Assembly (NCBI GenBank): GCA_000004695.1 | Contig: CM000151.3 | Coordinates: 6,624,001 to 6,688,000 of the forward strand | Direction of reading: 5' to 3' | Length of the DNA: 64,000 bases | From: Dictyostelium discoideum | Taxonomy: Eukaryota | Shown here: positions 1 through 64,000 of the stretch, one piece after another | Layout of the letters: each line of letters begins with the position of its first letter | Numbering within the stretch: the first letter of the stretch is position 1 | Notes under the pieces: generated by a model | Databases searched by the model: none | The model's input: only the letters and a program-made list of their open reading frames with translations | What the model was told of the DNA's origin: nothing | Translations under genes and position numbers: made by a program

Positions 1-615
1 AAAAAAAACAGTGTGGGCAAGTTTTTTCAATAATGAAATTATTTATAGAATTTTGAAAAAACAAATTTGGCACTCTTAATAAACAAAAAAAAAAAAAATA
101 AAAAAAAAAAAATTGATTAATTTTGACCACACAGAATCAATAATTATAAATTACCTTTTTGTTTTTGAGATTGAGAAATTTCTTTTAATTCAAAAAAAAA
201 AAAAAAAAAAATGAATAAAAAAAATAAAAAACCAGTATTCTGCGATTTTAGTTTTAATTAATGATTGTGATTTTGGTGATTAATATAAACTATAAAATTA
301 TAAATTTACAATTATTTAATTGGGTGGATATGATTGTGTGTTGTTTATATATCTAATAATTTATAAAATATGTAGATATATGATGGATAATTAGAAAATG
401 GTAGTGTGGCAACAAACTATAATTTACAATTAAAAAAATAAAAAAAATAAAAAAAAAAAAAATAGTAAAATGGAGTAATATAAAAAAAAAAAAAAAAAAA
501 AAAATTAAATAAAATTAAGATATCTAATGTACAATTTAATGTTTTTAGAGAATAGTGAAATAAGTGAGAATTTGTGTTATTGCATATGGTGTGTGGTTTT
601 TTTTTTATTTTTTTT

Positions 616-650
<35 letters not shown>

Positions 651-685
651 TTTTTTTATTTTTATTTTTATTTTTATTAATAAAA

Positions 686-726
<41 letters not shown>

Positions 727-1324
727 AAATATCCAAAAACCCTTTTCCAAAAATTTTTATCGCTTTTACAAAACAATTCTCTGAAAAAAAAAAAAATAAA
801 AAAAAAAATAAAAAAAAATGAAAAATAAAAAAAAAAAAAAAGGTGAAAATATTTCGCTATCAAATGAGATTGGTTTCCAAACGAGTGGGTTTTTTTGATT
901 GTCGATTGTATGAAAAATATTCAAACAAAATATATAAATAATTTTTTAAAAAGATTTGTTTGCAGTTTAATTATTTGTTGGTTGGGTGGTGAAATTATTA
1001 TTATTATTTTTTATTATTTTTTTTTTTTTATTGGGTTTCCAAAAGGTTGATTTGGATTAAAACTTACTGATTGTATAATCGATTTGAATTTAATATTTTT
1101 TATTATTTTTTTTTATTAATTTTATTAAAAAATTTAATAAAATGTTGATTGATTAGATATTAAAGTTTCAAAGATTTTTTTTTTGTTGAAATATTATTGG
1201 TGAAAAAAATAATTAATGTTGAAAAATGGCTTTCTTTAATTAAAAAAACTATTTGATTGCTTTCTATAAATTTTTTATAGTTTGTATTGTATAATGAATG
1301 ATTATTATTAAAATGAAATTGAGG

Positions 1325-1364
<40 letters not shown>

Positions 1365-1387
1365 AAAAAGAAAAAAAAGAAAAAGAG

Positions 1388-1424
<37 letters not shown>

Positions 1425-2696
1425 TTTCGAATGTTTGACTTTGGACACATTTTTTTTATTAATATCTCTATAAAAGTGAAAGCCGTGGTTTATAATAATG
1501 AGTTTCTTTTTTTTTGATTGGTGGTCTAATTTTAACCACATTTAAAAATTGTCTCAAGTTTGTTATTTTATTTTTTTTTAATTTTTTTTTTTTTTTTTTT
1601 TTAACAATTTAAATCAATCGTGTTTCTACCAAAAATAGCCACCAGTTCATTTATAACAAAATCACTTCGGGTTTTTTCAATTGATTTTTTTTTTTAATTT
1701 TATTTATTTTAAATTATTTTTAATGATTTTTTTTTTTTTTGTGTCCTTCAACATTTTGAAAGCGGCGAAAGAGCGATAAACGTCACAAATTCTCAGAACA
1801 ATGCAAATTCAAAATTGGTGGATGTTTATTTTAATTTTTTTTTATTTTTTTTCTTTTTTTTTTATTTTTTTATTTTTTATTTTTTTTTGTGTTAGTAAAT
1901 GAAGAGAGTAAATTCAAATAAAATAAAATAGTTAAAATTAAAAGAAAAAAAAAAAAAAAAAATATTTACTTTTTTTTTTTTTTTGCTCTCTTACCAAAAA
2001 AACCTAGCAAAACAATAAAAAAAAAAAAAAAAAAATTAAAATGACCCAAATAAAATAATTGATTGTGTTTAAATTTTTCTTTTTTTTATTGTTTATTAAA
2101 ATTTCTCAATATAGAGTTATTAAATTCATGATGAAATTAACAATATAACTACTTCCATGAAATTAAATGAATTCGTAATACAGCTATTAAACCAGATTAT
2201 AGTTGTAATTTTACAGGTTCATTATCAATTGCTCTAAAAATAAATCAAGATTTGTTTTACTATTTCCATCATCAGATGTTTTGAGTTAAAATATTTCCAA
2301 AATTGTATCCTTTTTTAAATCACTAATGAAGATAGTTTTACCAATGCACTAACAACATGGCCATTAAATTAAATCCAATGTATAAAATGAGAAGGTGAAA
2401 AATAAAATTTATAATAGATATGATAATTTTTTTTTGTAAAAAAATCTTGATCTATTTTTTTTTTTTCCACAAAAATTTATACCAAAAAAGGTTTTTTATT
2501 TATTTGTGACATATTTTTTTATACAAACCTTAAAAAAAAATGAAAAAAAATATATTTTTCATTTTTTTTTTTTTTTTTTTTAACAACAATTTAATTATAT
2601 TTTTATTATGAATTTAGTATAGATAAATAGGACGCTCAAAAATATAAAAAATGAAATAAAAAATAAAAAAAATGTAATAAAATGATTAAAAATTCT

Positions 2697-2737
<41 letters not shown>

Positions 2738-3740
2738 GAAAATTTAATTATTTATCATTAATTTTTTATAAATGTATTTTTTTATTTGAAGAAAAATTGG
2801 AGGGAATATTCTTTAAATAAAAAAAATAGATACTAAAAAAAATAAAATTGATTTTATTGGATTGCCATGTGTAAGGCTTCGGTGTTTTATTAATATTTGT
2901 TCATTAGAAAAAAAAATAAATAAAAATATAAATAAAAATAAAAAAAAATTTTAAATTCTCCTGTTTAATTACAATAAATAATCCATTCTTCTATATTAAT
3001 TTTATTATTAAAAAAAAAAAAAAAAAAATAAAATAAAAACTAAAATTATAAAATTTAATTTAAGTTAAAAAATCAATATCGCTTTTTGTTTTTATAAAAA
3101 AATTAAAATTTTAAAATATATTTTTTTTAAAAAAAAAGAAAGTAAAACGAAAAGTAGAACTAATTTTAAAAATAAAAAAAAAAAATTATAAATTTTTAAA
3201 ATAAAATATCTTATTTATTTAAGTTGCCACATCATATTTTTTATAAAAAAAAATAAAAAAATAAAAAAACTAAAACAATCATCTTTCAAATTCTAAAAAG
3301 AATAGTGTGACATCACAGAAAAAAAAAAAAATTAAAAAAACTAAAAAAAAACTCTCGAACCAGAAGATGAATTCGTAAAATTAAAATATCTTTAATGATT
3401 TTTTTTTCATATGAAAATAATTTTAAAGGAATTATTTTTTTTTTTTTTTTTTTTTTTTTATTGGCCTTTAATAATTTGAATTAAAAAAATAAAAAAAAAA
3501 ATTCCAAAAAAATAAATTCTAAAAAAAATCTAAAAACTATTAATCATTATAAAAAATCAAGATATTTAGAAAAAAAAATTAAAAAAAAAACTATTTTTTT
3601 TTTTTTTTTTTTTTTTCGTCCATTGATATAAAAAACAATTCATTCTGTTTAAACATAAATTAGCTATTTAAAAAATAAATAAAATTTTAAAACAAATATA
3701 TATATAATAAATAAAAACAAAAAAAAAAAAAAAAAAAAAA

Positions 3741-4430
3741 ATGAAATTATTATTAACATTAATTTTAATAATTGTAAATTATTGTTGTTTCATAAATGCA
3801 AATAAATTATTTGTAAATTTTGTTGGATCATATAGTTCAAATACATGCGATGGTAATCCAAGTGGAATTGGTTTTTCTTTAGCTGTTGGCCAATGTCTTC
3901 CAATTGAAGGTGTTTTATCATATGTTATAAACGATATGCCACCAACTACCAATTGGTTCATTACAATGGGCGGCAATGGCAATAGTTTCACACTCAAGCA
4001 ATATGATAGCCAAGATCAATGGTGCAAACAAGACCCAATCAATACACTCCAATTCGATAATTTCGATACTTGCGTAGAACAACCAGCTTTCATCAATGTT
4101 AATAATTCTCTTCTTGCCGATACCCCTGTTGTTTATTCCAAATTAACTCTCTCCCAAAATGTTCCAACCTACGCTCCAGACTCTGTGATCATTGGTCAAT
4201 ACAATACAAATACTAATGTTTGTACCTACAATGATCAACAATTCGGTGTCTCTTACACCTCTGGTACTGTCATCTATAATGAAAATGGTATTTCAATTCA
4301 TGTCTTATGTAATCAAGTTAATCAATCAATGATGTTCAAATGTAAAGAAAGTAAATGCGGTGAAACCTTTATTGACACTTATTGTCAAATGTCTGGTGAT
4401 GTTCAAATTTATTGTAACTCAAATAATTAA
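3741..4430 (+). CDS. Secreted Cys-rich protein (229 aa), tandem paralog 1; possibly ponticulin-like family
   Basis: Intact ORF with an N-terminal hydrophobic signal peptide (MKLLLTLILIIVNYCCFINA) and spaced cysteines with repeated 'sYs..tC' / 'iGQYNTNTNVC' modules. About 60% identical to the next gene. The ponticulin-like assignment is from memory only. Confidence 0.7.
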   Translation: MKLLLTLILIIVNYCCFINANKLFVNFVGSYSSNTCDGNPSGIGFSLAVGQCLPIEGVLSYVINDMPPTTNWFITMGGNGNSFTLKQYDSQDQWCKQDPINTLQFDNFDTCVEQPAFINVNNSLLADTPVVYSKLTLSQNVPTYAPDSVIIGQYNTNTNVCTYNDQQFGVSYTSGTVIYNENGISIHVLCNQVNQSMMFKCKESKCGETFIDTYCQMSGDVQIYCNSNN

Positions 4431-4658
4431 AAATAAAAATAAAAATAAAAATATAAATAAAAATAAAAAATTAAACTACAATTTTTTTTATTTTATTATT
4501 TTGTTAACACTATTTAAAATTTAATATATTTTAATTAATCATTTATTAAAATCCATTTCTGAATTATTTTTATTTTATTTTATTTTTTTTTTTTTTATTT
4601 TTTTGTTTTTTTTTTCCCATTAACCATTTTTATTTTTTTCATAAAAAAAAAATATCTG

Positions 4659-4692
<34 letters not shown>

Positions 4693-4907
4693 GAAAAAAA
4701 AAGCAGATTCTAAAAATCAACTTTGGAATGAAAATATCTTGATTCTGGGGTGATGATAAAAGTCTATAGATTTTTATTTTTTTTTTTTAAAAATTGAAAA
4801 AATTAAAATTAAAAAAATAAAAATTAAAAAAATTATTCGTGTTTATTAAAGTTGATACATCATCATCATTTCATACTTTTTTTTTTAACATTAACAAATA
4901 ATTAAAA

Positions 4908-4909
4908 AA

Positions 4910-4988
<79 letters not shown>

Positions 4989-4990
4989 AT
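4908..4990. repeat. (AAAT)n microsatellite, about 20 units
   Basis: Direct read: aaataaataaat... immediately upstream of the second paralog's ATG. Similar tracts occur at 6388-6430 and 41950-42005. Confidence 0.95.
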
Positions 4991-4997
4991 TAAAAAA

Positions 4998-5375
4998 ATG
5001 AAATTATTATTTGGATTAATATTATTAATTGTAAATTATTGTTATTTAATTAATGCAAATAAATTATTTGTAAATTTTGTTGGAACTTATAATTCTGAAT
5101 CTTGTAGTGAAAGTCCAATTGGAACTGGTTTCTCTATGGCTCTTGGGCAATGTGTTCAAATGCAAGGTATTTTTTCTTATGTCACTAGTAGTTCACCAGA
5201 GGCAACAATTTGGATGGCAACATTGGGTGGTGATGGTAATAGCTTTACATTAAAACAATTCCATAGCTCTGATAAACTTTGTACTGAAGATCCAATAAAT
5301 ACTGTTAAATATAATAAATTTGATACTTGTGTTCAACAACCATCCTTCTTAACTTCAAATAATTCTCTCTTGGCC

Positions 5376-5435
<60 letters not shown>

Positions 5436-5732
5436 CTAGTTTATTCCAAATTAACTTTATCCCAAAATGCTCCTTCCTATGCCCCAAATTCTGTAATAAT
5501 TGCTCGTTACAATTCAAGTGATTCCGTTTGTAATTATAATAATCAAAACTATGGTATTTCTTATTCCACAGGTTCTGTAATCTATAATGAAAATGGTGTT
5601 TCTGTCTATGTTGTATGCGATCAATCAAACCAATCAATACTTTTCCACTGCCAAAATGATCAATGTGTTCAATCATTTACTGATACTTCTTGTGACATGC
5701 CACCAAATGACTTACAAATTTATTGTAACTAA
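4998..5732 (+). CDS. Secreted Cys-rich protein (244 aa), tandem paralog 2, with an internal poly-Asn (N20) insertion
   Basis: Intact ORF with a signal peptide (MKLLFGLILLIVNYCYLINA). It is collinear with 3741..4430 except for an (AAT)n-encoded N20 tract at 5386-5445. Confidence 0.7.
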
Positions 5733-5786
5733 TTATTAAATTAAAATAATAAAATAATAAAATAATAAAATAAAATAAAAAGTTGC

Positions 5787-5824
<38 letters not shown>

Positions 5825-6366
5825 TTATTTTTTTTTTTTTTTCCATTTATTATTATTTATTTTAATTTATTATTGTTGGAATATTTTTTAAATAAGTTTT
5901 GGTTTAATTGATAGATTGATTGATAGATCATATCTTTTTTAGTTTTTTATTTTTTTTTTTTTTTTTGTGACGCAAAGTTTGCCAACCAGAGTACTCACAA
6001 AATTTTCATTGAAAATAAATAAAATAAAAAAATAAAATTAAAAAAAAAATAAAATTAAAAAAAAAAAAATAAAAAAATTTTAAAAAATAAAAGAAAAAAA
6101 AAAAAAAACTTTATTAATTCAATTTAAAAAAAAATACTAATTTTCAATCAAATATTATTTCATTGTGTGTTTTATTTTTTAAAGGTTAGTAATAATTATT
6201 ATTATATAAATACAAGTTTATTATATATCTATTTCTTTATCGTGAATATTCATACAAGCACACACTCACACTTTTATAATATTGTGGTACAATATTGCAT
6301 TATTATATTTATTATTTTGATACAACACCACACTAAATATACTACAAAAATTTTTTTTTGGGAAGG

Positions 6367-6445
<79 letters not shown>

Positions 6446-6548
6446 ACAATAATAATAATAGTGTAACTGTATTTTATGTATATATAATTTTTAAATTATA
6501 AATAAAAAAAATAAAAAATAATAAAAAACAAAAAAAATAAATAAATAG

Positions 6549-6596
<48 letters not shown>

Positions 6597-6771
6597 AAAT
6601 TTCAAATTCTTACCCCTTTTATTTTTTTTATTTTTTCATAATATAAACCCACACAAAAATAAATAAATAAATAGATAAAAACAAATAATAATACTACTGT
6701 ATTTTTTTATTTTTTATTTTTTTATTTTTTTTATTTTTTTATTTTTTTTTTTTAAAATTTAATTTTTTTTT

Positions 6772-6805
<34 letters not shown>

Positions 6806-7151
6806 CCCAAAAATTCAAAAACTCAACTTAAACCCAAATCCATACTAAAATTATTATTACCCTATCCTTTCATTTAGACTATAATAGAATAATTTTAAAC
6901 ACCTAAAAATAAATAAATAGCTTATAAAAAAAATAATAAAAATAAATAGTTACCAACTAAATAAATAATAATTAAAAATTATAGTTAAAAATACCTTTTT
7001 AACAAATATCCAATATTTAAAAAAAAAATAAAAAAAAAAAAAAAATAATAATAAATAATAAAAAAAAATAAATAAATAATAATAATAATAATAAAATAAT
7101 AATAATAGCAACAATAAATAAAATAAAATAAAATAAAATAAAAAAAAAAGA

Positions 7152-8139
7152 ATGGAATCATATTCACCATCAATTCAAAAACTATGTGTTTTCTTAAAAC
7201 CAGAATCAGATATTTCAAACACTGGTATTTCATACTTAAATAATTTCCTCGCTGATATGAGCAATGCCATCATTGTTGAATCAATTCATAGTTCAAAATC
7301 ACATAAACACAAGACAATTCTAATTGAAGACATTGAATCAGCACTCAATGTTGTTTTCCCATCTGAAATTGCAGACTCAATTATTAATCAATCAAAAGGT
7401 CGTATTCAAAGTACTTCTTTAAAGAATTTAATGCAAGTTAAAACTTTTAATAATGGTGGTAATAATAATAATAATAATGAACAAGATAATGATCTACAAG
7501 AAAAAGAACAAAATGAATTATCAGATGATTCAGATGTTGAAGGATTTGAAATTATACCAAATAATAACAATATCTACTCACATGACGTTAGTCTTTGTTT
7601 TCCAATTGATTTGGTGTGTCGTGTAACATTGGATTACATTTGTAGAAAGAAGGTAATCCACCAGAATCCATCCGATTTCTACAAGGTGATAGAACAACAA
7701 CAATCGAATCACGTTATCTATACCTACATCTCTTATGCATTGGAGGTTATCACCACCAAGATTTTAATTAAAATTTCTTCATCCACAGACTTGATCGATG
7801 AAGATATCATCCGAAAAGTCATTCAAGATAATCATCATTTAAATTCAGTTCGTCATAAAAATATTCAAGCTTCAAATATTGCTGGTAAATTGTTAGATTC
7901 TTCTTCCTCTTCAAATTCTAATTTACAAACTTCCTTATCTTCTTCTTTTATTTTCTCTTCAAGTAGTAATAATACTACTACTTTTACACAACAAGAACAA
8001 CAAGAACAATTCAACGACGATAAAATTAGTGGTGATGAAATTGAATTTGAAATTAATAATAGTAAATATTTGGAAAAAGAGGATAAAAAAGATCAATTAA
8101 TTCAAAAAGATGAAGAAATTATTTTAAAAACTTTTAATG

Positions 8140-8208
<69 letters not shown>

Positions 8209-8576
8209 TTAATATTAATAACGATAATGATAATAATAATAATAATAATAAAAATAATGATAATAAAAATTATGATAATAATAATAATAATAATGCCGAT
8301 AAAATAGAAAAACTATCACCTGTAAATAATAATGTAAAAAATAGCGAAATTGAAAAAAATATAGAAAAATTAAAAAATATAAATAATAATAATAATGTTG
8401 AAATTAATGAAGCTTTAATTTCAATCATTAAAGAAACTTGTAAAAATATTCCTTCTTCATCATTTTCTTCTGTAAAAAACTTGAAACGTTCACCACCATC
8501 TTTATTTAAATTCAAAGAGCCAATCGATTTGGTTCAAGTTTTAGCTGAAGGAGGTATACATATGGAAGCAACGTGA
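7152..8576 (+). CDS. Histone H2B-fold protein (H2B variant-like) with a roughly 380-aa low-complexity C-terminal extension
   Basis: The N-terminal 95 aa align with the H2B globular core (ESYS...DTGIS...NFLADM...KHKTILIEDIESALNVVFP.EIA...SKG, versus H2B [78 protein letters not shown]). The remainder is Asn/Ser-rich. A GTGAGT at 8573 followed by ...caaacag at 8720 could add a short 3' exon; this is not resolved. Confidence 0.6.
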
Positions 8577-8607
<31 letters not shown>

Positions 8608-8973
8608 ATTATTATTTTAATTTTTTTAATTAAAAAAATAATTAATATCCCTCAATTTTTAATTACACTTTCTAACATACAATTTTTTTTTTTTTTTATT
8701 TTAATTTTTTATTCAAACAGGAATGGAATGTTTTTAGTTTTATTAGTATTAATGGGTTTTGTTATCCAACATGTCACACATACTCAACAAGTTTGTTGAT
8801 CAATTAATTTATCACTTTTCAATTTTTTATTTTGATCATCAAAAAAAATCTCATTTTATTCTATATTTACCATTTTTAATCTTTTCTTTTTTTTATTTAT
8901 TTCCTTTTTTTTTTTATCACAAAAAAAAAAAAAAAAAGAAAAAAAAAAAAAATAAAAAAAATAAAATCAAATA

Positions 8974-9006
<33 letters not shown>

Positions 9007-9146
9007 AACAAAAAGAAAAAAAACTTTTTGATTTTCAATTAATATAACATTTTTAAGACAAAAAAAATTCTTGGTTTATTTATTTTTTTTTTTTTGGATA
9101 ATTATAAATAAATAAAAAATCTAATTTCCAAAATTTATTTTTTTTT

Positions 9147-9184
<38 letters not shown>

Positions 9185-9195
9185 TTTAATTTTTT

Positions 9196-9251
<56 letters not shown>

Positions 9252-9634
9252 CTTTCTTCTTCCTACATCTATCCAATTAAACGAGTGGAAGTGAAAAATT
9301 TATAAAAAGAGAAAAGTAAAAGGATAGTGAAATAGGGATTTAGAAATTAATTTTTATAATTTTATTTAATTTTATTTTCTCAATTAAACAGAACAAAATA
9401 AAAAAAAAAAAAAAAAAAAAAAAAGTAAAGGTAATGTGATATATAAAACACCCACCACACTAAAAATAAAAAAAACAATTGTTTCAGTTTTTACATGTTT
9501 TTTTTTTTTTTCACACAGATCCAAATTTTTTTTTTTATTCATTGTTTTATTTTATAACATATTGTTGCAACACTGTTGTTTTTGTTTTTGTTTTTTTAAA
9601 TTATAAAAAATTAATACAATAAAAAAAAAAATTA

Positions 9635-10042
9635 ATGATGGAAATTGATAAGAATGTTGAACAATCATCTAATAAAGTTGAATATAATCAACCAAAATCA
9701 CCAATAACTTCAATTTTAGTAAACAACAATAGTAGTAATAATAATAATAATAGTAATAATAAAAATAATAACAATGAGGAAGAATTTGACATATCATCAC
9801 CATTAACATTATCACCAATTGCTAATTGTGGGGCAAGTGGTAGTAATATTGATTCATCAATTGATAATACACCTCACCTATTATCACAAATATCCACTCC
9901 ACCAATATCATCAACTTCATCTATTACATTATTAAATGATAAAAAAAAAGGAATCTATTCAACTTTTTTAGATTTAGATTATTATAATAATACTTATTTA
10001 AAAAATAAACAAAAAATATTACAACCAAAATTAAATCAACAA

Positions 10043-10073
<31 letters not shown>

Positions 10074-10187
10074 CTAAAACATTAACATTTTCATTAGATT
10101 CACAACAACAGCAACAACAACAACCACAACTCCAATCACCTCAATTAATAGATCAACAACAACAACAACAACAACAACAGCAACAGC

Positions 10188-10219
<32 letters not shown>

Positions 10220-10907
10220 ATACCATATCATCAAAGAAAACATCATATATCAATTAGAGATGGTGATGATAATGATAATGAAGTAGATTCATTTAATATT
10301 TTAAGTCAAAATCAATTAATTCATCAAACATTTAATAATCCACAAAATCATCATTACTTTTCATCAACATCACCATCTTTATTGTATCACCACCAACAAC
10401 AAACACAATTAGAACAAAAACCAATTTATTCATCTTCATCTTCATCATCAATTTTATCATCACTATCATCATCAACAATTTCATTTTATAATTCTATTAC
10501 ATCATTATTTCTAACGTTTCCACAAACTATTAGTACAGATCCAATTATAATTAGAGAATACGAAAGATTAAAAATGTTACAAGAACAACAGGTAGGACCA
10601 AGACATACAGAGATTTTATTAAGAAAAGAGGATGGAGTTGGAGGAAGAAAAGCATTGAAAGAAAAGTTTGTTGAAATCTATGAATCCTTTTTCAATGGTG
10701 AAGATCCATCAGAGAACCAACCAATTTTTTGGGAACAATTATTTTTAATTAAAGTTAATATTCCATTCCTTGAAAGATGTATAATCCTAACATCTGAAGA
10801 GAATTTATTAGCTTTAAAACAAAATATTAATAAAATTTTCACTCAATCTTGTTTTTGGTTAAAAGATTCAAATTCTTTAAGATTAACTCATATTATTGAA
10901 GTAAGTA

Positions 10908-10942
<35 letters not shown>

Positions 10943-12269
10943 ATCATTATTATTAATAATATATTTTATATTTTTTATTTTATTTTATTTTAATTTAGAC
11001 ATTAAGTATATTATTAAAAAGTATATTTAGAAAGAAATTTAATAATTTTGGATTTGATATTTTAAATATTTTATGTGGTATAGAGAATTCAGATCAAGTT
11101 TTTACAGATATGATAAAAGATTTAGAACAATTATTAAAGAATTCAAGTATTGATAAAAAGGTTAAAATTGGTGTTATCAATTTATTTACAATCATTGCAA
11201 CAGCAACAGAATATATTAATCAAAATACACTCTTACAATACTTTATGTCTGTAAATATCTTTGATACATTGGTTACATTCTTGGGTGAAGATGATATTCC
11301 AAAACAAACTCAATTAAATATTCTCACTTTACTTTGTTACTTTTCAAACTTTCAAAAATATGAAATTACAAATCCATATTTAAAAGATTTATCAAATTTA
11401 TCTGATCCAATTAAAGTAAATTTAATAATTTAATAATTTAATAACTTAATTTTATATTTTATTATTAACATTTTTTTTTTTTTTTTTTCATATAATTTTA
11501 GATATTAAAAATTTTAAATTTAATAACACAAAATTTAAAAGATCATAATGAATTTTTTGAACAACAATATAGAGATCCAAATTTAGGTATGGTATCAAGA
11601 TTTAGTGGATATTTAAGTAGTTGGGTTTATTCACCTAAAGTAGTACAACCATTATCATTCTATGAAACTGGATCAAGTTTAATGATATTGTATGAATTAT
11701 TCTATCAAAATGATCATTTTGTAAACATGTTGGTAAAAGGTGGATTACCATTTGCAAATGGTGGTGAAAATGGTTCAACATGTCCAGATATCATTAAACA
11801 ATTCTTTAGTTTTTGTGCTTATTTAGCATCGGATGCTCAAAAGGATTTGAAAACCATTTACTCTAGAATGGCATTGTTAATATTACTTTGCATTTGTGAA
11901 AAGAGAGAATTGGAAGATTTCTTTCATGATATTAAATCAACTTGTTATATCTTTATCTACTCAAAGAAATCATTGTTCTCAGATCCAAAGGAAACTGAAA
12001 AACATCCTTTATCATGTTGGACATTGGATATTTTATCTCAATTCATCAAATGTAATCTCAAAGGTAAAATCTCAATGGATGTTCATCAAAGTGCTGTAGA
12101 TTGTATTCATCGTATAGTATCTTATAAAAAGAAAACTTTAAATCGTTTACCTTATAAATGGAGTGAACTTTGGAGTGCTTTATTCTCTTTAATTTCAATG
12201 GTTTCAACTTTAAATATTTCAAATGATAAAATTCAATTAAATCAATCAATTCATGTTGGTATAAGTGTA

Positions 12270-12323
<54 letters not shown>

Positions 12324-12947
12324 CTTCTCTAAAAATAATATTTTATTAACTTTTTTTTTTTTTTTTCACTTTTCCCCAAGACTGTTAATATTTTTAATCT
12401 TTTTATAAATTATGGTGATTCATTTTTACCAAGTCCAAATGATTATGATGAATTATTTTATGAAATTATTCGTTCTGGTCAAGTTATTGAAAATTTTTAT
12501 CAATTTATTTTAAACCAAACAACAACTGGAGGTCAAAGTGTTACATCTCCATCAGCAGCAGCATCAGCATCTAATCCAACAACACCAACTCCATTATCAC
12601 CTCAACAATTACCAACTATTACTACTACTACTACTACCATCACTTCTAATAATGAATCAAATAATCCATTATTAAATCAATTATTAAATATAAGATCAAT
12701 CGTTCAACACTTTACAAGTAAACTTGAAGAGTGGTCAGCAAATAATGCAGAGGTTGCTTTAACTGCACCACAAGTTTCAAAAATCATTAAAGATAATTAT
12801 GATACACTCAGACTTAAACTTCAAGAGAATTTAGATCAATTTGAACCATATGTTGAAAATCCAAAAGAAGTTTTATTCTTTAAACATATTATTAAAGAAT
12901 TAATTAATGATTTAAGGAAACAAATTAATGTTACTAATATAATTTAA
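9635..12947 (+). CDS. 4-exon gene encoding a roughly 1004-aa protein: N-terminal poly-Q/poly-N region plus a conserved helical (armadillo-like?) C-terminal region; function unknown
   Basis: Exons inferred by eye: 9635..10900 (donor GTAAGT), 10999..11415 (acceptor tttag; donor GTAAAT), 11502..12266 (acceptor ttttag; donor GTAAGT), 12381..12947 (acceptor ccccaag; stop TAA). This joins three track ORFs and an unlisted 3' exon into one frame-consistent reading frame. Introns are AT-rich with poly-T. Confidence 0.6.
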
Positions 12948-12966
12948 AAAAAAAAAAAAAAAAAAA

Positions 12967-12999
<33 letters not shown>

Positions 13000-13139
13000 A
13001 AAAATAAATAAATAAATAGATATTCTAAATAAATAAATAAATATTATAAATAAATATAATTTTTTTAAAAAAAAAATATTAAATTTAAAAGTTTACCTTT
13101 TTTTTTTATTAAACAAATATTTAATTATATAATTAATTA

Positions 13140-14780
13140 TTAATTTAAATAATTTACTTTATTAAATGTTTTATCAATTAATGAATCTTGTTTACATTTT
13201 ATATTTTTGATATTTGTATTATCAATTTCTTGTTTATAATTATTTTTTTGATGATTTATGTAATTCAAACATGATTGTTCTAAATTAAAAGATTTATTTT
13301 CATTTATAATTTTTTCAATTTCAATTAAAATATTTGGTGATTTAATTTTAATTGATTTATTTAATTCAATGATTTTATTTACATCTTGAATATTTCTATC
13401 TTGATTTGAACCTTGAGATTTTGCAGTTGTAAAATAAAGTTTAGCTTGCATAAAATTTTGAGAAATACCTTCACCATTTAAGAAACATCTACCAACAGCT
13501 TCTAATGCTGGTGAATAATGATTTAAAGATGCACTCTTCATAAAGTATTCAAATCCTTTACATTGGTTTTTTAATACACCTTTACCATAGAATAAACAAA
13601 GTCCAAGATAATAAAATGTAATCTCTGGATTATGTTCTTGATGATGATCACAAATTGATGATTGATAAAATAAACGGTATGCTTCATTATAATCAATTGT
13701 AACTCCTCTACCATAATAAAAACAAATTCCTAATTTGGTTAATGAATTACTATCAACATTTAATGATGCTCCAATTTTAAAAAGATTAAATGCTTTGAAA
13801 TAATCTTGACATATTAAATTCAATTCTTCATTTTCACCACTGCCATCATCATGATCATCATGATTGTCAATGGTTTTAAAACCGTTATAATAATAATCAC
13901 CCAATAGAATTATTGAATCTTCATAAATAAATTCAGCACTTTTTAACAGATAATATTTTGATTTTATTAAATCTTTCTTTTGTTGTTTATAATAATTAAA
14001 TAATTCAAAATATGCTTTTGCATTATTTTGTTCAGCTGATTTAGTTAAATATTTTAATGACTTTTCAAAGTTTACACTATACCCATTCATTCCATAATAA
14101 TATGATGATCCAAGTAAACATTGCGCAATTGAATTTCCTTTTTCACTTTGTTTTTTTAAAAATTCTTTATTCTCTTTATTATATTGTTTTCTATCTAATA
14201 TTTCTTTTTCATCATTTTCATTCTCTTCTTCAATTTTATTTAAATTTCTATATGAACCATGTTTAATTAATGTTATATTTTCAATATTTAATAATTTAAT
14301 TTTTGGTAATGGTGGTGGTGAATTTGATCTTTGATTTTTATTATTATGATTTTCATTAATTTCTTTATTTTCATTATTTACATTATTTACATTATTTACA
14401 TTATTTTTATTATTATTATTATTATTATTATTAATATTATTATTATAATTATTATTATATTCATCAATTTCATTAAGTTCTAATTCAATTGATTTTGATT
14501 TTTTTTTTGGAATCCAAGGAAATTGGGTTATATTTATTTGATTATTATTATTATTATGAAAATGTGTTGTTTTTTCACATAAATTACAAATGACACAATT
14601 ACATAATATGCAATATTTTATAATTGGTTCATCATGTGTTGGACAATGAAATTTATCTATATTTTTAAATGATTTTAAATTATGTTGAAAATGATCAAAT
14701 TCTATGCAATCAACACAACATAAAGTTGTGCAATTTAAACACCACATAATATTTTTTTCATTATGAATTTTACAATCCAT
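13140..14780 (-). CDS. B-box zinc-finger + Sel1-like repeat protein (546 aa)
   Basis: N-terminal C/H-rich B-box-like motif (CLNCTTLCCVDCIEFDHFQHN...HCPTHDEPIIKYCILCNCVICNLCEKTTHFH). C-terminal Sel1/TPR-like repeats (LGxxYYxGxGVxxDxxEAxRLFxQSA...YYLGLCLFYGKGV...AVGRCFLNGEGI). A central poly-Asn linker separates them. Confidence 0.65.
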   Translation of the reverse strand: MDCKIHNEKNIMWCLNCTTLCCVDCIEFDHFQHNLKSFKNIDKFHCPTHDEPIIKYCILCNCVICNLCEKTTHFHNNNNNQINITQFPWIPKKKSKSIELELNEIDEYNNNYNNNINNNNNNNNKNNVNNVNNVNNENKEINENHNNKNQRSNSPPPLPKIKLLNIENITLIKHGSYRNLNKIEEENENDEKEILDRKQYNKENKEFLKKQSEKGNSIAQCLLGSSYYYGMNGYSVNFEKSLKYLTKSAEQNNAKAYFELFNYYKQQKKDLIKSKYYLLKSAEFIYEDSIILLGDYYYNGFKTIDNHDDHDDGSGENEELNLICQDYFKAFNLFKIGASLNVDSNSLTKLGICFYYGRGVTIDYNEAYRLFYQSSICDHHQEHNPEITFYYLGLCLFYGKGVLKNQCKGFEYFMKSASLNHYSPALEAVGRCFLNGEGISQNFMQAKLYFTTAKSQGSNQDRNIQDVNKIIELNKSIKIKSPNILIEIEKIINENKSFNLEQSCLNYINHQKNNYKQEIDNTNIKNIKCKQDSLIDKTFNKVNYLN

Positions 14781-15377
14781 TTATATTTTTTTTTTTTTTT
14801 AATAAATAGTATTTATATATATATTTTTATTATTATTATTATTTAATTTAAAATTTAATAAATGAATTCATTTTTTAATTTATATTAAAAAGAACAAAAA
14901 AAAAAAAATAAAAAAAAAAATAAAAAAATAAAAAATCTGAAAAATTACAAAAAAAGCATGTTGGAAATTTGGCTTGGATTTAAAAAAAGTTAAAAAAACA
15001 TTTTGATTGTTTAGAAAAATAAAAATAAAAAAAAAATAAAAATAATATAAGAAAATACGATGATCGGTTGGATTACATTTTTTTGTTTTGTTTTGTTTTA
15101 TTTTTTGATAGCGAATTTTCATTTTTATTTCAATATCACATTTTTCAAATATATGAAAAAAAAAAAAAAAAAAAAGTAATATTTAATTTATTTTGATCTT
15201 TTGTGATTGTGATTCGTAGTTCTGGTTATTTTTACTATTTTTATTATTACTATTTTTTAAATTTTTTATTTTTTGTTTTGTTTTTTTATTTTTTATTTTT
15301 TATTTTTTATTTTTTAATTTTATATTTTAATAATTGTTGGAGGTTTTTCTTATATTTAATACAATTTAATTTACAGC

Positions 15378-15755
15378 TCAATCATAGTACTTCACATTTG
15401 TTGAGAAAGGTACATTTAAATTTGGGGTTACACCATAACCTGGTGATACCATTGATGGACCCATAAAAGGTTGTGAAGGGATCATTGGTGGGGACATAAT
15501 TGGTGATACCATTGATGGACCCATAAAAGGTTGAGAGGGAATAATAGGTGGATACATCATAGGTGGTGTCATAATTGGTTGTGTCATAATTGGTGGAGTC
15601 ATAATTGGTGGTGCCATCATTGGTGTTGGATAAATCATAGGAGCTGTTGATACCTGAGGTGTTCTCATATAATAATTATTGTAAGATGGGGCACCATAAA
15701 TTGTTTGACCTGCAACAGGGGCGTAAGTTGGTGGAGGAACTTTAAATTGGTCCAT
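15378..15755 (-). CDS. Small Pro/Met-rich protein (125 aa) with an internal duplication
   Basis: A GC-richer island in AT-rich flanks. 'IPSQPFMGPSMVSP' occurs twice, plus PPIMTPPIMTQPIMTPPMM repeats. The reading frame is intact. Confidence 0.45.
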   Translation of the reverse strand: MDQFKVPPPTYAPVAGQTIYGAPSYNNYYMRTPQVSTAPMIYPTPMMAPPIMTPPIMTQPIMTPPMMYPPIIPSQPFMGPSMVSPIMSPPMIPSQPFMGPSMVSPGYGVTPNLNVPFSTNVKYYD

Positions 15756-16386
15756 TTGGTTGTATAATTATTTGTGTGAGAAAAAAAATAAAAAAAAAAT
15801 AAAAAAAAATGAAGAAAAAAAAAAAAGAAAAAAATTTGAAATTTTTTTTTTTATTATGTTTTTCTAAAAAAAAAAAGGGTTCTTTGAAAGTTAAAAATAA
15901 ACCCAAAAATTTTTCTCTAAAATCTGAGAAATTTTTTTAATCACATAATTTATATAGATCTGTATTTGAAAAAAATTAAAAAATATTAATCGGAAAAAAA
16001 AAAAATAAAAAAAATACTTTTTTTTTCCAAATTATATCTTTTTTTTTCTTTATTTTTTTGTTTTTTTTTTATTTTTTTTTTTGAAACAGTTGTTTCTCTT
16101 TGGGATACTTATTCTCGTTTCATTTTTATTTTTTTTTAATTCGACACTGTTGGTTTTTGTTTTTTGTTGCTGTTGCTATTCTATGTTTGTTTGTTTTGTT
16201 TTTTGTTGCTGTTGCTATCCAATGGTTGCTTTGAGCCTAAGGCCTCAGAATACTCAATTCCAGCACTTTAGAATCAAACTCCGGTCTTCCTTTTTTATAA
16301 TTTCTCCTTTTTCTCATTAAATTTTTTTTCAAATAATCAATTTTTTCTCTTATAAATTTTAGCCAAAAAAATCAAATTTCATCTAA

Positions 16387-16459
16387 GCCCGTTTAGCAAA
16401 GTTGGAATTGCGGCAGCCTTCTAAGCTGCAGGTCGTGGGATCGAGACCCACAATGGGTG
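16387..16459 (+). tRNA. tRNA-Arg (anticodon UCU), copy 1
   Basis: Cloverleaf read by eye: acceptor GCCCGTT/AATGGGT (two G-U pairs), A box TAGCAAAGTTGG, D-stem GCAA/TTGC, anticodon stem GCAGC/GCTGC with loop CTTCTAA, T-arm GTGGG-ATCGAGA-CCCAC. An identical copy lies in inverted orientation at 23152..23224. Confidence 0.75.
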
Positions 16460-16490
16460 ATATTTTTAACTGGGAAATTTATAGATCGCA

Positions 16491-16503
16491 GGTTCAATGT
16501 CTG
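16491..16503 (+). promoter_or_regulatory. External B box (exB) downstream of tRNA-Arg copy 1
   Basis: GGTTCAATGTCTG lies 32 bp after the tRNA 3' end. Dictyostelium tRNA genes typically carry an extra B box about 30-40 bp downstream. The same spacing is seen at 22448..22459 (-), 23108..23120 (-) and 56481..56492 (-). Confidence 0.6.
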
Positions 16504-16649
16504 ATATGAAGATACACGTGAAAAGTAATTCATCCTTTTCTATCCTTAATCTCGGTCAATTTTAACCAATCTTTCAAAAAAAATCACCAATCCACCACGA
16601 TCTACAGATCTAACTTACCAAATCGCCGATTCAAAGGAATCCCATCGAG

Positions 16650-17903
16650 ATGAATTCCTACGCAGACGCGGCTAAAATGGCCAACCCCTCCACCCATATG
16701 GACGAGGCATCAGAGAACTTCATTAAGGAATTCTCCACAAAAACAGCAGAGATAAAGGAGACCTACCCCAAATTATCAATAGGCCTCAAAGACATCTCCA
16801 AATACTGCGAGACCATATTGAACATGACTGCTCTCTCAACCTACGAGAAAAACAACGGATTCTACCCAATTACACTCGAATTCCCCAAAATGGATCTCAT
16901 GGGGTTAGAAGAAATGAGAAAAACACTCTCAAACTACGATATCCCAATCGACAAGATATACATAGGCAAAGGAACTAGAAAAACGATCCACCTGATGATT
17001 AAAAACGAACAATCTCTCCTAAATATCATTAGAGATAGAAGCAAATTGGGAACCTTCATCACCTCCAGTAGAGACTACCACGTCCTCACAGGAAGAGTAA
17101 GAATTCCAAGAGAAAAGGCAGGAATAGTGGACGCCCTCATCAAAACTGCCTTTGCAGAAGAAATACCCTATGCAATATACCATACTATATACTCCACCGA
17201 CCACCTCCTAGTATTCGGTCTAATAGAATGCAAAATAGGCGATCAAATGAAATCTGGCCAACACAATACAGAAATCGCCAACTTTACCATCAGAACGGCC
17301 ACCAAAACCTACTCCTCACAAAAGAAAAATAAGAAAGTAGAGTCAAACAACACGGAAGAACCATTAGAAGATGAGATGACAGATGATCCTCCCAACATCC
17401 AAAACAGGATAGCAATCAAATCCTCTCAACCAAAACCACAACAACAAACATACAACCCAGCAAACAATAAGTCTGATAAACAATCAACCCAAGAGAAAAA
17501 AGCCCAATCAAAAAAGTCCTCTCAACCTCTTCCCCCCAAAAACCAAGCAGAATCTCAATCTGTCAAACCCACCACAACCACTACCACAACATCCAACGCC
17601 ATCCAAAAAGACAATGCCAACAAAACGAGCACTAACATCCATTCATCCTCGGAAAACAGAGAGAAGACACCAAACATCCCTCCATCACATAAACGCAAGA
17701 ACGAGGAAATCCACTCAAACAACGAGGTCACCCAACTCTCACCAACAATAAACAGAAGCAACCCTTACATCCCATCCACCCCTAAGACACCTGTCAAAAA
17801 AGAAAGGAAAGGAATCATTGAGAGCTTCATAGAGAGTATCTACCCTTCACCATCCAAACCGCAGCTATACGACTCCCAAGAGGAGATCGATATCATCTCA
17901 TAA
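16650..17903 (+). CDS. Retrotransposon ORF1 (417 aa)
   Basis: GC-richer than the host DNA. Basic/Ser-Thr-rich C-terminus. Its stop overlaps the ORF2 ATG (TAATG). Confidence 0.75.
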   Translation: MNSYADAAKMANPSTHMDEASENFIKEFSTKTAEIKETYPKLSIGLKDISKYCETILNMTALSTYEKNNGFYPITLEFPKMDLMGLEEMRKTLSNYDIPIDKIYIGKGTRKTIHLMIKNEQSLLNIIRDRSKLGTFITSSRDYHVLTGRVRIPREKAGIVDALIKTAFAEEIPYAIYHTIYSTDHLLVFGLIECKIGDQMKSGQHNTEIANFTIRTATKTYSSQKKNKKVESNNTEEPLEDEMTDDPPNIQNRIAIKSSQPKPQQQTYNPANNKSDKQSTQEKKAQSKKSSQPLPPKNQAESQSVKPTTTTTTTSNAIQKDNANKTSTNIHSSSENREKTPNIPPSHKRKNEEIHSNNEVTQLSPTINRSNPYIPSTPKTPVKKERKGIIESFIESIYPSPSKPQLYDSQEEIDIIS

Positions 17904-20900
17904 TGGTAGTAATCAAAATCAACCAATGGAATGTCAGAGGTTGGGGCACTGACACCTCCTTCAAAAACAAAACAGACTTTATCAAATCCCAATCCCCCCC
18001 AAACTCATTGGCACTAACCATAGTCAATGAACTCAACGCCGACGCAACACAAGCACACCAGCTATTTCCTGGCTCCATCATTAGCGCAACCAACAGAGGC
18101 AACGGAATAGGAATACTAAACCACAACAACCAAAACATAAAACTCTCACCAATATTCATAATAGAAGGTAGACTAATAATATCAGACATTCTAATAAAAG
18201 ATACCACAACGAGAATCTTGGCCATATACGCCCCGGCCCAACCTGATAAGGGAAAAATACTAGCTTGAACACTAAACAAACACTTGAACAACCAATACCA
18301 CAACCTAACGTCTAACCCTAAAAAAAACATCGACATCATAGCAGGTGACTTCAATTGTTTAGACTTCAATGACAATCACACATCAAATGACGACCAAGGC
18401 AACTTGACAACACAATCCCCAGATGAGATGGCCACAGTAATTGAAGCCATCAGAATTTCAAATAACCTAATGGATATGGACCAACTAAATAAAAGACCCA
18501 CCTTCTCAAGAACGATACACAACACAAACAATAACCTCACAAGAATCTTGGAAAGGAGACTAGACAGAATATACCTTAACAATAGCATAATCAACTACAG
18601 TCAATTATACTTAAGGAACCTAATCCCCCCAAAAATTAACGACATACCTCTATCAGATCACAACTTCCTATCAACCACCTTCACTCTACCCAACATACAG
18701 ACGAACATGCGCAGATGGAGATTAAAAAAATCCTCAATCCTCTCAAGCATAATGCTTAAGAAAATAGACATCCTACTTAACGATTATTCAAGGGAGCTGT
18801 CATCCAACCATAACTCTATTTCCTTCTCTCAACTCAACAGCTTACTGAACAAAATAAAACAACTATACACAGAATTTCAAAAACAAAACGACTACAACAA
18901 TAAGGCAAACATCAAAAATCTAATCTCCCTACTAGAGACAGAATTTAAAGACCAAGCCTTTGCAACCCTTTCAGCAATAAATGAATCTAAAAGAAGAGAA
19001 GAACAACTTAAACAAGAATTGAACAACTATTGCGAAGAAACCTCACTCAAGTACATCTCCGCGAGAATCAAGAAAAGACACAATGATTTCACCATCAACG
19101 CAGTAAAAGATACACAAGGTAGAACAATCAACAAACAGGAATTGATCGAAGAAGAATACGTAAAATATTACTCAAATCTTTATGACTACAAAGAAGATGA
19201 CCCACCATCTCATTATGAAATGTTGGAAAATTGGACAGTGACCAGGGACTCAACATGGGACAACCTTGAAAATGAATTCACATCACAAGAGATCCTAGAA
19301 GTAATAAAACAATTGAACCCACACAAATCTCCAGGCCCAGATGGAATTCCAAACTTATTCTACATAACACACAAAGAAAAACTAGCTCCAATACTGGCCT
19401 CAGCATTCAACGACACTCTAAGAAATCCTCATCTAATTAGCAAAAATTACAAAGAAGGCCTCATTATCACGATACCTAAAAAGGGAGATCCCGAACTAAT
19501 CAAAAACAGAAGACCAATTACACTGGCCAACTGTATATATAAAATCCACTCAAAACTAATAAACAATAGAATAATCCCAATACTAACGAAAGTGATCAAC
19601 CACAATCAAAAAGGTTTCGTACCAGGCAGATTCATTCTCGATAATATCATATCAATTAACGAATTAATCAACTATTGTAATGATAAAAGAATTAACGGAA
19701 TAATTACACTATATGATTTCGAAAAAGCTTTTGACTCGATCTCACACGGTTCAATACTCAGATCACTACAACACATCAACATTCCAACCAATATAATCAA
19801 CCTGATAATGAATCTACTCACCAAATCTGAGGCAAGAATTGAAATTAATGGTAGAACTACTATACCCTTTGAGATCAAAAGAGGAGTTAAACAAGGAGAT
19901 CCACTATCACCCACCCTGTTCGTCCTTGTAATAGAGGCTTTAGCTAGAAAAATTTTACAAGATGACCGAATTACTGGCCTTCCTCTAAACAACAGCAACC
20001 ACAGAGAGAAATTCCAAAGCTTTGCAGACGATTCGGCTTCAATGGTCCCAGACTCTCAACAACTTGAATTAGTACTACAACACTTCAATTCATTTTGCAA
20101 AGCCACTTCCTCAAAACTAAACATCGACAAATCTTCATCAATTCTTATAGGCAACCCAGACAATACCAACCAAAGAATTCCAATATCTACAAATCCAGAA
20201 AGATACTTGGGATACTTCTTCACAGGCAAAGGGATAACAAGAAAAATGCCAGAAATATTAAACACAATAAGATCATCCTTAGTACTATGGAAAACCACTG
20301 ACTCAACAATCAAAACCAAAACCAACATCCTCAAAGCATTCGCACTCTCTAAATTAACCTACTATTCATATGTAGAGAACTTTAAGGAAGAGGAATTAAA
20401 CCAAATCAATAAATTGGTCGAATGGTTTTTATCGGCACCTAACAACAAAAATGCTAGTGGATTTCAAGTTATTAATTTAATGAGAACCAAAAGAGCAAGA
20501 TACCCACTAAATGTAGGGGGCTGGAACATTTGGAATATAGAATTGAGACAACTGGCGCAGAAACTTTGGATCATAAACCAGTTCATCCTAGCACTAGAAA
20601 CCAAACAAACAAACTCATCTCATCACAAAAGCTGGGAATATCAGATCCAAAAAAACAAATTCACATCCAGATACCTAAAAGAAAACTTAGACGAATGGAA
20701 CAAAATAAGAATAAAAAAAGCAATCTTCAACAATAATCTCACATCCATAAAAAACGAAAATGGACAACCACTTTCACTGGCAGAATGGTATACCACAATT
20801 CAAGACCAAAATCCAACCATCCCTAAAACGGAATTCCAATCATCTCTAAACTTAAGAGGCTACAGCTATAATCAACTCTTCAACAACATACTGAAGATAA

Positions 20901-21493
20901 AAGACCCTAAAACAAGAGACACAATGTTTAGATTCCATGCCAGATGCCTTCCAATAAACTACCTTCACAACAAACAATGCCCACTCTGCAAAGAAGATAT
21001 GAGCAAAGACCCATACGGTCACCTGTTCTTCTCATGCAAGAAAACAAAACAATTCATAAAAATAAATAAACTCAAAAATTTCATCTATATTACCACAGGC
21101 AAAGGTAAAAACTGGCACCATACAAACTTTGAATGGAACTATAAAGCAATAGACTATGATCTAACTAGATCATTCGCATATAGAAACCTAATGGCCCTTA
21201 TCCTCCACAACATTTGGATTTGGATTTGCAATCAAATATACAGTGAAGATCCTTTAACAGATGAATCACTATCATACAGCTCCCTTCTAAAGAAATGGCA
21301 CAAATTGGCCACTCTAGAATACATCAAAAAAGCAAAAGATCTGAAAAACTTATCAGCAAAAGACCATAATAACTTCAAAGATCCTAAGATCCTTCTCACT
21401 TCAACGATCAAGCTAAGAAAAACAACAGCTAATTACTATTGTATTCCAGAATCATCTCTCCCAAATATTATATCTTTTGATCAATTCATATGA
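17903..21493 (+). pseudogene. Retrotransposon ORF2 (endonuclease-RT-zinc finger) interrupted by a single in-frame TGA at 18266..18268
   Basis: Track ORFs 17903..18268 and 18284..21493 are in the same frame (both coordinates are 2 mod 3). They are separated only by TGA, within the endonuclease domain. Confidence 0.75.
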
Positions 21494-21590
21494 TTAAAAT
21501 AACCCTTCAGCTTAAATGATAAGCCTTTAAATAAATATTAAATAAAACTCGTATTAACACAGATGGACATATATCAATCTTGTTAATCCA

Positions 21591-21626
<36 letters not shown>

Positions 21627-21822
21627 CCTACAGTTGATCAAACGGATACTAGATACAGAAAAACATATCCATCATCAATCTAACATCAACTCCCAAATAT
21701 TATATCTTTTGATCAATTCATATGATTAAAATAACCCTTCAGCTTAAATGATAAGCCTTTAAATAAATATTAAATAAAACTCGTATTAACACAGATGGAC
21801 ATATATCAATCTTGTTAATCCA

Positions 21823-21860
<38 letters not shown>
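21459..21860 (+). repeat. Tandem duplication of the element's 3' terminus: the last 35 nt of ORF2, the 3' UTR and poly(A), present twice
   Basis: 21459..21625 and 21691..21860 are near-identical (ctcccaaatattatatcttttgatcaattcatatgattaaaataaccc...aatattaaaaaa(A)n). A 65-bp unique spacer separates them. Both copies lie inside the TSD-bounded element. Confidence 0.9.
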
Positions 21861-21864
<4 letters not shown>

Positions 21865-21871
21865 GAAGATA

Positions 21872-22150
21872 AATTAAAAAATCAAACTTATTATACCACC
21901 ATATATGAAGAAAGATCATGAAATTAACATAGACTACATTCATATAAGATTTCACACTTCGTATGGTGCTATAGATCTATATATTATGACCTTTCAAGAC
22001 TTTTCTCATTAAAAAACTTAAAAGCAATGATATTTCACTAGGTATGGATATGGATTTGCAATCAACTATACAGTGATGACAAAATTCAAGCCACAAAATT
22101 AGACTATGATATGATCCTTAAAAAATAGTACAAATCCGCACCTTAGTTTG
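21872..22150 (+). mobile_element. Diverged remnant of a related retrotransposon ORF2 3' region
   Basis: 22050..22085 (ggatatggatttgcaatcaactatacagtgatgac) matches ORF2 at 21220..21250 (tggatttggatttgcaatcaaatatacagtgaagatcc). 'agactatgat' is also shared. The rest is degenerate. Confidence 0.45.
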
Positions 22151-22490
22151 CTTTATAATTCCTCATTGGGTATATATATTAGAATTTTTTTTTTTTTTTT
22201 TTTAAATATTGATTGATCAGTGTTTATCCATTAAAGGAAATAAACAATAAACCATTAATGGTTTTATATGTGGATTTTAATTTTAAAACATAGTGTAGTT
22301 ATAGTTATTATTATTATCATTTTTATGTTAGTCCAAAAAAATTAAACAAATCAAATAATAAAATTAACTATTTTATTAAATTGGAAAGTTGATTTAAATC
22401 TTTTTCATTTTATAGAGCATACGATTTCTCAATCATAGTTGAATATTGAGAATCGAACCTGTTATCAGTAAATCTTACTGGGGAAAACAT

Positions 22491-22573
22491 TGCAAGAGGC
22501 GAGATTCGAACTCGCGAACCGAATGGATGAGATCTTAAGTCACACGGATTTAACCAGACTTTCCTACCCTTGC
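22491..22573 (-). tRNA. tRNA-Leu (anticodon UAA) with a long variable arm
   Basis: Minus-strand read: GCAAGGG-TA-GGAAAGTCTGGTTAAATCC-G-TGTGA-CTTAAGA-TCTCA-TCCATTCGGTTC-GCGAG-TTCGAAT-CTCGC-CTCTTGC-A. T-arm GCGAG/TTCGAAT/CTCGC, a 12-nt variable arm, and an exB box GGTTCGATTCTC at 22448..22459. Confidence 0.65.
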
Positions 22574-23151
22574 TTTGGATGGAAATTTTATTTTATTGGT
22601 TTTTAAACCTGGCACCATCATCCCATAGAAAAACTAAAAACTCTCATCCATAAATCATAATTGAGAAGCAATTGTGTATAAAATACATTTTTGATAGATC
22701 TATAAAAAAGAAAAGATCAGATTCCAAAAAAAGATTGTTTCACCAAATTATTTTCTATGGTTTGCTAGGCATTTTCAAAACAAAAATAATATTTTTTTAA
22801 TTTTTTTTTTTTAGGTCATTTTTTCCCAGTTATTTATTAATGTTTGGGTTATTACTCTTTCTTTTAAAATAATTTAATGTTTGCCATCAAATCTATCAAA
22901 AATATAATTTAAAAATTTCTTTTTTAAATTGGACTATGTGGTTTCAATTTTTTCACTGATATTACTTTCATATGCATTATTTTATAATGGTCGTAGAAAT
23001 ATTTCATTGTTTAAAATTTATATGTAAAAAAAGAGAATATATTGGAATATCCAAAATCACTTGGAATACTAGACCCAATTATGTGATGATGTTTTTGAAT
23101 GAATGATCAGACATCGAACCTACGATCAATATTTTCTTTGGCATAAAGATT

Positions 23152-23224
23152 CACCCATTGTGGGTCTCGATCCCACGACCTGCAGCTTAGAAGGCTGCCG
23201 CAATTCCAACTTTGCTAAACGGGC
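23152..23224 (-). tRNA. tRNA-Arg (anticodon UCU), copy 2, inverted relative to copy 1
   Basis: Exact reverse complement of 16387..16459 (73/73). The downstream exB box (rc GGTTCGATGTCTG at 23108..23120) is conserved, but the spacer between has diverged. Confidence 0.75.
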
Positions 23225-24009
23225 TTTGATGAAATTTGTAAATATTTATTTAAAATTTATAAGTTGATATTATAAAATTATAAAATTATTACACATCGAT
23301 CGAAACCCTATGATACTATTATCGGCATATTTTTTAAATGAGATACACATTTTGGATATTAAATCAAAGCTCTCTTTATTTTAATTGGAAGAGACTCTTT
23401 TGGAAAAAAAATTTGGGAATTAAACAAAAGTCCTCTTTAAATTGGGTGAAAAATGGATAAATTGAAAAAAAAAAAAAAACAATTGAGTTTTATGGCAAAA
23501 GTCTTGATTAAAAAAAAAAATAGTGACAAACTTAAAGATCTTTTTGGTAGTGAGATATTAAATTTTTTTTTTTGTTTTTTTTAAATTTTCCTTTTTATTT
23601 TAACTTTTCCAAAAATTTGGTTATTTTTTTTTTTTTGTTCCTCCAAAAAAAGATTTTTTAATTGAAAAAAAAAAAATTTTCAAAAAAAAAAAAATAAAAA
23701 TAAAAATAAAATAAAATAAAATAAAAAAAAAAAATAAAAAAAAAAAAAAAAAGAAAACAAAAACAAAAACAAAAACAAAAATTTTAAATACTGTTTTAAT
23801 CAGTTAATCTAAGAGTAAAACATAAAAAAAAAAAAAAATAAAAACAAAATAAAATAAAAACAAAAAAAAAGAAAAGAAAAAAAAAAAAAAAAGAATTTTT
23901 TAAAAAAGAAAATTTCCTCTTAGATGAAATAATATTATAATAATAACAATCAGTTTTGTTTGAATAAATAAAAATAAAAAAAATAAAATTTATGTTTTTA
24001 AATTTTTAT

Positions 24010-24058
<49 letters not shown>

Positions 24059-24063
24059 AAAAT

Positions 24064-27000
24064 ATGGCAACAAGTTGTAATATTAGAGTAATGTGTAGGT
24101 TTAGACCACTAAATGAAAGGGAGAAAGCATTAAAAGAGAATCAAACCTGTGTTACATTTCCTGATGAAACACAAGTTATAGTTTCAGGTCAACCATTTAC
24201 ATTTGATAGAGTATTTACACCAGAATCAACACAAAAAGAAGTTTTTGAATCTGTTAAAGATACAATTCATGATGTATTACTTGGTTATAATGGTACACTT
24301 TTAGCATATGGTCAAACAGGTAAATATTTATAATAATAATAATAATAATAATAAGTATAACTTTTTGTATGCACACATATTAATATTTACAAATTATTAA
24401 GGTTCTGGTAAAACATTTACAATGGGATCAGCAGCAGCAGAATCTGATTTTGAAAATGTTGAGCAGTTAGGTATTATACCAAGGGGTAATCATTTAATTT
24501 TTAATACAATTGCAGAAGAAAGTGATGGAAATGCAGAATTTACAATTAAATGTTCATAGTAAATATAAATCAATTTATTATTATTATTATTTTTTTTTTT
24601 TTAAAAAAAAAATAAGTTATTAATTAATTTTTAAATTTTTTTTATTTATATTATTTTGATATTAATAGTTTAGAAATTTATATGGAAAATATTCAAGATT
24701 TATTAAATCCAAAAAATAATAAACAATTGAAAATACGTGAATCAAAATCACAAGGTATATATGTTGAAGGATTGACAGAGGAGTATGTAGCAAGTGAAGA
24801 GGATATTATGGAATTGATTCAAGTTGGTGAATCGTCACGTTCAGTTGCAAAAACCAATATGAATCAAAGATCATCACGTTCACATAGTATATTGATTATA
24901 GCGATTGAACAAAAGAGTTCAGATGGTAGTAAGAAAAGGGGTAAATTAAATTTAGTGGATTTGGCAGGCTCTGAAAAAGTTAGTAAAACTGGTGCAGAGG
25001 GTATAGTTTTAGAACAAGCTAAAAAGATAAACCAATCTCTATCATTATTGGGAAATTGTATTCATGCATTGACAGATTCAAAACGTGAGCATATACCATT
25101 TCGTGATTCAAAACTCACAAGATTATTACAAGATTCATTGGGTGGTAATACTAAAACAACATTATTAGTAACTGCTTCACCACATTTTAACAATGTTGAT
25201 GAAACTATTTCAACACTTAAATTTGGTGCTCGTGCAAAGTCAATCAAAAATAATGTTAAAGTGAATCAAGAGAAAAGTGCTGCCGAATTACAAATCATTG
25301 TGAATGCTCTAACAAAAGAATTATCAATTTTAAAAGTTTATTCAATATCTTTAGAAAATTTAGTAAATTATTTTAAATCTTCATCATATCAACCTGGTAA
25401 TCCAATACCAAAAGAATTGGAACCAAATAAACAAAATTTATTATTATTACAACAACAATCAAATAGTAGTAGTGGTGGTGGTGGTAGTGGTAGTAGTGGA
25501 GGAAGTAGTAATGGTAGTTTAATGATGAAACCTAGATCAACAACACCAACACCACCATCAATTAATAGACCACATTCATCAGCATCAACACATAGACATT
25601 CAATTGCAATTACTGGCACACATAGTAAAGAGGGTAGTGGTGGTGGATTAACATCATCAATTTCATCATCATCAATTTCATCAATGTCATCATTATCATC
25701 ATCAATTGATAATGATTATAATGGTTCATCATTGGATGATAGTAATGGTAGTAATGGATTATTTAATCCATTGGCAATTGTTGAAATGTCAATTGAAATG
25801 GAGAAAATGAAAGAGGATACTCAATTATTGATTGAAAAGTTTAAAGATGAAATATCAGAGATTACAATTCAATATCAATCAACTCAAGAGGAATTAAATC
25901 AATGTCGTCAACAATTGGATCAAATTAAAGAACAGCTTGAACAACAACGTTCACAATTCATTAAAGAACAATCTCTATTAAAAGAGAGTGAACGTAATGC
26001 AACACTTGATTCAACTTCAAAAGATTTGAAAATTCAATCCCTAATTAGCAAAATTGAGGATTTACGTCTATTGGCCTCACAAGTTATACAATATTTAGAG
26101 AGAAAAAGATTATCAGATGATTTTGATATTGGTATTTTTATGGGTTCTCAAGATGGTGCAAATGGTGATTCTGCCAATATGTTCTCTTTAATTTCAAACT
26201 CTATCGATCAAGGTACCTATGAAGATGATGTAAACATTGAGGATATTATACGTTATCTATCAGAGGAAGAGGTTTTAACAATGCAAGTTAAATTACAATT
26301 ACAAAATAAAGTTCATCAATTGGAACAAAAAATTCAACAATTGGTGTCTGATTTAAATACAACTGAAATTAATTATAATCAATCAATATTACAATGTCAA
26401 AAATTTGAATCTGAAAATTCATTAATTAAACGTAAATTTAAATCAATGTTTTCATCTTCAAATAATAATAATAATAATAATAACAGTCCACCATCTTCAC
26501 CTTCTTCAAAACTATTAATTCAATCATCAAATAATAATAATAATTTTGATTCAAATTTAAATTCATCATCATTATCATCATCATTACCATCATCAAATGG
26601 TATTGAACAAGATCAACAAGTTGATCATCAAGTTGATCATCAAGTTGAAAATGATCATTTGGTTAATGATGAAGATAATAAATTATTGGATGAAAATTCA
26701 AAACTTAAAGAAAATGAATTAAAATTATTATTAGAAATAAAGAATCTTAAATTACAATCTGAAAAGAGTAATGATGAAACTTTGAAATGGAAAGATGAAT
26801 TATCAATTAAATCTGCACTTTATCAAAATCAAATTTTAAATCTTCAAAATGAAAATCAATCATTATCAAATAAATTAAATGTAGAGAAACAACAAAAACA
26901 ATCTTCACAATCACAACAAATTGAATTGTATGTATATATATTTATTTTTTAATTTTTAATATTAATATATCAAAACTAATTTTTTTTTTTTTTATTATTT

Positions 27001-27339
27001 TTATTTTCTTTCCTTTATTTTTTTTTTTAAAAAAAAAGTGCCACAAAATTAAATGATTTAATTAAATCATCAGAAGATGATAAAGAATTGTATAGAAATG
27101 AAAAGAATCAAATGGAACTTGAAATTGCAAGTTTGAAAGCATCTTTAGATGAAATGGATTTAAAGAATAAAGAACTTCAAGATCAATTAATTTCAACTCA
27201 AAGATTAATTGGTGCTAGAAGAGTTGTTAAAATCGTAAGAGGTGGTGCTGATTCTATGAAAACTGCTTTGGCCACAAAGGAAGTTTTTGGTCAATTCACT
27301 TTAAGAAAAACTGAAAATAGTAAAACACTTTTTCAATAA
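24064..27339 (+). CDS. kif5: Conventional kinesin heavy chain (kinesin-1), 4 exons, 990 aa
   Basis: Exons: 24064..24319 (donor GTAAAT), 24402..24558 (donor GTAAAT), 24669..26927 (donor GTATGT), 27039..27339. The splice at 24319/24402 rebuilds the P-loop GQTGSGKT. The splice at 24558/24669 rebuilds IKCSYLEIYMENIQDLL (cf. IKVSYFEIYLDKIRDLL). Switch motifs SSRSHS and LVDLAGSE are present, followed by a long coiled-coil stalk and tail. The total of 990 aa matches the length I recall for Dictyostelium Kif5 (Kif3 is longer). The symbol is therefore tentative. Confidence 0.8.
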
Positions 27340-27357
27340 TTAAATAAATATATACAC

Positions 27358-27463
<106 letters not shown>

Positions 27464-27825
27464 TAAAAAAATAAAAAAAAAAACAAATATAAGAATTAAT
27501 TTATTATAAAAAAAAAATATTACCACTACTATTTTAAAAAAGTGAAATTCAACATTATTAAAAAACCAAATAACAAGAAAGTAAATTTGAAACTTTAAAT
27601 TCAATGTTGAGTAACTTTTCACCAAAAAATAATTTTCTTCCCTTCATATTAATATTAAATATTTTTTTTTTTATCAATTTTCTTTTTCATGTTCGTTTTA
27701 TTTGAAAATTGATTCAACCAAAAAAAAAAAAAAAACTGATAAAAGTAGGTTACCCCATTTTTAAAATCTCAAAAATCTTTTTTTTTTTTTTTTTTTTTTT
27801 TTTTTATTAATTTTTTTTGAAATCT

Positions 27826-27863
<38 letters not shown>

Positions 27864-27957
27864 AAAATCATTAAAAATAAAATCAAATGTTTCTTTTGGA
27901 ATCAAAAATAAAAAAAAACCAACAAAACTATATATTTATGTAACTCTTCATTTCAAA

Positions 27958-31821
<3,864 letters not shown>

Positions 31822-31927
31822 AAAAATCAATAAAATAAAAATTTGTAGAATTCTTTATATATGTATTATAAATAAATAAATAAAACTTTTTTATTTTGTT
31901 TATTATTATTATTATTATTATTATAAT

Positions 31928-34354
31928 TTAATTTTTAGGGAATAATCCAACAACACCATATTTATTTAAATCAGTTAAAGTTGATAAAAATGCTTCTTTA
32001 GTAACAAAAGTTTGTTTGTCAATAAAATCTTTTAATAATAAACCATTTGGATAAGATTTTAATAAATTCCAAACTGGTTCCCATTCATTTGGAATTTCTA
32101 AAGTGTAAACTTGATCATCTTGAATACCAATGAAATAAAAAGTTGGAGTAGTTGAATCTCTAGAATCTTTAATTATTTTTGAAATTTTTTCATTATGAGC
32201 TTTAATTTCCCTTTCTAAAATTTTTTTATTCTTTATCATTAATTCTAATTCCTCGATTTGGAAATCCAAATCCTCTGAAAATGTTTTATGAAGTTGAGCT
32301 AACATTTGATTATTAATTCTAACTAAATTAAAATTTTGAGATGCAATAACATTGAATTGATCGGTATCCTTATATTCTATATTATCATCTTCATCACCTA
32401 ATTCAATTGATAAACAACCAATCCAATTCTCTATTGGATTCTCTTCAAAATTATTTTGACTTAATTCTAATACTTTATCTTCTAAATCAATTAATAATTT
32501 ATAAATTGGATTATTTAAACCAATTATAATATCATTATCATTAGTATCAGTGGTGGTATTATTATCAGTAGTATTATTAGAAGATTGAATAAACATTGAA
32601 AATCTTTGTGATAATGATTCTCTTAAATAAATATATTTTGAATTTGCAAATTTAGTAATTAAATCATCTAAGCTATTAATATTTTTTAATTTCCCATCAA
32701 AAGTATCGAATAAAATATTATCTTTTGAAGAATTTTTAATTGAAAATTCTAATAAAGACATTGTCGCAGGTATACATGAATGTAAACCATCAGTTAATTG
32801 TGAAATAGAGATTGAAGTTTTTGATTGATTTAATTCATTACTACTACTAGTGGCTACTAATAATTTATTTGAATTTAATAAACCATTTGAAAGAATTTGT
32901 GGTGATAAATATTTTTTAGATTCTTGAATGAAATCAGATGTTGAACGTTTTTGTAAAGTTTTACATAAATGTGCTAATTTTCTTAAATCAGATTCTTCAT
33001 GACGTTTTGCATCAGGTGATGTATTAAAAACTTGATAAACTTTAAATTGTCTAAATGCTTCACGTTGTAATAAATCCAATTTTAATTTATATTCAAATTG
33101 ACGATTACCATTAATGGTTGTTGTCGATGTTGGATCAAATTCAATGGTTTCAAATAATAAAGTATCTAATAATTTCTCTAAAAATTGTTTATAATCTTCA
33201 TTTGATGTGAAATAATCTTGATTCTCTTTTAATTGTTGAAAGAATAATATAAATGGATCAGATGTAATTCTAAAATGATGACCTTTCATATAGATAAGAC
33301 TATCAACTATTGAATTATTAATAATCTTTTTAAAATCTCCACCATTTTCAACTTCAATAATATTTTCTGATGAGTTATTATTATTATTACTACTATTTAA
33401 AGTTTTAAAAATATTTAAATCTGTTGAATTAATTTCATTTGAAATGAATTTAATTGATTCTAAAAATTGATTAATGATTATTGAATTATCATTATCATTA
33501 TCATTATTTAAATTGATTTTATCTAAAATATGTAATTGAAGTTGTGGTATTAATTGATTTAATTTTGAAGATGAAAACATTTCCCAATTGGTTAGTTCTT
33601 TATTCCAAACGAATTTAGATAATCTACTAACCAATTGATATGATTGACTATTGGTTGACATTGATTCATATGGATTAAATGAAACGAATAATTCATCTTG
33701 TCTAAATGTATCAATTCTTGGTTGAATCTCTAATTGACTCATTTCCCATTTTGTACTATTTGACATTTGTTGATCGAAATGTTGTTGTTCTTGTTGTTGT
33801 TCTCTTATAATTTCCATCTCTCTTTCAATTGACATTGATTTCTTATTGTTATTGTCTTCTAAAAATGGTGATTTCTTTTTATTAGCACCACCACTTGTTA
33901 ATGAATCAATTTCTTGACTTTGTAATTTATAAACTAAATCTTTTCTTTTTTGTCTCTCATAATCATCAGTTGGATTAATTTGTTTTCTTAATTCATGATG
34001 ATAGAATGAAATACCTTGATTGGCTGCTAATAAATAAGCTCTTAATGTAAATGGTGATTTTGTAATATTATACTTTAAATTATCACTTGTTAAATTTAAT
34101 GTTTTCGATAAATCTTTCATTAATTCTTCACCTCTTTCTTTTAGTAATTGATTGGTTTCATCTTTAAGTTGATTTAATTTCTTTTTAATACTATCATTAT
34201 TTAATGAATATAATTCTTTTCTATCTTTTATATCTAAACCTTTAATCTTATAAATTTCACTTGTTTTTTTTTTTAATATTGTACTTGATGAACTATAATA
34301 ATTTTTAAATTTTATATATTTTGAAACATTATTTATTATTATTGTTTTATTCAT
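31928..34354 (-). CDS. Hypothetical protein (about 808 aa), no family recognised
   Basis: Long intact minus-strand ORF. The track's first 30 codons are poly-T-derived ([16 protein letters not shown]); the likely start is ATG at 34354 (MNKTIIINNV). Mixed-complexity sequence with short N/Q tracts. Confidence 0.55.
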   Translation of the reverse strand: MNKTIIINNVSKYIKFKNYYSSSSTILKKKTSEIYKIKGLDIKDRKELYSLNNDSIKKKLNQLKDETNQLLKERGEELMKDLSKTLNLTSDNLKYNITKSPFTLRAYLLAANQGISFYHHELRKQINPTDDYERQKRKDLVYKLQSQEIDSLTSGGANKKKSPFLEDNNNKKSMSIEREMEIIREQQQEQQHFDQQMSNSTKWEMSQLEIQPRIDTFRQDELFVSFNPYESMSTNSQSYQLVSRLSKFVWNKELTNWEMFSSSKLNQLIPQLQLHILDKINLNNDNDNDNSIIINQFLESIKFISNEINSTDLNIFKTLNSSNNNNNSSENIIEVENGGDFKKIINNSIVDSLIYMKGHHFRITSDPFILFFQQLKENQDYFTSNEDYKQFLEKLLDTLLFETIEFDPTSTTTINGNRQFEYKLKLDLLQREAFRQFKVYQVFNTSPDAKRHEESDLRKLAHLCKTLQKRSTSDFIQESKKYLSPQILSNGLLNSNKLLVATSSSNELNQSKTSISISQLTDGLHSCIPATMSLLEFSIKNSSKDNILFDTFDGKLKNINSLDDLITKFANSKYIYLRESLSQRFSMFIQSSNNTTDNNTTTDTNDNDIIIGLNNPIYKLLIDLEDKVLELSQNNFEENPIENWIGCLSIELGDEDDNIEYKDTDQFNVIASQNFNLVRINNQMLAQLHKTFSEDLDFQIEELELMIKNKKILEREIKAHNEKISKIIKDSRDSTTPTFYFIGIQDDQVYTLEIPNEWEPVWNLLKSYPNGLLLKDFIDKQTFVTKEAFLSTLTDLNKYGVVGLFPKN

Positions 34355-35046
34355 TGTTGTTTTTTTTTTTTTTTTTCCAATCAATATTGAAAAATAAAAA
34401 AAAAAAAAAAATAAAAAATAAAAAAAAAATGAAATGAAAGACAAGTGATTTGTGTTTGTAAAAATTTCCTCGTTTACACGAAAATGAAATTATTTTATTT
34501 TTTATTTTTTTTGTTGGATAATTTTATTATTTTTTATTTTTATTTTTTATTTTTATTTTTTTTTTAAATCAAAACATATGTTAATAATAATAATAATTTT
34601 TCATTATGCTGTTTTTCTTCACAAATTCTTTTTTTTATTTTTTTATTTCTTTAATATTATTTTACTAGTAAAGAAATATAAATAGCGTTAGAATGAAAAT
34701 TTTGGAAATTTTTACAAAAAACACCCCAAAATATCATTTTAATATTTAATTTAAATTTTTATTTGTTCTTTATCTTTAAAAAAAAAAAAAAACTCTTCAA
34801 AGCATTGGTAAATATAAATACTTACTAGTTTTGTTAATAGATAATTTTAACAAATGAGGTTTATTATATCTATTGATATCTTTTTAAAAAAAAATTTTTT
34901 TTTTTTTTGGGGGTAAAATTTAAAAAATATATGAAATTATTAAAAAAAAAAAAACATTTTTATTTTTTAATAAATTTAAAAAAAAAAAAAAAAAAAAACA
35001 TTTTTATTTTTTTAATAAAGTTAATAAATTTGAAAAAAAAAAAAAA

Positions 35047-37094
35047 ATGGAAAATAATAAACCTTATAAGTTTATAGACAGAAATTTAAATATCATTAAA
35101 AAAAGTGGTAGTTATGAAAATATTTATAAATCATTTAAATATGAAATACCAGAATATTTTAATATTGGTTTAGAAGTTTGTGATTATTATGCAAATGATC
35201 CTAATAAAATGAATAATATTGCAATTAAACATATTTATGATACTGATGATAAACAAATTTTAAAAGAGTATGTAATTAAAAAAAATATTAATAATTTAAT
35301 TAAAATAAAATAAAATAAAATAAAATAAAAAAAAAAAAAGGACAAATTCTAAAAAAAATAAAATTCTATTTTTAAATTATTAAAAAAAAAAAAAAAAAAA
35401 AATAAAAAAAAAAAAAAAAAATTAGGTATACATTTAAAGAAATTAAAATTAAATCAAATCAATTGGCAAATAAATTTAAAGAAATTGGTTTAAATAAAAA
35501 AGGTGAAGTTGTTGGTGTTTTTTTAACACAAGGAATTGAATGTGCTTTATCACATATTACAATATTAAGAAGTGGTTTTATTGGATTATTATTATCAGTT
35601 TTATTTGGACCAGAAGCTTTAGAATATAGAATTTCATCATCATCAGCTTCATGTGTTATCACTGATTTAGATAATATTCATAAACTATTAAAAGTAGTTC
35701 CAAATTTACCAAGTTTAAAGAAAATTATTGTATTTGGTGATAATTTAAATTCAATTAATTATTCAAAACATAAAAATATTGTTGAATTGTAATAATTAGT
35801 ATATTTATATATATATTATTTTTAATTTTAAAATTTCACAATACATACTAATCAATATAAATATATATTATTTTAATTTAACTTTAGATGGAATGAAAAT
35901 ATTTGTAATAATTATTCAAAAGAATTTGAACCAATTATAACCAAATCAAATGAACCAGCATATTTAATATATACATCAGGTACAACTGGGTTGCCAAAAG
36001 GATGTTTACATGCACATAGAGTATTAATTGGTAATAATGTTGGATTACAATTCACATTGAATCTATTCCCTCAAAATACAGTATCAGTAACAGAGAATTG
36101 TTATTATTCACCCGCTGATTGGGCATGGATTGGTGGATTATTAGTAGTGTTTTTACCATCATTATATTTTGGTGTACCTTTGTTAGCATATAAATCAAAA
36201 GGTCCATTTGATGCAAAGAAATTATTAACACTAGTGAAAACTCATAATGTAACAATGTCATTCTTACCACCATCTGCATTGAAAATGATAAAGTTTCAAA
36301 AGGATCAATTAAAAGATCATAAAATTAATAATATGTTGGCAATCAATAGTGGTGGTGAAAGTTTAGGTGAGAATTTATTAGTTTGGTCAAAAGATCAATT
36401 TGGTGTTGAAGTTGCTGAATTTATTGGGCAGAGTGAAGGAAACTTCATTACTGGTAATTGTTTAGATTTATTCCCTCCAAAGAATGGATCAATGGGTAAA
36501 CCAATACCAGGGAGCAATGTCAGAATATTAAATGATAATGGTGAGCGAGTACCTCACGATGAAGTTGGTTATTTATGTATAGAATTTACAGGTGATAATG
36601 CAAATCAATTCTTAGGTTATTGGAATGACCCTAGTTCAACAGAGAAAAGAATGATTTTCTCAAAAGAAAGTGGTACCAAATGGATAAAAACTGGTGACCT
36701 TGCAAAAGAGGATAGTGATGGCTACTTTTGGTATATTGGTAGAGATGATGATGTTATTAATTCAAGTGGTTATCGTATTGGTCCAAATGAAATTGAAGGT
36801 TGCCTACTAAAACATCCATTAATTTTAAATGTTGCTGTTATTGGTATACCTGATGAAATTCGTGGTGAAGTTGTAAAAGCATATATTGTTTTAAATCAAT
36901 CAGTAACACCTTCACAAGAGATAAAAAAAGAAATTCAAAATTATGTTAAAACTCAATTATCAGCTCATCAATATCCAAGAGAAATTGAATTTATAAATCC
37001 AAATGAAATGCCAATCACAACAACTGGTAAAATTATGAGAAATTCATTAAGGCAATTACATAAAATGAAAAGTAATAATAAATCAAAAATTTAA
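35047..37094 (+). CDS. AMP-dependent acyl-CoA synthetase/ligase (medium-chain type), 3 exons, about 596 aa
   Basis: Exons: 35047..35267 (donor GTATGT), 35426..35788 (acceptor attag; donor GTAATA), 35888..37094 (acceptor ctttag). Motifs: AMP-binding YTSGTTGLPKG, linker TGDLAKEDSDGYFWYIGRDDDVINSSGYRIGPNEIE, C-terminal GKIMR. Confidence 0.8.
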
Positions 37095-37121
37095 AAAAAA
37101 AAAAAAAGAAATTTCTTTATC

Positions 37122-37154
<33 letters not shown>

Positions 37155-37295
37155 TGTGCGGATTAGCCAAATCTAACATTTTTTAATTTTTTTTTTTAAA
37201 TTTTTCAAATCAAACACTTTTTTTTTTTTTTTTTTTTTTTTTTTTATTTGTTTTTTTTTTTTTATTATTATTTTTTTTTTATTATTTTTCTTTTT

Positions 37296-37862
37296 TCACC
37301 TTTTTCTTTGGTATTGATTTCTTTTTTTTTCAGACCAGAAGTTTAGGCTTTGGCGATAAAATCCAATGAACAGTTCTTTGTTTTTAATTAGAGAATTATC
37401 GATGGTGTCAATAATCTCATCAAGGAAGGACCCATGGGAATTACGTTCTCGGTAGAAATGGTTCTTGATATAGCCAAAGAAACGCTCAATGGGATTCAAC
37501 TCTGGAGAATAGGAAGGAAGAAATATCAATTGAACCGAATATTGATTAAACAATTCAAATAGTGCATTTAAAGCTTCGATACCACCGTGAATTGGAGCAT
37601 TGTCCATTACCAATAATGAACCAGGCTTGCAAAATCCACTTTCCAAAAGTTCTCTAACATATTGAAAGAAGTCTTCAGTATTATTGGTTTTATCACGGAT
37701 TTTATACAAACAATCATCCAAACTGATGGTGAAAAACACATTGTAGGTCTCAGAAATGCTGGTGCTATTGGTAACATAAACCGGCTCTCCAATCGGTCCA
37801 ACAGCTTTAGATCTCCTTAATTCTAATAAAAAACCTTATTAGTTTTAATTATTTATTTTGTA

Positions 37863-37911
<49 letters not shown>

Positions 37912-38458
37912 AAAAAAAATTAATAAATATAATTACCTTATAATGTTAATAGTGGAATTCAGAATAGATGGAAAGAAAGACAATTATTTAATTAAAAATA
38001 TTTTTTAAAAAAAAAAAAAAAAAAATTAGTATAAATATTTATATTCAATCTAAAATAATAAAATATAATACCTCTAGAAGAAAAATAAATTTTTTTCCAA
38101 TCAGTATTGTAAATTATTGTATTAAAATAAAATAATTTTAATAAATTTTCAATTTTGTATTTATTTTCCTAAAAAAAAAAAAAAAAAATTAACAAATAGT
38201 TAGTTATTTAATATATTAAAACTTTTTTACTTACTTGTTTATAGGTTGGAGAGTGGTAATTCCATTTCAATTCTTTGAATATTGAACATATCCTCGATTT
38301 GTTGACCTTTTTATAAAAAATAATTGAGTTGATTTCTGGTCAAACCATATTCACGAGCAGCTCTACTTATATTACCGATTCTAACCCCATATTCTAATGC
38401 ATTGTATATTCTCTCAGTATGCTCAATTAAGTGAGTTAAACTTCTTTTAGGTTTCATT
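37296..38458 (-). mobile_element. Remnant of a Tc1/mariner-like DDE transposase gene (Dictyostelium DDT-type DNA transposon), with introns and frame disruptions
   Basis: C-terminal catalytic region: LLVMDNAPIHGG...LIFLPSYSPELNPIERFFGYIK (DDE signature DNAPIH / ELNPIE), in frame back to about 37845. N-terminal HTH MKPKRSLTHLIEHTERIYNALEYGVRIGNISRAAREYGLTRNQLNYF sits at 38458..38320 on the minus strand. Intron-like GTAAGT...TTTTTAG segments (about 38230..38165 and 37935..37846) and a frame break lie between the two parts. No terminal inverted repeats are recognisable. Confidence 0.6.
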
Positions 38459-38460
38459 AT

Positions 38461-38700
38461 ATTGTTATTACTATTATTACTACTATATTGCTATTGCTAT
38501 CACTATTGTTACTATTATTACTACTATATTGCTATTACTATTATTACTATTACTACTATATTTCTATTGCTATTACTGTTATTACTATTATTACAATTAT
38601 TACAATTATTACAATTATTACTACTATATTTCTATTGCTATTACTATTACCATTACTACTATATAGCTATTGCTATTAATATTTCTATTTCTATTTCTAT
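38461..38700. repeat. Complex minisatellite (about 36-40-bp period; tattactactatattgctattgctat... units)
   Basis: Direct read. It directly abuts the transposase N-terminus. The track ORFs 38462..38761 and 38488..38679 are translation artefacts of this repeat. Confidence 0.85.
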
Positions 38701-38937
38701 TACAATTATAAATATAATTAATTATATTATTATTTTGGTTTTATTAATTATGTTTTTTTAATTGTTTTTATTATTATAAACTGCAAGTGGTTTTTTTATT
38801 TAAAATAAAAAAATGATCATTTTAACCAAAAATGTAGATGTGATGGTTTATTATTATAAAAACTATGGCCAATTGTATTTCATTTTATTTATAGTTGGTT
38901 AAAATAATGAGTGAATTTTTTTTTTTTAACTGTGAAA

Positions 38938-39030
38938 CATTTCCCCCACTTTTTTTTAAATTAAAAAAAGAAAAATAGTTGGAGATATTTTCCCCCACTT
39001 TTTTTTAAATTAAAAAAAGAAAAATAAAAT
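38938..39030. repeat. Direct duplication: tttcccccacttttttttaaattaaaaaaagaaaaata occurs twice
   Basis: Copies of about 38 bp at 38940-38978 and 38989-39027, separated by gttggagatat. Confidence 0.8.
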
Positions 39031-39470
39031 AAAATAAAAATAAAATCTTTTATCAAAACAAAGATAACTTTTTTAATTTTTTTTTTATTTTAAAAATAAT
39101 AATAATAATAATAATAATATTAATAATAATAATAATAATAATAAAAATAAATAAATAAATAAAATTCAATTTATTTTATTTCCAAAAAAATTTTAGTATA
39201 AAATATTTTTATTGTATAGTTTTAAATTTTTAAAATAAAAAAAAAAATATTCATAATAATTAACTTAGAAAGTTTTTTAATATTTTATAGCGAGTTTAAA
39301 CCCTTTTTTTATTTTTTTTTTTTTTTTTTTTTTTTTTTGTTTGACTTAAGTGAGTTTTTTTAATTTTTTTTTTTATGATTAATTTGCTCAAAACGCACTA
39401 TATTTTAATTTTTTTATTTATTTTATATGTTTTTTAAATTATTACTTTATTTTCTTTTTTTTTTTTTTTT

Positions 39471-41132
39471 TTATAAAACAATATTACCATGTTTTTTAGT
39501 TGGATTTGATAATTTTTTATTTTTAAGAATTTCTAAATCTTCACAAATGTATTGACGAGACATTCTTGGTGGGATGATATCATCAATGAAACCTCTACGA
39601 GCAGCTGGTAATGGATTAGCAAATTTATCATTGTAAATTTGTTCTTGTTCTTTGATGTCACCTTTGCCTCTAAAGATGATTTCTACGGCACCTTTTGAAC
39701 CCATGACAGCGATTTGACCGGTTGGCCAAGAGTAATTGGTATCACCACGAAGATGTTTGGATGACATAACATCATAGGCACCACCATAAGCTTTACGAGT
39801 GATAATTGAGATCTTTGGAACGGTAGCTTCAGCGTAAGCATACAATAATTTAGCACCATGTCTAATGATACCATTGTGTTCTTGATTAGTACCTGGAAGG
39901 AAACCTGGAACATCGATGAGAGTTACAATTGGAATATTGAAACAATCACAGAAACGTACAAAACGGGCGGCCTTAACAGAGGCATCAATGTCTAAACAAC
40001 CTGCGAGTTCTTTTGGTTGATTGGCAACGAAACCAACAGTACGACCCTCCATACGAGCATAACCAACGATGATATTCTTGGCAAACTCTGGTTGAATCTC
40101 AAAGAATTCTCCTTCATCAACGATACGTTCAATGACTTCTTTCATATCGTATGGTTTGTTTGGATCGTCTGGAATGATTTGATCCAAGACATCATCTTCA
40201 CGAGATGGTGAATCGAATGCTTCTCTCATGGCTGGTTCATTTGGATTTGATGGGAGGAGAGTGACAAATTCACGAACTCTCTTTAAGGCATCGATATCAT
40301 TGTCAAAAGCAAGATGGGCAACACCAGATTTGGTGGTATGGATTTTAGCACCACCTAAACCCTCTTGAGAGATCTCTTGATTGGTGACAGATTTGACAAC
40401 ATCTGGACCAGTGACAAACAAGTAACTGGTGTCCTTTACCATGAATACGTAATCGGTGATGGCTGGTGAATAGACGGCACCACCAGCACAAGGTCCCATG
40501 ATGACAGAGATTTGAGGAATGACACCACTTGCCATAACATTACGTTGGAAAACTTCAGCATAACCAGCCAATGAAGCGATACCTTCTTGAATACGAGCAC
40601 CACCACTATCGTTTAAACCAATGACTGGTGCACCAACTAACATTGCTTTATCCATGATCTTGCAAATCTTTTCAGCATGTGCTTCAGAGAGTGAACCACC
40701 ATTGACTGTACTATCTTGACTGAATACAAATACCAATTTACCATTGATTGTACCATGACCTGTTACAACACCATCACCTGGTGTCTTTTCAACGTTGAAA
40801 TCAGTACAACGATGGGTTACCAACATATCGTACTCTCTAAATGATCCATCATCCAATAAGAGATCCAATCTTTCACGTGCTAATAATTTACCTTTACCAT
40901 GTTGAACATCAATCTTCTTTACACCACCTCCTAATTGTGCTCTCTCTGTTTCTTCTTGAATTCTACCATTTATTCTTTCAATTGTTGATTCATATTTTAC
41001 TGCTTTGAATGGTTCTTTTGCTGGTGTTGGTTTACCTGTAGCAAAACTTTTAATACCTTGTGATGATACATTTTTACAATTCTTATTCAAAAATTGAATA
41101 GTATTTTTATTTAATAATCTTCTTGATAACAT
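39471..41132 (-). CDS. pccB: Propionyl-CoA carboxylase beta chain (carboxyltransferase), mitochondrial precursor, 553 aa
   Basis: Full-length collinear similarity to PCCB (…[123 protein letters not shown]…). The N-terminus is basic (MLSRRLLNK). Confidence 0.9.
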
Positions 41133-41217
41133 CTTTTTCTACCTCCTTTTTTTATCAAAAAATTAAAACAAATAAAAAAAAAAATAAAATAAAATGATTT
41201 TTTGAATGATGGAATGA

Positions 41218-41249
<32 letters not shown>

Positions 41250-41749
41250 AAAAAAAAAAAAAAAAAAATTAAATTTTTAAAATTTCAAATTTATAAAAAA
41301 AAAAATAAAAAAATAAAAAATAAAAAAAAAAAAATTATTTTATTATTTGATCACTTCATCTTCATCATATTTTTTTTTTTTTTTTTTTTAACAAAAAATA
41401 TTTAAATATTTATAATTTCTTTGTTTTGTTTAATATAGAAGAGTAATCAATTGATAGTGATGAAATTAGAAGTGGGGGTGGAATGAAAATGGACCAATTA
41501 AATTAAAATATTTCAATATAAAGAATTTTTATTTTATTTTATTTTTTTTTTCACTTGTTTATATAAATTTCAAATAAAAATAAATCAAAAAAATAAAAAA
41601 AATCATTTTAATCTCCAAAAGTTTATAATATTTTTTTTTTTTCCATTTCCTTTTTTTTTTTCCTTTTTTTGGAGGGTATGTTACTATTGATAAATATCAT
41701 ATAATTATGTTATCTAACTATTGTTCTTAGTAAGTATCGAAATTGGAGA

Positions 41750-41804
<55 letters not shown>

Positions 41805-41958
41805 AGCCCAGATATGTTGAAAAAATAATTAACAATTTTCTTTTTATTTTTATTTTTATTTTAATCAATAATCATTTTAATCACCAAAAGTTTATAAAAT
41901 ATATTTTTTCCTTTTCCTTTTTTTTTTTTTTTTTCTTTAAAATAAAAAAATAAAAAAA

Positions 41959-42005
<47 letters not shown>

Positions 42006-42021
42006 AAATTAATTATTAAAA

Positions 42022-42639
42022 ATGAAAAATCTATTTATATATACATTATTATTATTTTTATTTTTATTTTCATTAATAAAAGTAAAAAGTCAATCGTTAT
42101 CTGGTTTTCCAATTTATTGGTAGGTTTATTTATTTTATTTTATTTATTTTTATTCTAAAAAACAATTATTTATTATTTTTCTACTTAACAGGCCATGTTT
42201 TCCGTCTTGTGAGCCTTATGGATATTGTGATGATTATAATGGAAAATGTGTGTGTGAAAAATATTCGACTGGTTTTGATTGTAAAAAAAATTTTAATTTT
42301 ACATCCATTACACCTGCTTTTGTAACTGGTATAGTTTATTTGAATGGTGATTTTTCAAATATTTTTGATCGCAATTTAACAATTGATATAGGTAGTGGAC
42401 AATGTAATATTACCAATAAAAATGAAACAGTTATAGAATGTATAGTTGGACCAGGTGAAGGTTCTCATAGTTTTGTCATTAGAAATGATTATTTAGTGCC
42501 ATTTGTAACTACCTTTGAATATAAATATTTTACTTATCCACTTGGTTGTTCATCTCATGGTGCTTGTAATAAATATAATGGATTATGTGATTGTAATATT
42601 GGAACTTATGGTAATCAATGTTACCAAGAAGATTATTAA
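42022..42639 (+). CDS. Secreted EGF-like + IPT/TIG domain protein, 2 exons, about 181 aa
   Basis: Exon 1 42022..42119 (signal peptide; donor GTAGGT), exon 2 42192..42639 (acceptor aacag). Cys-rich EGF-like module (CFPSCEPYGYCDDYNGKCVCEKYSTGFDC), IPT-like fold (ITPAFVTGIVYLNGDFSNIF...CNITNKNETVIECIVGPGEGSHSFVI), second EGF-like module (CSSHGACNKYNGLCDCNIGTYGNQC). Confidence 0.6.
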
Positions 42640-42699
42640 ATAAAAATAAAAAAATAAATAAATAAATAAATTAAATAGATATAACTATTTTACATAAAA

Positions 42700-44188
42700 A
42701 GTTCAATTCAATATACAAAAGGTTTAAATTGTGACCTATTAAATGCATCAATATCATCAGTTGAAACACCAACAATTGATGGTGGTGTCGTTAAATTATT
42801 AGGTGATTTTAAACATATTTTTAGTATTCTGGGAAATATTGAAATTTCAATTGGTAATTCAATTTGTAATCAAATTCCTATGGAAAATACACAATTCATA
42901 ATTACATGTCAATAGAACCTGGTTTTTCTAATAAAACAATTACTTTATCTGATGGAAATGGAGCAACATTATCATATAAAGGATTTTATTACCGTTGGCC
43001 ATGTCCCGTTCCTTGTAATGATTTTAATGGAAAATGTGTGTGAAAAATATTTAACTGGTTCTGATTGTAAAACTCTAACATCAGTTACACCAACTTTTGT
43101 AAGTGGGGGAAACGTTTATTTAATTGGCGATTTTTCAAATGTTTTTAATCTCAATTTAACTATTCATTTAGGTGATCAACAATGTAGAATTAACAATATT
43201 AATCAAACAGTTATAGAATGTGTTATTGGGCCAGGTGAAGGTTTTCATAATGTTACAATTTCAATCAATGTTATATTAACATTTAAAACTATAGATACTC
43301 CCTTTGAATACAAATATTTTACTTGTCCACTTAGTTGTTCATCACATGGTACTTGTAACAAATATTATGGATCATGTGATTGTAATATTGGAACTTATGG
43401 TAATCAATGTCAATTTTTTGAATGTCCATTAAATTGTTCAAATCCAAATGGTGCATGTGATAGTAAAACTGGTATTTGCAACTGTGATGATAAACATGGT
43501 GGAGAATCATGTAATTTTATTTTATGTCCATTACATTGTTAAACTCCAAATGGTGTATGTGATGGTAAAACTGGTACTTGTAATTGTGATTATAAACACG
43601 GTGGTGAATCATGTGATTTTACTTTATGTCCATTTAATTGTTCAACACCAAATGGTATATGTGATGGTAAAACTGGTATTTGTAAATGTAATAATCCATA
43701 CACAGGAGAAGCTTGTGATTTAATTATTAAATGTAAACAAGAATGTTCTTTAAAATATGGAAATTGTGATACTCATACACAAGATTGTATATGTGATACT
43801 CAAACCAGAGGATTATCATGTGAAGAATCAAGATTATTAATCGAATCAATAGAATTAACAATTTAGATGGTGGTACAAATACAATAGTTGGATATTTTGG
43901 TAGAACAACATCATTATTAACAATTAAAATAGGTGCTTCACAATGTACAAATATTAAGGTATTTAATGATACAACATTAAATTGTTTCATTGGTCCAGGA
44001 GAAGGAACTCATAATGTAACGATTACAGATGATGATCTTTCATTTACTGCTATTAATAAGTTCCAATACATTGGAGAAAAAATCAAAAAAATCAAAGATA
44101 TCAGGTGGTACAATTGTTTGAATAACTGCTGGTTGTGTTGTTGGTCTATCAGTACTTGGAGCAGGTAGTTATTAAAAACTTAATCATT

Positions 44189-44190
<2 letters not shown>
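42700..44190 (+). pseudogene. Degenerated paralog array: IPT/TIG + tenascin-type EGF repeats + C-terminal TM segment, disrupted by frameshifts and nonsense codons
   Basis: The same domain logic as 42022..42639 is repeated and extended (4 EGF repeats CPLNCSNPNGACDSKTGICNCDDKHGGESC…, 3 IPT units, hydrophobic tail GGTIV.ITAGCVVGLSVLGAGSY). Lesions: TAG at 42913-15; a 2-bp loss in a (GT)n run creating TGA at 43040-42 (tgtgtgtga versus tgtgtgtgtga in the intact gene); TCA>TAA at 43540-42 within CPLHC*TPNG; frame shifts near 43860 and 44110. Confidence 0.65.
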
Positions 44191-44242
<52 letters not shown>

Positions 44243-45752
44243 TAGATAAAAAAAAGAATTCATTCAACTTGTAATTGCCACCAAAATATTTAAATAATAA
44301 TAATTTAAAATAAAAAAAAAAATAAATAAAAAAATACAAAATTAAAATCTTCTTTTTTCTTTTTTCTTTTTTATTGTATTTTAAATAAAGTATAACTACC
44401 ATAATATTCATATTTTAATATTATTTAAAAAAACATTTTTAATAATTAAAATATCTTACCAAATGATTGTCTTTTATCACCAATTTTTATAATTTCCAAT
44501 TAATTAATTAATGGGGTGGAGGGGTGGGGGTGGGAGGGGTAAAAAAATTGATATTTACATAAATCATAATTGTACATGACAATTTTTTAAAATAATTAAT
44601 TTGATTGATTCATCATAAAAAAAAATTAAATAAAAAATTAAAAAAGAAAAAATTAAATCGGCAATTTTAACAACAACAAGAACATTTCGATAAGATCATA
44701 CATTAATTGCAATCACACACAAACACCCAAAACTTAATTACGCACGTACACCACGACACACTAACATAAAAAATTATTAAGAGAAAAAAAAAAAATAAAA
44801 AAAAAAATAAAAATTAAATAAGTAGAAAATAAATAAAAAATTAAATCACTATTTCAAACATAGCATTTTATTAAGTTACAATTTCTGAATAACAATCACA
44901 CACTTTCTCACTCTCTACCAGTTTTGTTCTATTTAACAAATAAATACATTGTGGTGGGTGTGTGAGAGAGAGTGAGGTGATAGTGTGTGACAGTGTGTGT
45001 GTGAGTGGTATATATTAACCTAATTAAAAACTTTTTTCTACACATCAAACAATATTAAAAGGTGGTAAAAATCACTAAATAAAATTAAAAACCATTTAAT
45101 TTTTATCTCGAACAACAACTCCACCACACATATATAGATAAAATACATATAGGTCTACCCCTTTCTTTTTTTTATTTTTTATTATTTTTTTTTTTTTAGT
45201 TTTTTTTTTATATAAAAAAAAAAAAACAACATATAACTGATGATAAAATTTTAACCTTGTTTAATATTATTTTTAAAAATTTTTTTATTTTTTTTTATTC
45301 ATTATTTATTTTTAAAATATTACTTTAAATTAATATTAAAACAATTATTATAGCTTGTGTATTTTATCTGTGCATAAAATTAAATATTAATAAATTAAAA
45401 TTACAATTGTGTGTAATTTTTTAAAAAAATTAAAATAATTATTTTCAATAGCTAATAATAACAATTCCTTTTATAATTTTAATTTTAAAAATAAAATAAA
45501 ATAATTTTAATTTGAATTATTTTCCAATTAAAAATAAATTATTTAATATATATATATATATATAATTTTATTTTAATAAAAAAGCAATAGAAAGTGATAT
45601 AGTTGTATATCCTAATTATTTTTAAAAAAAAAATTATATTTTTAAAAAATTAATATATTAAAAAAAAAAAAAAAAATAACAAAAATTAATAAAAATAAAT
45701 AATTACTTAAAAGTTATATATACTTAATTATTTTTTTAAAAAAAGAATAAAA

Positions 45753-46914
45753 ATGGGAAGCCAATTTAGTGTTTTAAATAGAAAATGGTTAATTGAAAGA
45801 AGTATTATGATTGAAAAAAGGAAAAGAAGATCAAATAAATTAATAAAAATTTTAATGATGGGTAATGAAAATTCAGCTAAAAGTACATTTGCTAAAAAAG
45901 TTAAATCAATTTATCAAAGTGATAAAATTGAAAATTCCGATGCCAATTCAATTTTACCATATATTAAATTATATTTATCTAATAGTTTCAAAGATGTTAT
46001 AAAATTTATTCAACAACATCCACAATCACCAGATACAAAACCAATGGTTTCAACACAATTAGGAATAATAGCATGGGATAAATTATCAAGTTTTAATTAT
46101 ATTCCATTTAATTTTAAACCAACAAAAGAATTGGCAAAATATATTTATGATATTTGTCATGATCCACTTTTTAAAAGTTATATTTATCCAATAATTTCTT
46201 CAAAAAGAGAAGATGCATTTTAGTATGTTTTATTATAATAATAATTTTTTTAATTTTTTTTTTAAATATAGTTATTAATTATTTAAATTTAATTTTATTA
46301 ATAGTTTAATTGAAAATTGTAAAAGAATGTCAAATGATGATTATATACCAAATGATGAAGATATAATTAGATGTTCAAAAAATAATCAAAGTGGAGTATT
46401 TGATACTAAATTAGAGATTGGAAAAAGTGAATTTGTATTTGTTGATACAGGTAATCAAAAATGTGATAGAAAGAAATGGGTTCATCAATTTGAAGATGTT
46501 GATATAATATTATTTTTTTTGGCTTTAGATGAATTTGATTTACCACCTGATGAAATTAAATCACAATCACAATCAGTTCATGATTGTTATAATAAATTAA
46601 ATGAAAATATATTAGTATTTGATGAAATTGTAAATAATCACTTCTTTTCAAATACACCCGTAATTGTTTTATTTAATAAAAAAGAACAATTAATTGAAAA
46701 ATTAAAAACAACAACTTTTTCACAACATTATCCAGATTATCAAAGTAATTCAAATAATCCAAACGACATTTTTTCTTTTATTTCAAATCAATTTAAATTA
46801 AGAGATCATTTTCCATTAAACAAACGTTTATTTATTCATTCTTTTAATTCTTCAGATACTAATCAAATCGATTTCTTTCAATATGTTAAAAAAATATTAG
46901 AAGATACAATTTAA
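45753..46914 (+). CDS. Heterotrimeric G-protein alpha subunit, divergent, 2 exons, about 359 aa
   Basis: Exons 45753..46222 (donor GTATGT) and 46305..46914 (acceptor taatag). MGSQFS (myristoylation-type N-terminus). Switch/G-box regions DEDIIRCSKNNQSGVFDTKLEIG, DTGNQKCDRKKWVHQFEDVDIILFFLALDEFD, VLFNKKEQL. The P-loop reads IKILMMGNENSAKST rather than the usual GAGESGKST. Confidence 0.75.
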
Positions 46915-47138
46915 ATAATAATAATAATGATAAAAAAAAAAAAAAAAAAAAACAATAAAAAATAAATAATAAAACTAAACTTGTAAATAATTTCTTTTAT
47001 ATATAAGATATATACTTTTAAGTATATTTTTTAACAATATTTGTTTTTATTTCTCATCAAAAAATATACAACATATATATATAAAAACAAAAACCTTTGC
47101 TTTTTTTTTTTTTTTTTTTTTAATTAGAATTTAAATTT

Positions 47139-50100
47139 TTAATTTCTTCTTTTTCTTTTATTTAAAATATAATTTTCTTGTAATAATTGGGACTGAGAAG
47201 GATAAAATTGTTGTTTAATATATTTTGAAGTAAAAGTTGGAATTAAAGAAATGAAAATCATAATTATTACCATTAGATAGAATTGAAGTAATGATAATGA
47301 AAAATTAAATACTTGATAAGATTGAGGCATTGAAGGTAACATAGAATTTGTAATTAAAGCTATAATTATATATAATAAAATACTACCCCAAATACCAATA
47401 TGAACAATGAAATTCCAATATTTTATATCTAATGCTGCTTGAAGTAATATTGAAATCACAGAGAAAGAAGCACAATAAGAACCCATTATAGCAAGTCCAC
47501 CAATTTTACCATACTGGTTTAATATATTATCATCTAAAAATAAAAGATATAAACCAAAATACATTACTACCGATTGATAAAGTCCACCTAATACTGATCT
47601 TGCAATTGTAAGATACTGGAATTGTTTACCATTTTGAACCTCTAAAAATAAATGTGGATTCTTTTCTAAAACTCTTTCATTTACATCTTTTTCAAAAAGT
47701 GCCATGAAATAAGGTGGAATTGCAGTGATTACAGTATTAAAAGATGTAATGATAGCATCATCGAATAAAGTTTGTGATGACCAACCACTATGAATTGAAA
47801 ATAGAAATTGAATGAAAAAGAAGGTCATATTCTTATAAAATGAGTATCTAATACATGCAGCATTCCTAATCATTGAATAACGACCATGAATTGTAATTAA
47901 TCTTGATAAATGTCTAAATCTTAATAAACTATAGTCAGATGCACGTGATGCTTGTGATCCTTCATTACCAAATATTCCAATTCCAATATTTGCTTCTTGA
48001 ATCATTGAAACATCATTTGCACCATCACCAATTGATAAACAAACCTCTTTTGTATCCTTTTTAACCATCTTTACAATTAATGATTTTTGAATTGGTGTAA
48101 CTCTACAACAAATTACTGAATGACATTTCTTTGCAATTGATAAAAATTTATTTTCAAATTCTAAAAATATAAATATTAATGATTCACCATCAATTACTAA
48201 TGAATAATTATTATTATTATTATTTAAATTATTATTATTATTATTACTATTATTTAAATTATTATTATTATTATTTTCAATTTCATTTAAATTATTAATT
48301 ATATTATTTAATTGTTGTTCACAATTATCACGTGAATTTGAATTAATAATAAATAATTGATTTGAATGAGAAAGTAATTTACAAGAATAACCAATATTAA
48401 TTGCAGTTTCTTGTTTATCACCAGTTATAATCCAAACTTTAATATTTGAATTTAATAAAAATTCAATTGTTTCAGGTACACCATCTTGTAATTTATCTTC
48501 AATAGCAGTACAACCAATTAAAGTTAAATCATTTTCTAATTGGTTATTTAATTCTTCAATTTGCTCTTCCCTATTTTCAATTGAATTTAATATTGAATTA
48601 TATTTTTCAAACCATTGATTAAATTGATCAATTTCAATTTCTTTCATTGCTAATATTAATGTTCTTAAACCTTCATTTGAAAATTCTTTAATATGTTGAG
48701 TTGTTTTTTCAATTATTAATTGATTATTATAATTTATTAAACCATTATTATTGATATTATTATTATTATTATTGATATTATTATCTTGTTTTAATCTTGA
48801 CATCATTACAGAATCAGCACCTTTTGAATATAAATAAATTTTATTTGTTTCAATATCTTTTAAAACCACTGACATTCTTCTTCTTTCAGATGTGAAATCC
48901 ATTGAAGTTAAGAGTTTAAAAGTTTTTTCTTTTTTTAAAATTTGGATTTTAATTTCACCATTATTTCTCTCTTTGAAAATGAATTGATTTAATTTTGAAC
49001 AATTTAATAAAGAAATTTCATCGGGTGATGGTGATTGATAAATTGCAATTCCATCTTGATCTAATTCAGAAACAGCAGAATGACAAGTTGTCATATTAAT
49101 TAAAAATTCTTTTACAAATTTTTGATCAATAGTTTCACCACCTTCAGATACAATCTCTTCTAATTCCATTGATGATGATTTGTTTTTAATTTCATTTAAT
49201 AATTGTGATTCATTTGGTGATTGATAAATTTTACCACCAATTGAACATTTTTTAAAAATCATTTTATTCTCTGTTAATGTACCAGTTTTATCAGAGAATA
49301 TATATTTAACCAATGCTAATTCATCATTTAAATTACTATTTTTTACAGTCATATATTTATGTACAATTTTATTTTCTCTACCACTACCACTACTGTCGTC
49401 GTCTTTAAGAATTTCTGATTTTAAATTATCTTTTGATATTGATTTTGAAATTGATGTTGATGATATTGATTTTGTAAATTGTTTTTGTTGTTGTTGTTGT
49501 TGTTGTAATTCTAAATCACCATTATTTTGATTTTGATTTTGATTTTGATTATTTTGATTTTGTTCATATTGTAATAGTTGCTTTCTATATTGTTTTTCTT
49601 TATAACTCATTAATAGATCGAATTGCATAAAACCACCTTGTGAAACTTTAACAATTTCCAATGTAATTAATAATGACATTGGTACTAAAAACGATAAGTA
49701 TGCAAAATAAGCGAAAAATGTTTTAACAATTACTAATCCAATTGAGTCTGGTTCTTCATTTATCCAAAGATACCAACTTTTATTAGTTGTACGTTCTGTT
49801 ACTAATGTTCCAACAATTGTTGATATTATTACTAATATCATTTTAAATATAAATATACCAATAACTGATTTACTAATCATTTTTTCAACTGTTGAATATT
49901 TTGATGGTGGACTCTTTTGATTTAAACTTAATTTTGTATCTCTACCACAATAAACTACAATACCATAAATAAATTCTGTATTTCTTAATGTTGATCCTCT
50001 TAATAATAATTGTTTTTCTGATAATGATATTGTTGTTATTTCTGTTGTTGTGGTGGTTTTTAAATTTTCTTCAATATTATCATTATTATTGTTTTCATTG

Positions 50101-51100
50101 TCATTTTCTAAATTTAATATACCTTTAAATTTATATAAATTATTATTTGGGAATTCACATTGAATATTACCTTTTAATTTTATAAATTGTTGTTGTTGTT
50201 CTTGTTGTGATTCATTTAAATTTAATGATATATTTTTAAATTTTGAATGTGTTTCATTACATGATTTAAAAATTTTTAAATTTGATTCACCATCGAGTTC
50301 ACTAGTTTCTACAAAACATACACCATCGCCTAATGATGAAGAACTTAATAAAATTATATCTGCAGGAATCGATTGATTATTATCTATCTTTATAATATCA
50401 CCAACTTTTATATTTTTACTTTTAATTAATTTAAATTTTGATGATTCTATATCATAATTTTCTTGTTGTTGTTTTTGTGGTAATGGTGTTGTTGATGATG
50501 ATAGTGGTGGTTGTTGTTGTTGAGGTATTGGTTTTGGAAGTTGATATATTAAATATTCTTTATAATTTGATGATTTATCCGCTCTATATCTTTTAAAATC
50601 TTCGTACGCTTCTTTAATAGCTGTTAACCCAACAATCAAACCTAATGGTAATATAGTAGTTGATGGATCCAATGGACTAACTTCTGGAATTAATGTTATT
50701 ACACTAACAATTACAAAATAAATCTTTTTTTTGAAAAAAAAAAAAAAAACAAGAGTTAATTAATAATTTTATTTTATTTTATTTTATTTTATTTTATTTT
50801 ATTTTATTTTATTTTATTTTATTTTATTTTATTTTATTTTATTTTATTTATAATGTTATTTATTATATTAGTTTATATTACATTTGTATATTTTTTGAAT
50901 TGTTCAAATAAATTTTTAAAAATAAAATTATATCTTGTATATTTTGTGGTTGAAATTTCATTATCAGAAAATAATGATTTTATTTTTTTTTCGTTGTTAT
51001 TTGAAAAAAAAAAATTATTTTTAAAAGTATTAAAATAAATATTTGGATATGTCGTTCTCTTTTTTTTTAAATTTCTTTTTTTTTTATTAAATATTTTCAT
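47139..51100 (-). CDS. P4-type ATPase (phospholipid-transporting flippase), 2 exons, about 1267 aa
   Basis: Exon 1 51100..50882 (MKIF...ISTTKYTRYNFIFKNLFEQFKKYTN; donor GTAATA). Exon 2 50723..47139 (acceptor aaaaaag; IYFVIVSVITLIPEVSPLDPSTTILPLGLIVGLTAIKEAYEDFKR...). Motifs DKTGTLTENKM, TGDKQETAINIG, GDGANDVSMIQEANIGIGI. The track ORF lacked the TM1-TM2 exon. Confidence 0.8.
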
Positions 51101-52258
51101 TATTTTTTATTTTTTATAAATATTTACATAAATTGGTTAATTGAATTAAAAAATAAAAAATAAAAAAAAATAAATACACTTTTGACAAAAAATTATTAAC
51201 AAGCAGGAATGGAAAAAAAAAAAATTATTTTTTAAATTAAAAATATTATTATTATTAAAAAAAATCAAAAAAAAAAAAATTATTTAATAATAACACTATT
51301 AATAATAACACTAATAATAATAATGACAATTGTTTATTTTATAATAATTTTAATCTTATTTTAAAGTAAAATTTTTAAACGCAATGGAAAATAAAAATAA
51401 TAAATAATAATTATAAAAAAAATAAAAAAACACAATTTTTGTGGTGATTTTTATTTGTTAATGAATTGTACAAATTAACTTATTTTTTTTTTTTTTTTTT
51501 CTTTTAAATTTTTTTTTTTTTCTTTTTTTTTTCTTCACATGTGTAAGGGTGGCGATAACCCCTTTGATATTTTTAATAATTTTTTTTTATTTTTATTTTT
51601 ATTTTTTTTTTTTCTTAATAACAACATTAATTTAATGAAATGTCAAATGGCGATAAAAAAAAATTTTTTTTCATTTTATTTTTAATGTCATCTGATAGAA
51701 CCATCATTCCGAATTTTTTTTTTAACATTAATTTTATGGCTATAAAAAAAAAATGAAAAAAAAAAAAAAATAAAAAAAAAATAAAAAAATATTTTTAACT
51801 TTTTATTTGAAAAAAGTTAAATGATGGTTTGGTTCCCAAACAGATGTATTAATTATGTAATGAAAACCTAAAATGCAGTTTGTCAGTTTTCCAATTACAA
51901 AAAAAAAAAAAAAAGGAAAAAAAAAAAAATAATTATGGAATTAATTGATTATATTTTGGCAAAAGATCTTGAAATTTCATTTATTTGGTTATTATATCTT
52001 TTTAATTATTATTATTGTTTTTTTTTTTTTTTTTTAATATTTTTTTTATATTTTATCTATCCAGTTTTTTTTATAAAAACGAAAAAAAAAAATTACTCAT
52101 TAAAATATTTCAATATATAAAGTTTTTAAATAACTTAAAAAAAAAAAAAAAACAGATAATTGATCACTCTAATAATAAAAAATAACAAAGCTCCACTTTC
52201 CAAATTCTTTGAATAAATAAAGAAACACTTTTTTTTTTTTTTTTAAAGGGTTTTTTAT

Positions 52259-55209
52259 TTATTTTTTAATTTTAAAATCATTACCAACCAATTCAATTTT
52301 CTCTTCATTTACTAATTTTGAAAGGAAAGCTTTTAATTCATGAATTGTACTTGTATAAAGTTCACTATTAAACATTGTTAACATTGAATGAATTCTTTCC
52401 AAAGGAAGGGTTTTGAAATTTATAAGCATACCAATAATAAAACTTTCAACGACTCTCATTTGTTCTTCTTTTTCTTTTGCAGATGTCGATTTTTCTTCTT
52501 CTTCTTCTTCAACTACAATATTATTATCATCATCATCATCATCACTACTACTTTCATCTTGATCATCATTTTCAATTTGTTGTTGTCTTTGTTTTTGTTC
52601 TTCTTTTTCTTTATTATTAATTTTATAAGTTTCATGAGAAGTTTCTTTAATAATTTGATTATTTAACCAAAATATTAATTTCTTTTTAACTAAATCTTTT
52701 GAAATTTCTAATTGTTTTGATAAATATTCTAAAGTAAGTTCTTTTTCATCATCATCATCGCCATCATCACTTTCAAATAACATAATTAAAGTTGCATGAA
52801 TTGGTGAAACTTGAAATGATTGAATATTATTGCCAATTTCTAAATCTAAATCAACTAAACCTAAATGTTGTTTCCAAATTAATTGTCTTGGTGTTTTAAT
52901 TCTTTCATATTCTTTACTATAAATTTGCATTTTCTTTTCAATTGATTTTGGATATTTAAATTCATCACCTTTTAAAGTTGGCCAAAATAACTGTGATAAT
53001 ATTAATGTTTCAAATTCTTTAAGTTCATTATTATTATTATTATTATTATTGTTATTGTTATTTACACCTTGACTATTTTTAATTTGTAAATTTAATCTTT
53101 TTGAATCAACCATATCTTTAATCATAATTTCACAATTAAATAAAACTGAATCACCAAATCTTAATTTTAATAATTCAATATTTTTAATTTCTTTATCTAA
53201 ATCAAAATCTACAACCGATAATAATCTATCTGATAACATTGATCTATATTCATTTATAAATAAATCTATACCATCATAAATATTTACTAAATGACTAATT
53301 GTATCTTTTTTTTTTTTTTTTTTATTATTGTTATTGGCTTTAGCATTACCAATTGAAATAGTAGTACTACTACCATCAATTTTATTTGGAATCCAAAATT
53401 TAAAATCATCAATTGATGAAAAATTATCACCTTCGTCAACATATAAATCACAATTACCAAAAGCTAAAAGTGAATTATTTGAATCATCATCACCACCATT
53501 ATCTTGTGGATCATAATTACAAAGTTCTTGATAGATTTCATTTGATTCTTCGGTGAAACTTGAAATGATACAACGAATTGTATCTTCACGTTGTGAAAGA
53601 TATTCTCTAATTGGTTTTCCAACTTTTTCCATTACCATACCTGATGGATCAATAATATCCATAGCATGAATTGTAGAAATATATTGAGTAATAATATCAC
53701 TTGTATTTGCACCTGGATGAAGTAATCTATTATGTAATACTCTCTTTAAATTGGTTATCATTGTTTTTTCAATTGGAATTTTTTGAAAACAAATTGATAA
53801 ATCTTCTAATGATGGTAAACTATCAGGATATTGTACAATCATATCAAAAAGTTCTGAAATTCTTTGTTGTGAATAGTTTTCATAAATTGAAAATTCTAAT
53901 CTTTTTTTCCATTGATTAAAAATTTTTAAACTATTTTCTTTATTTTCATCATCGTCATCGTCATCATTATCATCGTCATTGTTATTAATTATATCATTAT
54001 AATTATTTATTTTTGTTGTTGTCGTTGATGATAATAAAATCATTGCTAACCATTTAAAAATTACTTGATCAGCCCATTCTAAAATTGATTTTAAAAAGCT
54101 TTTTTCAAAAACACCTTTGCATCTTGTTTCAATGTATTCAAAAACTTTTTTAAATAAAATTTGTGTGAAAATCTCTTCTGAAATAACTATAAAATTTAAA
54201 TCTTGTAACTTTTTACATAAATCCATAAATGAATCCTCTTTAATATTAATATCAGTTATACTATCTTCAAATGACATTTCCATTATTATATAGGATTTTG
54301 ATTCTTCTTCATTTTCTTCTTCTTCTTCTTCTTCTTCTTGTTGTTGATCATTAAATTCTAAATCCTTACTATTATTATTATTTTCTTCTTCATCTTTTAA
54401 AATTTGTTTTTTTGAATGATAGAATGATTTTGTAAATGATATAAAATCACGTTCAAAAAACATAAATAAAATTGTATTAAAATATTTGGTTTGTTGATTT
54501 GTTGTATGCATTATATTTGTAATTAATAAATCTTGTAATTTTTTAATTAAAAAATTAAAATTATATGATTCCCTTTTTAATAATAATAATAATAATAATA
54601 AAATTAATAAATTAGTTTAAATAAATGAATGATTTTTTTTTTTTTTTTTTTTTTTTAATCACTTCTATATTTACTTTTTAAATAATAATTCATAAAATAA
54701 AAATAAATTTGATTTAAAAAAAGAAAATACTTTATGTAATAAATTAATTGATAATGCAAATTGATGATTTATAAATTTTAATTGTCTTCCTGATGTTGTT
54801 GATGAATCTAATTCCGCTAAATTTACATTATTAAAAAATTTCCAAAATTCATTTGATAATGTACTTTTAAAATATTTTTTAATTGATTCTTTTTTTTTTT
54901 TTTTTTTTTTTTTTTTTGTAATTGATTGAATCAAAAATAGAATATTAATATTGTTGTGTTGTGATAAAAATAATAATTAATATATGCACACCAATTATCG
55001 AGATAACACATACCAAAATACCAATCTAAAACTAAGGATTCTAATTTATAAAGTTTAACAAAATTAAATAATTGTTTTAAATTATTATCAATATTGTTTG
55101 GTGATTTTTGTTTGAAATTTAAAATTTCATTTTGTGATGGAATTGAAAATATTGATACAATCTTTTCCCATACAAGTATTGATTCTGTTTGTTCTTTGTT
55201 TTGAAACAT
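52259..55209 (-). CDS. anapc2: Anaphase-promoting complex subunit 2 (APC2, cullin-homology), 3 exons, about 907 aa
   Basis: Exons 55209..55014 (donor GTATGT), 54888..54675 (acceptor aaaaag; donor GTAAAT), 54572..52259 (acceptor aaaaag). The N-terminus aligns with human APC2 (LVLDWYF..ESIKKYFKSTLSNEFWKFFNNV versus VLEEWFVEVLQNDLQANISPEFWNAIS). Cullin region LVNIYDGIDLFINEYRSMLSDRLL...IKNIELLKLRFGDSVLFNCEIMIKDMVDSKRLNLQIK (cf. LVSIYGSKDLFINEYRSLLADRLL...VELLKLRFGEAPMHFCEVMLKDMADSRRINANIR). C-terminal ERIHSMLTMF (cf. DRIYNMLRMF). Confidence 0.7.
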
Positions 55210-55218
55210 TTTGGTCAA

Positions 55219-55259
<41 letters not shown>

Positions 55260-55319
55260 TTTTTCAATTTTTTTTTAAATTTTTTTTTTTTTTTTTTTTT
55301 TAATTTTAGCTTTTACAAA

Positions 55320-56012
55320 ATGACAACGATTAGAAGATTTGTTTGTGATGATTTATTTAAATTTAATAATATAAATTTAGATTATCTAACAGAAACTGTA
55401 AGATTCTAATAAAATAATTTTTTAAAATCTTTTTGAATTTTTACTAATTTTCTTTTTTTTTTTTTTTAGTATTACTTACCATTTTATTTACAATATTTAT
55501 CAAAATGGCCATCATTATTATCAATGGCTGAAGATGTAAATGGAAAACCAATGGGATATAGTAATATTATTATTATTTATATTAAAAATTTATAAATTAT
55601 ATATTTCAAAATTAAGTTACTAATTCTTTTAAATTTATTATTAAATTTGTTATTTTTAGTGATTGGTAAAGCAGAAGGTGAAGGTATTAATTGGCATGGA
55701 CATGTTACAGCAGTTTCAGTCGCACCAGAATTTAGAAGAATAGGTTTAGCAGATAGATTAATGCATATTTTAGAAGAAGGATCAGAAAAGATTTATGATG
55801 GTTATTTTGTGGATTTATTCGTTAGAAAATCAAATACATTAGCAATTAATATGTATACTAAATTTGGTTATTCAGTTTATAGAACGGTAATAGGATATTA
55901 TTCTGGTGATGAAGATGCACTAGATATGAGAAAAGCCTTACCTAGAGACGTGGAAAAGAAATCAATCATACCTCTCAAACATCCAGTTTATCCAACTGAT
56001 GCTGATTTGTAA
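55320..56012 (+). CDS. N-alpha-acetyltransferase 20 (NatB catalytic subunit, NAA20/Nat5), 3 exons, 173 aa
   Basis: Exons 55320..55397 (donor GTAAGA), 55470..55560 (acceptor ttttag; donor GTAATA), 55660..56012 (acceptor tttttag). MTTIRRFVCDDLFKFNNINLDYLTETV|YYLPFYLQYLSKWPSLLSMAEDVNGKPMGY|MIGKAEGEGINWHGHVTAVSVAPEFRRIGLADRLM...FVDLFVRKSNTLAINMYTKFGYSVYRTVIGYYS...DMRKALPRDVEKKSIIPL is collinear with human NAA20. Confidence 0.85.
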
Positions 56013-56525
56013 TATCTATCAGTACTAGTATTTTTAATCGCTTTATTGTTTTTTTTATTTTGGAATTTTGAAGAGATTGATCACTCTAGTTATGATTAGT
56101 TATATATAAATAAAAAAAAATAAAATAAAAAAAAAGAAAAAAGAAAAAAAAAAAAACCTCATTTAAATTTATTTAGGGTTTTGTGTTTTTAAACACTTTT
56201 GTGGTGGTTTTTGTTGAGCTGGATGGACCACTTTCATTATTATTTCAAACTGGTTTACAATATAATGAATTACTTTGATAAGTTTTTATAATAATGATTA
56301 ACAAGTAAACAATAATAATTAAAATAATAATTTATTTATTTAGTTTTATATATTTAAGAGTTTTAGTTCGAAAATAACTAAAACTCGAAAAATAAAAAAA
56401 CTGAAAAAATGAAAAAATAAAATTAGTTTTAATTCACGCTTTAATTATGTGTTCCTTTGTTGACAATTAATTAATTAAAACAGAATTGAACCGGTAACCT
56501 ATTTTTATTTTTCTAAAAAAAAGAA

Positions 56526-56615
56526 TGCCCGAGCTCAGAATCGAACTGAGGACCCTCTGTTATCGCTTTAGCACATAGTACAAGACAGATATAATAACCA
56601 CTATACGACACGGGC
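56526..56615 (-). tRNA. Intron-containing tRNA gene (anticodon reads UGU=Thr with the canonical loop, or GUA=Tyr if the stem is shifted by 1)
   Basis: Minus strand: GCCCGTG-TC-GTATAGTGGTTATTATA-TCTGT-CTTGTA[about 17-nt insert CTATGTGCTAAAGCGAT]A-ACAGA-GGGTC-CTCAG-TTCGATT-CTGAG-CTCGGGC-A. A box TATAGTGG, B box GGTTCGATTCTGAG. One T-T mismatch in the acceptor stem. A T8 Pol III terminator and an exB box GGTTCAATTCTG (56481..56492) follow. Confidence 0.6.
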
Positions 56616-57537
56616 TTTCGATGAAAATTGTTTTAAAAAACCTCACTCACTTTCATTAAATATTATATATAATTTTTGTCACACTATTCAATTCTAATCT
56701 TTTTATTTAAAAACACTTTTTTTATAATAAATTTTATTTTTTATTTATATTTATTTATATTCATGTTTATAGCTTATTAATTTTTAACATACTAAAACAA
56801 CCTTGAAATTAACCTAAAACTAACCCACTGAAAATAAAATAATATTTTCTTTTTATACTAATAAAATGACATTCTAAAAAATAGATTTAAATAATGCTTA
56901 TTTTGAATATTTGAGACACATATGAATATTATACAGATTTTATAAAATGATTATTAGAAAATATATTTGACACACATTATTGATTATTTTACATTTTTTA
57001 TAAAATTACATTTGTAATGAAAGCGAAAGAGGTTTCATTACAAATCAAATTTAAACTCCTAAAAAAGATAATTCAAAGAAACCAAATACTTTACAATTCA
57101 ATCAAAAAAGGTAAAAAAAGGTTAAAATAAGAACGTATTTTTCAATTGAAAGTCAACCAACCTTAAACCAAATTTATTCTGAATTAAAACCTAAATTTTT
57201 AAATAATAGTTCCAAGTTGCCAGAATTAATATATAAAACATTATTGGGCCCATTGTTTTAAATAATTTCAAACTCAATAATGGAATTAACTTGGGCCATT
57301 GGAAAAATTTCTAAAACAGGATAAAATATTGGAAAAATAAAAATATAGATATATTAATTAATCATTTAATATATTATTTAATTAAATTGATACTAAAATA
57401 AATTTATCCAACTCTACTTTCAAAAATACAAGTTAGGTTTGGAAATAGTGTTTTAAAACATTTTGAAAATTTTTTTTTTAAATTTTTTTTAAAGTTTTTT
57501 TTTATTTAATTTTATTTTAATATTATTTATTATTTTT

Positions 57538-60500
57538 TTAAATATCAGATTTCCATGAACTGATTGAAACTGATCTTTGATACCAATTTTGTTTTGAAGT
57601 TGATTGATCATATGGTAAATCTATAGAGAATAATAATTCCGATCTAGTTTCATTGAGATAGACTGGTACAGATAGTTTTGAAGATGAATTGTTAAAGATT
57701 GGATCATCTTTATCTTTCCAAGTTAAAGTAGCGATTGAAATTGGAGTTGAGAGGATATCGGTTGGTGTGAGTTGATCATTGTTCCAAACAGCACCTTCTA
57801 AAGCCATACCTTTAACATTGAAACTAGCACCACCTTCTGAAGAGATTTTACCCAATGAGGAAGCGTGTAATCTAAGGTTTTCTAAGGACCAACCATTCAA
57901 TTGAGAAGCGGATTGTCTAGTAGCGGTAATGTAAGCTTCTGGATTTAATAAACCACCCAACCAAACTTGAATGGAACTATAATCTGAACTTTCTGAAATC
58001 TCTGATAATTGTTGCATTCTCTTTGAGAAATCAGAGATCCAAACTGAAAGACTAATGGTTTCAGGTACTGAATACCATTTCCATTCTTTTGGAACGATAC
58101 CTTTAGAGATTGAAGTGGTAAGTGAACGAAGATAATTGGTTGATTTAATATTACCAGAAATTAGTTCTAAAAGATTTGCGAGATCATTGGTAATCTTTTT
58201 AACTAATTTACCACCAGTTGAAATTTCTCTTTCAAAGCAACGGAATAATGGATCTTTAATATTTTGAGTGGTTCTCTTTAATTGTTTCAATGGTTTTGGT
58301 AAGAGTTTAGTCCATTCAGTGATGGTTGCTCTAAGTTTAGCTTTACCTTTATCTTCTGATGATGATGATGATGATTCTTTCTTTGAACTACCACTAACTT
58401 GATCATCTTCACCATCTTCTTCAGATGATTGCATTTTTTGGAGATCATTAATCATCTTTCTAGCTTTATTTGACAAGAGTAATGATTCAGCATTTTCAGG
58501 TAAACCTAACCAAATTGGAGTTGAAATCTCTGGTAAAGCTTCAATCCATTTCATAAAGTGAGCACGAGTTGTACCTTCTGGAACTGATAAACCAATGGAT
58601 GGTACTAATGGGAAATCTGGATTGAATGCACTTGGAGTAAAAAGTTGTTCAAGGAATGAATAAAGTAAACGCATATCAAATTCATTATCAATTCTACCAC
58701 CATAAATTGTACTACCTAAAATGGTACGAACAGCGATCCATGGAATCTTGTCTGGATCAATGTTACTTCTACCTTTACTATAGAGATCAACCCAATAATC
58801 GATTGAATCTAGGGCACCACGTAAATCGGCATCATTGAATTCAAAGAATTTAGTCCAACCCAATGGAATATAACGAAGTCTTTCTTGAATGATTGCATGG
58901 AACCAAGCTAAAAGGAAATAGATACGTGAACGTTCTGCTGGTTGTTTATCCATACGAGTTGCAGGAATACCAATAAAGGTATGTAAAAGATTAGCTTTAA
59001 CACCTGGTGGATTTTCATAAGAGAATACATTTGACATACGAAGAAGATTTGCTGGAAGAGCTGGATGAATTTCAGAGGTCATAAATAATCTAAAGCTTGG
59101 ATGTGGAGAGAGTGAATGAAGTTTCTTTTCCAATTGTACCAACCATTGTGGTGCCAAATGAATATTCTTTAATAATACCCAAGTACCAGATTTAGCGGCG
59201 GCATAAATTGATTTCTCGGCTAATTCAAAACCTTCAGGTGAACCAATAGCAAATGACTTATATTGTTTATGTAATTGTAATGCTAAATCATCGACTTTAC
59301 TTGATGCATCATAACCTGGAACTGAACATAATAACAATGGTGATGAAGATTTAACCTCTTTCTCTACAATGTTTGCCATATCTAATTCTTGAGTATTTAA
59401 GAAATCTTCACCAAATACTGAACAAACAAAACTATGAGAATATTGTAAAACTCTATCACTATGGAAAGCTTTCATTAAAAGAATTTTTCTAAAGTTTGAA
59501 ACAATGGTTGATTGTTGATTAGAAAGTTGAGCTTGAGCTACGATCCAAGATTCTGGAATGATTGGTTCACCAACTTGATCTTTACCAAAGAATTGTTTCC
59601 AATCGGAAGAGTTTTGTTGAATATGATCAACCAATTTAGAGAATGATGGAACTTGTTGTCTAAGACAAATTAACCATTTTTGTTGAGTAGTTGATAATAA
59701 TGAATCCAATTGTGGAATGGTTTCTTTGATTGATGTTAAATTATCACCACCTTTCAAAAGGAAGTCCCATTCACTTTCTTCGATTTCATTGGATGTACCT
59801 TTAACTGAAATGATAGTTAATTGAAGTGCAAATGTTAATTTATCATCATTTAAGAGTGTACGAGTTACACGATTGAAAGTCATTGAGAAAATATCTTTTG
59901 ATAAATAAACCAAACGTTCATTTGGATCTTTTTTATCGACTAAATTTGGATTATTATTAAGTAGATTATAAAAGATATCCAAGAAAGCACGTAAAGAGAA
60001 TTGGTAGAGATGGAATTGAGAAAGTTCTTCCATTGCAAAGTAAACACGTGAACATGAGAGAGCCATTGGATTATAAAGAGCTGAAACTTCACTAATTTCT
60101 TGCATAACGGTCTCGGTTTCTTCAACTTTAAGTGCAATTTCAGTGGTTTCTTTCTTTAATGTTTCAAGGGTTGAAATGACAGAATCATCATCTAAAATGT
60201 TACCAGAGGCTTGGGAAAGAGCATTCAATAAAGATTTTTCGAGAATTCTTAATTTAACTTGGAATTCACCTTGAATCTTGAGGAGATCAGAACGTTTCTT
60301 ATGAGTATCTGGTCTTTCAGTTTTAAGAGCTTCATGAAGACATTGACTTTGAAGTGAGGATGGAGTGACAGTGAAATTTACAAAGGTAACACGAGAACAA
60401 AGATCTGGAGTAAAGTGAGCGGTTGGGTCACGAGTGAACAAAAAGATCATAAAGGATGGAGAGAAATCGACATCTTGATCACCTAAACGAATGAGAATAC

Positions 60501-63500
60501 GACCACCTTTCTTACGAATTTCTTTATTGAGTACTGGATTCAATACTGGATCAATGTTTTCAACATCTTGTACCAATAATGGACAACCAAATCTGAGAGC
60601 ACTCTCTAAATTCTTCATAAATGATGAATCGAGGAAACTAGTTTTGGTAATCTTTTTGTCGGCATATTGATTCATAAGGAATTCCATGGCTTGACCAGAT
60701 GGATCTATAACCAATGGATAACGATTGAAACGTTTAAGCATGATTGCATTTTCAATACATAATTCATCGGATGGTAAAGAATTTGCATGCCAGTTAAGAC
60801 GTTCTTCTGGTTTGGAAAGGAAAGATGGTACTGATAGATCACTCTTGAATTTAATACCAACTGAATCTAAACGAATCATCCATTTTCTCATAAGGTCAGT
60901 ACGGAAGTTTTGATCAAAGAAACCAATATATGCAAGGAAAGCAGATGCTAAAACAACATCACCAACAACAGTTGACATTTGAGTGTTAAAGTTTTCACTT
61001 TGTTGTTCCCATCTACCACGTTCAGAGTTAAGATTATCTAAAAGAGCAATTGAACGATCGACCTTATTCTTGACTTTACTTGATTCGGTTTTAATTTGTT
61101 CAGTTTCACGAATTAAAGTTGCATACTCTTCCTTATAGGTGGCAATAGATTTCTCCAAGGCAGTAATGGTGGCAACGATTTCATCTTGTTTCAATTTCAA
61201 TTCATTTGCAGCGTTTTCTAATTGTTCAACCTCTTCACGTAATGGTTTAATACGATCTAAAATTTCAGAGTAATAAGTTTGAGCGGTTGCCCATTTAACC
61301 AATGGACCACAAGCTTTGGAGGCACGATTAACTGTTTCATAATCGAAACCTGGATCTTCTAAATAACCTTTGGTAATGGCTTCTCTGATTTTTGGTGTCA
61401 TCATTTTCTTTGTATCATAATTAATAATCGAGGTAATGAAATTTGGTTCCATAATCTTCTTTCTAATATCTGCCCATTCTAATTTCTTACCACCCAACAT
61501 TAAACAAACTGCTTCCATTGCCAATTTGACTGGAGTTGGTGGTTTTGGTAAAGATTTAATTTCATCCAAATGTTTCTTTTTAATGGTGGATACAGCTTCT
61601 TGAGCTTCGATAATGGCTGGTTCAGCTTTTTCTAAATCTGCATAAGCTTTAACTTTTTGAACGGCAATCTCTTTGTTTCTAACATCCAATTGAACTTGAA
61701 GTTCACGAGCATCCTTTTGTTTAATTTCAGCTGCTTGTTGATCTTGAACCATTTGTTTTAATTTTTGATTGGCTTGTTCATTCTTAACATCGAGTTCACG
61801 ATTCTTTTGAGCTAAACTAACTTGAAGATCTTTAACTTGAGCCTCAGTATCACGTAATTTCTTAAGACCAATATTGAGATGAAGTTGTTCCTCTTCTAAT
61901 TGATCACGTTTCTCATTGATTAATAATACCACTTGATTAATGAAATCCAAATAATGACGTGGAGTTACATAATTTTGACGACCTTGACGTTTAAGTAAAC
62001 GAATATTGGCTTCACCAATGGTTTGATGAATATAAACCAATGAACTTACGACTGCATCACGATGTGATGGTGGGATGGCCATTAAATTATTACCCATTAT
62101 CTCTGCTTCTTGAATGAAAACTGGTGGAGCAATGTATTGTGGATTTTCAAGATCGAGATTTCTAGTGAATTCAGAACCAACTTGGAATAAAGCTTCTGGT
62201 GACCATTCACCAAACCAATCCAAAACACAACGATTGAAAAGTGCAGGAGAGGTAGCTGAACGATTGTGGAAATCTGGACTTGCTGGATTCATTGTGAAAA
62301 CTACATGAAGATTACGACGAACTTGACTTGTAAAGTATTTGTAAAGTTCTTCTTCAGAATCTAAAATGAGACCATTTCTTTGGGCGGTTTCTTTACAAGC
62401 ATGCATGAGTGCAGTGAATTCTTCACCTTCGAAAAGACCTGGAACTTCACCACCTGCCAATAGAGTATTCATACGTTCAAGGAAAGATGATTCTAAAACA
62501 TTGGATTCATCGAAAATGAAACAAATCTTCTCTTCTTTACAACCTGCACGTTTTAATAACATACGAAGATCATCATCGAAATCAGAGGATTTATAATTGT
62601 TGTTAACTTTGATTGTATAGATTGATAAACCATTCATCCAAGCGACAAAACGTGATAAAACTGATTTACCACCACCAGATACACCAATTAAAAGTGCATG
62701 ACCTTGTGGTTGACGGAAAACACGATCAATTCTAAGAATATGATCCAATACTTCATTGAATAATACCAATGGAACATCCAACTCTTCTTCATAGAATACC
62801 TTTAATCTTGCTTTGACATATTCACGAAGATCTGAACGATTAACTGGTTGATAATCTTTGGTTAACCAATTACTATAGAGGATTGGACGTTTCAAAGCAT
62901 CTAAATTAACAGATGGGAAATGTTTAAGAGCTACTTCATCAATCTTTTTATCGGTCCATTCTTTTTCTTCAGTTTCAACGAGACGATCTTGGAATAATCT
63001 AAGAGCTTCATGGGCCCATAAACGTACTAAACCTTCCAATGTACAACCATCCATAGTTTGAATTGCCTCTAAGAGAGCACGATCCCAACGAGAGAGTTCA
63101 CGTGGTGAATAAATGTAATGAGCTTGAATATCAGGAGTGAAACGTTTTTGAGATTCACTATAGAATTCAACCATTGCATCGGTTAAATTATCAGCGAATG
63201 AACGAAGATTTGGTAAAAGTTTCATTAAGGCTCTATTAAAAGTACCATAGATTTGAGTGAGAGATGAAGTTGATGGGAAATCTACCAATAAGATTGGAGC
63301 ATGTCTAAGGAAACGATGAGTTAATTGAACACGACCAGCATCAGTTGGTGGATTACATGCACCAACGAATTGAATCTTATCCAATTTAATCCAAGTATGA
63401 TCGGATGTTCTCCAGAAACCACCTTTTTCAACCATTTGACGAATGAATGTAATAACACGTTGAGTGCCATATTTATCAGTGGATGGAAGATTGATTTCAT

Positions 63501-63999
63501 CACAAAATACTACTAACCATTTACCTAATTGAGTTGGACGAAGTACAGTTTCACCACTTGGTGTACGTTTATATTCACAATGATGATCGAATGTCTTGAG
63601 TAAAAGTTCTGGTGTTGTTGCTGAACTGAAATTCAATGAAACCACCTCAAAGTCTGGGAAAGCACGAAGTGTACTTGTGAGTGTCATGGTTTTACCAGAA
63701 CCTGGTGGACCACAAAGAATCAATGGACGATGTTCAGATAACCAAGCATGTAATACATCAACATGACGAGTTGTATCAACGGTTGGAATGACAACATCTG
63801 GTGAGGCAACTTTATGAGTTTCAACTTCAACTGATGGTACTTTATTCTTCCATAAACTCCAATTGGCATCATCAATTGATACGGAATAATCTAACAATGG
63901 AATAGTATTGGCTGGAACTGGAGTAATTGCAATGGTTTGAATGAATTTAGAGAAGTTCTCTCTTTCAACTAAACCCATACTACCACCTAAACCCCACAT
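57538..63999 (-). CDS. dhcA: Cytoplasmic dynein heavy chain, C-terminal about 2153 aa (partial; the 5' end lies beyond the window)
   Basis: Continuous 6.4-kb ORF running off the window edge. AAA+ P-loops (LILCGPPGSGKTMTL; LLIGVSGGGKSVLSRF), the stalk coiled coil, AAA5/6 and the C-terminal domain. Typical dynein motor architecture. Confidence 0.9.
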   Translation of the reverse strand: MWGLGGSMGLVERENFSKFIQTIAITPVPANTIPLLDYSVSIDDANWSLWKNKVPSVEVETHKVASPDVVIPTVDTTRHVDVLHAWLSEHRPLILCGPPGSGKTMTLTSTLRAFPDFEVVSLNFSSATTPELLLKTFDHHCEYKRTPSGETVLRPTQLGKWLVVFCDEINLPSTDKYGTQRVITFIRQMVEKGGFWRTSDHTWIKLDKIQFVGACNPPTDAGRVQLTHRFLRHAPILLVDFPSTSSLTQIYGTFNRALMKLLPNLRSFADNLTDAMVEFYSESQKRFTPDIQAHYIYSPRELSRWDRALLEAIQTMDGCTLEGLVRLWAHEALRLFQDRLVETEEKEWTDKKIDEVALKHFPSVNLDALKRPILYSNWLTKDYQPVNRSDLREYVKARLKVFYEEELDVPLVLFNEVLDHILRIDRVFRQPQGHALLIGVSGGGKSVLSRFVAWMNGLSIYTIKVNNNYKSSDFDDDLRMLLKRAGCKEEKICFIFDESNVLESSFLERMNTLLAGGEVPGLFEGEEFTALMHACKETAQRNGLILDSEEELYKYFTSQVRRNLHVVFTMNPASPDFHNRSATSPALFNRCVLDWFGEWSPEALFQVGSEFTRNLDLENPQYIAPPVFIQEAEIMGNNLMAIPPSHRDAVVSSLVYIHQTIGEANIRLLKRQGRQNYVTPRHYLDFINQVVLLINEKRDQLEEEQLHLNIGLKKLRDTEAQVKDLQVSLAQKNRELDVKNEQANQKLKQMVQDQQAAEIKQKDARELQVQLDVRNKEIAVQKVKAYADLEKAEPAIIEAQEAVSTIKKKHLDEIKSLPKPPTPVKLAMEAVCLMLGGKKLEWADIRKKIMEPNFITSIINYDTKKMMTPKIREAITKGYLEDPGFDYETVNRASKACGPLVKWATAQTYYSEILDRIKPLREEVEQLENAANELKLKQDEIVATITALEKSIATYKEEYATLIRETEQIKTESSKVKNKVDRSIALLDNLNSERGRWEQQSENFNTQMSTVVGDVVLASAFLAYIGFFDQNFRTDLMRKWMIRLDSVGIKFKSDLSVPSFLSKPEERLNWHANSLPSDELCIENAIMLKRFNRYPLVIDPSGQAMEFLMNQYADKKITKTSFLDSSFMKNLESALRFGCPLLVQDVENIDPVLNPVLNKEIRKKGGRILIRLGDQDVDFSPSFMIFLFTRDPTAHFTPDLCSRVTFVNFTVTPSSLQSQCLHEALKTERPDTHKKRSDLLKIQGEFQVKLRILEKSLLNALSQASGNILDDDSVISTLETLKKETTEIALKVEETETVMQEISEVSALYNPMALSCSRVYFAMEELSQFHLYQFSLRAFLDIFYNLLNNNPNLVDKKDPNERLVYLSKDIFSMTFNRVTRTLLNDDKLTFALQLTIISVKGTSNEIEESEWDFLLKGGDNLTSIKETIPQLDSLLSTTQQKWLICLRQQVPSFSKLVDHIQQNSSDWKQFFGKDQVGEPIIPESWIVAQAQLSNQQSTIVSNFRKILLMKAFHSDRVLQYSHSFVCSVFGEDFLNTQELDMANIVEKEVKSSSPLLLCSVPGYDASSKVDDLALQLHKQYKSFAIGSPEGFELAEKSIYAAAKSGTWVLLKNIHLAPQWLVQLEKKLHSLSPHPSFRLFMTSEIHPALPANLLRMSNVFSYENPPGVKANLLHTFIGIPATRMDKQPAERSRIYFLLAWFHAIIQERLRYIPLGWTKFFEFNDADLRGALDSIDYWVDLYSKGRSNIDPDKIPWIAVRTILGSTIYGGRIDNEFDMRLLYSFLEQLFTPSAFNPDFPLVPSIGLSVPEGTTRAHFMKWIEALPEISTPIWLGLPENAESLLLSNKARKMINDLQKMQSSEEDGEDDQVSGSSKKESSSSSSEDKGKAKLRATITEWTKLLPKPLKQLKRTTQNIKDPLFRCFEREISTGGKLVKKITNDLANLLELISGNIKSTNYLRSLTTSISKGIVPKEWKWYSVPETISLSVWISDFSKRMQQLSEISESSDYSSIQVWLGGLLNPEAYITATRQSASQLNGWSLENLRLHASSLGKISSEGGASFNVKGMALEGAVWNNDQLTPTDILSTPISIATLTWKDKDDPIFNNSSSKLSVPVYLNETRSELLFSIDLPYDQSTSKQNWYQRSVSISSWKSDI

Positions 64000-64000
64000 T

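Follow-up and report, generated by a model that had tools for sequence, protein, structure and literature searches.

A gene on the forward strand of the window, the analysed stretch of 64,000 nucleotides of Dictyostelium discoideum DNA, encodes a protein that, on balance, is judged to be a dictyostelid-specific, tail-anchored membrane protein carrying a single-chain H2B-H2A histone-fold pair as a non-DNA-binding dock or mimic. The architecture is well supported. The features of the gene and of its product are compiled in Table 1.

Table 1. Features of the gene and of the encoded protein (positions in the window; aa, amino acids of the spliced product)
Feature	Position	Strand	Remarks
Exon 1	7152..8572	+	codons 1-473 and first two bases of codon 474
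Domain 1, H2B-like histone fold (aa 1-95; alpha1, alpha2, alpha3, alphaC)	7152..7436	+	without N-terminal tail; net charge -2
Variable Asn/Gln/acidic linker (aa 96-124)	7437..7523	+	6-24% identity with gaps between genera; pLDDT <50
Acidic-aromatic motif DDSDVEGFEIIP (aa 125-136), DEF/Y-like	7524..7559	+	67-92% identity
Domain 2, predicted H2A-like histone fold (aa 147-250)	7590..7901	+	insertion after alpha1; L2 and docking segments shortened
Low-complexity spacer (aa 251-445) including poly-Asn tract	7902..8486	+	Asn fraction 0.33
(AAT)n array encoding poly-Asn in the spacer	8135..8294	+	Tandem Repeats Finder: period 3, 53 copies
Juxtamembrane block PPSLFKFKEPIDLVQVLAEGGIHMEA (aa 446-473)	8487..8570	+	44-56% identity across genera
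Intron, almost certainly spliced	8573..8720	+	148 nt, GTGAGT...CAG, phase 2; restores ortholog tail when removed
Exon 2	8721..8799	+	last base of codon 474, codons 475-499, TGA at 8797-8799
Predicted transmembrane tail anchor GMFLVLLVLMGFVIQHV (aa 476-492)	8725..8775	+	precedes a 7-residue tail with Cys as last residue

The unspliced open reading frame (7152..8576, +) extends from ATG to TGA and comprises 474 aa; the spliced product of two exons comprises 499 aa. A preliminary description of the locus had named the GTGAGT…cag segment at 8573..8720 as a candidate intron, and its splicing was backed by the ortholog tails, by intron position and phase, and by the divergence of intron relative to exon. 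The donor (AAC/GTGAGT at 8573) is common to the window and D. cf. discoideum. It is overlapped by the TGA of the unspliced frame, and a transcript retaining the intron would give a soluble form of 474 aa. After splicing, the C-terminus matches the D. cf. discoideum protein at every residue and is homologous to the tails of the Synstelium and Acytostelium proteins. Exon 2 of the window is 100% identical to that of D. cf. discoideum, whereas the intron has diverged with indels, and in Acytostelium an intron was found at the homologous codon and in the same phase. Because the tail is kept in three orthologs and the Acytostelium intron agrees in position and phase, the segment is almost certainly spliced and the true product is 499 aa long. 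The public gene model P0001 ends at the intron and thus comes without the anchor. Too few substitutions separate the window from D. cf. discoideum for an informative dN/dS ratio.

Judged by its sequence, the region of the first ~90 residues is an H2B-derived fold without N-terminal tail. Residues 2-82 match the H2B core end to end without large gaps, from 'KESYS' through alphaC. Its first residue corresponds to H2B K34, and all orthologs begin with ME..SYS, in agreement with the preliminary description, which had placed the start at the H2B globular core and noted the missing tail. Histone homology was significant in a phmmer comparison of the protein with H2B chains of the PDB (E ~1e-5), in an hmmsearch of PDB sequences with a four-species family profile (E 1e-7; all listed matches were H2B chains or engineered H2B-H2A constructs) and with hhalign against H2B (94% probability, E 1.4e-7). 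Pfam family PF00125, proposed earlier as a check of the N-terminus, did match domain 1, but with 14.5 bits it stayed below the cut-off of 26.4; the Synstelium and Acytostelium orthologs gave no PF00125 match in Pfam. Domain 1 was modelled with a pLDDT of 84-96 and with helices at residues 5-15, 23-50, 58-68 and 71-87. The major Dictyostelium H2B is H2Bv3. Minor 'H2B domain' genes, H2Bv1 and H2Bv2, are listed in dictyBase, and the present gene may be one of them; nothing about the protein was found in the literature on H2Bv2 and H2Bv1.

The acidic-aromatic motif behind the variable linker is conserved more strongly than any other part of the protein, with the pattern DDxDVxxFEIIP and F-E-I-I-P invariant. 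DEF/Y motifs consist of an aromatic F/Y after consecutive acidic residues (PMC9477414; see also PMC11109203), and from the sequence we infer a possible binding role for aa 125-136. The protein might be a membrane-bound binder or buffer of genuine H2A-H2B, its motif acting like the DEF/Y motifs of Spt16, Chz1, Swr1, Anp32e and the inner-nuclear-membrane protein Sad1 to keep free H2A-H2B at the membrane, and its internal pair acting as a cis competitor or auto-inhibitor. Such a role would accord with the conservation of the block, with the invariant Phe behind an acidic run, and with the precedent of DEF/Y motifs and of Sad1 (PMC11109203, PMC9477414). In domain 1, the pocket positions I54 and M59 of H2B are retained as I21 and I26 and would permit the interaction in cis. 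However, the fit to the DEF/Y pattern is loose: the residues up to and including the motif Phe are NEF in P0001 and RDF in Acytostelium, giving E-F or D-F in two species, whereas the window protein and Synstelium have E-G-F and do not show the strict acidic-before-F/Y pattern. Pocket residue Y42 is replaced by Gln in domain 1, the capping residue H2A R77 is lost, and the motif was modelled at a pLDDT <50; binding is putative. A binder of genuine dimers is regarded as unlikely.

The region behind the motif belongs to a block (aa 125-250) of ordinary complexity with 40-92% identity between genera. Within it, aa 147-250 are predicted to be an H2A-like partner that packs on domain 1 in a histone handshake, yielding a single-chain H2B-H2A doublet. 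In hhalign comparisons, H2A was the best match to domain 2 among the four core histones (P 0.008), at an hhalign probability of only 3-5%. None of 300 shuffled sequences reached the score, and the reversed sequence scored 12.2 versus 21.1. Repetition with database H2A sequences gave P 0.016 in an unchanged register. A two-sequence profile was not significant (E 0.14), and the use of four genera improved it. The motif matches to H2A (LxFP, E56, I87, L93) are colinear, and H2A-specific motifs are invariant in the family. Of the H2A residues, LxFP, E56, I78, I87, L93 and L96 are kept; E61, E64, E91, E92, R29, R35, K36, R42, K74-R77 and R81 are lost.

An AlphaFold2 model computed without outside sequences for domain 2 reached a pTM of 0.72, with a domain-2 pLDDT of 70-96; the domain-2 alignment held five sequences, and AlphaFold may be biased towards adding an H2A-like partner once an H2B is recognised. 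The five models scored 74.4, 61, 60, 40 and 39, and only the first was confident. In the model, domain 2 pairs with domain 1, and an L1-L2 beta-bridge is formed at homologous positions. A Foldseek search with the model returned single-chain H2B-H2A proteins as all of the top 36 matches (E 5e-6 to 3e-4), with TM values of 0.70-0.79 relative to the target, where the target is the histone pair alone. A first AlphaFold run (five sequences, without H2B rows) had given a pLDDT of 42.5, and its Foldseek search was uninformative. A cathepsin H match to domain 2 (E 0.069) was rejected as spurious.

Alternatively, aa 125-250 could be an unrelated helical domain, with the H2B fold pairing in trans and the doublet being an artefact of AlphaFold. 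Neither phmmer and hmmsearch of PDB sequences nor Pfam found a histone match for domain 2, four of the five models were lower in confidence, and the initial model was of low quality and returned nothing in the fold search. This explanation is considered quite unlikely: the structure-free sequence evidence gives the same register and favours H2A over H2B, H3 and H4, the H2A-specific motifs are invariant across the family, and the predicted beta-bridge lies at homologous L1 and L2 residues.

The predicted doublet has lost most of the residues that contact DNA and H4. Contacts of H2B with DNA are replaced (K46V, K57T/N/G, R86H/Q, R92E/D, R99N, K108D/E), as are those of H2A (R29L, R35, K36D, R42, R77, R81D), and K74-T76 are deleted. 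H2B Y83 of the H4 interface is changed to S/T/Q, and the H2A acidic patch is mostly lost in domain 2. The net charge of domain 1 is about -2 to -3 as compared to +5 to +6 in the canonical fold, that of domain 2 about +1 versus +6, and that of the whole protein -16 to -23. Since the DNA and H4 contacts are almost all replaced and the charge is lost, wrapping of DNA by the module, or its entry into nucleosomes, is improbable. The earlier characterisation as a non-canonical H2B-domain protein was borne out, with 'histone-fold adaptor' fitting better than 'variant histone'; its remark that a nucleosomal role was not obvious understated the case, as the loss of contact residues argues against such a role. 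A genuine chromatin histone, either an H2B variant or an H2B-H2A unit in nucleosomes that, if anchored, staples chromatin to the inner nuclear membrane, would be in line with the clear H2B homology and with nucleosomal H2A-H2B dimers as the best structural matches. Viral H2B-H2A doublets do make nucleosome-like particles (PMC8357426). Against this, the DNA-contact residues of both folds, H2B Y83 and most of the acidic patch are gone, and the charges of the folds and of the whole protein differ as given above; we regard a chromatin histone as highly improbable.

The preliminary description had taken the entire remainder of the protein, about 380 aa, for Asn/Ser/acidic low-complexity sequence continuing to the end. 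Only aa 96-124 and 251-445 qualify; aa 125-250 and 446-499 are conserved and of ordinary complexity, the second, H2A-like fold predicted to pair with the first was overlooked, and splicing adds a conserved segment resembling a membrane anchor (aa 476-492). The spacer of ~195 residues shares 15-24% identity with the orthologs, with 61-133 gap columns. It is far shorter in Synstelium, where the whole protein has 361 aa, and D. cf. discoideum has a poly-Asn tract shorter by 69 nt. Identity rises to 38-56% between genera over aa 446-499; P-S-L, D-L, I and E-A are invariant in the juxtamembrane block. Pfam and PDB searches revealed no relatives of this C-terminal block.

At the predicted anchor, the Kyte-Doolittle mean is 2.3-2.5 over 15-19 residues in three genera, compared to 1.4-1.6 in the next-best window, which falls within the domain-2 helices in two of the three proteins. 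In the window protein, the hydrophobic core runs without interruption for only about 14 residues. The layout is that of a tail-anchored protein, with one hydrophobic segment within about 30 residues of the C-terminus, no other transmembrane segment, no signal peptide and the H2B fold N-terminal. High hydrophobicity and non-basic flanks direct tail anchors to the endoplasmic reticulum (ER) or nuclear envelope; since the anchor is strongly hydrophobic and without basic flanks, placement there is predicted. A KASH-domain protein was rejected: the tails end with QQVC, EASA and PVKC, without PPPX/VPT, and no Pfam family matched at E values up to 10. C-terminal prenylation (CaaX) was also rejected from the endings VC, KC and CEASA.

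Orthologs were found in four genera only, all dictyostelids, with an intact reading frame in five genomes or transcriptomes; those in public databases that bear a name are called "hypothetical protein". The gene is set among ordinary Dictyostelium genes. An exhaustive HMM search and word-index searches returned the dictyostelid family only. When a mixed profile was used in a further large search, canonical histones, merged gene models and PDB chimeras crowded the results, and no natural relative outside the dictyostelids came up. No relative was detected among 2.9 million viral contigs or in metagenome contigs, and an exact-sequence look-up of both gene models yielded no identical entry. Sequence P0005 was discarded as a repetitive artefact. 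A pseudogene in decay, or an artefact of gene modelling without function, has almost negligible probability: the uninformative names of the orthologs and the lack of an above-threshold Pfam match are outweighed by a frame intact across these species, block-wise conservation with invariant residues, the conserved intron position and phase, and an exon 2 that is identical though the intron diverges.

For the favoured reading, a membrane-anchored histone-fold dock or mimic, we infer the location and function of the protein as follows. The predicted anchor would hold the protein in the ER or nuclear envelope, with the module on the cytosolic or nucleoplasmic face. Carried on the long flexible spacer, the module would present an H2A-H2B-dimer-shaped surface for protein interaction and could serve as a dock or mimic towards factors specific for dimers of histone folds. 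Binding of the acidic-aromatic motif, either to the module in cis or to genuine H2A-H2B in trans, is possible. Dictyostelium has no identifiable KASH protein, Sun1 is suspected to touch chromatin via histones, and the molecular connectors between chromatin and envelope are still to be identified (PMC13510849). In a more far-reaching proposal, which we hold to be rather unlikely, the protein would represent the first natural H2B-H2A doublet that is cellular (non-viral), and a histone-dimer mimic of the nuclear envelope which, together with its DEF/Y-like motif, couples chromatin or the machinery recognising histone dimers to the membrane. Its short luminal tail, with a conserved Cys, might then even contact a partner in the lumen. 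If located in the nuclear envelope, the protein would bear on how the envelope of Dictyostelium is linked to chromatin, to centromeres and to the traffic of histones.

In eukaryotes, fused histone folds ("histone repeats") are described as rare, and they are central to arguments on the origin of the nucleosome via repeat intermediates (PMC11222145, PMC9145170). For comparison, a conserved H2B-H2A doublet that occurs naturally in a genetically tractable model organism would be a useful case, and the present one appears to be a secondary, lineage-specific fusion freed from DNA binding. The literature searched contained no report of a membrane anchor attached to a pair of histone folds. For annotation, the family is of interest as one missed by Pfam, with named orthologs lacking a functional name and a public model (P0001) lacking the anchor.

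Canonical H2B shares the core of domain 1 (aa 2-82, including alphaC). The protein differs from it by the absence of a basic N-terminal tail, a score below the Pfam threshold, the loss of DNA and H4 contacts, the fusion to further domains and a length of 499 aa versus about 125-150. Engineered single-chain H2B-H2A dimers (PDB 6w4l, 4m6b, 7ybf, 8uqe) have the same order of H2B to H2A, with identities of about 20-27% in the H2B part and 17-23% in the H2A part. They were made in the laboratory by fusing canonical, highly basic histones, whereas the protein described here is encoded by a natural gene and has a 50-residue acidic linker, no DNA-contact residues and a predicted membrane anchor.

The Marseilleviridae doublets (PDB 7n8n, 7lv8, 9cvt) likewise contain two folds in one chain, H2B first. 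They are viral, DNA-packaging and nucleosome-forming proteins (PMC8357426) without membrane anchor. Identity to 7n8n and 7lv8 (10-14%) is below that to cellular H2B (23-27%); since this identity is low and relatives on viral contigs are absent, a viral origin is unlikely. To the histone domain of SOS (PDB 1q9c), identity is 11-17% and a sequence relationship is undetectable; SOS is a multi-domain Ras-GEF without transmembrane segment, whereas the first fold here is still H2B by sequence. The double folds of Spt3 and of the prokaryotic proteins TTHA1479, AQ_328 and M. kandleri HMk are structurally less similar, lack the H2B/H2A motifs and occur in other contexts. With the SUN proteins of the inner nuclear membrane that bind H2A-H2B or H2A.Z, Sad1 of S. 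pombe and Mps3 of S. cerevisiae, there is a functional analogy only, that of a nuclear-envelope protein tied to an H2A-H2B-type dimer (PMC11109203, PMC3087001): Sad1 and Mps3 bind free histone dimers by a short DEF/Y motif, whereas in the present protein, which has no SUN domain, a dimer-like module is predicted to be built in.

The 474-aa ORF of the preliminary description was recovered at window 7152..8576 (+). Its TGA stop overlaps a GTGAGT donor (window 8571-8578, ACG/TGA over AC/GTGAGT), and removal of 8573..8720 (148 nt, phase 2) appends NGMFLVLLVLMGFVIQHVTHTQQVC, resulting in a 499-aa product. Past '...EA(T/S)', three of the four relatives have a similar tail, and that of D. cf. discoideum is identical to the spliced prediction. 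The latter genome has the same donor, an equivalent acceptor and a 100% identical exon 2, whereas its intron differs by substitutions and indels. The last intron of Acytostelium subglobosum splits the homologous codon (Ser404, aligned with Thr474 here) in equal phase. On these comparisons the candidate GTGAGT...cag intron is very probably spliced and, cDNA evidence apart, splice and 499-aa product can be regarded as established. The EukProt model P0001 (gene9194-11268_t) ends with '...IHLEAT' exactly at the conserved intron position, and is probably a truncated gene model missing the last exon and the anchor. Because the TGA overlaps the donor, an unspliced transcript would encode a soluble protein minus only the membrane anchor; intron retention could toggle anchored and free forms. 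In Acytostelium, a retained intron would likewise hit a stop, after three codons.

The architecture of the predicted protein and the surrounding features are compiled in the table. The 380-residue low-complexity extension described previously was wrong over about half its length, because aa 251-445 is the sole long low-complexity region; aa 125-250 and 446-499 are conserved blocks. The length of the poly-Asn (AAT)n tract (8135-8294; see also 7461-7480) is not the same in D. cf. discoideum, which is shorter by 69 nt, and additional 3-nt indels occur at other spacer sites. Repeat length is evidently unconstrained in these alignments, with adjacent conserved blocks identical.

Features of the predicted protein (aa) and of the window (nucleotide positions)
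Feature	Position	Strand	Remarks
H2B-like fold	aa 1-95		41-61% identity between genera
Variable linker	aa 96-124
Acidic-aromatic motif DDSDVEGFEIIP	aa 125-136		top conservation in protein, 67-92%
Conserved ordinary-complexity domain	aa 137-250		40-46% identity
Long low-complexity region	aa 251-445		Asn fraction 0.33; 15-24% identity, many gaps
AAT array, 53 copies	8135..8294		inside aa 251-445 spacer
Conserved block	aa 446-473		44-56% identity
Hydrophobic tail	aa 474-499
Tandem CfaA/B/C (counting factor-associated) paralogs	3741-4430, 4998-5732		directly upstream
Gln/Asn-rich ORF; ORF with ARMH3 C-terminal domain	9635-10993, 11589-12332		downstream
GC-rich island	16387-23224		GC 0.32-0.39 vs about 0.2 nearby
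417-aa ORF; 1069-aa reverse-transcriptase ORF	16650-21493		in GC-rich island
tRNA-Arg(TCT)	16387-16459	+	flanks island
tRNA-Leu(TAA)	22491-22573	-	flanks island
tRNA-Arg(TCT), second	23152-23224	-	flanks island
Kinesin motor	24682-26952
AMP-binding enzyme	35991-37094
Carboxyltransferase	39471-41132	-
P4-type phospholipid ATPase	47139-50672	-
APC2	52259-54511	-
Dynein heavy chain, C-terminal two thirds	57538-63999	-

The window is highly AT-rich (GC 0.16-0.38), with a gene content typical of Dictyostelium. Gene order around the finding is the same in the 'Dictyostelium cf. discoideum' assembly, with coding differences confined to few substitutions and repeat-length indels. The same CfaA/B/C pair precedes the ortholog there (703-1392 and 1904-2605 of its locus, L002), so local synteny is conserved. 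The two downstream ORFs probably belong to a single gene as separate exons; at the corresponding position D. cf. discoideum has a model of over 1000 aa. The island resembles the TRE elements of Dictyostelium, non-LTR retrotransposons that target tRNA genes, and the remainder of the window (24682-63999) holds ordinary housekeeping genes.

The H2B histone fold was borne out by several searches. Residues 2-82 match the H2B core from 'KESYS' through alphaC (phmmer against numerous solved H2B chains, E about 1e-5), the four-member family profile reached E 1e-7 with all listed matches being H2B chains or engineered H2B-H2A constructs, and hhalign against H2B gave 94% probability. The Pfam match to PF00125 stayed below its cut-off (14.5 vs 26.4 bits). 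The absence of an N-terminal tail was correctly noted, since the protein and all orthologs start at the H2B fold. By sequence comparison, the H2B observation stands.

Domain 2 (aa 147-250) shows H2A landmarks by eye, and HMM-vs-sequence searches with it returned no H2A match. In profile-profile comparison, its four-genus profile scored 21.1 against H2A (P 0.008), spanning alpha2-L2-alpha3-alphaC in the expected register, versus just 10-12 against H2B, H3 and H4 and 12.2 for reversed domain 2. The best of 150 column shuffles scored 16.6 and the best of 150 block shuffles 18.4, both short of the H2A score. A rerun with H2A segments from database proteins gave P 0.016 and an unchanged register. 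MAFFT aligned H2A colinearly across the entire domain, with L148, F150, P151, E198, I224 and L230 invariant in all rows and equivalent to H2A L23, F25, P26, E56, I87 and L93. This sequence case is suggestive, not conclusive.

An AlphaFold run with five sequences was poor (pLDDT 42.5), and a fold search with that model was empty. For a second run, eleven trimmed canonical H2B cores were added in the domain-1 columns only, so that domain 2 received no outside information. The best model had a mean pLDDT of 74.4 (domain 1, 84-96; domain 2, 70-96) and a pTM of 0.72, being the one confident model of five, from a shallow domain-2 alignment and with a method that may favour pairing of helical domains with H2B. 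Domain 2 helices were predicted at 152-169, 188-207, 217-226 and 228-249, and a beta-bridge links residues 20-21 with 214-215. These are homologous to H2B G53-I54 (L1) and H2A R77-I78 (L2) in the sequence alignment, so model and alignment place the domain in the same register. A PDB search with Foldseek gave 36 matches (E 4.7e-6 to 2.6e-4, about 240-250 columns), all single-chain H2B-H2A constructs, with TM relative to target of 0.70-0.79 where the target was the histone pair alone; the SOS histone domain and the Melbournevirus H2B-H2A doublet ranked next. Together, model and alignments make a single-chain H2B-H2A histone-fold doublet likely.

Hydrophobic-core and structural positions are retained in both folds. 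Basic DNA-contact positions are substituted in H2B (K46, K57, R86, R92, R99, K108) and H2A (R17, R20, R29, R35, K36, R42, K74-R77, R81), H2B Y83 of the H4 four-helix-bundle interface is gone, and so is most of the acidic patch (H2A E61, E64, E91, E92; H2B E113). Net charge is -2 to -3 (domain 1) and -1 to +2 (domain 2) vs about +6 in each canonical fold, and -16 to -23 for the whole protein. Judged by established nucleosome structure, these changes speak against assembly into octamers and the wrapping of DNA.

The family's most conserved element, DDxDVxxFEIIP (two of the species have E-F or D-F, two others E-G-F), resembles the DEF/Y motif, an F/Y after acidic residues used by H2A-H2B binders including the inner-nuclear-membrane SUN protein Sad1; the aromatic residue of the motif enters an H2B pocket of Y42, I54 and M59 (PMC11109203, PMC9477414). 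In domain 1, I54 and M59 are kept as Ile and Y42 is replaced by Gln. The putative binding may occur in cis, or in trans to real H2A-H2B.

In three genera the C-terminal segment exceeds all other stretches of its protein in hydrophobicity by a wide margin (Kyte-Doolittle mean 2.3-2.5 over 15-19 residues). A Gln within the segment is invariant, and the 7-10 residues after the segment are non-basic and include a conserved Cys. Tail-anchored proteins have this layout, and the segment is probably a membrane anchor. High hydrophobicity and non-basic flanks would favour the ER/nuclear envelope over mitochondria and peroxisomes. A KASH domain was rejected (no PPPX or VPT ending, no Pfam match), and the juxtamembrane block (aa 446-473) has no relatives in Pfam or PDB. 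The predicted luminal tail (window 8776-8796; C-termini of the orthologs P0003 and P0004) carries Cys at or near its end in each of the three complete orthologs (QQVC, VVCEASA, PVKC). These endings match neither CaaX boxes nor KASH tails, and the Cys could form a disulfide with a luminal partner.

Searched exhaustively as a profile through 1.84 billion representatives, the second conserved block retrieved only four true relatives, all in dictyostelids (D. cf. discoideum, a EukProt species, Synstelium polycarpum and A. subglobosum); those with a source name are 'hypothetical protein'. Scans of viral and metagenome contigs yielded no relatives, and a literature search found no publication on the protein. 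Viral acquisition is less likely than a lineage-specific fusion of cellular histone genes, because domain 1 is nearer to cellular H2B (23-27% identity vs 10-14% for viral doublets). Among the mixed-profile matches (e.g. P0008, P0044, P0057-P0083) were numerous animal entries named 'histone H2A-like' or 'H2B-like', 215-400 aa long, with H2B plus H2A or duplicated H2B cores. These seem to be models in which adjacent histone genes were merged, not real fusions, and would contaminate surveys of natural eukaryotic histone doublets.

The earlier interpretation thus keeps its H2B fold and is otherwise to be replaced. The predicted architecture, a gene of two exons whose dictyostelid-specific, tail-anchored product carries a de-charged single-chain H2B-H2A pair on a long flexible spacer, is well supported; we infer that the protein may reside in the ER/nuclear envelope and act as a dock or mimic. 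Eukaryotic histone repeats are rare according to reviews.

Follow-up and report, generated by a model that had tools for sequence, protein, structure and literature searches.

A TRE3 retrotransposon copy bracketed by an 11-bp target-site duplication and carrying a composite 3' end downstream of a Dictyostelium discoideum tRNA-Arg(UCU) gene

TRE3-A, formerly Tdd-3, is a tRNA gene-targeted non-LTR retrotransposon of Dictyostelium discoideum. Targeting of TRE3 elements downstream of tRNA genes, their use of the internal and external B boxes, repeated hits and tandems were described between 1999 and 2016. TRE5 elements, built with A/B/C modules, lie ~50 bp upstream of tRNA genes and in the opposite orientation. 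Human L1 produces 5'-truncated insertions with junction microhomology as well as 3' transduction, and template jumping is a property of R2 and L1 reverse transcriptases. The published length of Dd_TRE3-A is 5,229 bp (Table 1, PMC5006619), and a -1 frame change leading to ORF2 has been described for it (PMC5911963). TRE3 insertions are reported 40-150 bp downstream of tRNA genes, with 14-228 bp for TRE3-A (PMC5911963, PMC5006619), and the external B box (exB) of Dictyostelium is a B-box-like GTTCRAnYC that follows the tRNA coding region at a distance of roughly 41 bp (PMC3159450).

The copy described here lies in a 64-kb stretch of D. discoideum DNA (64,000 nt, hereafter the window), and all coordinates are those of its + strand unless stated otherwise. 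[quoted passage not shown] Its orientation is also as proposed, the same as that of the tRNA gene, with ORFs on the + strand and poly(A) at the right end. On the indirect grounds of length, abundance and the -1 frame, the element is most probably a member of the TRE3-A subfamily. A related copy (L005) measures 5,228-5,229 bp without its tail, and the cluster of ORF2 relatives is the most abundant one (79 members, all of them named 'hypothetical protein' in the database). The resemblance to TRE3-A extends to the order of APE, RT and zinc finger, the variable target-site duplication, the distance from the tRNA gene, which is within the published range, and the match to the canonical length. The related copies at L004 and L005 carry 10-16 bp duplications of their own, and one of them is found 67 nt after a tRNA-Thr gene. 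In contrast to canonical TRE3-A, the copy in the window is without ~32 nt of the 5' end and 38 codons of ORF2 and ends in a composite 3' terminus, so it is not a full-length TRE3-A with intact ORFs. TRE3-B, TRE3-C and TRE3-D share the architecture and target preference, and an older fragment next to the element is 83% identical to a second subfamily (locus L007), but the main element is only ~67% identical to that subfamily at the nucleotide level. TRE5-A (DRE) is likewise an L1-clade element of the same genome that targets Pol III genes; relatives of ORF2 at 33-34% identity are probably TRE5. The downstream, co-oriented position, however, sets the element in the window apart from TRE5, whose defining features it does not show. 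Taken together, we estimate at about 90% the probability that a TRE3-A-type, L1-like element with APE and RT integrated by target-primed reverse transcription downstream of the tRNA-Arg(UCU) gene, co-oriented with it, in the steps proposed below.

The Pol III target, identified by ARAGORN and from sequence, is a tRNA-Arg(UCU) gene with anticodon TCT at 16387..16459. It contains the internal B box GGATCGAGACC (16438..16448) and is followed after 3 nt by a T5 run (16463..16467), likely the terminator as judged from general knowledge of Pol III. The exB region (16484..16503) has the core GGTTCAATGTC at 16491..16501 within the extended motif GATCGCAGGTTCAA, and GGTTCAATGTCTG (16491..16503) directly precedes the element's left flanking 11-mer. 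The GTTCAA of the candidate box, which starts 33 nt past the tRNA gene, matches GTTCRA of the published consensus, whereas positions 8-9 read GT instead of YC. An extended form of the motif, GATCGYAGGTTCRA, occurs at just two sites of the 64-kb window (16484..16497 on the + strand and 23114..23127 on the - strand; 0 expected), both of which follow a tRNA-Arg(UCU) gene at ~25-30 nt, and the motif is conserved at the orthologous loci of two divergent D. discoideum strains (L002 and L008). The exB assignment thus appears reasonable, and a putative function is supported by the conservation of the motif at the paralogous gene and in the two strains. The nearest other tRNA gene is a tRNA-Leu on the - strand, whose 3' end is 630 bp from the 3' end of the element.

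Identical 11-bp copies of ATATGAAGATA flank the insertion at 16504..16514 and 21861..21871. The repeat is not extendable (G precedes the left copy; the left copy is followed by C and the right one by A), and the last six nucleotides of the left copy, AAGATA, are shared with the TRE3-A consensus. A coincidental match, or true ends of the element lying elsewhere, had been named in advance as outcomes that would overturn the prediction. The AT-richness of the genome and the overlap of the element consensus with 6 of the 11 bases speak for such a reading. On the other hand, the 11-mer is confined to the two junctions: it occurs exactly twice on both strands of the 64-kb window, where shuffled sequences predict 0.10 occurrences, and it was not found in 57.9 kb of background. 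With a probability of ~2.6e-6 per position calculated from base composition, a chance match at both junctions is very unlikely. Moreover, the right copy adjoins the end of the poly(A) with no base in between, and the left copy corresponds to single-copy target DNA in two strains that are free of the element. We therefore regard coincidence as effectively refuted, with hardly any probability left to it, and the target-site duplication as supported by exact 11-mers at both junctions and, on the 5' side, by the single target copy.

The element-free alleles come from the same two divergent assemblies (L002, L008), which lack the element and carry just one ATATGAACAT after the same tRNA gene and exB; the unoccupied target reads ATATGAAcAT, in one copy straight after exB. 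Downstream of ATATGAA(G/C)AT both strains have an unrelated segment of 4.2-4.6 kb. The proposed empty-site comparison is thus borne out on the 5' side only, by a single target copy in two strains; the downstream flank of L002 and L008 is not orthologous to that of the window, and among the strains compared, we found no unoccupied allele sharing both flanks. Loci of other strains were reached via homologue searches with flanking genes; exact look-up of the flanking 546-aa and 125-aa genes returned one near-identical assembly only. In the sequence examined for L009 ('cf. discoideum') the orthologous tRNA-Arg site was absent.

Directly after the left 11-mer, at 16515, the element starts with CACGTG. 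Compared with copies L004a, L004b and L005, the canonical first ~32 nt, (A)9-10 followed by CCGTACCGCGATCAAGAGGATAC, are missing. Because AAGATA (16509..16514) fits both the target and the element consensus, a microhomology of 6 nt, the 5' boundary may be placed anywhere in 16509-16515. A base-pair-resolution view of the landing site, as had been claimed, is therefore not attained: the junction is ambiguous by 6 nt and, as discussed below, it is uncertain whether the 5.1-kb element or a 235-bp terminal unit made the duplication. The statement that the duplication begins one base after exB holds in so far as the two abut, but it needs a box of 13 nt; if the box is taken as the 11 nt at 16491..16501, the distance to the duplication becomes 2 nt. 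By analogy, the slightly truncated 5' junction with its 6-nt microhomology, and the additional sequence that two poly(A) tails enclose within a single pair of duplications, may be compared with products of human L1 and R2, with the difference that the extra sequence in the window copy is itself built from element termini.

Insertion distances were judged against published ranges, with L004 and L005 as the tRNA-proximal or tandem TRE3-A loci compared. The element starts 55 nt past the tRNA-Arg gene, both being on the + strand. This falls in the published 14-228 bp, and the L005 copy starts 33 nt after its own exB, compared with 13 nt in the window copy; the insertion position is therefore not special. 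For two TRE3-A copies the first nick would fall 64 and 71 nt from the internal B box core; the matching distances to the exB core are 11 and 26 nt.

Comparison of copies defines a near-full-length TRE3-A-type element at 16515..21625, with 5' UTR, ORF1, ORF2, 3' UTR and a first poly(A) tail of 29 nt (21597..21625); at the nucleotide level it is 98.1-98.2% identical to the L004 and L005 copies. ORF1 (16650..17903) encodes 417 aa; it matched no Pfam family, an exact-protein look-up of the window version gave no match, and the version in the other assembly of the same locus differs by one residue. ORF2 (17903..21493) overlaps ORF1 at TAATG and is read in the -1 frame with respect to it. It matches RVT_1 at aa 524-771 (E 1e-33); a match to Exo_endo_phos spans that domain in full (aa 8-253) but is weak and falls under the curated cut-off (E 0.0016), and the zinc knuckle has the form CX2C...HX4C. 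Residues 176-1196 are identical to DDB_G0276387 of AX4. The endonuclease region has an in-frame TGA at 18266..18268, where the other assembly of the locus and other copies read TCA. It includes one of four G's private to the window sequence (18250, 18251, 18267 and 18286), which are probably base errors or private mutations creating a falsely 'dead' ORF2. A private in-frame deletion of 114 bp, equal to 38 ORF2 codons, is situated at 21125..21126 with respect to three other copies, and the missing segment has GAAT at both its start and its end. The word 'complete' in the original prediction is thus not justified, given the loss of ~32 nt of the 5' end and 114 bp of ORF2, the in-frame TGA and the non-canonical 3' end.

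It is more difficult to account for the 3' end. Behind the first poly(A) tail come a 64-nt spacer (21626..21689) and then the element's last 139 nt once more, with a poly(A) of 32 nt (21690..21860). This second copy agrees with 21458..21625 at all of 168 nt (100% identity), and its poly(A) run ends at 21860, abutting the right ATATGAAGATA. The other copies compared (L004, L005) have a single 3' end. BLAST within the window gave as usable hits this 168-nt repeat, a 127-nt hit at 71% identity and a tblastn hit, most others being meaningless poly(A) matches. In local alignment the spacer resembles the extreme TRE3-A 5' terminus (~75% identity, score 42, reached by 0 of 1000 shuffles). It is the best of 2831 windows for this likeness, with the runner-up scoring 41, so a derivation from the TRE3-A 5' terminus is suggested by the alignment but uncertain. 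Neither the rest of the window nor the compared loci contain another match to the spacer. As a separate matter, we considered whether it is the missing 114-bp segment of ORF2; the sequences do not match. Its junction with the second 3' end reads CATCAATCTAACATCAA|CTCCCAAATATT.

Most likely, the spacer and the second 3' end entered in the same event as the element, either because RT jumped between templates or because the RNA was itself a read-through composite; the reason for this view is that one duplication brackets the entire composite. Such an origin would require a mini-element RNA or two template switches. Two successive insertions are a weaker but possible reading: the 235-bp unit (21626..21860) would have come first and made the 11-bp duplication, and the 5.1-kb TRE3-A would then have entered at its 5' edge or oligo(A), joined via the AAGATA microhomology and without a visible duplication of its own. 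Tandems in which one tRNA gene was hit repeatedly and the newer copy lies closer to it are documented (PMC5006619 supplement), the tandem at L004 shows repeated targeting, the A9-10 run at canonical TRE3-A 5' ends would offer a T-rich priming site, and the spacer begins like a genuine 5' terminus right after the first poly(A). However, this order leaves the large element without a target-site duplication, while L004b and L005 have 10-16 bp; the L004 tandem copies are separated by 33 nt of target DNA and none is present in the window; and none of the other compared loci contains a mobile TRE3 derivative of 200 nt. To our knowledge, no such derivative has been described. Even so, there is a small chance that the 235-bp unit, a diverged TRE3 5' terminus joined to the last 139 nt of TRE3-A and poly(A), represents an unrecognised SINE-like mini-TRE3 mobilised in trans or, equivalently, the fossil of an end-to-end template jump of TRE3-A RT between two RNAs. 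Also improbable is a duplication of DNA after integration, in which poly(A) tracts slipped or exchanged unequally and filler was added; this would be uninformative on retrotransposition. It would fit the 100% identity of the 168-nt copies and the identical structure of the locus in another assembly made independently, an agreement that also shows that the duplicated 3' end is not an assembly artefact. Yet slippage is not expected to produce a 64-nt filler resembling the element's own 5' terminus, and L004a and L004b, which are unrelated copies, share the same last 139 nt without a difference, so that identity is no sign of a recent local duplication.

The downstream flank is not naive DNA but an older, degenerate TRE3 fragment (21871..22165, defined by tblastn and nucleotide alignment), truncated at both the 5' and 3' ends and derived from the C-terminal region of ORF2 of a second subfamily, with stops. 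It aligns to ORF2 aa 1055-1136 with 44% aa identity in tblastn and has 83% nucleotide identity to positions 9650..9923 of L007; between that subfamily and the main element, ORF2 is 45-65% identical at the aa level. The fragment continues after the right 11-mer as AATTAAAAAATC. Since the target abutted a fragment of another TRE3 subfamily, the same tRNA gene has been hit repeatedly. We also considered 22166..22441, with its T20 run, as a minus-strand TRE3 3' end belonging to the tRNA-Leu gene; it shows no significant similarity to any TRE3 sequence.

For the preferred single-event integration we infer the following history, in which the nicks, with their order and positions, and the entry of the composite 3' end in one event are deductions. 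The target would have been the junction of the exB flank and the older TRE3 fragment. A first nick would have opened the bottom strand between 16503 and 16504, which lies 44 nt past the tRNA gene, ~55 nt past the internal B box and 2 nt past the exB core, and the 3' end so freed would have served as primer for cDNA synthesis, with the poly(A) tail as template. A top-strand cut 11 nt further would give the ATATGAAGATA duplication, and the cDNA end may have been joined ~32 nt short of the RNA 5' end via AAGATA. The 38-codon deletion may have been acquired later by this copy or inherited.

Integration downstream of tRNA genes is normal behaviour of the TRE3 family, and the copy in the window is the AX4 chromosome-2 gene DDB_G0276387, so the insertion is already present in the reference genome. 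With the targeting behaviour known and the copy annotated, the significance of the locus is small. Its comparison across strains shows a tRNA cluster that is structurally polymorphic between D. discoideum lineages. The copy itself provides a clean example of a microhomology-mediated 5' junction, and its composite 3' end could be relevant to the question of whether the TRE3 reverse transcriptase switches templates.

By sequence reading and ARAGORN, the tRNA-Arg(UCU) gene lies at 16387..16459 (+), followed on the same strand by a T5 run (16463..16467), by GATCGCAGGTTCAATGTCTG, which holds the external B box (exB; 16484..16503), by the 11-mer ATATGAAGATA (16504..16514) and, from 16515, by the onset of the element, CACGTGAAAAG...; ATATGAAGATA recurs at 21861..21871 (+), directly after the A-run ending at 21860. 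The original prediction was thus exact in its coordinates. The 11-mer repeat is not a chance match, since its two occurrences in the 64 kb searched are both at the element junctions, with 0.10 expected (∼2.6e-6 per position from base composition). G+C outside genes is ∼20% in the window, and the kinesin ORF in the flank matches DDB_G0276369 of AX4 (8.48-Mb chromosome 2) at 100% identity.

The tRNA-Arg(UCU) gene with its flanks and exB (16344..16513, +) forms an inverted pair with a ∼88% identical copy 6.6 kb away (23106..23262, −), and a tRNA-Leu(UAA) gene (22491..22573) sits between the two. In Dictyostelium firmibasis (L003 570..8057), the orthologous tRNA-Arg (window 16385..16469) directly abuts sequence orthologous to the window from 51.9 to 44.8 kb (44830..51869), which implies a putative inversion or other rearrangement between this species and the window with a breakpoint at the tRNA gene.

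In D. discoideum, 66% of tRNA genes have a box of the exB type ∼41 bp downstream (consensus GTTCRAnYC; PMC3159450). Here the core GGTTCAATGTC is located 32 nt after tRNA-Arg. The extended motif GATCGYAGGTTCRA has two sites in the window, this one and one downstream of the paralogous tRNA-Arg(UCU) gene in inverted orientation (23152..23224), with 0 expected, and is unchanged at the orthologous loci in L002 and L008, strains of two lineages with ∼8% divergence; GGATCGCAGGTTCGAAACC occupies the same relative place after the tRNA-Thr of L005, a comparison locus. A real exB at tRNA-Arg is supported because the motif is confined in the window to paralogous tRNA-Arg genes, kept in two lineages and has this counterpart. 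The proposed box is a conserved candidate exB that agrees with GTTCRA, the final YC of the consensus being unmatched.

Two strains provide the 5′ side of a probable empty site. In L002 (GCA_054859385.1) and L008 (GCA_054859355.1), whose flanks are ∼92% identical in nucleotides, the orthologous tRNA-Arg and exB are followed by a single ATATGAACAT and then by TTTTTAAAAG..., with no TRE3 and no sign of the older TRE3 fragment that the window carries further downstream. Non-LTR elements are not known to excise, and given the single target copy in both strains this arrangement would be the ancestral unoccupied state, the left 11-mer being target DNA. The empty site is thus found on the 5′ side, but on the 3′ side the downstream flank differs. 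Between the exBs of tRNA-Arg and tRNA-Leu, L002 (3659..8281) and L008 (2642..6807) have 4.2–4.6 kb with epimerase/dehydratase-family (epimerase-like) genes, while the same interval in the window (16514..22441) and in L001, an independent assembly of the locus, has only TRE3 material and ∼270 bp of other sequence. A deletion associated with a TRE, or acquisition of the segment by the other lineage, would explain this.

The older fragment (∼21871..22165), directly after the right 11-mer, is degenerate and belongs to a different TRE3 subfamily: it has stop codons, 44% amino acid identity to ORF2 residues 1055–1136 and 83% nucleotide identity to the second subfamily in L007. Its position indicates that this tRNA-Arg gene had been hit before; tandem TRE insertions at one tRNA gene are documented (PMC5006619 supplement). 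The sequence between this fragment and the tRNA-Leu exB (22166..22441) includes a T20 run (22186..22205), and 22207..22286 is 72% identical to L004 9839..9767, which likewise follows a tRNA gene, that of tRNA-Thr; the sequence may be what is left of another tRNA-associated element.

The element itself is of TRE3 type, as had been proposed. ORF1 (16650..17903, +; 417 aa), for which no Pfam family was found, is followed by ORF2 (17903..21493, +), which is shifted to the −1 frame and overlaps it at TAATG. ORF2 contains RVT_1 (E 1e-33), a sub-threshold Exo_endo_phos match spanning the whole domain and a CX2C...HX4C knuckle, a predicted APE-RT-ZF layout; the −1 frame change is described for TRE3-A (PMC5006619; PMC5911963). 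The nearest proteins are D. discoideum RT proteins (94–98% identity), and the 90%-identity cluster of 79 members is the most abundant ORF2 cluster. Names of database matches to ORF2 carry no subfamily letter. The canonical copy in L005 is 5,228–5,229 bp without tail, and the published lengths are 5,229 bp (Dd_TRE3-A), 5,279 bp (TRE3-B) and 4,734 bp (TRE3-C; PMC5006619); on this indirect evidence of length and cluster abundance the element is most probably TRE3-A. A cluster member, AX4 DDB_G0276387 (1021 aa, chromosome 2), is identical to ORF2 residues 176–1196 including a diagnostic 38-residue deletion, so the published AX4 reference genome already contains the insertion. ORF2 proteins that share at least 90% identity with that of TRE3-A are likewise annotated in D. 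citrinum assemblies, and the subfamily would thus be common to both species or have been exchanged between them recently. Over its N-terminal 219 residues (window 16650..17306, L007 3685..4350), ORF1 is 40% identical (E 7e-53) to that of the second TRE3 subfamily; ORF1 proteins of TREs are said to show no mutual similarity (PMC5006619).

Comparison with three other copies, two in tandem (L004) and one after tRNA-Thr (L005), shows that the term "complete" was too strong: the 5′ end is short, an internal segment is missing and the 3′ end is duplicated. The sequence of both complete 5′ ends is (A)9-10 CCGTACCGC(G/T)ATCAAGAGGATAC-AAGATA-CACGTGAAAAG, and since the window copy begins only at AAGATA/CACGTG it lacks ∼32 nt. 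AAGATA (16509..16514) occurs both in the target duplication and in the consensus of the element, a 6-nt junction microhomology, so the 5′ boundary may lie anywhere between 16509 and 16515 and the claimed base-pair resolution is lost. All three copies have 114 bp more between 21125 and 21126, a segment with GAAT at both its start and end. L001 (GCA_054883475.1) is 99.75% identical to the window, with six differing positions inside the element. Four private G's of the window fall within 37 bp (18250, 18251, 18267, 18286), where L001 and two other TRE3-A copies read A, A, C, C; one creates an in-frame TGA (18266..18268), the sole ORF2 stop, and ORF2 of L001 is uninterrupted (1196 codons). The apparently dead ORF2 would thus reflect either a cluster of very recent mutations or, possibly, base-calling errors.

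All three comparison copies have a single 3′ end, whereas the window has the last 139 nt with A29, a 64-nt spacer and the identical 139 nt with A32. The result is a perfect 168-nt direct repeat. The same structure in L001 rules out an assembly artefact. Nothing else in the window or the compared loci matches the spacer (21626..21689), but it can be aligned co-linearly to the very 5′ end of TRE3-A with ∼75% identity (local score 42, reached by 0/1000 shuffles and best of 2831 90-nt windows, runner-up 41). The stretch 21626..21860 thus looks like a 5′-terminus-like piece fused to a 3′ terminus. Because one duplication brackets the whole composite, we favour a single event, by RT template jumping or from a composite RNA made by read-through. 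The main rival, which is less probable, is two successive insertions, in which a small unit came first and the large element then entered at its 5′ oligo(A), leaving no visible duplication. That the second 3′ end arose by duplication after integration is less likely. L004 1..7310 has two TRE3-A copies head-to-tail, the distal one with its own 10–11 bp duplication, (A)TAATGCATAA; 33 nt of target DNA separate them, unlike the units of the window composite, which have none between them.

The junction geometry fits target-primed reverse transcription: a first (bottom-strand) nick would fall at 16503|16504, cDNA synthesis would be primed on the poly(A) tail, a second nick would follow 11 nt downstream, and the 5′ end would be joined through microhomology. 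Counted from the tRNA, the first nick and element start are at +44 and +55 in the window and at +51 and +67 in L005, which has a 16-bp duplication. The first nick is 64 and 71 nt, respectively, from the internal B-box core, and 11 and 26 nt from the exB core. With just two copies, this is a hint that the insertion distance may be set by the tRNA body and not by the exB. Since published TRE3-A distances are 14–228 bp over 60 copies (PMC5006619), a range that includes +55, and a review states that either the internal or the external box can be used (PMC5911963), insertions abutting an exB should be common, and this placement is nothing special. The original observation is confirmed and its interpretation largely right, with completeness and resolution overstated: the insertion is an unremarkable copy, annotated before, from a family that is well described.

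What the first reader, a model, noticed from the sequence alone, without database searches (positions are those of the whole stretch)
21459..21860. Internal tandem duplication of the retrotransposon 3' end (ORF2 tail + 3' UTR + poly-A, twice) inside the target-site duplication
The two 3' termini (21459..21625 and 21691..21860) are separated by a 65-bp non-element spacer, yet both lie inside the single target-site-duplication pair. This fits template jumping or re-priming during target-primed reverse transcription, or insertion of a severely 5'-truncated second copy into the first copy's poly-A before the flanking duplication was scored. Such twin-tail structures are informative about the integration mechanism.
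Basis: seen in the sequence. Interest (0 to 1): 0.55.

Follow-up and report, generated by a model that had tools for sequence, protein, structure and literature searches.

The report
Retrotransposon copy carrying a second tail
A Dictyostelium TRE3-A jumping gene sits next to a tRNA gene with its tail present twice, and the 64 bases between the tails come from the landing zone of another tRNA gene elsewhere in the genome, so the element most likely carried a piece of its previous neighbourhood along when it moved.

Summary
Positions 21458-21625 and 21690-21857 are 168/168 identical. Each holds the last 12 ORF2 codons, the stop, the 3' UTR and A30. A 64-nt spacer separates them, and one 11-bp target-site duplication (ATATGAAGATA) encloses everything. 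An independent D. discoideum assembly has the same structure (A29 instead of A30), so it is not an assembly artefact.

The element is a slightly 5'-truncated TRE3-A, 45-56 bp downstream of tRNA-Arg(UCU). Twelve other TRE3-A tails have a single tail and no spacer, so this is not a family feature.

The spacer is not anonymous. Its nt 12-64 are 53/53 identical to the reconstructed empty site 64-116 bp downstream of a tRNA-Leu(AAG) gene at another locus. That sequence resembles the TRE3-A 5' head.

Where TRE3-A hit one site repeatedly elsewhere, a duplication copy lies between the units. Here none does.

Best reading (about 0.5): a read-through transcript of a tandem array at another locus (full element, 64 nt, truncated tail) was retrotransposed as one unit, a 3' transduction. 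The main rival is template jumping. I could not search the genome for the source locus.

This is an ordinary kind of event, well documented here. Interest is modest.

The parts
16387..16459 (+). tRNA-Arg(UCU) gene, the targeting landmark for the insertion
   Evidence: ARAGORN. [quoted passage not shown]
16491..16501 (+). external B-box-like motif GGTTCAATGTC, just upstream of the insertion point
   Evidence: Read from the sequence. Conserved in the empty site of the divergent strain (L004). The role of external B boxes in TRE3 targeting is from PMC5911963.
16504..16514 (.). left copy of the target-site duplication ATATGAAGATA; its last 5 nt (AGATA) are also microhomology with the TRE3-A head
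   Evidence: The head alignment starts at head position 28, AGATACACGTG.
16515..21457 (+). TRE3-A body. It is 5'-truncated by 27-32 nt. ORF1 is 16650-17903. ORF2 is 17903-21493, with an in-frame TAG at 18266-18268 and a 114-nt in-frame deletion at about 21125.
   Evidence: ORFs and translations. ORF1 is 98% identical to D. discoideum TRE3-A ORF1 clusters and ORF2 is 91-99% identical to TRE3-A ORF2 proteins. Canonical head from 11 copies. Deletion.
21458..21625 (+). tail 1: last 12 ORF2 codons, TGA, 3' UTR (to 21595) and internal poly-A A30 (21596-21625)
   Evidence: 100% identical to the tails of L003 and L006-L010.
21626..21689 (+). 64-nt spacer. Nt 12-64 equal the reconstructed empty site 64-116 bp downstream of tRNA-Leu(AAG) in locus L006. 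It resembles the TRE3-A 5' head. Nt 1-11 (GCCTACAGTTG) are of unknown origin.
   Evidence: Spacer nt 12-40 equal L006 6793-6821 and nt 32-64 equal L006 12964-12996, both at 100%. Head similarity is reached by 0/2000 and 2/1000 shuffles. The 21-mer motif is otherwise found only in TRE3-A heads. No Rfam match.
21690..21860 (+). tail 2: the same 138 nt as tail 1 (21690-21827) plus terminal poly-A A33 (21828-21860). A 2-nt overlap (CT) with the L006 sequence lies at its 5' junction.
21861..21871 (.). right copy of the target-site duplication ATATGAAGATA

Best explanation
The insert is a single retrotransposition product of a composite RNA, that is, a 3' transduction. At a source locus elsewhere in the genome, a full-length TRE3-A lay head-to-tail 64 nt upstream of a severely 5'-truncated TRE3-A tail. 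Both were downstream of a tRNA gene, and the 64 nt between them were landing-zone DNA (probably the 5' head of another TRE3-like element). Transcription of the full-length copy read through its own 3' end and internal A-run, crossed the 64 nt and ended at the poly-A site of the second tail. Target-primed reverse transcription then started on that terminal poly-A at a nick 45 bp downstream of tRNA-Arg(UCU). It copied tail 2, the spacer, A30 and the whole element to within about 30 nt of its 5' end. The cDNA was joined to the target through an AGATA microhomology, giving one 11-bp duplication around everything.

Shown: the structure, the single duplication, the foreign origin of the spacer, the microhomology, and that tandem TRE3-A arrays of the required kind are common.

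Inferred: the read-through transcript and the existence of the source locus.
For: (1) One duplication encloses both tails, and no copy of it lies between them.

(2) Sequential TRE3-A insertions elsewhere always leave a duplication copy or host DNA between units. L006 has AGAAAAACA three times and L011 has TATTGT... three times. The L003 mini-tail has its own duplication, and L009 and L010 have a duplication copy plus host DNA.

(3) Spacer nt 12-64 are 53/53 identical to DNA 64-116 bp downstream of a tRNA-Leu(AAG) gene at another locus. That lies inside the 40-150 bp TRE3 target zone, where two nearby TRE3-A insertions are expected (PMC5911963).

(4) Arrays of the needed form, a full element followed by a short gap and a truncated tail, exist. 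L003 is full element, A24, 39 nt, 17-nt tail, A27. L006 and L011 are similar. Five of the nine other full-length copies have another TRE3-type unit directly downstream.

(5) This family does carry flanking DNA along. The L006 copy holds 10 nt of the L009 copy's flank at its 5' end.

(6) The AGATA microhomology at the 5' junction lies at the end of the left duplication copy. This is the normal geometry of a single event.

(7) The site of tail 2 is 5.2 kb from the tRNA-Arg gene. An independent targeted insertion there would break the family's rule.
Against: The source locus was not found. Only about 250 kb of D. discoideum DNA could be fetched. In the one place where the spacer sequence occurs (L006), the arrangement is different: the insertions are at spacer nt 40, not flanking nt 1 and 64.

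None of 12 other TRE3-A tails shows a 3' transduction, so read-through is at best infrequent. The two tails are identical, so one poly-A site must have been skipped and its twin used.

The first 11 nt of the spacer are unexplained. They could be the source copy's own duplication, or the true 5' end of another element's RNA, which would favour template jumping.
Confidence: 0.5

Rival explanations
1. Template jumping within one integration event. Reverse transcription began on a short RNA made of the 64-nt head of another TRE3-like element fused to a 168-nt TRE3-A tail. Such an RNA could be transcribed from a truncated TRE3-A inserted in that element's 5' UTR. Alternatively, the fusion was made by an internal template switch at the CT microhomology. 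The enzyme ran off the 5' end of that RNA, jumped to the poly-A tail of a full-length TRE3-A RNA and copied it.
For: There is a single duplication and no internal copy. The spacer resembles the TRE3-A 5' head and aligns from about head position 4-7, so it may begin at an RNA 5' terminus. It begins with G, as cap-derived extra nucleotides often do (PMC3159450). In L006 the same sequence lies where a TRE3-like element (APE and RT genes directly downstream) should begin. The L007 copy carries a 24-nt re-copied head in front of its full head, which suggests 5'-end template switching in this family.
Against: It needs one or two rare jumps plus a special short RNA. Cis-preference would favour an enzyme that starts on its own RNA. 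The head homology rests mainly on about 30 nt, and the first 11 nt differ from L006. This reading is no simpler than read-through of a tandem array, which needs only one ordinary integration.
Confidence: 0.27
2. Two sequential insertions. Either the short unit (spacer plus tail 2) inserted first with the ATATGAAGATA duplication and the full element later landed exactly at its 5' boundary without making a duplication. Or the short unit inserted later into the poly-A of the full element, with an invisible oligo-A duplication.
For: TRE3-A re-uses the same sites repeatedly (L006 and L011). 5'-truncated TRE5-A insertions can come with target-site deletions (PMC3159450). The full element here is 5'-truncated.
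Against: In every sequential case sampled, a duplication copy or host DNA separates the units; here A30 abuts the spacer directly. A later insertion into the poly-A would lie 5.2 kb from the (+)-strand tRNA gene. It would also be in the wrong orientation for the nearby (-)-strand tRNA-Leu, against the 40-150 bp same-orientation rule. Either version still needs a separate origin for the foreign 64 nt on the short unit.
Confidence: 0.13
3. Element-internal repeat of the family, like the duplicated B-module of TRE5-A, or a DNA-level tandem duplication or assembly artefact.
For: TRE5-A has a duplicated module in its consensus (PMC5006619; PMC3159450). The two copies are 100% identical, which would fit a very recent duplication or an artefact.
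Against: None of 12 other TRE3-A tails has the spacer or a second tail without an intervening duplication copy. An independent assembly reproduces the structure with a 1-nt poly-A difference. A local duplication cannot supply 53 nt identical to another locus.
Confidence: 0.03

Closest known systems
3' transduction by human LINE-1 (read-through of the element's poly-A signal; Moran 1999, Goodier 2000, Pickeral 2000; cited from my own knowledge)
   Same: The order is element, internal A-run, non-element DNA from the source locus, second poly-A, all inside one target-site duplication. The carried DNA matches sequence from a different locus.
   Different: Here the carried segment ends in a second copy of the element's own tail, because TRE3-A copies pile up head-to-tail behind tRNA genes. 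The result therefore looks like a tail duplication. The source locus has not been identified. I found no report of this for TRE3 in the papers I could search.
[quoted passage not shown]
   Same: Several RNA-derived pieces lie in one orientation inside one duplication. One piece may start at an RNA 5' end.
   Different: In those chimeras the 5' partner is usually a small nuclear RNA without an internal poly-A. Here the 5' partner would be a full-length poly-adenylated element and the chimera would have three parts.
Tandem TRE3-A arrays made by repeated insertion behind one tRNA gene (seen here in L003, L006, L009, L010, L011)
   Same: Head-to-tail TRE3-A units with a truncated tail just downstream of a full element.
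   Different: Those arrays keep a duplication copy or host DNA of the same locus between units. The window's pair has neither, and the DNA between its units comes from another locus.
TRE5-A modular structure with a duplicated B-module (PMC5006619, PMC3159450)
   Same: A Dictyostelium tRNA-targeted non-LTR element with a repeated terminal segment.
   Different: The B-module duplication is part of the TRE5-A consensus. The TRE3-A twin tail is specific to this copy.

Membership tests
TRE3-A (Tdd-3) non-LTR retrotransposon of D. discoideum | ORF1 and ORF2 (endonuclease, reverse transcriptase, zinc finger) homologous to TRE3-A | tested here: met
   ORF1 is 98% identical to the ACTFIT_004280 cluster (37 members). 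ORF2 is 91-99% identical to D. discoideum proteins that carry PF00078. Nucleotide identity to 10 other copies is 97-100%.
TRE3-A (Tdd-3) non-LTR retrotransposon of D. discoideum | Insertion 40-150 bp downstream of a tRNA gene, in the same orientation | tested here: met
   The duplication starts 45 nt and the element 56 nt after tRNA-Arg(UCU) 16387-16459, both on the + strand. The rule is from PMC5911963. Other copies follow the same pattern: L001-L003, L006, L007 and L009-L011.
TRE3-A (Tdd-3) non-LTR retrotransposon of D. discoideum | Single 3' UTR ending in an oligo-A, flanked by a target-site duplication | tested here: not met
   The duplication is present, but the 3' end occurs twice. Twelve other tails are single. 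This copy is a member with an aberrant 3' end.
3' transduction (LINE read-through product) | Element 3' end, non-element DNA and a second poly-A, all inside one target-site duplication | tested here: met
3' transduction (LINE read-through product) | The carried DNA is the 3' flank of an identifiable source copy | tested here: inconclusive
   53/53 nt match tRNA-downstream DNA at L006, but L006 does not have the required arrangement. No whole-genome search was possible. Metagenome and prokaryote scans gave nothing.
Sequential same-site insertion (tandem array) | A duplication copy or local host DNA between successive units | tested here: not met
   A30 abuts the spacer, and ATATGAAGATA is absent between the units. 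Compare L006, L011, L003, L009 and L010.
Twin priming | Two segments of the element in inverted orientation | tested here: not met
   Both tails are direct repeats on the + strand.
Template-switch chimeric retrocopy | The internal piece starts at the exact 5' end of a cellular or element RNA | tested here: inconclusive
   The spacer aligns to the TRE3-A head from about head position 4-7. However, its first 11 nt differ from the only other copy (L006), and no full-length copy of that element was available.

The most novel reading that the evidence does not exclude
The second unit (64-nt head of another TRE3-like element plus 168-nt TRE3-A tail plus poly-A) is the retrocopy of a short chimeric RNA. 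That RNA would be driven by the other element's 5' promoter and mobilised in trans by TRE3-A, making it a SINE-like passenger. It became joined to a full-length TRE3-A because the reverse transcriptase jumped end-to-end from its 5' terminus to the poly-A of a second RNA in vivo. This would be a natural record of end-to-end template jumping and of trans-mobilisation in a tRNA-targeted LINE.
Probability: 0.22. Interest if true: 0.5.

Novelty: new member of a known kind. Interest (0 to 1): 0.3.

Why it matters
The copy is a natural record of how a tRNA-gene-targeted LINE of Dictyostelium handles its 3' end. Either its transcripts sometimes read through into the next element of a tandem array and carry flanking DNA to new sites, or its reverse transcriptase switches templates during integration.

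Together with the 5' flank carry-over seen between two other copies, it offers sequence tags for tracing parent and daughter TRE3-A copies. Such tags could show which copies are active. It has no evident consequence for the host. The phenomena themselves are well known from mammalian L1.

Tried and rejected
- **Spacer from within the window:** self-BLAST of the element and the spacer against the window found no second copy of the spacer and no other TRE3-A.
- **Spacer as a small RNA:** an Rfam scan at E up to 10 gave nothing over the spacer.
- **Family consensus feature:** rejected, because 12 other tails are single.
- **Assembly artefact:** rejected by the independent assembly.
- **Nested duplication around either unit:** none found.
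- **Twin priming:** rejected, because there is no inversion.
- **Spacer similar to flanks of the tRNA genes already in hand:** not significant, apart from a hit that led to the TRE3-A head.
- **Failed exact-protein look-ups:** window ORF1, the kinesin fragment and the 1021-aa ORF2, and AX4 proteins P0001 and P0004, were not on record.
- **Collection scans for the spacer:** JGI metagenomes and GTDB genomes gave 0 hits. Neither collection holds the Dictyostelium genome, so this says nothing about it.
- **Older TRE3/Tdd-3 papers:** Gloeckner 2001 and Marschalek 1990 are not held in the library.
- **Other copies of the L006 landing-zone sequence in the fetched loci:** none found.

Full report
**What the window is.** The window is about 20% G+C. 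Its proteins match Dictyostelium discoideum. The B-box/Sel1 protein at 13140-14780(-) is identical to DDB_G0276271 of AX4, whose record is the 8.48-Mb chromosome 2.

**The element.**
- The segment 16515-21860 has higher G+C with a strong A>T and C>G skew.
- It encodes a 417-aa ORF1 (16650-17903) and an ORF2 (17903-21493) with one in-frame TAG.
- ORF1 is 98% and ORF2 91-99% identical to D. discoideum proteins, the latter with reverse-transcriptase domains.
- tRNA-Arg(UCU) lies at 16387-16459 on the same strand. The insertion starts 45-56 nt after it, just past a B-box-like GGTTCAATGTC.
- This is the published behaviour of TRE3 elements: 40-150 bp downstream of tRNA genes, same orientation, guided by internal or external B boxes (PMC5911963).
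- The element is a TRE3-A.

**Checking the observation.**
- Positions 21458-21625 and 21690-21857 are identical over 168 nt.
- The unit is the last 12 codons of ORF2, TGA, about 100 nt of 3' UTR and A30. The second copy ends in A33.
- The spacer is 64 nt (21626-21689) and is unique in the window.
- ATATGAAGATA occurs at 16504-16514 and 21861-21871, directly abutting the two outer ends. No other direct repeat flanks either unit.
- The orthologous locus of an independent assembly (GCA_054883475.1, L005) is 99.75% identical over 12.5 kb. It has both tails and the identical spacer, and it differs only by A29 versus A30. The structure is real.
- A more divergent D. discoideum strain (GCA_054859385.1, L004) lacks the whole insertion. 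Its alignment to the window stops at 16513, the insertion point.

**Is it a family feature?**
- I fetched ten other loci from GCA_054883475.1 with TRE3-A copies. L001 and L002 are truncated. L003 and L006-L012 are full length, and L009 and L010 each begin a second full-length copy.
- Twelve independent tails match the 138-nt tail at 98.6-100%.
- Each is followed by one A-run (A19-A30) and then the element's own duplication copy or flank.
- None has the spacer. The twin tail is specific to this copy.
- All copies whose 5' end is intact start with (A)AACCG(C/T)ACCGC(G/T)ATCAAGAGGATACAAGATACACGTG.
- The window's copy starts at AGATACACGTG. It is therefore 5'-truncated by 27-32 nt, and the AGATA overlaps the end of the left duplication copy. 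This is a typical microhomology junction.

**Where the spacer comes from.**
- In L006, spacer nt 12-40 are found 100% identical at 6793-6821. Spacer nt 32-64 are found 100% identical at 12964-12996.
- L006 has a tRNA-Leu(AAG) gene at 6648-6729.
- Downstream of that gene, a 5'-truncated and then a full-length TRE3-A inserted at the same nicks. As a result AGAAAAACA(T) is present three times: 6813-6821, 12080-12089 and 12964-12973.
- Removing the insertions gives an empty site identical to spacer nt 12-64 (53/53). It lies 64-116 nt after the tRNA gene, inside the TRE3 landing zone.
- The next two bases (CT) are shared by L006 and by the start of tail 2.
- Spacer nt 1-11 (GCCTACAGTTG) differ from L006.
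- The sequence is also similar to the TRE3-A 5' head (ATCAAACGGATACTAGATACA versus ATCAAGAGGATACAAGATACA). No shuffle in 2000 and 2 in 1000 reach the alignment score.
- In about 500 kb of both strands, the 21-mer with up to 5 mismatches is found only in TRE3-A heads and in this sequence.
- In L006 it is followed by about 190 nt and then by ORFs of a third, distantly related non-LTR element with endonuclease and reverse-transcriptase domains, about 25% identical to TRE3-A ORF2.
- The spacer is therefore probably the start of the 5' UTR of another TRE3-like element that sits in a landing zone. This last step is inference from one copy.

**How repeated insertions look in this family.**
- L006 and L011 show same-site re-insertion with the duplication present three times.
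- L003 has a 17-nt tail plus A27 with its own duplication (TTCTGGGTA), 39 nt after a full copy.
- L009 and L010 have a second full copy after a duplication copy and 27-51 nt of local DNA.
- Tandem arrays are therefore common: five of nine other full-length copies have one. Sequential origin always leaves a duplication copy or local DNA between the units.
- The window's pair has A30 directly followed by DNA from another locus, and one outer duplication.
- The position of tail 2 is 5.2 kb from the (+)-strand tRNA gene. Its orientation is wrong for the (-)-strand tRNA-Leu at 22491-22573.
- An independent later insertion there would break the family's targeting rule.

**Mechanism.** The simplest account is one integration event of a composite template.

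*3' transduction (confidence about 0.5).* At a source locus of the L003/L006 type, a full TRE3-A lay 64 nt upstream of a 168-nt truncated TRE3-A tail. A read-through transcript ended at the second tail and was reverse-transcribed as a unit. This needs only one ordinary integration. It satisfies cis-preference. It also explains why the intervening DNA is landing-zone DNA from elsewhere. The family demonstrably carries flank along: the L006 copy has AAGAGATCAA between its duplication and its head, which is the duplication and flank of the L009 copy.

*Template jumping (about 0.27).* This means an end-to-end jump from a short head-plus-tail RNA to the poly-A of a full-length RNA, or two jumps. 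The possible start of the spacer at an RNA 5' terminus favours it, as does the re-copied 24-nt head in L007. End-to-end jumping and cap-derived extra G residues are cited for this element group in PMC3159450.

*Sequential insertion with a blunt or invisible junction (about 0.13).* A consensus repeat, a local duplication or an artefact is essentially excluded (about 0.03).

**What could not be done.** The tools hold no searchable D. discoideum genome. Look-ups by exact protein were the only access, and all twelve were used. The source locus was therefore not sought genome-wide. This search is the decisive test.

**Verdict.** It is a copy-specific aberration of a known retrotransposon, made by a known kind of process. 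That process is most likely 3' transduction of a tandem array, with template switching as the alternative. The interest is modest.

Noticed in passing
L006 6822-6833 versus L009 about 6820-6833 and the bases after its A19 run: The L006 TRE3-A has AAGAGATCAA(AA) between its duplication and its head. This matches the target-site duplication TAAGAGATCAA that flanks the L009 copy. Transcription evidently started at least 10 nt upstream of the L009 copy (or a sibling), and that flank was carried to L006. This is a 5' transduction that links parent and daughter.
   Followed up: partly
L007 6810-6846; L008 and L010 about 6822-6833: The L007 copy has a 24-nt partial re-copy of its own head (AACCGCACCGCGATCAAGAGGATA plus AAA) in front of the complete head. 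L008 and L010 have GATAAAA and GATAAACAAAA there. These look like template switching or re-priming at the RNA 5' end, or flank inherited from a common parent.
   Followed up: partly
L006 6813-6821, 12080-12089, 12964-12973; L011 after 12060: Two successive TRE3-type insertions used exactly the same nick sites, so the same target-site duplication is present three times. The position of the nicks behind a tRNA gene appears to be tightly fixed.
   Followed up: partly
window about 21125: The window's ORF2 lacks 114 nt (38 codons, in frame) that all seven fully fetched full-length copies (L006-L012) keep. The missing stretch is bounded by the near-repeats ACAAGAAT and ACAAAGAAT.
   Followed up: partly
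window 17798-18286: Five of the six base differences between the window and GCA_054883475.1 over 12.5 kb cluster here, inside the element. The window's in-frame TAG at 18266-18268 is TAC in the other assembly, so the premature stop may be a sequencing error or a very recent change in one line.
   Followed up: no
L004 about 3660-8280 (the region corresponding to window 16514-22442): The divergent strain GCA_054859385.1 has about 4.6 kb with two epimerase-like genes between the tRNA-Arg and tRNA-Leu genes. The window has the TRE3-A and TRE3 relics there instead. This is a structural difference between strains at this tRNA cluster.
   Followed up: no
window 21872-22300: Relics of other TRE3 subfamilies lie here. 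A + strand ORF2 fragment at 21928-22140 is about 47% identical at the protein level. A - strand truncated tail ends in T18 at 22186-22203, downstream of the (-)-strand tRNA-Leu(UAA) at 22491-22573.
   Followed up: partly
window 16349-16505 and 23106-23263: The two tRNA-Arg(UCU) genes (16387-16459 on + and 23152-23224 on -) share about 87-88% identical flanks over about 157 nt in inverted orientation, including the external B-box region.
   Followed up: no
L002 6966-7100: The poly-A of a truncated TRE3-A is followed directly by the ORF2 end and stop of a different TRE3 subfamily in the same orientation. This is another head-to-tail pile-up. Its junction was not analysed.
   Followed up: no

Follow-up and report, generated by a model that had tools for sequence, protein, structure and literature searches.

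A probable dead, internally deleted Tc1-like transposon copy next to pccB in Dictyostelium discoideum AX4

Introduction

Tc1 and Sleeping Beauty, both DD34E elements, are the closest described systems to the Dictyostelium elements considered here. The two groups share a DDE_3 domain, a D..D(34)E triad (in intact copies), a TA duplication and short terminal inverted repeats, and the Sleeping Beauty catalytic domain was the best solved-structure match. A bipartite HTH region at the N-terminus may be common to both as well. In contrast to Tc1 and Sleeping Beauty, the Dictyostelium transposase gene has two spliceosomal introns, intact Dictyostelium elements add a divergent orphan gene of ~385 aa, the repeats begin with TTGTGCG, and the AX4 copy is without the first Asp. 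SETMAR, a domesticated mariner transposase with a homologous catalytic domain, is a fixed, intact and selected gene that is fused to a host domain and lacks mobile ends, whereas the AX4 sequence is frameshifted, repeat-bounded and presence/absence polymorphic.

The DDT-A, DDT-B and DDT-S elements live in the same host and, like the present element, are putatively cut-and-paste; their ORFs have been described as containing introns and a DDE-like motif. As catalogued, the putative DNA transposons of D. discoideum are the DDT elements, at 0.9% of its genome (PMC5633606). Their transposases were reported to have no similarity to known transposases (PMC5633606), and the DDT-B consensus is 5471 bp long (PMC9012585). 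Literature searches on the gene identifiers of the locus, and on DDT together with Tc1/mariner, found no relevant report.

Here, we analysed a 64-kb stretch of AX4 chromosome 2 (the window, to which all coordinates refer). The results indicated that 37154–39400 is very probably a Tc1-like (DD34E) cut-and-paste transposon copy that has suffered internal deletions and is dead.

Results

Extent, ends and target site

The element spans 2247 bp (37154–39400) and encloses a minus-strand transposase remnant. With its TA duplications, the whole feature occupies 37152–39402, compared with the 37296–38700 first reported in a preliminary description of the locus. The parts outside the transposase gene are as follows.

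37152–37153, no strand: TA target-site duplication, downstream end; a single TA in empty alleles
37154–37179, plus strand: 3'-side terminal inverted repeat, sequence TTGTGCGGATTAGCCAAATCTAACAT; core motif match at 37156–37172
37180–37295, minus strand: 3' untranslated part of the element, A/T-rich
38458–38708, no strand: complex minisatellite built from hexamers of the TAATAG/TAATAA/CAATAG type, higher-order period 41 nt, adjoining the transposase ATG
38709–39374, no strand: left-arm remnant (second-gene region and divergent intergenic spacer), from BLAST and MAFFT comparison with loci L001 and L002
39375–39400, minus strand: 5'-side terminal inverted repeat, minus-strand sequence TAGTGCGTTTTGAGCAAATTAATCAT; core motif match at 39382–39398
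39401–39402, no strand: TA target-site duplication, upstream end (relative to the transposase gene); a single TA in empty alleles L017 and L018

The terminal repeats are 26 bp long (TTGTGCG...CAAAT) with a TA beside each, and they were located via homology to intact copies; a generic inverted-repeat search of 34500–41500 returned poly-A/poly-T pairs only. The preliminary description had stated that terminal inverted repeats were absent, and this was overturned by the TA-flanked pair at 37154–37179 and 39375–39400. The dot-plot range that it proposed for finding repeats (37100–39100) leaves out the upstream one, which lies 700 bp past the claimed span.

The two repeats of the AX4 copy agree at only 17 of 26 positions. 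Copies L001 and L002 are asymmetric in the same way, which suggests a trait of the family. The 5'-side repeat has the same sequence as the left repeat of L002, and the repeats of L001 and L003–L006 are homologous to it; relative to L001 and the group-B repeats, it carries a T-to-A change at position 2. The core motif GTGCGNNTTNNNCAAAT occurred exactly twice in the window, in inverted orientation (0 matches in 100 shuffles), and was likewise present exactly twice and inverted in each of seven element-carrying loci. A TA was also found beside L001–L006. Blastn over the whole window detected no second copy of the element.

The transposase gene and its lesions

The gene reads on the minus strand and consists of three exons.

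38235–38457, minus strand: exon 1, 223 nt, with a 182-nt internal deletion (lesion mapped against L002 and P0001, and compared with P0001 and P0003)
38169–38234, minus strand: intron 1, 66 nt, GTAAGT..TTTTTTAG; position after ...YKQ conserved in groups A and B
38072–38168, minus strand: exon 2, 97 nt, with an in-frame 18-nt deletion
37823–38071, minus strand: intron 2, 249 nt, GTATTA..TTATTAG; position within ...SSR/E conserved in groups A and B
37296–37822, minus strand: exon 3 and stop codon; DDE_3 core, frame uninterrupted over 175 codons

The ATG at 38457 starts MKPKRSLTHLIEHTERIYNALEYGVRIGNISRAAREYGLTRNQLNY, which includes the HTH-like stretch. The minus-strand ORF 37296–37739 holds VMDNAPIHGG and SPELNPIERFF, and the DDE core that had been described as DNAPIH…ELNPIE was thereby recovered. 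The gene had also been called intron-bearing, in agreement with the two GT..AG introns of 66 and 249 nt, both placed as in intact relatives. These introns are ancestral to the element family and do not mark a host gene. A mini-exon in intron 2 (~37940–37990) was considered and rejected: intact P0002 and P0004 run ...SSR straight into ELRR/ELTR.

The reported frame break was traced to the junction of the 182-nt deletion at ~38319–38322, which shows TATT microhomology. This deletion shifts the frame, with a stop after ...NQLNYFL, and removes ~61 codons, which encode the linker and where the second HTH begins. The 18-nt deletion takes out LDECSF, including the first catalytic Asp, at a place where alignment A1 has a conserved FLDE motif. 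Given the frameshift, the partial loss of the DNA-binding domain and the loss of the first Asp, the AX4 copy cannot encode an active transposase.

Assignment to the Tc1/mariner superfamily

The Pfam family DDE_3 matched the ORF 37296–37739 of the remnant (37296–38457) with E = 1e-16 and 61.6 bits, against a cut-off of 28.6, confirming the earlier identification of a Tc1/mariner-like transposase remnant on the minus strand. A search of solved structures with the single sequence P0001 gave no match, and a family profile was needed; it matched the Sleeping Beauty catalytic domain (5e-15), Mos1 (4e-9) and SETMAR (4e-8). As read from the sequence, 34 residues separate the second Asp, in VMDNAPIH, from the Glu of SPELNPIE. 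The triad is complete in P0001 and P0004 and incomplete in the AX4 copy, where the first D of FLDECSF is gone; the AX4 copy is thus a defective member of the superfamily by descent, not a functional one. Of the hallmarks of the superfamily, a DDE_3 domain, a TA duplication and terminal inverted repeats are present.

An N-terminal HTH domain had also been proposed. There is an HTH-like stretch, which shares alignment A1 columns with the N-terminal regions of HTH_23/HTH_28 fungal relatives, but direct Pfam matches in this region were weak and below cut-off (HTH_8, E = 0.0015, in the AX4 copy; HTH_33, E = 0.0028, in P0011). The family profile aligned with Mos1 from residue 42, and with the DNA-binding domain of Sleeping Beauty weakly (E = 0.013). 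Fungal relatives carry HTH_23, HTH_28 and HTH_32 domains. The closest relatives outside the dictyostelids, from Mucorales fungi and among unnamed metagenome proteins, are only 26–38% identical.

Minisatellite and left arm

The transposase ATG had been reported to touch a 240-bp minisatellite that abutted the gene. The contact was confirmed and the array measures ~250 bp (38458–38708), but it is not a neighbour in the genome: L001 has a homologous array in the same relative place, indicating that the minisatellite belongs to the interior of the element. Group-B elements do not contain it and have a 118-bp × 2.1 repeat there instead. The minisatellite may represent slippage-prone spacer DNA within the element.

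The left arm is short by ~1.4 kb relative to L002 and contains a (TAA)n run at 39091–39150, as judged by a repeat finder. A tblastn search of 36500–40000 found no coding remnant of the second gene.

Related copies and the second gene

D. cf. discoideum contains intact 3.5-kb copies that are 98–99% identical, occupy at least three sites, and have ~35-bp repeats and TA duplications. They share the two introns, encode a complete DD34E transposase and carry an orphan gene as their second gene, and the ~35-bp repeats of the group-B copies are near-perfect. An identical 348-aa three-exon transposase was found at four places, representing three independent sites; L004 and L005 sit in a 12.4-kb segmental duplication. 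AX4 itself has a paralogue, DDB_G0286157 (P0001), of 352 aa with all three catalytic residues. The preliminary description had held that clear repeats plus an intact ORF elsewhere would make the locus a truncated ordinary copy. The 348-aa genes in repeat- and TA-bounded elements are exactly such a case, and DDB_G0286157, also an intact gene elsewhere, bears on the same point.

DDB_G0286157, L001 and L002 share lineage and introns with the AX4 copy, L001 and L002 its repeats as well, and all are ~99% identical to it over exon 3 (4 of 522 nt differ from L002, 6 of 522 from L001). They differ from it in what was retained: P0001 keeps the 61 residues and the LDECSF motif absent from the AX4 copy, L002 has kept the second gene and lost the ATG region, and L001 has lost the first ~38 codons. 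Group-A substitutions lean synonymous, with dN/dS of 0.08–0.25 on just 4–8 differences, which makes the ratio uninformative. The synonymous skew would fit selection on active source copies and formally leaves room for some constraint. The element copies have a dS of 0.03–0.06. Horizontal transfer between lineages was dropped as a candidate, as these values are close to the dS of the host gene pccB between AX4 and the empty-site genomes L017 and L018 (0.045–0.048). Homologues of the transposase comprise only two AX4 proteins and ~10 Dictyostelium proteins in all, indicating a low-copy family.

The second gene encodes ~385 aa and is oriented divergently to the transposase gene; its product has an N-terminus rich in Cys, a coiled coil and, at the C-terminus, a conserved domain of ~140 aa. 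It matched no Pfam family. Four relatives were found in a word-indexed search and seven among 1.84 billion representatives. The AlphaFold2 model had a mean pLDDT of 52 and was confident in the coiled coil only.

Filled and empty alleles

On one side of the element lies pccB (39471–41132); on the other, an AMP-binding acyl-CoA-synthetase-like gene ends at 37094. The pccB product of the window is exactly XP_643178.1; the adjacent annotated gene is DDB_G0276339, a 'Tc1-like transposase DDE domain-containing protein'. The same TA is empty in four related genomes: two labelled D. discoideum, one labelled D. cf. discoideum, and D. citrinum (loci L016–L019, of which L019 is the more diverged D. citrinum). 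Upstream, synteny with L016–L019 breaks at 39401–39404; downstream, it resumes at 37148–37154 for L016–L018 and at 37081 for L019. The spacer between pccB and the AMP-binding gene is only ~64–89 bp in the empty-site genomes. The empty allele L018 reads ...AAATAAATA-TA-AAAAAAAAAAAAAATAGATAAAG, with both AX4 flanks matched around one TA. Another D. discoideum assembly (L015) has the same insertion, with 0 substitutions in the element and a 17-nt length difference in intron 2.

These alleles show that the element integrated at the TA of a ~88-bp spacer between the convergent pccB and AMP-binding genes, in the lineage leading to AX4. Taken together, the presence/absence polymorphism at pccB and the near-identical copies elsewhere point to mobility of the family.

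Discussion

The intact element is ~3.4–3.5 kb long, with a transposase gene of three exons and a second gene pointing away from it. By analogy with Tc1/mariner, the transposase would bind to the TTGTGCG...CAAAT repeats via its predicted N-terminal bipartite HTH, and its D,D(34)E RNase-H-like site would cut and rejoin DNA, duplicating the TA. The AX4 copy has lost the second gene, acquired a frameshift through the 182-nt deletion and lost the first Asp through the 18-nt deletion. With both repeats kept, the copy could be mobilised in trans at most, and exon 3 is probably intact because the copy is young rather than because of selection.

The preliminary description left open whether the gene was domesticated or decaying. 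Decay is well supported by the lesions, whereas it is very unlikely that DDB_G0276339 is a domesticated host gene, for example a truncated protein of the DDE domain only. Its annotation in AX4 as a protein-coding gene (P0057), the uninterrupted 175-codon frame of exon 3 and the few, mostly synonymous substitutions between copies would suit such a role. However, exon 1 carries a frameshift, deletions have taken the first catalytic Asp and some of the DNA-binding domain, and the AX4 gene model must skip at least 600 nt to dodge the lesions. Exon 3 and its paralogues differ by only ~1%, so no selection is needed to explain why it is intact. The terminal repeats persist at both ends, as does the TA duplication, and the site is vacant in four related genomes, two of them labelled D. 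discoideum; this presence/absence polymorphism largely refutes domestication. The 12.4-kb segmental duplication containing L004 and L005 might suggest that a gene fragment reached this locus through segmental duplication or ectopic recombination. Homology to the other copies ends at the terminal repeats, the flanks share nothing with L001 or L002, and they match the empty alleles around a single TA that is duplicated in AX4. These junction sequences refute such an origin.

Two further proposals concern the affiliation and the fate of a dead Tc1-like copy. Membership in the DDT-A/B/S family, judged here from descriptions, would accord with the intron-containing ORFs and DDE-like motif described for those elements. 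It would also accord with DDT being the catalogued putative DNA transposons of D. discoideum (PMC5633606). Nevertheless, we consider it improbable: intact copies measure 3.4–3.5 kb against the 5471-bp DDT-B consensus (PMC9012585), the AX4 protein clearly matches DDE_3 and Sleeping Beauty, and the family is low-copy (two AX4 and ~10 Dictyostelium proteins), so that it resembles DDT neither in the size of DDT-B nor in the 0.9% genome share. Neither of the two AX4 genes bears a transposon-gene name in its sources, and no match in the protein homologue search was named DDT. Mobilisation of the non-autonomous AX4 copy in trans by DDB_G0286157 is compatible with the main explanation, not opposed to it. 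The copy has both repeats and the conserved core, and the full-length 352-aa DDB_G0286157, with a complete triad and ~99% identity over exon 3, could in principle supply the enzyme. On the other side, the left repeat has an A at position 2 in place of the T found in L001 and group B, and AX4 and L015 share the copy in the same place with no sign of movement; we regard mobilisation as rather unlikely.

A broader reading of the family is put forward tentatively. It may be a low-copy, two-gene Tc1-like (DD34E) family that the published D. discoideum repeat catalogue does not list, that was active until recently or still is in the species complex, and that is defined by an intron-bearing transposase and a conserved divergent orphan gene, with the AX4 copy as a non-autonomous member that DDB_G0286157 could still mobilise.

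The value of these results lies chiefly in annotation, and current understanding is unchanged. DDB_G0276339 is better flagged as a transposon-derived pseudogene within a 2.25-kb repeat-bounded element than as a host gene, and P0058, a fused pccB-transposase model in another assembly, is an artefact. The data point to a small Tc1-like family whose copies in a sister lineage are intact and nearly identical, and which has one gene in AX4 that appears intact; the family could serve Dictyostelium genetics if an endogenous cut-and-paste transposon is wanted. For transposon biology, the conserved second gene is a small curiosity. The locus itself provides a clean filled-/empty-site marker within the D. 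discoideum complex.

The transposase gene and its annotation

The minus-strand ORF at 37296-37739 encodes ...LLVMDNAPIHGG...LPSYSPELNPIERFF... and, together with its upstream extension, matched Pfam DDE_3 (E=1e-16, 61.6 bits; gathering score 28.6). An ATG at 38457 begins MKPKRSLTHLIEHTERIYNALEYGVRIGNISRAAREYGLTRNQLNY, and the HTH signal following it was weak (Pfam HTH_8, E=0.0015, under the cut-off). Two GT..AG introns were confirmed, and exon 1 contains a genuine frame break. A repeat finder placed a complex, hexamer-based minisatellite with a 41-nt higher-order unit at 38458-38708, adjoining the ATG. All features by which the preliminary description had recognised a transposase remnant within 37296-38700 were therefore present. 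The element to which they belong has the following parts:

37154-37179, plus strand: terminal repeat TTGTGCGGATTAGCCAAATCTAACAT, preceded by TA at 37152-37153
37822-37296, minus strand: exon 3, intact
38071-37823, minus strand: intron 2, GT..AG
38234-38169, minus strand: intron 1, GT..AG
39400-39375, minus strand: terminal repeat TAGTGCGTTTTGAGCAAATTAATCAT, preceded by TA at 39402-39401

A 553-aa minus-strand ORF at 39471-41132 agrees in every residue with XP_643178.1, the propionyl-CoA carboxylase beta chain (pccB) of D. discoideum AX4. The protein cluster of pccB also includes DDB_G0276339 (168 aa), which UniRef names 'Tc1-like transposase DDE domain-containing protein' and whose accessions directly precede those of pccB. 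Its gene model combines the two outermost coding segments of the reported feature, which is therefore an annotated AX4 gene. At the syntenic locus of GCA_054883475.1 (L015 8001-11820), a single 804-aa model merges pccB, the translated minisatellite and the transposase remnant. This fusion is a gene-model artefact; it explains why DDB_G0276339 lies inside the 90%-identity cluster of pccB, and that clustering is probably why DDB_G0276339 was missing from our homology search.

Terminal repeats and intact relatives

The preliminary description had found no terminal inverted repeats. The repeats at 37154-37179 and 39400-39375, each with its TA, contradict this; they were overlooked because one sits 700 bp beyond the reported span and because poly-A/T swamps a generic inverted-repeat search. 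Their core, GTGCGNNTTNNNCAAAT, had exactly two occurrences within the 64 kb, inverted relative to each other, and matched in 0 of 100 shuffles. It likewise occurred exactly twice, inverted, in all seven fetched element-bearing loci (7/7). In the window copy and copies L001 and L002 (together group A), the repeats agree at 17 of 26 positions with an identical asymmetry in the three copies, so that the imperfection appears intrinsic to the lineage. A single terminal-repeat-like sequence, TTGTGCGTTTTCTGCAAAATG, preceded by TA, lies at L002 20973-21000, at a distance of 9 kb from the element there; it may mark the terminus of a further copy or of a miniature derivative.

Four places in the D. cf. 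discoideum genome (GCA_054859205.1; group B) encode one and the same 348-aa transposase. The DNA common to these places is a 3.5-kb unit, 98-99% identical from place to place, with near-perfect inverted repeats TTGTGCGTTTTGGACAAATCACCCAA(A)TTTTTCAG at both ends and TA on either side; the flanks are unrelated from site to site. L004 and L005 both belong to a 12.4-kb segmental duplication, so these two places are not independent insertions, leaving three independent sites. This duplication (L004 7095-19505 and L005 7101-19496) is inverted and 99.5% identical, its halves lie about 29 kb apart, and it sits among clustered tgr-like (Ig_TgrO1) genes. Other transposase-like genes were seen near fetched loci (L016 1387-3406, L004 2633-4166): a DDE_Tnp_4/HTH_Tnp_4 (Harbinger-type) gene and a DDE_1 (pogo-type) gene.

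The transposase gene of the 3.5-kb unit has three exons, with exon 1 ending ...YKQ|GT and exon 2 ...SSR|E, and shares its intron positions with the window copy. The introns measure 310 and 92 nt in D. cf. discoideum versus 66 and 249 nt in the window, and protein identity is no more than about 52%. Because their positions are kept despite these differences, the introns are ancestral to the element family; they are no sign of a host gene.

Insertion site and timing

Syntenic loci in other genomes were fetched through pccB orthologues. The site was empty in D. cf. discoideum (L016), in two assemblies labelled D. discoideum (L017, GCA_054859385.1; L018, GCA_054859355.1) and in D. citrinum (L019), with a convergent AMP-binding gene within about 64-89 bp after pccB. 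Alignment of the window to these loci broke upstream at 39401-39404 and restarted downstream at 37148-37154 (L016-L018) or at 37081 (D. citrinum, more diverged). The empty L018 allele reads ...AAATAAATA-TA-AAAAAAAAAAAAAATAGATAAAG, and the filled AX4 allele ...AAAATA-TA-[element]-TA-AAAA...ATAGATAAAG; a single TA against a TA on both sides is a textbook TA duplication. L015 carried the same insertion with the same lesions, with 0 substitutions in 2.2 kb and a sole difference of 17 nt in the length of intron 2. The dS of pccB from AX4 was 0 for L015, 0.045-0.048 for L017 and L018, 0.084 for L016 and 0.20 for D. citrinum. Thus, the element inserted after AX4 split from L017/L018 and before it split from L015.

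In the empty alleles, the site is a spacer of only 88 bp between the two convergent genes. The element lies 69 bp past the pccB stop codon and 58 bp past that of the AMP-binding gene (window 37094-37152 and 39402-39471), probably within or beside the 3' untranslated regions of both.

Decay of the AX4 copy

Lesions of the AX4 copy were measured relative to L002 and to the AX4 paralogue DDB_G0286157. Exon 1 has a 182-nt deletion bounded by TATT microhomologies (junction about 38319-38322). It costs the gene about 61 codons (YRRDIKDN...NSDQNSI), spanning the linker and the beginning of the second HTH, and causes a frameshift with a stop following NQLNYFL. In exon 2, an in-frame 18-nt deletion takes out LDECSF, including the first catalytic Asp. 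The left arm is short by about 1.4 kb, so that the second gene of the intact elements is lost, and no coding remnant of it was detected in the AX4 copy. Exon 3 differs from L002 at only 4/522 nt and from L001 at 6/522 nt; its intactness therefore reflects youth. Overall identity between copies was 89-90%, the mismatch being mostly indels in A/T runs. Lesions differ from copy to copy in group A: about 38 codons are missing from the start of the coding sequence in L001, and neither the ATG region nor the minisatellite is left in L002, as expected of independently decaying copies.

The preliminary description had considered a domesticated or a decaying gene. Decay was borne out, and domestication is contradicted: the frame is shifted, a catalytic residue is gone, the ends are retained and the insertion is polymorphic for presence or absence. 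It had also named an ordinary truncated copy, should terminal repeats and intact copies elsewhere come to light; we found clear terminal repeats here and intact copies elsewhere. What the window holds is a Tc1-like transposon copy that is dead and non-autonomous. Its mobilisation in trans by DDB_G0286157, which appears intact, would be possible.

Relatives and class

The reconstructed spliced product of the window transposase recovered 47 homologues. The nearest were all from Dictyostelium, namely DDB_G0286157 (352 aa) and proteins from new genome assemblies of D. discoideum and D. cf. discoideum, followed by a EukProt protein at 36% identity and, at 26-39%, unnamed metagenome proteins and Tc1-like proteins of Mucorales (Rhizopus, Rhizomucor). 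A 19-member family profile matched the catalytic domain of Sleeping Beauty (E=5e-15), Mos1 (4e-9) and SETMAR (4e-8). Intact members have the triad FLDE, VMDNAPIH and SPELNPIE, and the 34 residues from the second Asp to the Glu, read from the sequence, make this a DD34E element of Tc1 type.

Mariner-superfamily elements have already been reported in D. purpureum (PMC3188802), so the genus was already known to have elements of this kind. The consensus of DDT-B has a length of 5471 bp (PMC9012585), whereas intact elements of the window family are 3.4-3.5 kb, and the transposases of D. discoideum DNA transposons have been described in a review as having no significant similarity to known transposases (PMC5633606). 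The window family is low-copy as counted among annotated proteins. Compared with DDT by published description, size and copy number, the indirect evidence leans against membership. The window element belongs to a well-known kind of transposon, within which it may be new or uncatalogued.

The second gene and the minisatellite

Intact elements carry a second gene of about 385 aa, divergent from the transposase gene and not present in the window:

L003 8200-9422, minus strand: second gene of group B, 384 aa
L002 8561-9921, minus strand: its group-A relative

The N-terminus of the group-B product is rich in Cys; the protein also contains a coiled coil rich in Lys and Glu, and its conserved C-terminal domain bears C-x-C and KSCxxCGD motifs. 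The two groups share 35% identity across the C-terminal 140 residues (E=2e-23). A Pfam search of the second gene matched no family, a handful of relatives were found among 1.84 billion representative proteins, and its structure model was of low confidence except for the long coiled coil. The gene is conserved between the groups and otherwise an orphan. For a Tc1-like element it is unusual to carry a conserved accessory gene, and this is the sole mildly novel aspect.

The minisatellite is internal to the element, between the two divergent genes. L001 has a homologous TAATAG-type array in the equivalent place, and group-B elements have a 118-bp tandem duplication instead. The array, which the preliminary description correctly saw touching the ATG, is spacer DNA that is prone to slippage and specific to the lineage. 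It is no neighbour of the element in the genome, and we saw no evidence of a function.

Other features of the window

G+C across the window is 15-40%. Window 8135-8421 shows 79% DNA identity to L001 1167-1440, near a contig start in another assembly; the 474-aa ORF spanning it (7152-8576) had no Pfam match, and the similarity possibly reflects a dispersed gene family. A tRNA-Arg(UCU) gene lies at 16387-16459 (plus strand), and about 190 bp 3' of it are plus-strand ORFs at 16650-17903 and 18284-21493, the latter with a reverse-transcriptase domain (RVT_1, E=9e-34). The region 16387-21493 has a G+C of 35-42% and a strong strand skew, and looks like a tRNA-gene-targeted non-LTR retrotransposon, placed as is typical of TRE3-type elements. 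Just past it are two minus-strand tRNA genes (22491-22573 and 23152-23224), tRNA-Leu(UAA) and a second tRNA-Arg(UCU).

Follow-up and report, generated by a model that had tools for sequence, protein, structure and literature searches.

The question raised by this locus of Dictyostelium discoideum is whether two neighbouring stretches of EGF/IPT coding sequence represent an intact small gene next to a decaying multi-domain paralogue, as the initial annotation proposed, or the remains of something else. The window (the whole stretch of 64,000 nucleotides that was analysed) comes from chromosome 2 of strain AX4 and includes pccB (XP_643178.1), which flanks the locus. In the AX4 haplotype the locus (42022-44175) is split into two remnants, gene 1 (42022-42639) and a downstream tract (42709-44175), and the lesions have been defined against the intact allele L003 from the same syntenic site. 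We consider it likely, from the sequence comparisons described below, that the region is a dead, rearranged haplotype of a young, lineage-restricted locus in which an old tandem pair has been eroded.

Gene 1 and the pccB-derived scar

The upstream remnant and the sequence joining it to the tract comprise the following elements:

42022-42119, plus strand: exon 1 of gene 1, encoding the signal peptide (MKNLFIYTLLLFLFLFSLIKVKSQSL...), with a phase-2 end, homologous to exon 1 of L003
42120-42191, plus strand: intron 1, 72 nt, GTAGGT...AACAG, the ancestral intron of the family, aligned with the 87-nt intron 1 of L003
42192-42639, plus strand: exon 2 of gene 1
42192-42617, plus strand: main part of exon 2, a divergent EGF-IPT-EGF block that corresponds to EGF2-IPT_B-EGF3 of the full gene
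42618-42648, plus strand: first ten pccB codons copied in inverted orientation over 31 nt, identical at 30 of 31 positions to 41102-41132 on the minus strand
42649-42708, plus strand: AT-rich filler that separates the remnants and contains in-frame stops, without homology to the intact allele

Gene 1 encodes 181 amino acids, a sequence already public as an AX4 protein, and its product gives Pfam matches to TIG and EGF_2 above the cut-offs. Exon 1, which is 42 nt shorter than that of L003, shows 87% identity to the signal-peptide region of L008 (cf. discoideum) and 75% to that of L003, and intron 1 reads GTAGGTTTAT...CTAAAAAA(A)C...AACAG in both gene 1 and L003. An equation of 'GFPIYW' in exon 1 with 'GFYYRW' preceding EGF2 was rejected, since the L003 alignment shows the ancestral signal-peptide exon. 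The EGF-IPT-EGF block of exon 2 is 78% identical at the nucleotide level to 43013-43410 in the tract; the JC distance is 0.20 to the B blocks (EGF2-IPT_B-EGF3) and 0.25 to the block of L008. The proposal that duplication links the two pieces is upheld.

The end of the EGF3-like part is joined via ATGT microhomology to the pccB-derived scar, whose only other match in the window, with up to 3 mismatches, is the segment 41102-41132 on the minus strand. The scar supplies the last six codons of gene 1 (YQEDY plus a shared Cys) and its stop codon, TAA at 42637-42639. Gene 1 has no MRH domain, EGF1 or IPT_A; its EGF3 has Tyr in place of the family-invariant first Cys (C394, P0009 numbering), which leaves an odd number of cysteines (13), and a single Gly remains of the invariant GG pair (G323-G324, P0009 numbering). 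The supposed intact small gene is best read as a truncated chimera, and the 181-aa frame is probably a leftover with no function, or a marginal one at most; annotators should not take it for an ancestrally small, intact gene. The ORF has been found only in the AX4/AX2 haplotype.

The filler and 42611-42648 belong to an optional 111-nt intron (GTAATC..AAAAG) used by one automated model, P0004 of AX2-214 (236 aa), which splices out 42611-42721 in frame and then meets a TAG at 42913. Manual splicing of gene 1 to the tract through acceptors at 42679 and 42701 was rejected, as stops result.

The downstream tract as a dead gene

The tract 42709-44175 is a dead EGF/IPT/TM gene, the coding sequence of which switches frame along its length. 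Its parts, aligned to L003, and its lesions are as follows, all on the plus strand:

42709-42998, plus strand: tail of EGF1 (QYTKGLNC) and IPT_A, aligned to L003 from 8567 onward
42999-43410, plus strand: B block (EGF2, IPT_B, EGF3)
43411-43830, plus strand: three EGF array units (34 aa, CPxNCSxPNGxCDxKTGxCxC...) and the terminal EGF
43831-44097, plus strand: IPT_C and juxtamembrane linker
44098-44175, plus strand: TM segment, the conserved tail missing
42709, plus strand: 5' end absent, homology beginning within EGF1
between 42909 and 42910, plus strand: -1 nt frameshift in the IPT_A part
after 43012, plus strand: 18-nt deletion removing one EGF2 cysteine
43035-43042, plus strand: loss of 2 nt in a TG run in EGF2
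near 43070, plus strand: 12-nt linker deletion
43540-43542, plus strand: TCA>TAA nonsense change in the EGF array, where the sister units read TCA
43860-43861, plus strand: -1 nt, putting IPT_C out of frame
near 44084, plus strand: +1 nt, restoring the frame
44119-44121, plus strand: GGA>TGA inside the TM segment
44173-44175, plus strand: TAA, which with an 18-nt deletion removes the conserved tail (FYKYRRNKKIELFM)

The view of this stretch as a decaying multi-domain type-I membrane-protein gene is upheld by the mapping against L003. The predicted layout of four EGF modules, three IPT domains and a TM segment was right in its IPT and TM parts, and the EGF modules number six plus one partial. 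Both lesions that had been named, the 2-bp slip in a (GT)n run and the TCA>TAA substitution, were found, and the estimate of at least five disabling changes has risen to at least eight; in all, four frameshifts, three nonsense codons and three in-frame deletions were recorded. Repair of the frames recovered EGF and three IPT/TIG domains, as had been anticipated: the repaired protein gives Pfam matches to EGF_TEN, EGF_2 and EGF_laminin and matches 22 family proteins, the lowest E being 1e-294, and the IPT_C region shows 93% amino acid identity by tblastn (frame 3).

The 5' part of the tract (42709-42998) differs from L003 by dS 0.066 with omega 0.34, and its B block from that of L003 by a JC distance of 0.06 and dS 0.131 with omega 0.35. 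Comparisons of the tract with L003 thus span omega of 0.30-0.35 at dS of 0.07-0.13; the gene was under constraint until fairly recently. The terminal TAT TAA of AX4 resembles the TGT TAT TAA of a decayed downstream relic in L003 and L004, and two diagnostic sites support the possibility that the AX4 tail derives from the downstream-relic type.

It is hardly conceivable that these lesions are sequencing or assembly errors, or the signature of missed introns, and that 42709-44175 is a working gene. Automated annotations do call genes here (P0002, 196 aa, and P0004), but the called models are fragments that start in the wrong frame or halt at a lesion. From 41901 to 44300 AX4 is base-for-base identical to L002, a second, independent D. 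discoideum assembly, so the lesions are not sequencing errors. The proposed escape, that the stops fall in real introns, failed to rescue an ORF: the intact allele is a single uninterrupted exon over the stretch matching the tract, and no AT-rich GT..AG interval that could serve as an intron spans any lesion in the tract. For annotation this means that the 194/196-aa ORF is a pseudogene fragment and that several automated models of this locus in new Dictyostelium assemblies avoid stop codons by splicing.

The intact allele, its family and known systems

At the same syntenic site L003 carries an open gene of 794 codons with one intron, the splice of which has been verified; the product has a signal peptide, an MRH lectin-type domain, EGF and IPT modules, a TM segment and the conserved tail. 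The other haplotypes are damaged, each in its own way: L004 has an 11-bp insertion, an inverted TM segment and no tail, L001 a 5' deletion and stops, and L008 a short form that contains a TGA and lacks 39 nt of the TM segment. The number of EGF array units also varies (6 in L003, 4 in L004, 9 in L008 and 1 in L001). In D. citrinum the site holds a relic of ~200 nt, detected by blastn and nhmmer and not by tblastn, and no credible copy was found at the site in the more distant D. dimigraforme, D. firmibasis or D. purpureum; matches of D. purpureum to the T-rich exon 1/intron were discounted as low-complexity. The gene at the AX4 site appears, on this distribution, confined to the discoideum/citrinum clades. 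With the locus absent or a relic in sister species, one haplotype intact (L003) and four independently broken, AX4 included, the suggestion of a birth-and-death locus is borne out. As a case of gene death the locus is ordinary, if well documented; it bears a rearrangement scar taken from the gene next to it, and one wild isolate keeps an open copy.

By its homologies the gene is assigned to a family of type-I membrane proteins of group-4 Dictyostelium. They begin with a signal peptide, an MRH-type (mannose-6-phosphate-receptor-type) lectin-like domain, EGF1, IPT_A, EGF2, IPT_B and EGF3; there follow EGF units of 34 aa in an array of variable length, then a terminal EGF, IPT_C, a TM segment and a short conserved tail ending in ...YRRNKKIELFM. 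The N-terminal domain (~135 aa) has the MRH fold: its profile matches CI-MPR among PDB sequences with E=5e-17, and the top Foldseek matches of its AF2 model (pLDDT 89) are all MPR/MRH domains (TMq 0.55-0.67). The nearest paralogue, ACTFIW_004555 (P0009, 722 aa), is 59% identical and lies 11-23 genes away on the same chromosome, and DDB_G0289399 of AX4 (P0022, 669 aa) belongs to the same family. These paralogues share with the locus the module order, the invariant cysteines and, in intact alleles, the conserved tail; unlike them, the AX4 locus has no MRH domain, is split in two and has no continuous ORF. Homology to EGF, IPT and TM segments in the family order is present in the repaired tract. 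Residues 1-146 of the intact protein (signal peptide and MRH) have no match anywhere in the 64-kb window, so that an MRH domain following a signal peptide is missing from the AX4 locus; the invariant Cys and Gly residues of EGF2/IPT_B/EGF3 are incomplete in gene 1 and in EGF2 of the tract, and no uninterrupted ORF runs to the TM segment and the ...Y.YR.NKK.ELFM tail. Given the four frameshifts, the three nonsense codons and the deleted tail, the AX4 copy is a pseudogene member of the family and not a functional one. Searches for literature on DDB_G0289399 and neighbouring DDB_G identifiers returned nothing, and this MRH-lectin/EGF/IPT receptor family appears to have been undescribed so far.

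The resemblance to Tgr/Lag-like proteins put forward for the locus is probably no more than an analogy. The tgr family has been defined by a TM segment, IPT/TIG and Ig-like E-set repeats, with EGF unmentioned (PMC12745789; bioRxiv 10.1101/2025.10.22.684067), and Holland et al. recognized tgr genes by detectable sequence similarity to annotated ones. Like the present family, TgrB1 and TgrC1/LagC are type-I proteins of the Dictyostelium cell surface that contain IPT/TIG domains; both families are large, evolve by birth and death and include many pseudogenes and truncated TM-less members, and some tgr loci too are pseudogenes in AX4 yet open in some other strains. Our locus has three IPT/TIG domains and what remains of a TM segment, the ectodomain being mostly EGF with an ancestral MRH, neither of which enters the published tgr definition. 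The N-terminal MRH domain and the EGF arrays, which define the present family, are lacking from tgr proteins. No tgr or lag name occurs among the 22 homologues. The resemblance would consist in evolutionary behaviour and one domain type, and not in membership.

Other systems share some elements with the family. EGF/TIG modules are found in the distant ComC-type matches P0026 and P0027, which carry ComC_SSD (supersandwich, PF22933) and DUF7949 (PF25820); neither PF22933 nor PF25820 was found in gene 1, the repaired tract or the intact allele. Among MRH lectins (CI-MPR/IGF2R, CD-MPR, OS-9, ERLEC1), the N-terminal domain resembles the CI-MPR repeats by profile and fold. Unlike the mannose-6-phosphate receptors, the family has a single MRH, predicted to be lectin-like, on an EGF/IPT stalk, and the AX4 copy has this domain deleted. 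The 34-aa units match Pfam EGF_TEN, EGF_Tenascin and EGF_laminin, so the repeat type is common to teneurin/tenascin EGF arrays; the remaining architecture is unrelated.

Origin of the two remnants

An old tandem duplication, at about 0.2 substitutions per site, may have given rise to both remnants, the pair having then been eroded differently in each lineage by deletion and non-allelic recombination. The tract is a copy from which the promoter, the signal peptide, the MRH domain and most of EGF1 are missing and which afterwards gathered its frameshifts, nonsense codons and in-frame deletions. The upstream remnant, in which the promoter side is retained along with the signal-peptide exon and intron 1, leads straight into the divergent EGF-IPT-EGF block. 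On this reading the inverted pccB fragment, and with it the stop codon of gene 1, came in by a microhomology-mediated rearrangement. An old duplication is indicated by the JC distance of 0.20 between the gene 1 block and the B block, by the decayed 3' relic downstream in L003 and L004 (JC 0.207 to the functional 3' end in L003) and by the affinity of exon 1 to L008: dS in pccB is 0.109 between AX4 and L008 and 0.045 between AX4 and L003, yet exon 1 of AX4 is nearer to L008. In an NJ tree of the EGF-IPT-EGF block gene 1 does not group cleanly with the L008 short form, and polarised characters score the three possible groupings 5, 4 and 2; with the tree unclean and the characters nearly tied, the two-copy history stays a proposal.

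The two remnants would fit almost as well with a segmental duplication inside the gene or with old haplotypes having recombined. That a single ancestral gene had its EGF2-IPT_B-EGF3 duplicated, or imported from a divergent allele, in place of the 5' MRH and EGF1 is possible, if doubtful. The gene 1 block does group with the B block of its own locus (63-64% amino acid identity, against 40-50% to any paralogue), begins exactly at the old exon-2 acceptor and is 100% identical over the last ~55 nt of its EGF3-like part to EGF3 of L003, which suggests conversion or recombination; the near tie among the polarised characters points the same way. Set against this, dS of 0.28 to both B blocks is more than twice the AX4-L003 allelic value and excludes a recent duplication in place, the 3'-end copy in L003/L004 is equally old, and exon 1 of AX4 goes with L008, not with L003. 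We think it unlikely that selection maintains gene 1 as a working small secreted EGF-IPT-EGF protein beside a dead paralogue. Its frame has stayed open along a long branch (probability of no stop about 0.006-0.05 in neutral simulations with 60-70 substitutions) and all three of its indels are multiples of three, so it may have been, or be, under selection to remain translatable; the signal peptide is good, the ancestral intron is in the correct phase, all six EGF2 and both IPT cysteines are retained, and the TM-less, strongly expressed tgrB2 offers a precedent from another Dictyostelium family. Branch omega is nevertheless about 0.8, compared with about 0.35 in constrained copies, invariant residues have been lost, an accidentally acquired pccB fragment provides the stop codon and the ORF is confined to one haplotype. 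The protein has no NCBI or UniRef record, being present only in an old UniParc-derived set, and no gene encoding it is among the called genes in the assembly index. The eroded tandem pair remains our preferred reading. Outside the much-studied tgr family, the locus offers a compact, dissected case in which a gene of social amoebae has arisen and has then died repeatedly and independently.

A far more speculative idea, to which we give little credence, is that the membrane-distal EGF-IPT-EGF module is a hypervariable recognition determinant whose old lineages have been kept across discoideum and cf. discoideum, gene 1 being a surviving secreted form. Were it true, there would be a second polymorphic, often inactivated surface-receptor locus beside tgrB1/C1, and the locus would have a bearing on cell-cell recognition if diversifying selection acted on the divergent N-terminal module. 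Three lineages of the module differ by JC distances of 0.20-0.25 with omega of about 0.8-1.4; among the same haplotypes, divergence in the 3' part of the gene is only about 5%. At 13 positions with at least 80% agreement among 11 paralogues all three lineages are changed, no single new residue being common to all three.

The order of the remnants differs between haplotypes, the divergent piece lying upstream in AX4 and downstream in L003, an arrangement that is awkward for a simple two-copy model.

Gene 1 and the disabled tract

The window derives from D. discoideum AX4 chromosome 2, since the minus-strand open reading frame 39471-41132 flanking the locus is exactly XP_643178.1, propionyl-CoA carboxylase beta (pccB), and its neighbour is DDB_G0276339; the base composition is that of AT-rich dictyostelid DNA. 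The locus starts with a small gene (gene 1):

42022-42119, plus strand: exon 1
42120-42191: intron, 72 nt, GTAGGT..AG
42192-42639, plus strand: exon 2

The spliced product (181 aa) is identical to a public AX4 protein sequence and contains TIG and EGF_2 domains above Pfam cut-offs. Exon 1 is the signal-peptide exon of the family described below, shortened by 42 nt with phase unchanged, the intron and the intact gene's intron 1 are homologous, and the EGF-IPT-EGF block begins right after the old acceptor. This block groups with EGF2-IPT_B-EGF3 (the B block) of its own locus, with 63-64% amino acid identity versus 40-50% to any paralogue, and exon 2 shows 78% DNA identity to 43013-43410. The initial annotation considered gene 1 intact, which holds for its clean splicing but not for its conserved residues or its end: the invariant first cysteine of EGF3 is changed to Tyr, one Gly of the invariant GG is missing, and 42618-42648 is copied in inverted orientation from pccB codons 1-10 (41102-41132, minus strand), matching at 30/31 positions, with ATGT microhomology at the junction. 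Because the final six codons and the stop lie within this copy, the end of gene 1 is a rearrangement scar.

Three-frame translation downstream of gene 1 revealed EGF, IPT and transmembrane (TM) coding sequence switching frames, the decaying multi-domain paralog recognized at the outset. Its lesions were placed by alignment to the intact allele L003 from another isolate:

42709: start of homology, within EGF1
42909/42910: -1 nt
after 43012: 18-nt deletion, one EGF2 cysteine lost
43035-43042: -2 nt in TG run, shown directly by the gene 1 exon 2 alignment
near 43070: 12-nt deletion
43540: TAA where sister repeats read TCA
43860-43861: -1 nt
near 44084: +1 nt
44119: GGA>TGA, inside TM
44173: 18-nt deletion and TAA, tail removed

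Both the 2-bp slip in the (GT)n run and the TCA>TAA change had been read correctly from the raw sequence, and the estimate of at least five disabling changes rises to at least eight. The region 41901-44300 is identical in L002, an independent AX2-type D. discoideum assembly, and among AT-rich GT..AG intervals sought across the tract none spans any lesion; sequencing error and stops residing in hidden introns are therefore excluded, and the pseudogene reading stands. Judging from its substitutions relative to L003 (dS 0.07-0.13, omega 0.30-0.35), the tract was under constraint as a gene until relatively recently.

The intact allele and its counterparts in other isolates

Searching for homologues with the tract in conceptually repaired form identified a protein family in group-4 Dictyostelium whose members are 600-830 aa long. 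Two of them come from other isolates of the D. discoideum clade and occupy the same syntenic position (AMP-binding plus, pccB minus, family gene plus, G-alpha plus, flippase minus). The raw DNA of L003 contains a signal-peptide exon and, beyond an 87-nt intron, a single unbroken exon, which when explicitly spliced give 794 codons ending in ...YKYRRNKKIELFM. Twelve full-length members can be aligned end to end and have many invariant cysteines in common. The N-terminal domain of about 135 residues had no match in Pfam; its profile matches repeats of the cation-independent mannose-6-phosphate receptor (E=5e-17), and its confident structure model (pLDDT 89, pTM 0.84) finds exclusively MPR/MRH domains in PDB, so an MRH lectin-like domain is assigned. 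The family layout is signal peptide, MRH lectin-like domain, EGF, IPT, EGF, IPT, EGF array, EGF, IPT, TM and a conserved tail, and judging from these domains the proteins are likely lectin-like surface or trafficking receptors on a rigid EGF/IPT stalk. Nothing in the AX4 64-kb window matches the intact protein over residues 1-146 (signal peptide and MRH).

Isolate assemblies (Holland et al. 2025, PMC12745789) showed the following states of the locus:

L003: intact
L004: 11-bp insertion in EGF2, TM inversion of about 40 bp, tail lost
AX4 and L002: rearranged, with the lesions listed
L001: large 5' deletion and stops
L008 (cf. discoideum): TGA in EGF3, 39-nt TM deletion
two D. citrinum isolates: relic of about 200 nt, EGF3 and first array unit

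Nothing credible was found in D. dimigraforme, D. firmibasis or D. purpureum. What AX4 has at this locus is a rearranged allele, turned pseudogene, of a multigene family; such elements are known, and this one is unusually well resolved. The birth-and-death evolution suspected from AX4 takes place at a structurally unstable site.

The automated models P0003, P0007, P0002, P0004 and the 587-aa L008 model have frames opened by wrong-frame starts or by invented introns, which bypass stop codons or frameshifts (L001 8001-9152, L004 8001-10272, L008 6187-7980, L002 5071-6591). These models from the new assemblies should be treated as pseudogene fragments.

The proposed Tgr/Lag-like resemblance extends to IPT domains and evolutionary style but not to the architecture described for tgr genes. 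Accounts of tgr genes report birth-and-death, including loci pseudogenised in AX4 yet open in some other strains, and leave EGF unmentioned (PMC12745789; bioRxiv 10.1101/2025.10.22.684067). The distant matches P0026 and P0027 are ComC-type proteins (ComC_SSD and DUF7949), also of unlike architecture. The initial observation is confirmed, its interpretation in part.

The proposed duplication and the substitutions in gene 1

With pccB dS as calibration (AX4-L003 0.045, L003-L004 0.019, AX4-cf. discoideum 0.109), the gene 1 block (dS 0.28, JC 0.20) is far older than the AX4/L003 haplotype split. Downstream of the main gene, at a distance of about 290 nt, L003 and L004 each carry a decayed second 3'-end copy (L003 10707-10885; L004 about 10560-10740), made up of the last part of IPT_C, the TM and the tail and interrupted by stops; it differs from the functional 3' end by JC 0.207, and the two relics are 96% identical. 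AX4 exon 1 is 87% identical to L008 and just 75% to L003, the reverse of the genome-wide relationship. L008 itself has a short form (signal peptide, EGF, IPT, EGF, nine array units, IPT_C, TM, tail) whose 5' block lies at JC 0.25 from everything else and whose 3' block at just 0.056 from AX4 and L003. The 3' relic, the exon 1 affinity and the short form point to a putative old tandem duplication. Instead of a tandem pair, an internally duplicated segment or recombination among old haplotypes is a possible origin, because trees and polarised characters do not separate the three block lineages, whose three possible groupings score 5, 4 and 2.

On its own branch gene 1 shows dS of about 0.22 and dN of about 0.18; its omega, about 0.8, compares with about 0.35 on the branches of the B blocks. 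In neutral simulations 60-70 substitutions leave the frame open with P of about 0.006-0.05, yet that of gene 1 is open, and none of its three indels shifts the frame; therefore much of its divergence arose while it was translated. A functional product of gene 1 is unlikely. Also improbable is a more novel reading, drawn from small counts, in which the EGF-IPT-EGF block is a hypervariable recognition determinant and gene 1 a secreted form that survived.

Sequence surrounding the locus

About 2.2 kb between the AMP-binding gene and pccB (37154-39403), present in AX4 and missing from L003, holds the Tc1-like DDE transposase fragment annotated DDB_G0276339 (ORF 37296-37739, minus strand); in L002 an automated model fuses a DDE_3 domain with pccB into a single 804-aa protein. 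The divergent pccB/gene 1 intergenic region contains an element of about 60 nt twice (41609-41669 and 41878-41938, 269 nt apart), reading TAATC[T/A]CCAAAAGTTTATAA... and followed by a T/C-rich run, with a poly(T) of about 50 nt (41753-41800) separating the two; a single copy is present in cf. discoideum L001. The (AAT)n microsatellite immediately 3' of the dead gene (44191-44243) is an old flank feature and not a new expansion, since in L003 and L004 it also comes after the downstream relic. The G-rich tract GGGGTGGAGGGGTGGGGGTGGGAGGGG (44513-44539), conspicuous in intergenic DNA of about 20% GC, is a candidate that could form a G-quadruplex.

The neighbouring G-alpha gene is annotated as a single 359-aa gene in L001, L002, L007 and L009 and as two genes (156 and 195 aa) in L003 (12511-13669), L004 (12327-13484), L005 (5623-6784) and L006 (4708-5877); the difference may reflect inconsistent annotation or a genuine lesion. 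Among these loci only L008 has a DDE_Tnp_4/HTH_Tnp_4 transposase gene (2387-4406) between G-alpha and the family gene. Farther away, 16650-21493 is unusually GC-rich (35-42%, where the genome background is near 22%) and strongly skewed in both AT and GC; it encompasses two long ORFs of 417 and 1069 aa on the plus strand.

Follow-up and report, generated by a model that had tools for sequence, protein, structure and literature searches.

A GC-enriched island in the intergenic region 5′ of gpaK, the Dictyostelium discoideum gene for G-alpha-11, is probably the upstream cis-regulatory module and core promoter of that gene, extending over approximately 44510–45210 and carrying G-box/CAE-type sites. 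Positions are those of the window, the whole 64,000 nt stretch of D. discoideum AX4 chromosome 2 that we analysed, and are converted to chromosome 2 coordinates by adding 6,624,000. A regulatory element had been among the possibilities raised by an earlier sequence-only reading of this DNA, and it gained support from syntenic conservation, from a cluster of GBF-type heptamers, from a TATA-like box and poly-T tracts situated just downstream, and from the developmental expression of gpaK.

The coordinates of the neighbouring genes place the island in a 1.58 kb spacer 5′ of gpaK, where its G-run and its CA- and GT-rich blocks lie 750–1240 bp before the ATG. The genes surrounding it are as follows.

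39471–41132, minus strand: pccB-like carboxyltransferase gene
42250–44170, plus strand: broken EGF/TIG-like gene
45753–46914, plus strand: gpaK (G-alpha-11, DDB_G0276343), exons 45753–46222 and 46305–46914, spliced translation of 359 aa
from 47139, minus strand: P-type ATPase gene

The gpaK protein is 99% identical to protein P0001, the cluster of which includes XP_643181, annotated as G-protein subunit alpha 11. No open reading frame of at least 50 aa was found in 44412–45752. The island had been described as compositionally atypical within intergenic DNA of 80% AT; the atypical composition was confirmed and the surroundings turned out to be even more AT-rich, with a GC content of 16.2% for the spacer (44176–45752), 26.4% for the island (44500–45010) and 11.4% for the remaining spacer.

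An origin as a fragment of a G-rich repeat associated with rDNA or telomeres, also suggested from the sequence, was not supported by copy number: the pieces of the island are single-copy within the 64 kb window, and the G-run, for which copy number was assessed genome-wide, is present once in the list of Saad et al. 2019 (PMC6511855). The position of the locus likewise gave no support to a telomeric, rDNA or dispersed repeat: it lies at 6.67 Mb of the 8.48 Mb chromosome 2, with approximately 1.8 Mb between it and the closer end, and shows synteny in four species.

The region between pccB and gpaK looks like a hotspot of structural variation. The EGF/TIG-like gene is split across several reading frames (ORFs 42250–42639, 42952–43542 and 43448–43723) and may be a pseudogene. 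It was found solely in AX4 and in one isolate of D. cf. discoideum (L001), and is missing from three sister species; its place is occupied by a transposase gene (DDE_Tnp_4; L007 1–883) in a second D. cf. discoideum isolate (L007), and nothing was found at this position in the other species examined. The pccB-like gene, which is divergently transcribed, shares the same intergenic region in three of the four sister species and in D. purpureum, but not in L001. Assignment of the island to gpaK rests on AX4 and L001, in which an insertion of approximately 3 kb separates the island from pccB, and we infer on this basis that gpaK is the gene it regulates.

On the far side of pccB, a segment of approximately 2.2 kb between an AMP-binding-enzyme gene and the pccB 3′ end (37155–39403) has no counterpart in any sister-species locus and is probably another lineage-specific insertion; it includes very low-complexity sequence at 38462–38761. 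Elsewhere in the window, two equally scoring tRNA-Arg(TCT) genes, approximately 6.7 kb apart, are inverted relative to each other (16387–16459, plus strand; 23152–23224, minus strand), one of them adjoined by a tRNA-Leu(TAA) gene (22491–22573, minus strand), and (CAA)n tracts of up to 92 nt at 28339–28430, 29744–29833 and 10037–10220 are presumably coding poly-Q/N runs typical of Dictyostelium genes.

Conservation and G-box content of the gpaK upstream region

Orthologous gpaK loci were compared from the two D. cf. discoideum isolates (L001 and L007), D. dimigraforme (L005), D. citrinum (L004), D. firmibasis (L003), D. purpureum (L002) and P. violaceum (L006). The intergenic region was searched by BLASTN using sub-queries with dust masking, as an unmasked query of the whole region was swamped by poly-A/T matches. 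In D. cf. discoideum, D. dimigraforme, D. citrinum and D. firmibasis alike, the island aligned in the corresponding position 5′ of gpaK. The homologous upstream unit starts between 44174 and 44292 in L007, D. dimigraforme and D. citrinum and at approximately 44830 in D. firmibasis, and sequence farther upstream is rearranged between genomes. The features of the spacer, all on the plus strand, are listed below.

44513–44539: G-run GGGGTGGAGGGGTGGGGGTGGGAGGGG, 1240 bp before the gpaK ATG, which reads both as a canonical G4 motif and as successive G-box (KGKGKGK) heptamers
44685–44701: GATA-like motif TTTCGATAAGATCATAC, bordering the CA block on the left and shared by all five aligned species
44705–44762: CA-rich block with the CAE/G-box-complement heptamers ACACACA and ACACCCA (44715–44729) and conserved TACGCACGTACAC (44739–44751)
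44843–44935: conserved block A, 77% invariant columns and no indels across five species, holding TCACACACTTTCTCACTCTCT
44949–45006: GT-rich block, comprising the right arm of an inverted repeat (44964–44990) together with GGTGGGTGTGT and TGTGTGTGT, both runs of G-box heptamers
45007–45166: conserved block B, 80% invariant columns, with CCACCACACA (45121–45130, G-box complement), ATATATAGATAAAATA (45130–45145) and CTACCCCTTTC
45163–45210 (−587 to −544): sense-strand poly-T tracts, in runs of at least 8 T
45233–45460: stretch of moderate conservation 3′ of the predicted start, with 65% of columns invariant (24% in 45461–45752)

Both conserved blocks exceed the third-codon positions of gpaK in their proportion of invariant columns (77% and 80% against 69%), ordinary spacer reaching 24–31%, and block B is 86–97% identical to its counterparts in sister species by BLAST. 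Judged from this alignment, blocks A and B clearly appear to be under purifying selection. The conservation profile would thus make the pieces that had drawn attention in the sequence-only reading the fast-evolving parts of the module, and their flanks the parts held by selection. G-boxes make up only a minor part of these two blocks, the most conserved of the module, so that selection there may act on sites for other factors or on an RNA product. Neither block could be aligned in D. purpureum, where the CA-rich composition alone persists.

The CA-rich and GT-rich blocks were both found as described, the former with CACACACAAACACCCAAAAC at 44714–44733 and CACGACACAC at 44752–44761, and the latter at 44954–45005. 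The CA block is present in all four sister species, in truncated form in D. firmibasis, and the wider CA interval (44661–44762) has 52% invariant columns. The motif TACGCACGTACAC, with an ACGT core, is a non-GT motif of the island that is kept in all five aligned species, and both it and TTTCGATAAGATCATAC are candidate sites for other transcription factors. The GT block is GT-rich in every aligned species but variable in sequence and length, with 45% invariant columns and 58 nt spread across 81 alignment columns; in D. firmibasis it includes a 35 nt uninterrupted GT run. On this alignment the GT block behaves like a microsatellite.

The response element of GBF is (T/G)G(T/G)G(T/G)G(T/G) (PMC2257962). 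The prestalk gene cprB supplied the G-rich motifs on which GbfA was isolated, and the induction of prestalk and prespore genes by cAMP requires GBF (PMC6598861). We scanned both strands for KGKGKGK and merged the footprints; this heptamer is degenerate and is matched by any GT microsatellite, and it gave 43 merged footprints in the 64 kb window, seven of them in 44513–45130. The island is the densest 500 bp window for this heptamer in the 64 kb, with 54 covered bases against 30 for the runner-up. GBF sites are arranged as pairs of half-sites that lie close together and may have either orientation. The island heptamers show this arrangement, 44513–44519 being paired with 44521–44533, 44715–44721 with 44723–44729, and 44953–44963 with 44994–45002. 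Isolated G-box/CAE-like heptamer runs occur elsewhere in the window (e.g. TGGGGGTGG, GGTGTGTGG and ACCCACACA), at 41468–41493, 588–596, 6647–6655, 9448–9456 and 19317–19325; none of those outside the island clusters comparably within the 64 kb.

The gpaK upstream region also holds the densest heptamer window in each of five Dictyostelium orthologous loci of 12–13 kb, and thus in five of six orthologous loci, with P. violaceum as the exception. In D. purpureum the upstream sequence is unalignable and its sites are all on one strand, with 62 covered bases against 21 and a 170 bp run of CACCC-type sites from −669 to −503 followed by a TATA-like sequence and poly-T. The top two windows of P. violaceum are likewise in the spacer upstream of gpaK, but farther away, at −2253 (the densest) and −1395.

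Expression values for gpaK were taken from the supplement of Kin et al. 2018, which draws on the data of Parikh et al. 2010.

Time course: 0 h, 0; 4 h, 0.06; 8 h, 6.5; 12 h, 7.5; 16 h, 11.3; 20 h, 12.2; 24 h, 14.9
Cell types: prespore, 1.5; prestalk, 14.6; vegetative, 0

The gene is off in growth, on at 8 h and approximately 10-fold enriched in prestalk cells. This profile is post-aggregative and prestalk-enriched, as in GBF-class genes, and it is in genes of this class that G-boxes were first defined. We infer that GBF or a GBF-like factor binds the island; a literature search found no ChIP, gel-shift or mutant expression reports for DDB_G0276343.

Predicted core promoter and start site, and possible non-coding transcription

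The sense-strand poly-T tracts lie directly 3′ of block B, in which ATATATAGATAAAATA forms a TATA-like box, and the position of box and tracts is conserved in sister species. Only one other sense run of at least 8 T, at 45288–45296 (−465 to −457), was found within 1.7 kb upstream of gpaK. In Dictyostelium, the poly-T tract has a TATA box embedded upstream, and its 3′ end lies approximately 2 bp before the transcription start (Chang et al. 2012, PMC3371697). Applying this rule to the tracts, we predict the start of gpaK transcription near 45212, approximately 540 bp before the ATG, which would place the GT and CA blocks 200–500 bp upstream of the start. The order of a TATA-like box (45130–45145) and then sense poly-T (45163–45210) is that of the Dictyostelium core promoter of Chang et al. 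2012, from which the island differs in that its box departs from the TATAAA(A/T)(A/T) consensus and precedes the end of the last tract by approximately 65 nt instead of 29 nt. It differs also in the implied leader of approximately 540 nt, which is unusually long against an average Dictyostelium 5′ UTR of less than 100 nt (Saad et al. 2019, PMC6511855). Logan contigs that contain gpaK exon 1 still carry the intron and are interrupted in A/T runs; they probably derive from genomic DNA and are uninformative on the start site.

Downstream of the predicted start, the moderately conserved stretch 45233–45460, located 300–520 nt before the ATG, may represent a 5′ leader, an upstream transcript or additional control sequence. 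It contains the splice-acceptor-like sequences TTATTATAG/C and TTTTCAATAG/C, and such sites in a conserved stretch hint at an upstream non-coding exon or leader.

Transcription of the conserved sequence itself is the main live alternative to a promoter module, albeit an unlikely one. Blocks A and B (44843–44935 and 45007–45166), possibly with sequence up to 45460, would then encode an unannotated small RNA, lncRNA or non-coding 5′ exon, and the GT and CA blocks would be part of the transcript or of its own promoter. Conservation of the blocks above the level of synonymous sites, the sharp end of this conservation at the T-run, the contrast between 45233–45460 (65% invariant) and the 290 nt adjoining the ATG (only 24%), and a predicted start 540 nt from the ATG would all suit such a transcript. 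Against it, the region has no ORF of at least 50 aa, and the blocks are unalignable in D. purpureum, where just the CA-rich composition is left. Rfam at gathering thresholds returned only three tRNAs across the whole window, all of them elsewhere, as did ARAGORN (three distant tRNAs only), and a search of 44300–45760 at E≤5 added only two miRNA models, at 18–21 bits against thresholds of 90–100, which we regard as chance matches. No DUSE, Class I RNA or box C/D motifs were seen on reading the sequence by eye. In the portions of the lncRNA supplement of Rosengarten 2016 and the miRNA supplement of Liao 2018 that were searched, no entry falls at the island coordinates.

Comparative folding pointed the same way, with weak RNAalifold energies, positive (that is, penalising) covariation terms and either one compensatory pair or none. 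The term was +2.4 for the hairpin region around the GT block, with one compensatory pair out of 25 and many broken pairs, and +2.4 for block B, with none of 29 pairs compensatory; the power of this comparison is low in block B because the block barely varies. The structured non-coding RNA that had been proposed for the island is thus disfavoured by the Rfam searches, by covariation and by D. purpureum, which is without the inverted repeat. In an extended form of the transcript reading, blocks A and B and 45233–45460 would be an unannotated conserved non-coding transcript or leader exon that starts approximately 540 nt before the ATG and regulates gpaK in prestalk differentiation, with the recently expanded G-quadruplex on the sense strand as a species-specific modulator; we consider this quite unlikely.

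The G-run, the GT block and DNA structure

The G-run, G-rich on the sense strand of gpaK, was correctly described as having at least four G-tracts, and the 30-mer quoted for it lies at 44511–44540, one base away from the 44512–44541 first reported. A G-quadruplex prediction was borne out: the G4 core (44513–44539) scores 2.92–3.0 in G4Hunter and matches the G3+N1–7 x4 expression. Neither strand of the 64 kb contains another such motif, and no other stretch reaches a G4Hunter score of 1.75, the maximum in the GT block being 1.0. The G-run has already been catalogued in silico by Saad et al. 2019 (PMC6511855), who list it at chr2:6668513–6668539 (+) among 23 "very G-rich" motifs (Table S1a). It is outside the 14 sequences that they characterised in vitro and beyond their 1 kb promoter definition, and its lineage specificity and length polymorphism are additions of the present comparison.

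Across five species the G-run has no invariant column (0/27) and is polymorphic in length. Versions capable of forming a G-quadruplex were found in AX4 and D. cf. discoideum L001 only; the counterpart has three tracts in D. cf. discoideum L007 (GGGGTGGGAGGGGG) and a single G-tract in D. citrinum and D. firmibasis (GGGGTCGA) and in D. dimigraforme (GGGTT), so that G4 capacity is not conserved among these relatives. The G-run resembles a tandem expansion of a GGGGTGG(A/G) unit and, on the aligned sequences, can be traced to a young local expansion of the single GGGGT seed found in sister species. This local expansion speaks against a repeat fragment as its origin.

Little probability attaches to a role of the G-run as a G-quadruplex, in DNA or RNA, that modulates gpaK transcription or local chromatin or replication. 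At least four tracts of at least 4 G with 1 nt loops and a G4Hunter score of 2.9–3.0 make the structure plausible, the G-run is one of merely 23 such motifs genome-wide, D. cf. discoideum L001 likewise carries a variant with G4 potential, and G4 enrichment in Dictyostelium promoters has been reported together with ligand effects on five G4-bearing genes (PMC6511855). Against these stand its lack of conservation, with fewer tracts in the other isolate and species and 0/27 invariant columns, its distance of 1240 bp from the ATG and approximately 700 bp from the predicted start, and its absence from the 14 biophysically tested sequences (PMC6511855).

It is also improbable that neutral low-complexity or microsatellite DNA, functionless in itself and present in the promoter by chance, is all that the G-run and the GT run represent. 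Their variation in length and sequence among close relatives is what such DNA would display, as is the resemblance of the G-run to a tandem expansion, but GT/CA richness is kept at this place in all five Dictyostelium species, including the unalignable D. purpureum, and, given intergenic DNA that is approximately 88% AT, a neutral microsatellite would not be expected to persist in this way.

Two complementarities had been proposed within the island. The supposed complementarity of the CA block (44690–44770) to the GT block proved compositional, amounting to a 15 nt (CA)n-type match that was equalled by 79 of 1000 shuffles, and was rejected. In contrast, TCACACACTTTCTCACTCTCTACC, present exactly as given at 44896–44919, does pair with the GT block: the left arm TCACACACTTTCTCACTCTCT (44896–44916) matches the right arm (44964–44990) at 21 of 24 positions with one 3 nt gap, which none of 1000 shuffles equalled. 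Folding gave a DNA hairpin at 44880–45015 (z = −3.3), but only a weak structure for the 331 nt RNA (z = −2.2 on the plus strand and −0.8 on the minus strand). The D. purpureum region is CA-rich on one strand only, and the inverted repeat is therefore not a conserved property. That the CA/GT inverted repeat is itself the functional unit, as a hairpin or cruciform or as a structured RNA or pre-miRNA, is extremely improbable despite the pairing and the DNA fold, since any CA-rich tract pairs with any GT-rich tract, the stem is merely 10 + 8 bp around a loop of approximately 47 nt, the RNAalifold result is unfavourable, the right arm has been lost to an uninterrupted GT run in D. firmibasis, and the single-strand arrangement in D. 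purpureum makes an inverted repeat impossible there.

Proposed architecture of the gpaK promoter

In the promoter module that we favour, the GT-rich block, the CA-rich block and the seed of the G-run would be G-box/CAE-type sites on either strand, the kind that the zinc-finger factor GBF (GbfA) binds when it turns on post-aggregative, cAMP-inducible genes. These sites would be interleaved with the two strongly conserved blocks, presumably bound by further factors, and the module would end in the TATA-like box and the sense poly-T that may mark a start approximately 540 bp before the ATG. The GT block would be a microsatellite-like array of sites, and recent expansion of one distal G-box would have produced the G4-capable G-run, which is polymorphic in length; for both, the exact sequence may be free to drift while G-box density is maintained.

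Such an arrangement resembles the GBF modules of cprB/CP2, cotC/SP60, lagC and sigN in its GT/G-rich or CA/C-rich (T/G)G(T/G)G(T/G)G(T/G) sites, in their closely spaced pairs of either orientation, in their location a few hundred bp before a TATA/poly-T core promoter, and in a downstream gene that is off in growth, on at approximately 8 h and prestalk-enriched. It differs from these modules in its unusual distance from the ATG (−750 to −1240), in that its most conserved parts are not G-boxes, and in the expansion of one distal site to a 27 nt run capable of a four-quartet G4.

Apart from the points that follow, the island would be an ordinary example of known Dictyostelium promoter architecture. 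The alleles of the G-run, with 5, 4, 3 and 1 G-tracts, form a natural series with which the in vivo importance of a promoter-distal G4 could be addressed, in a genome poor in G4s that has only 23 very G-rich motifs of this kind. If our reading is correct, gpaK, an uncharacterised G-alpha gene, gains a defined and phylogenetically footprinted control region that offers testable G-box blocks and two unexplained ultra-conserved blocks.
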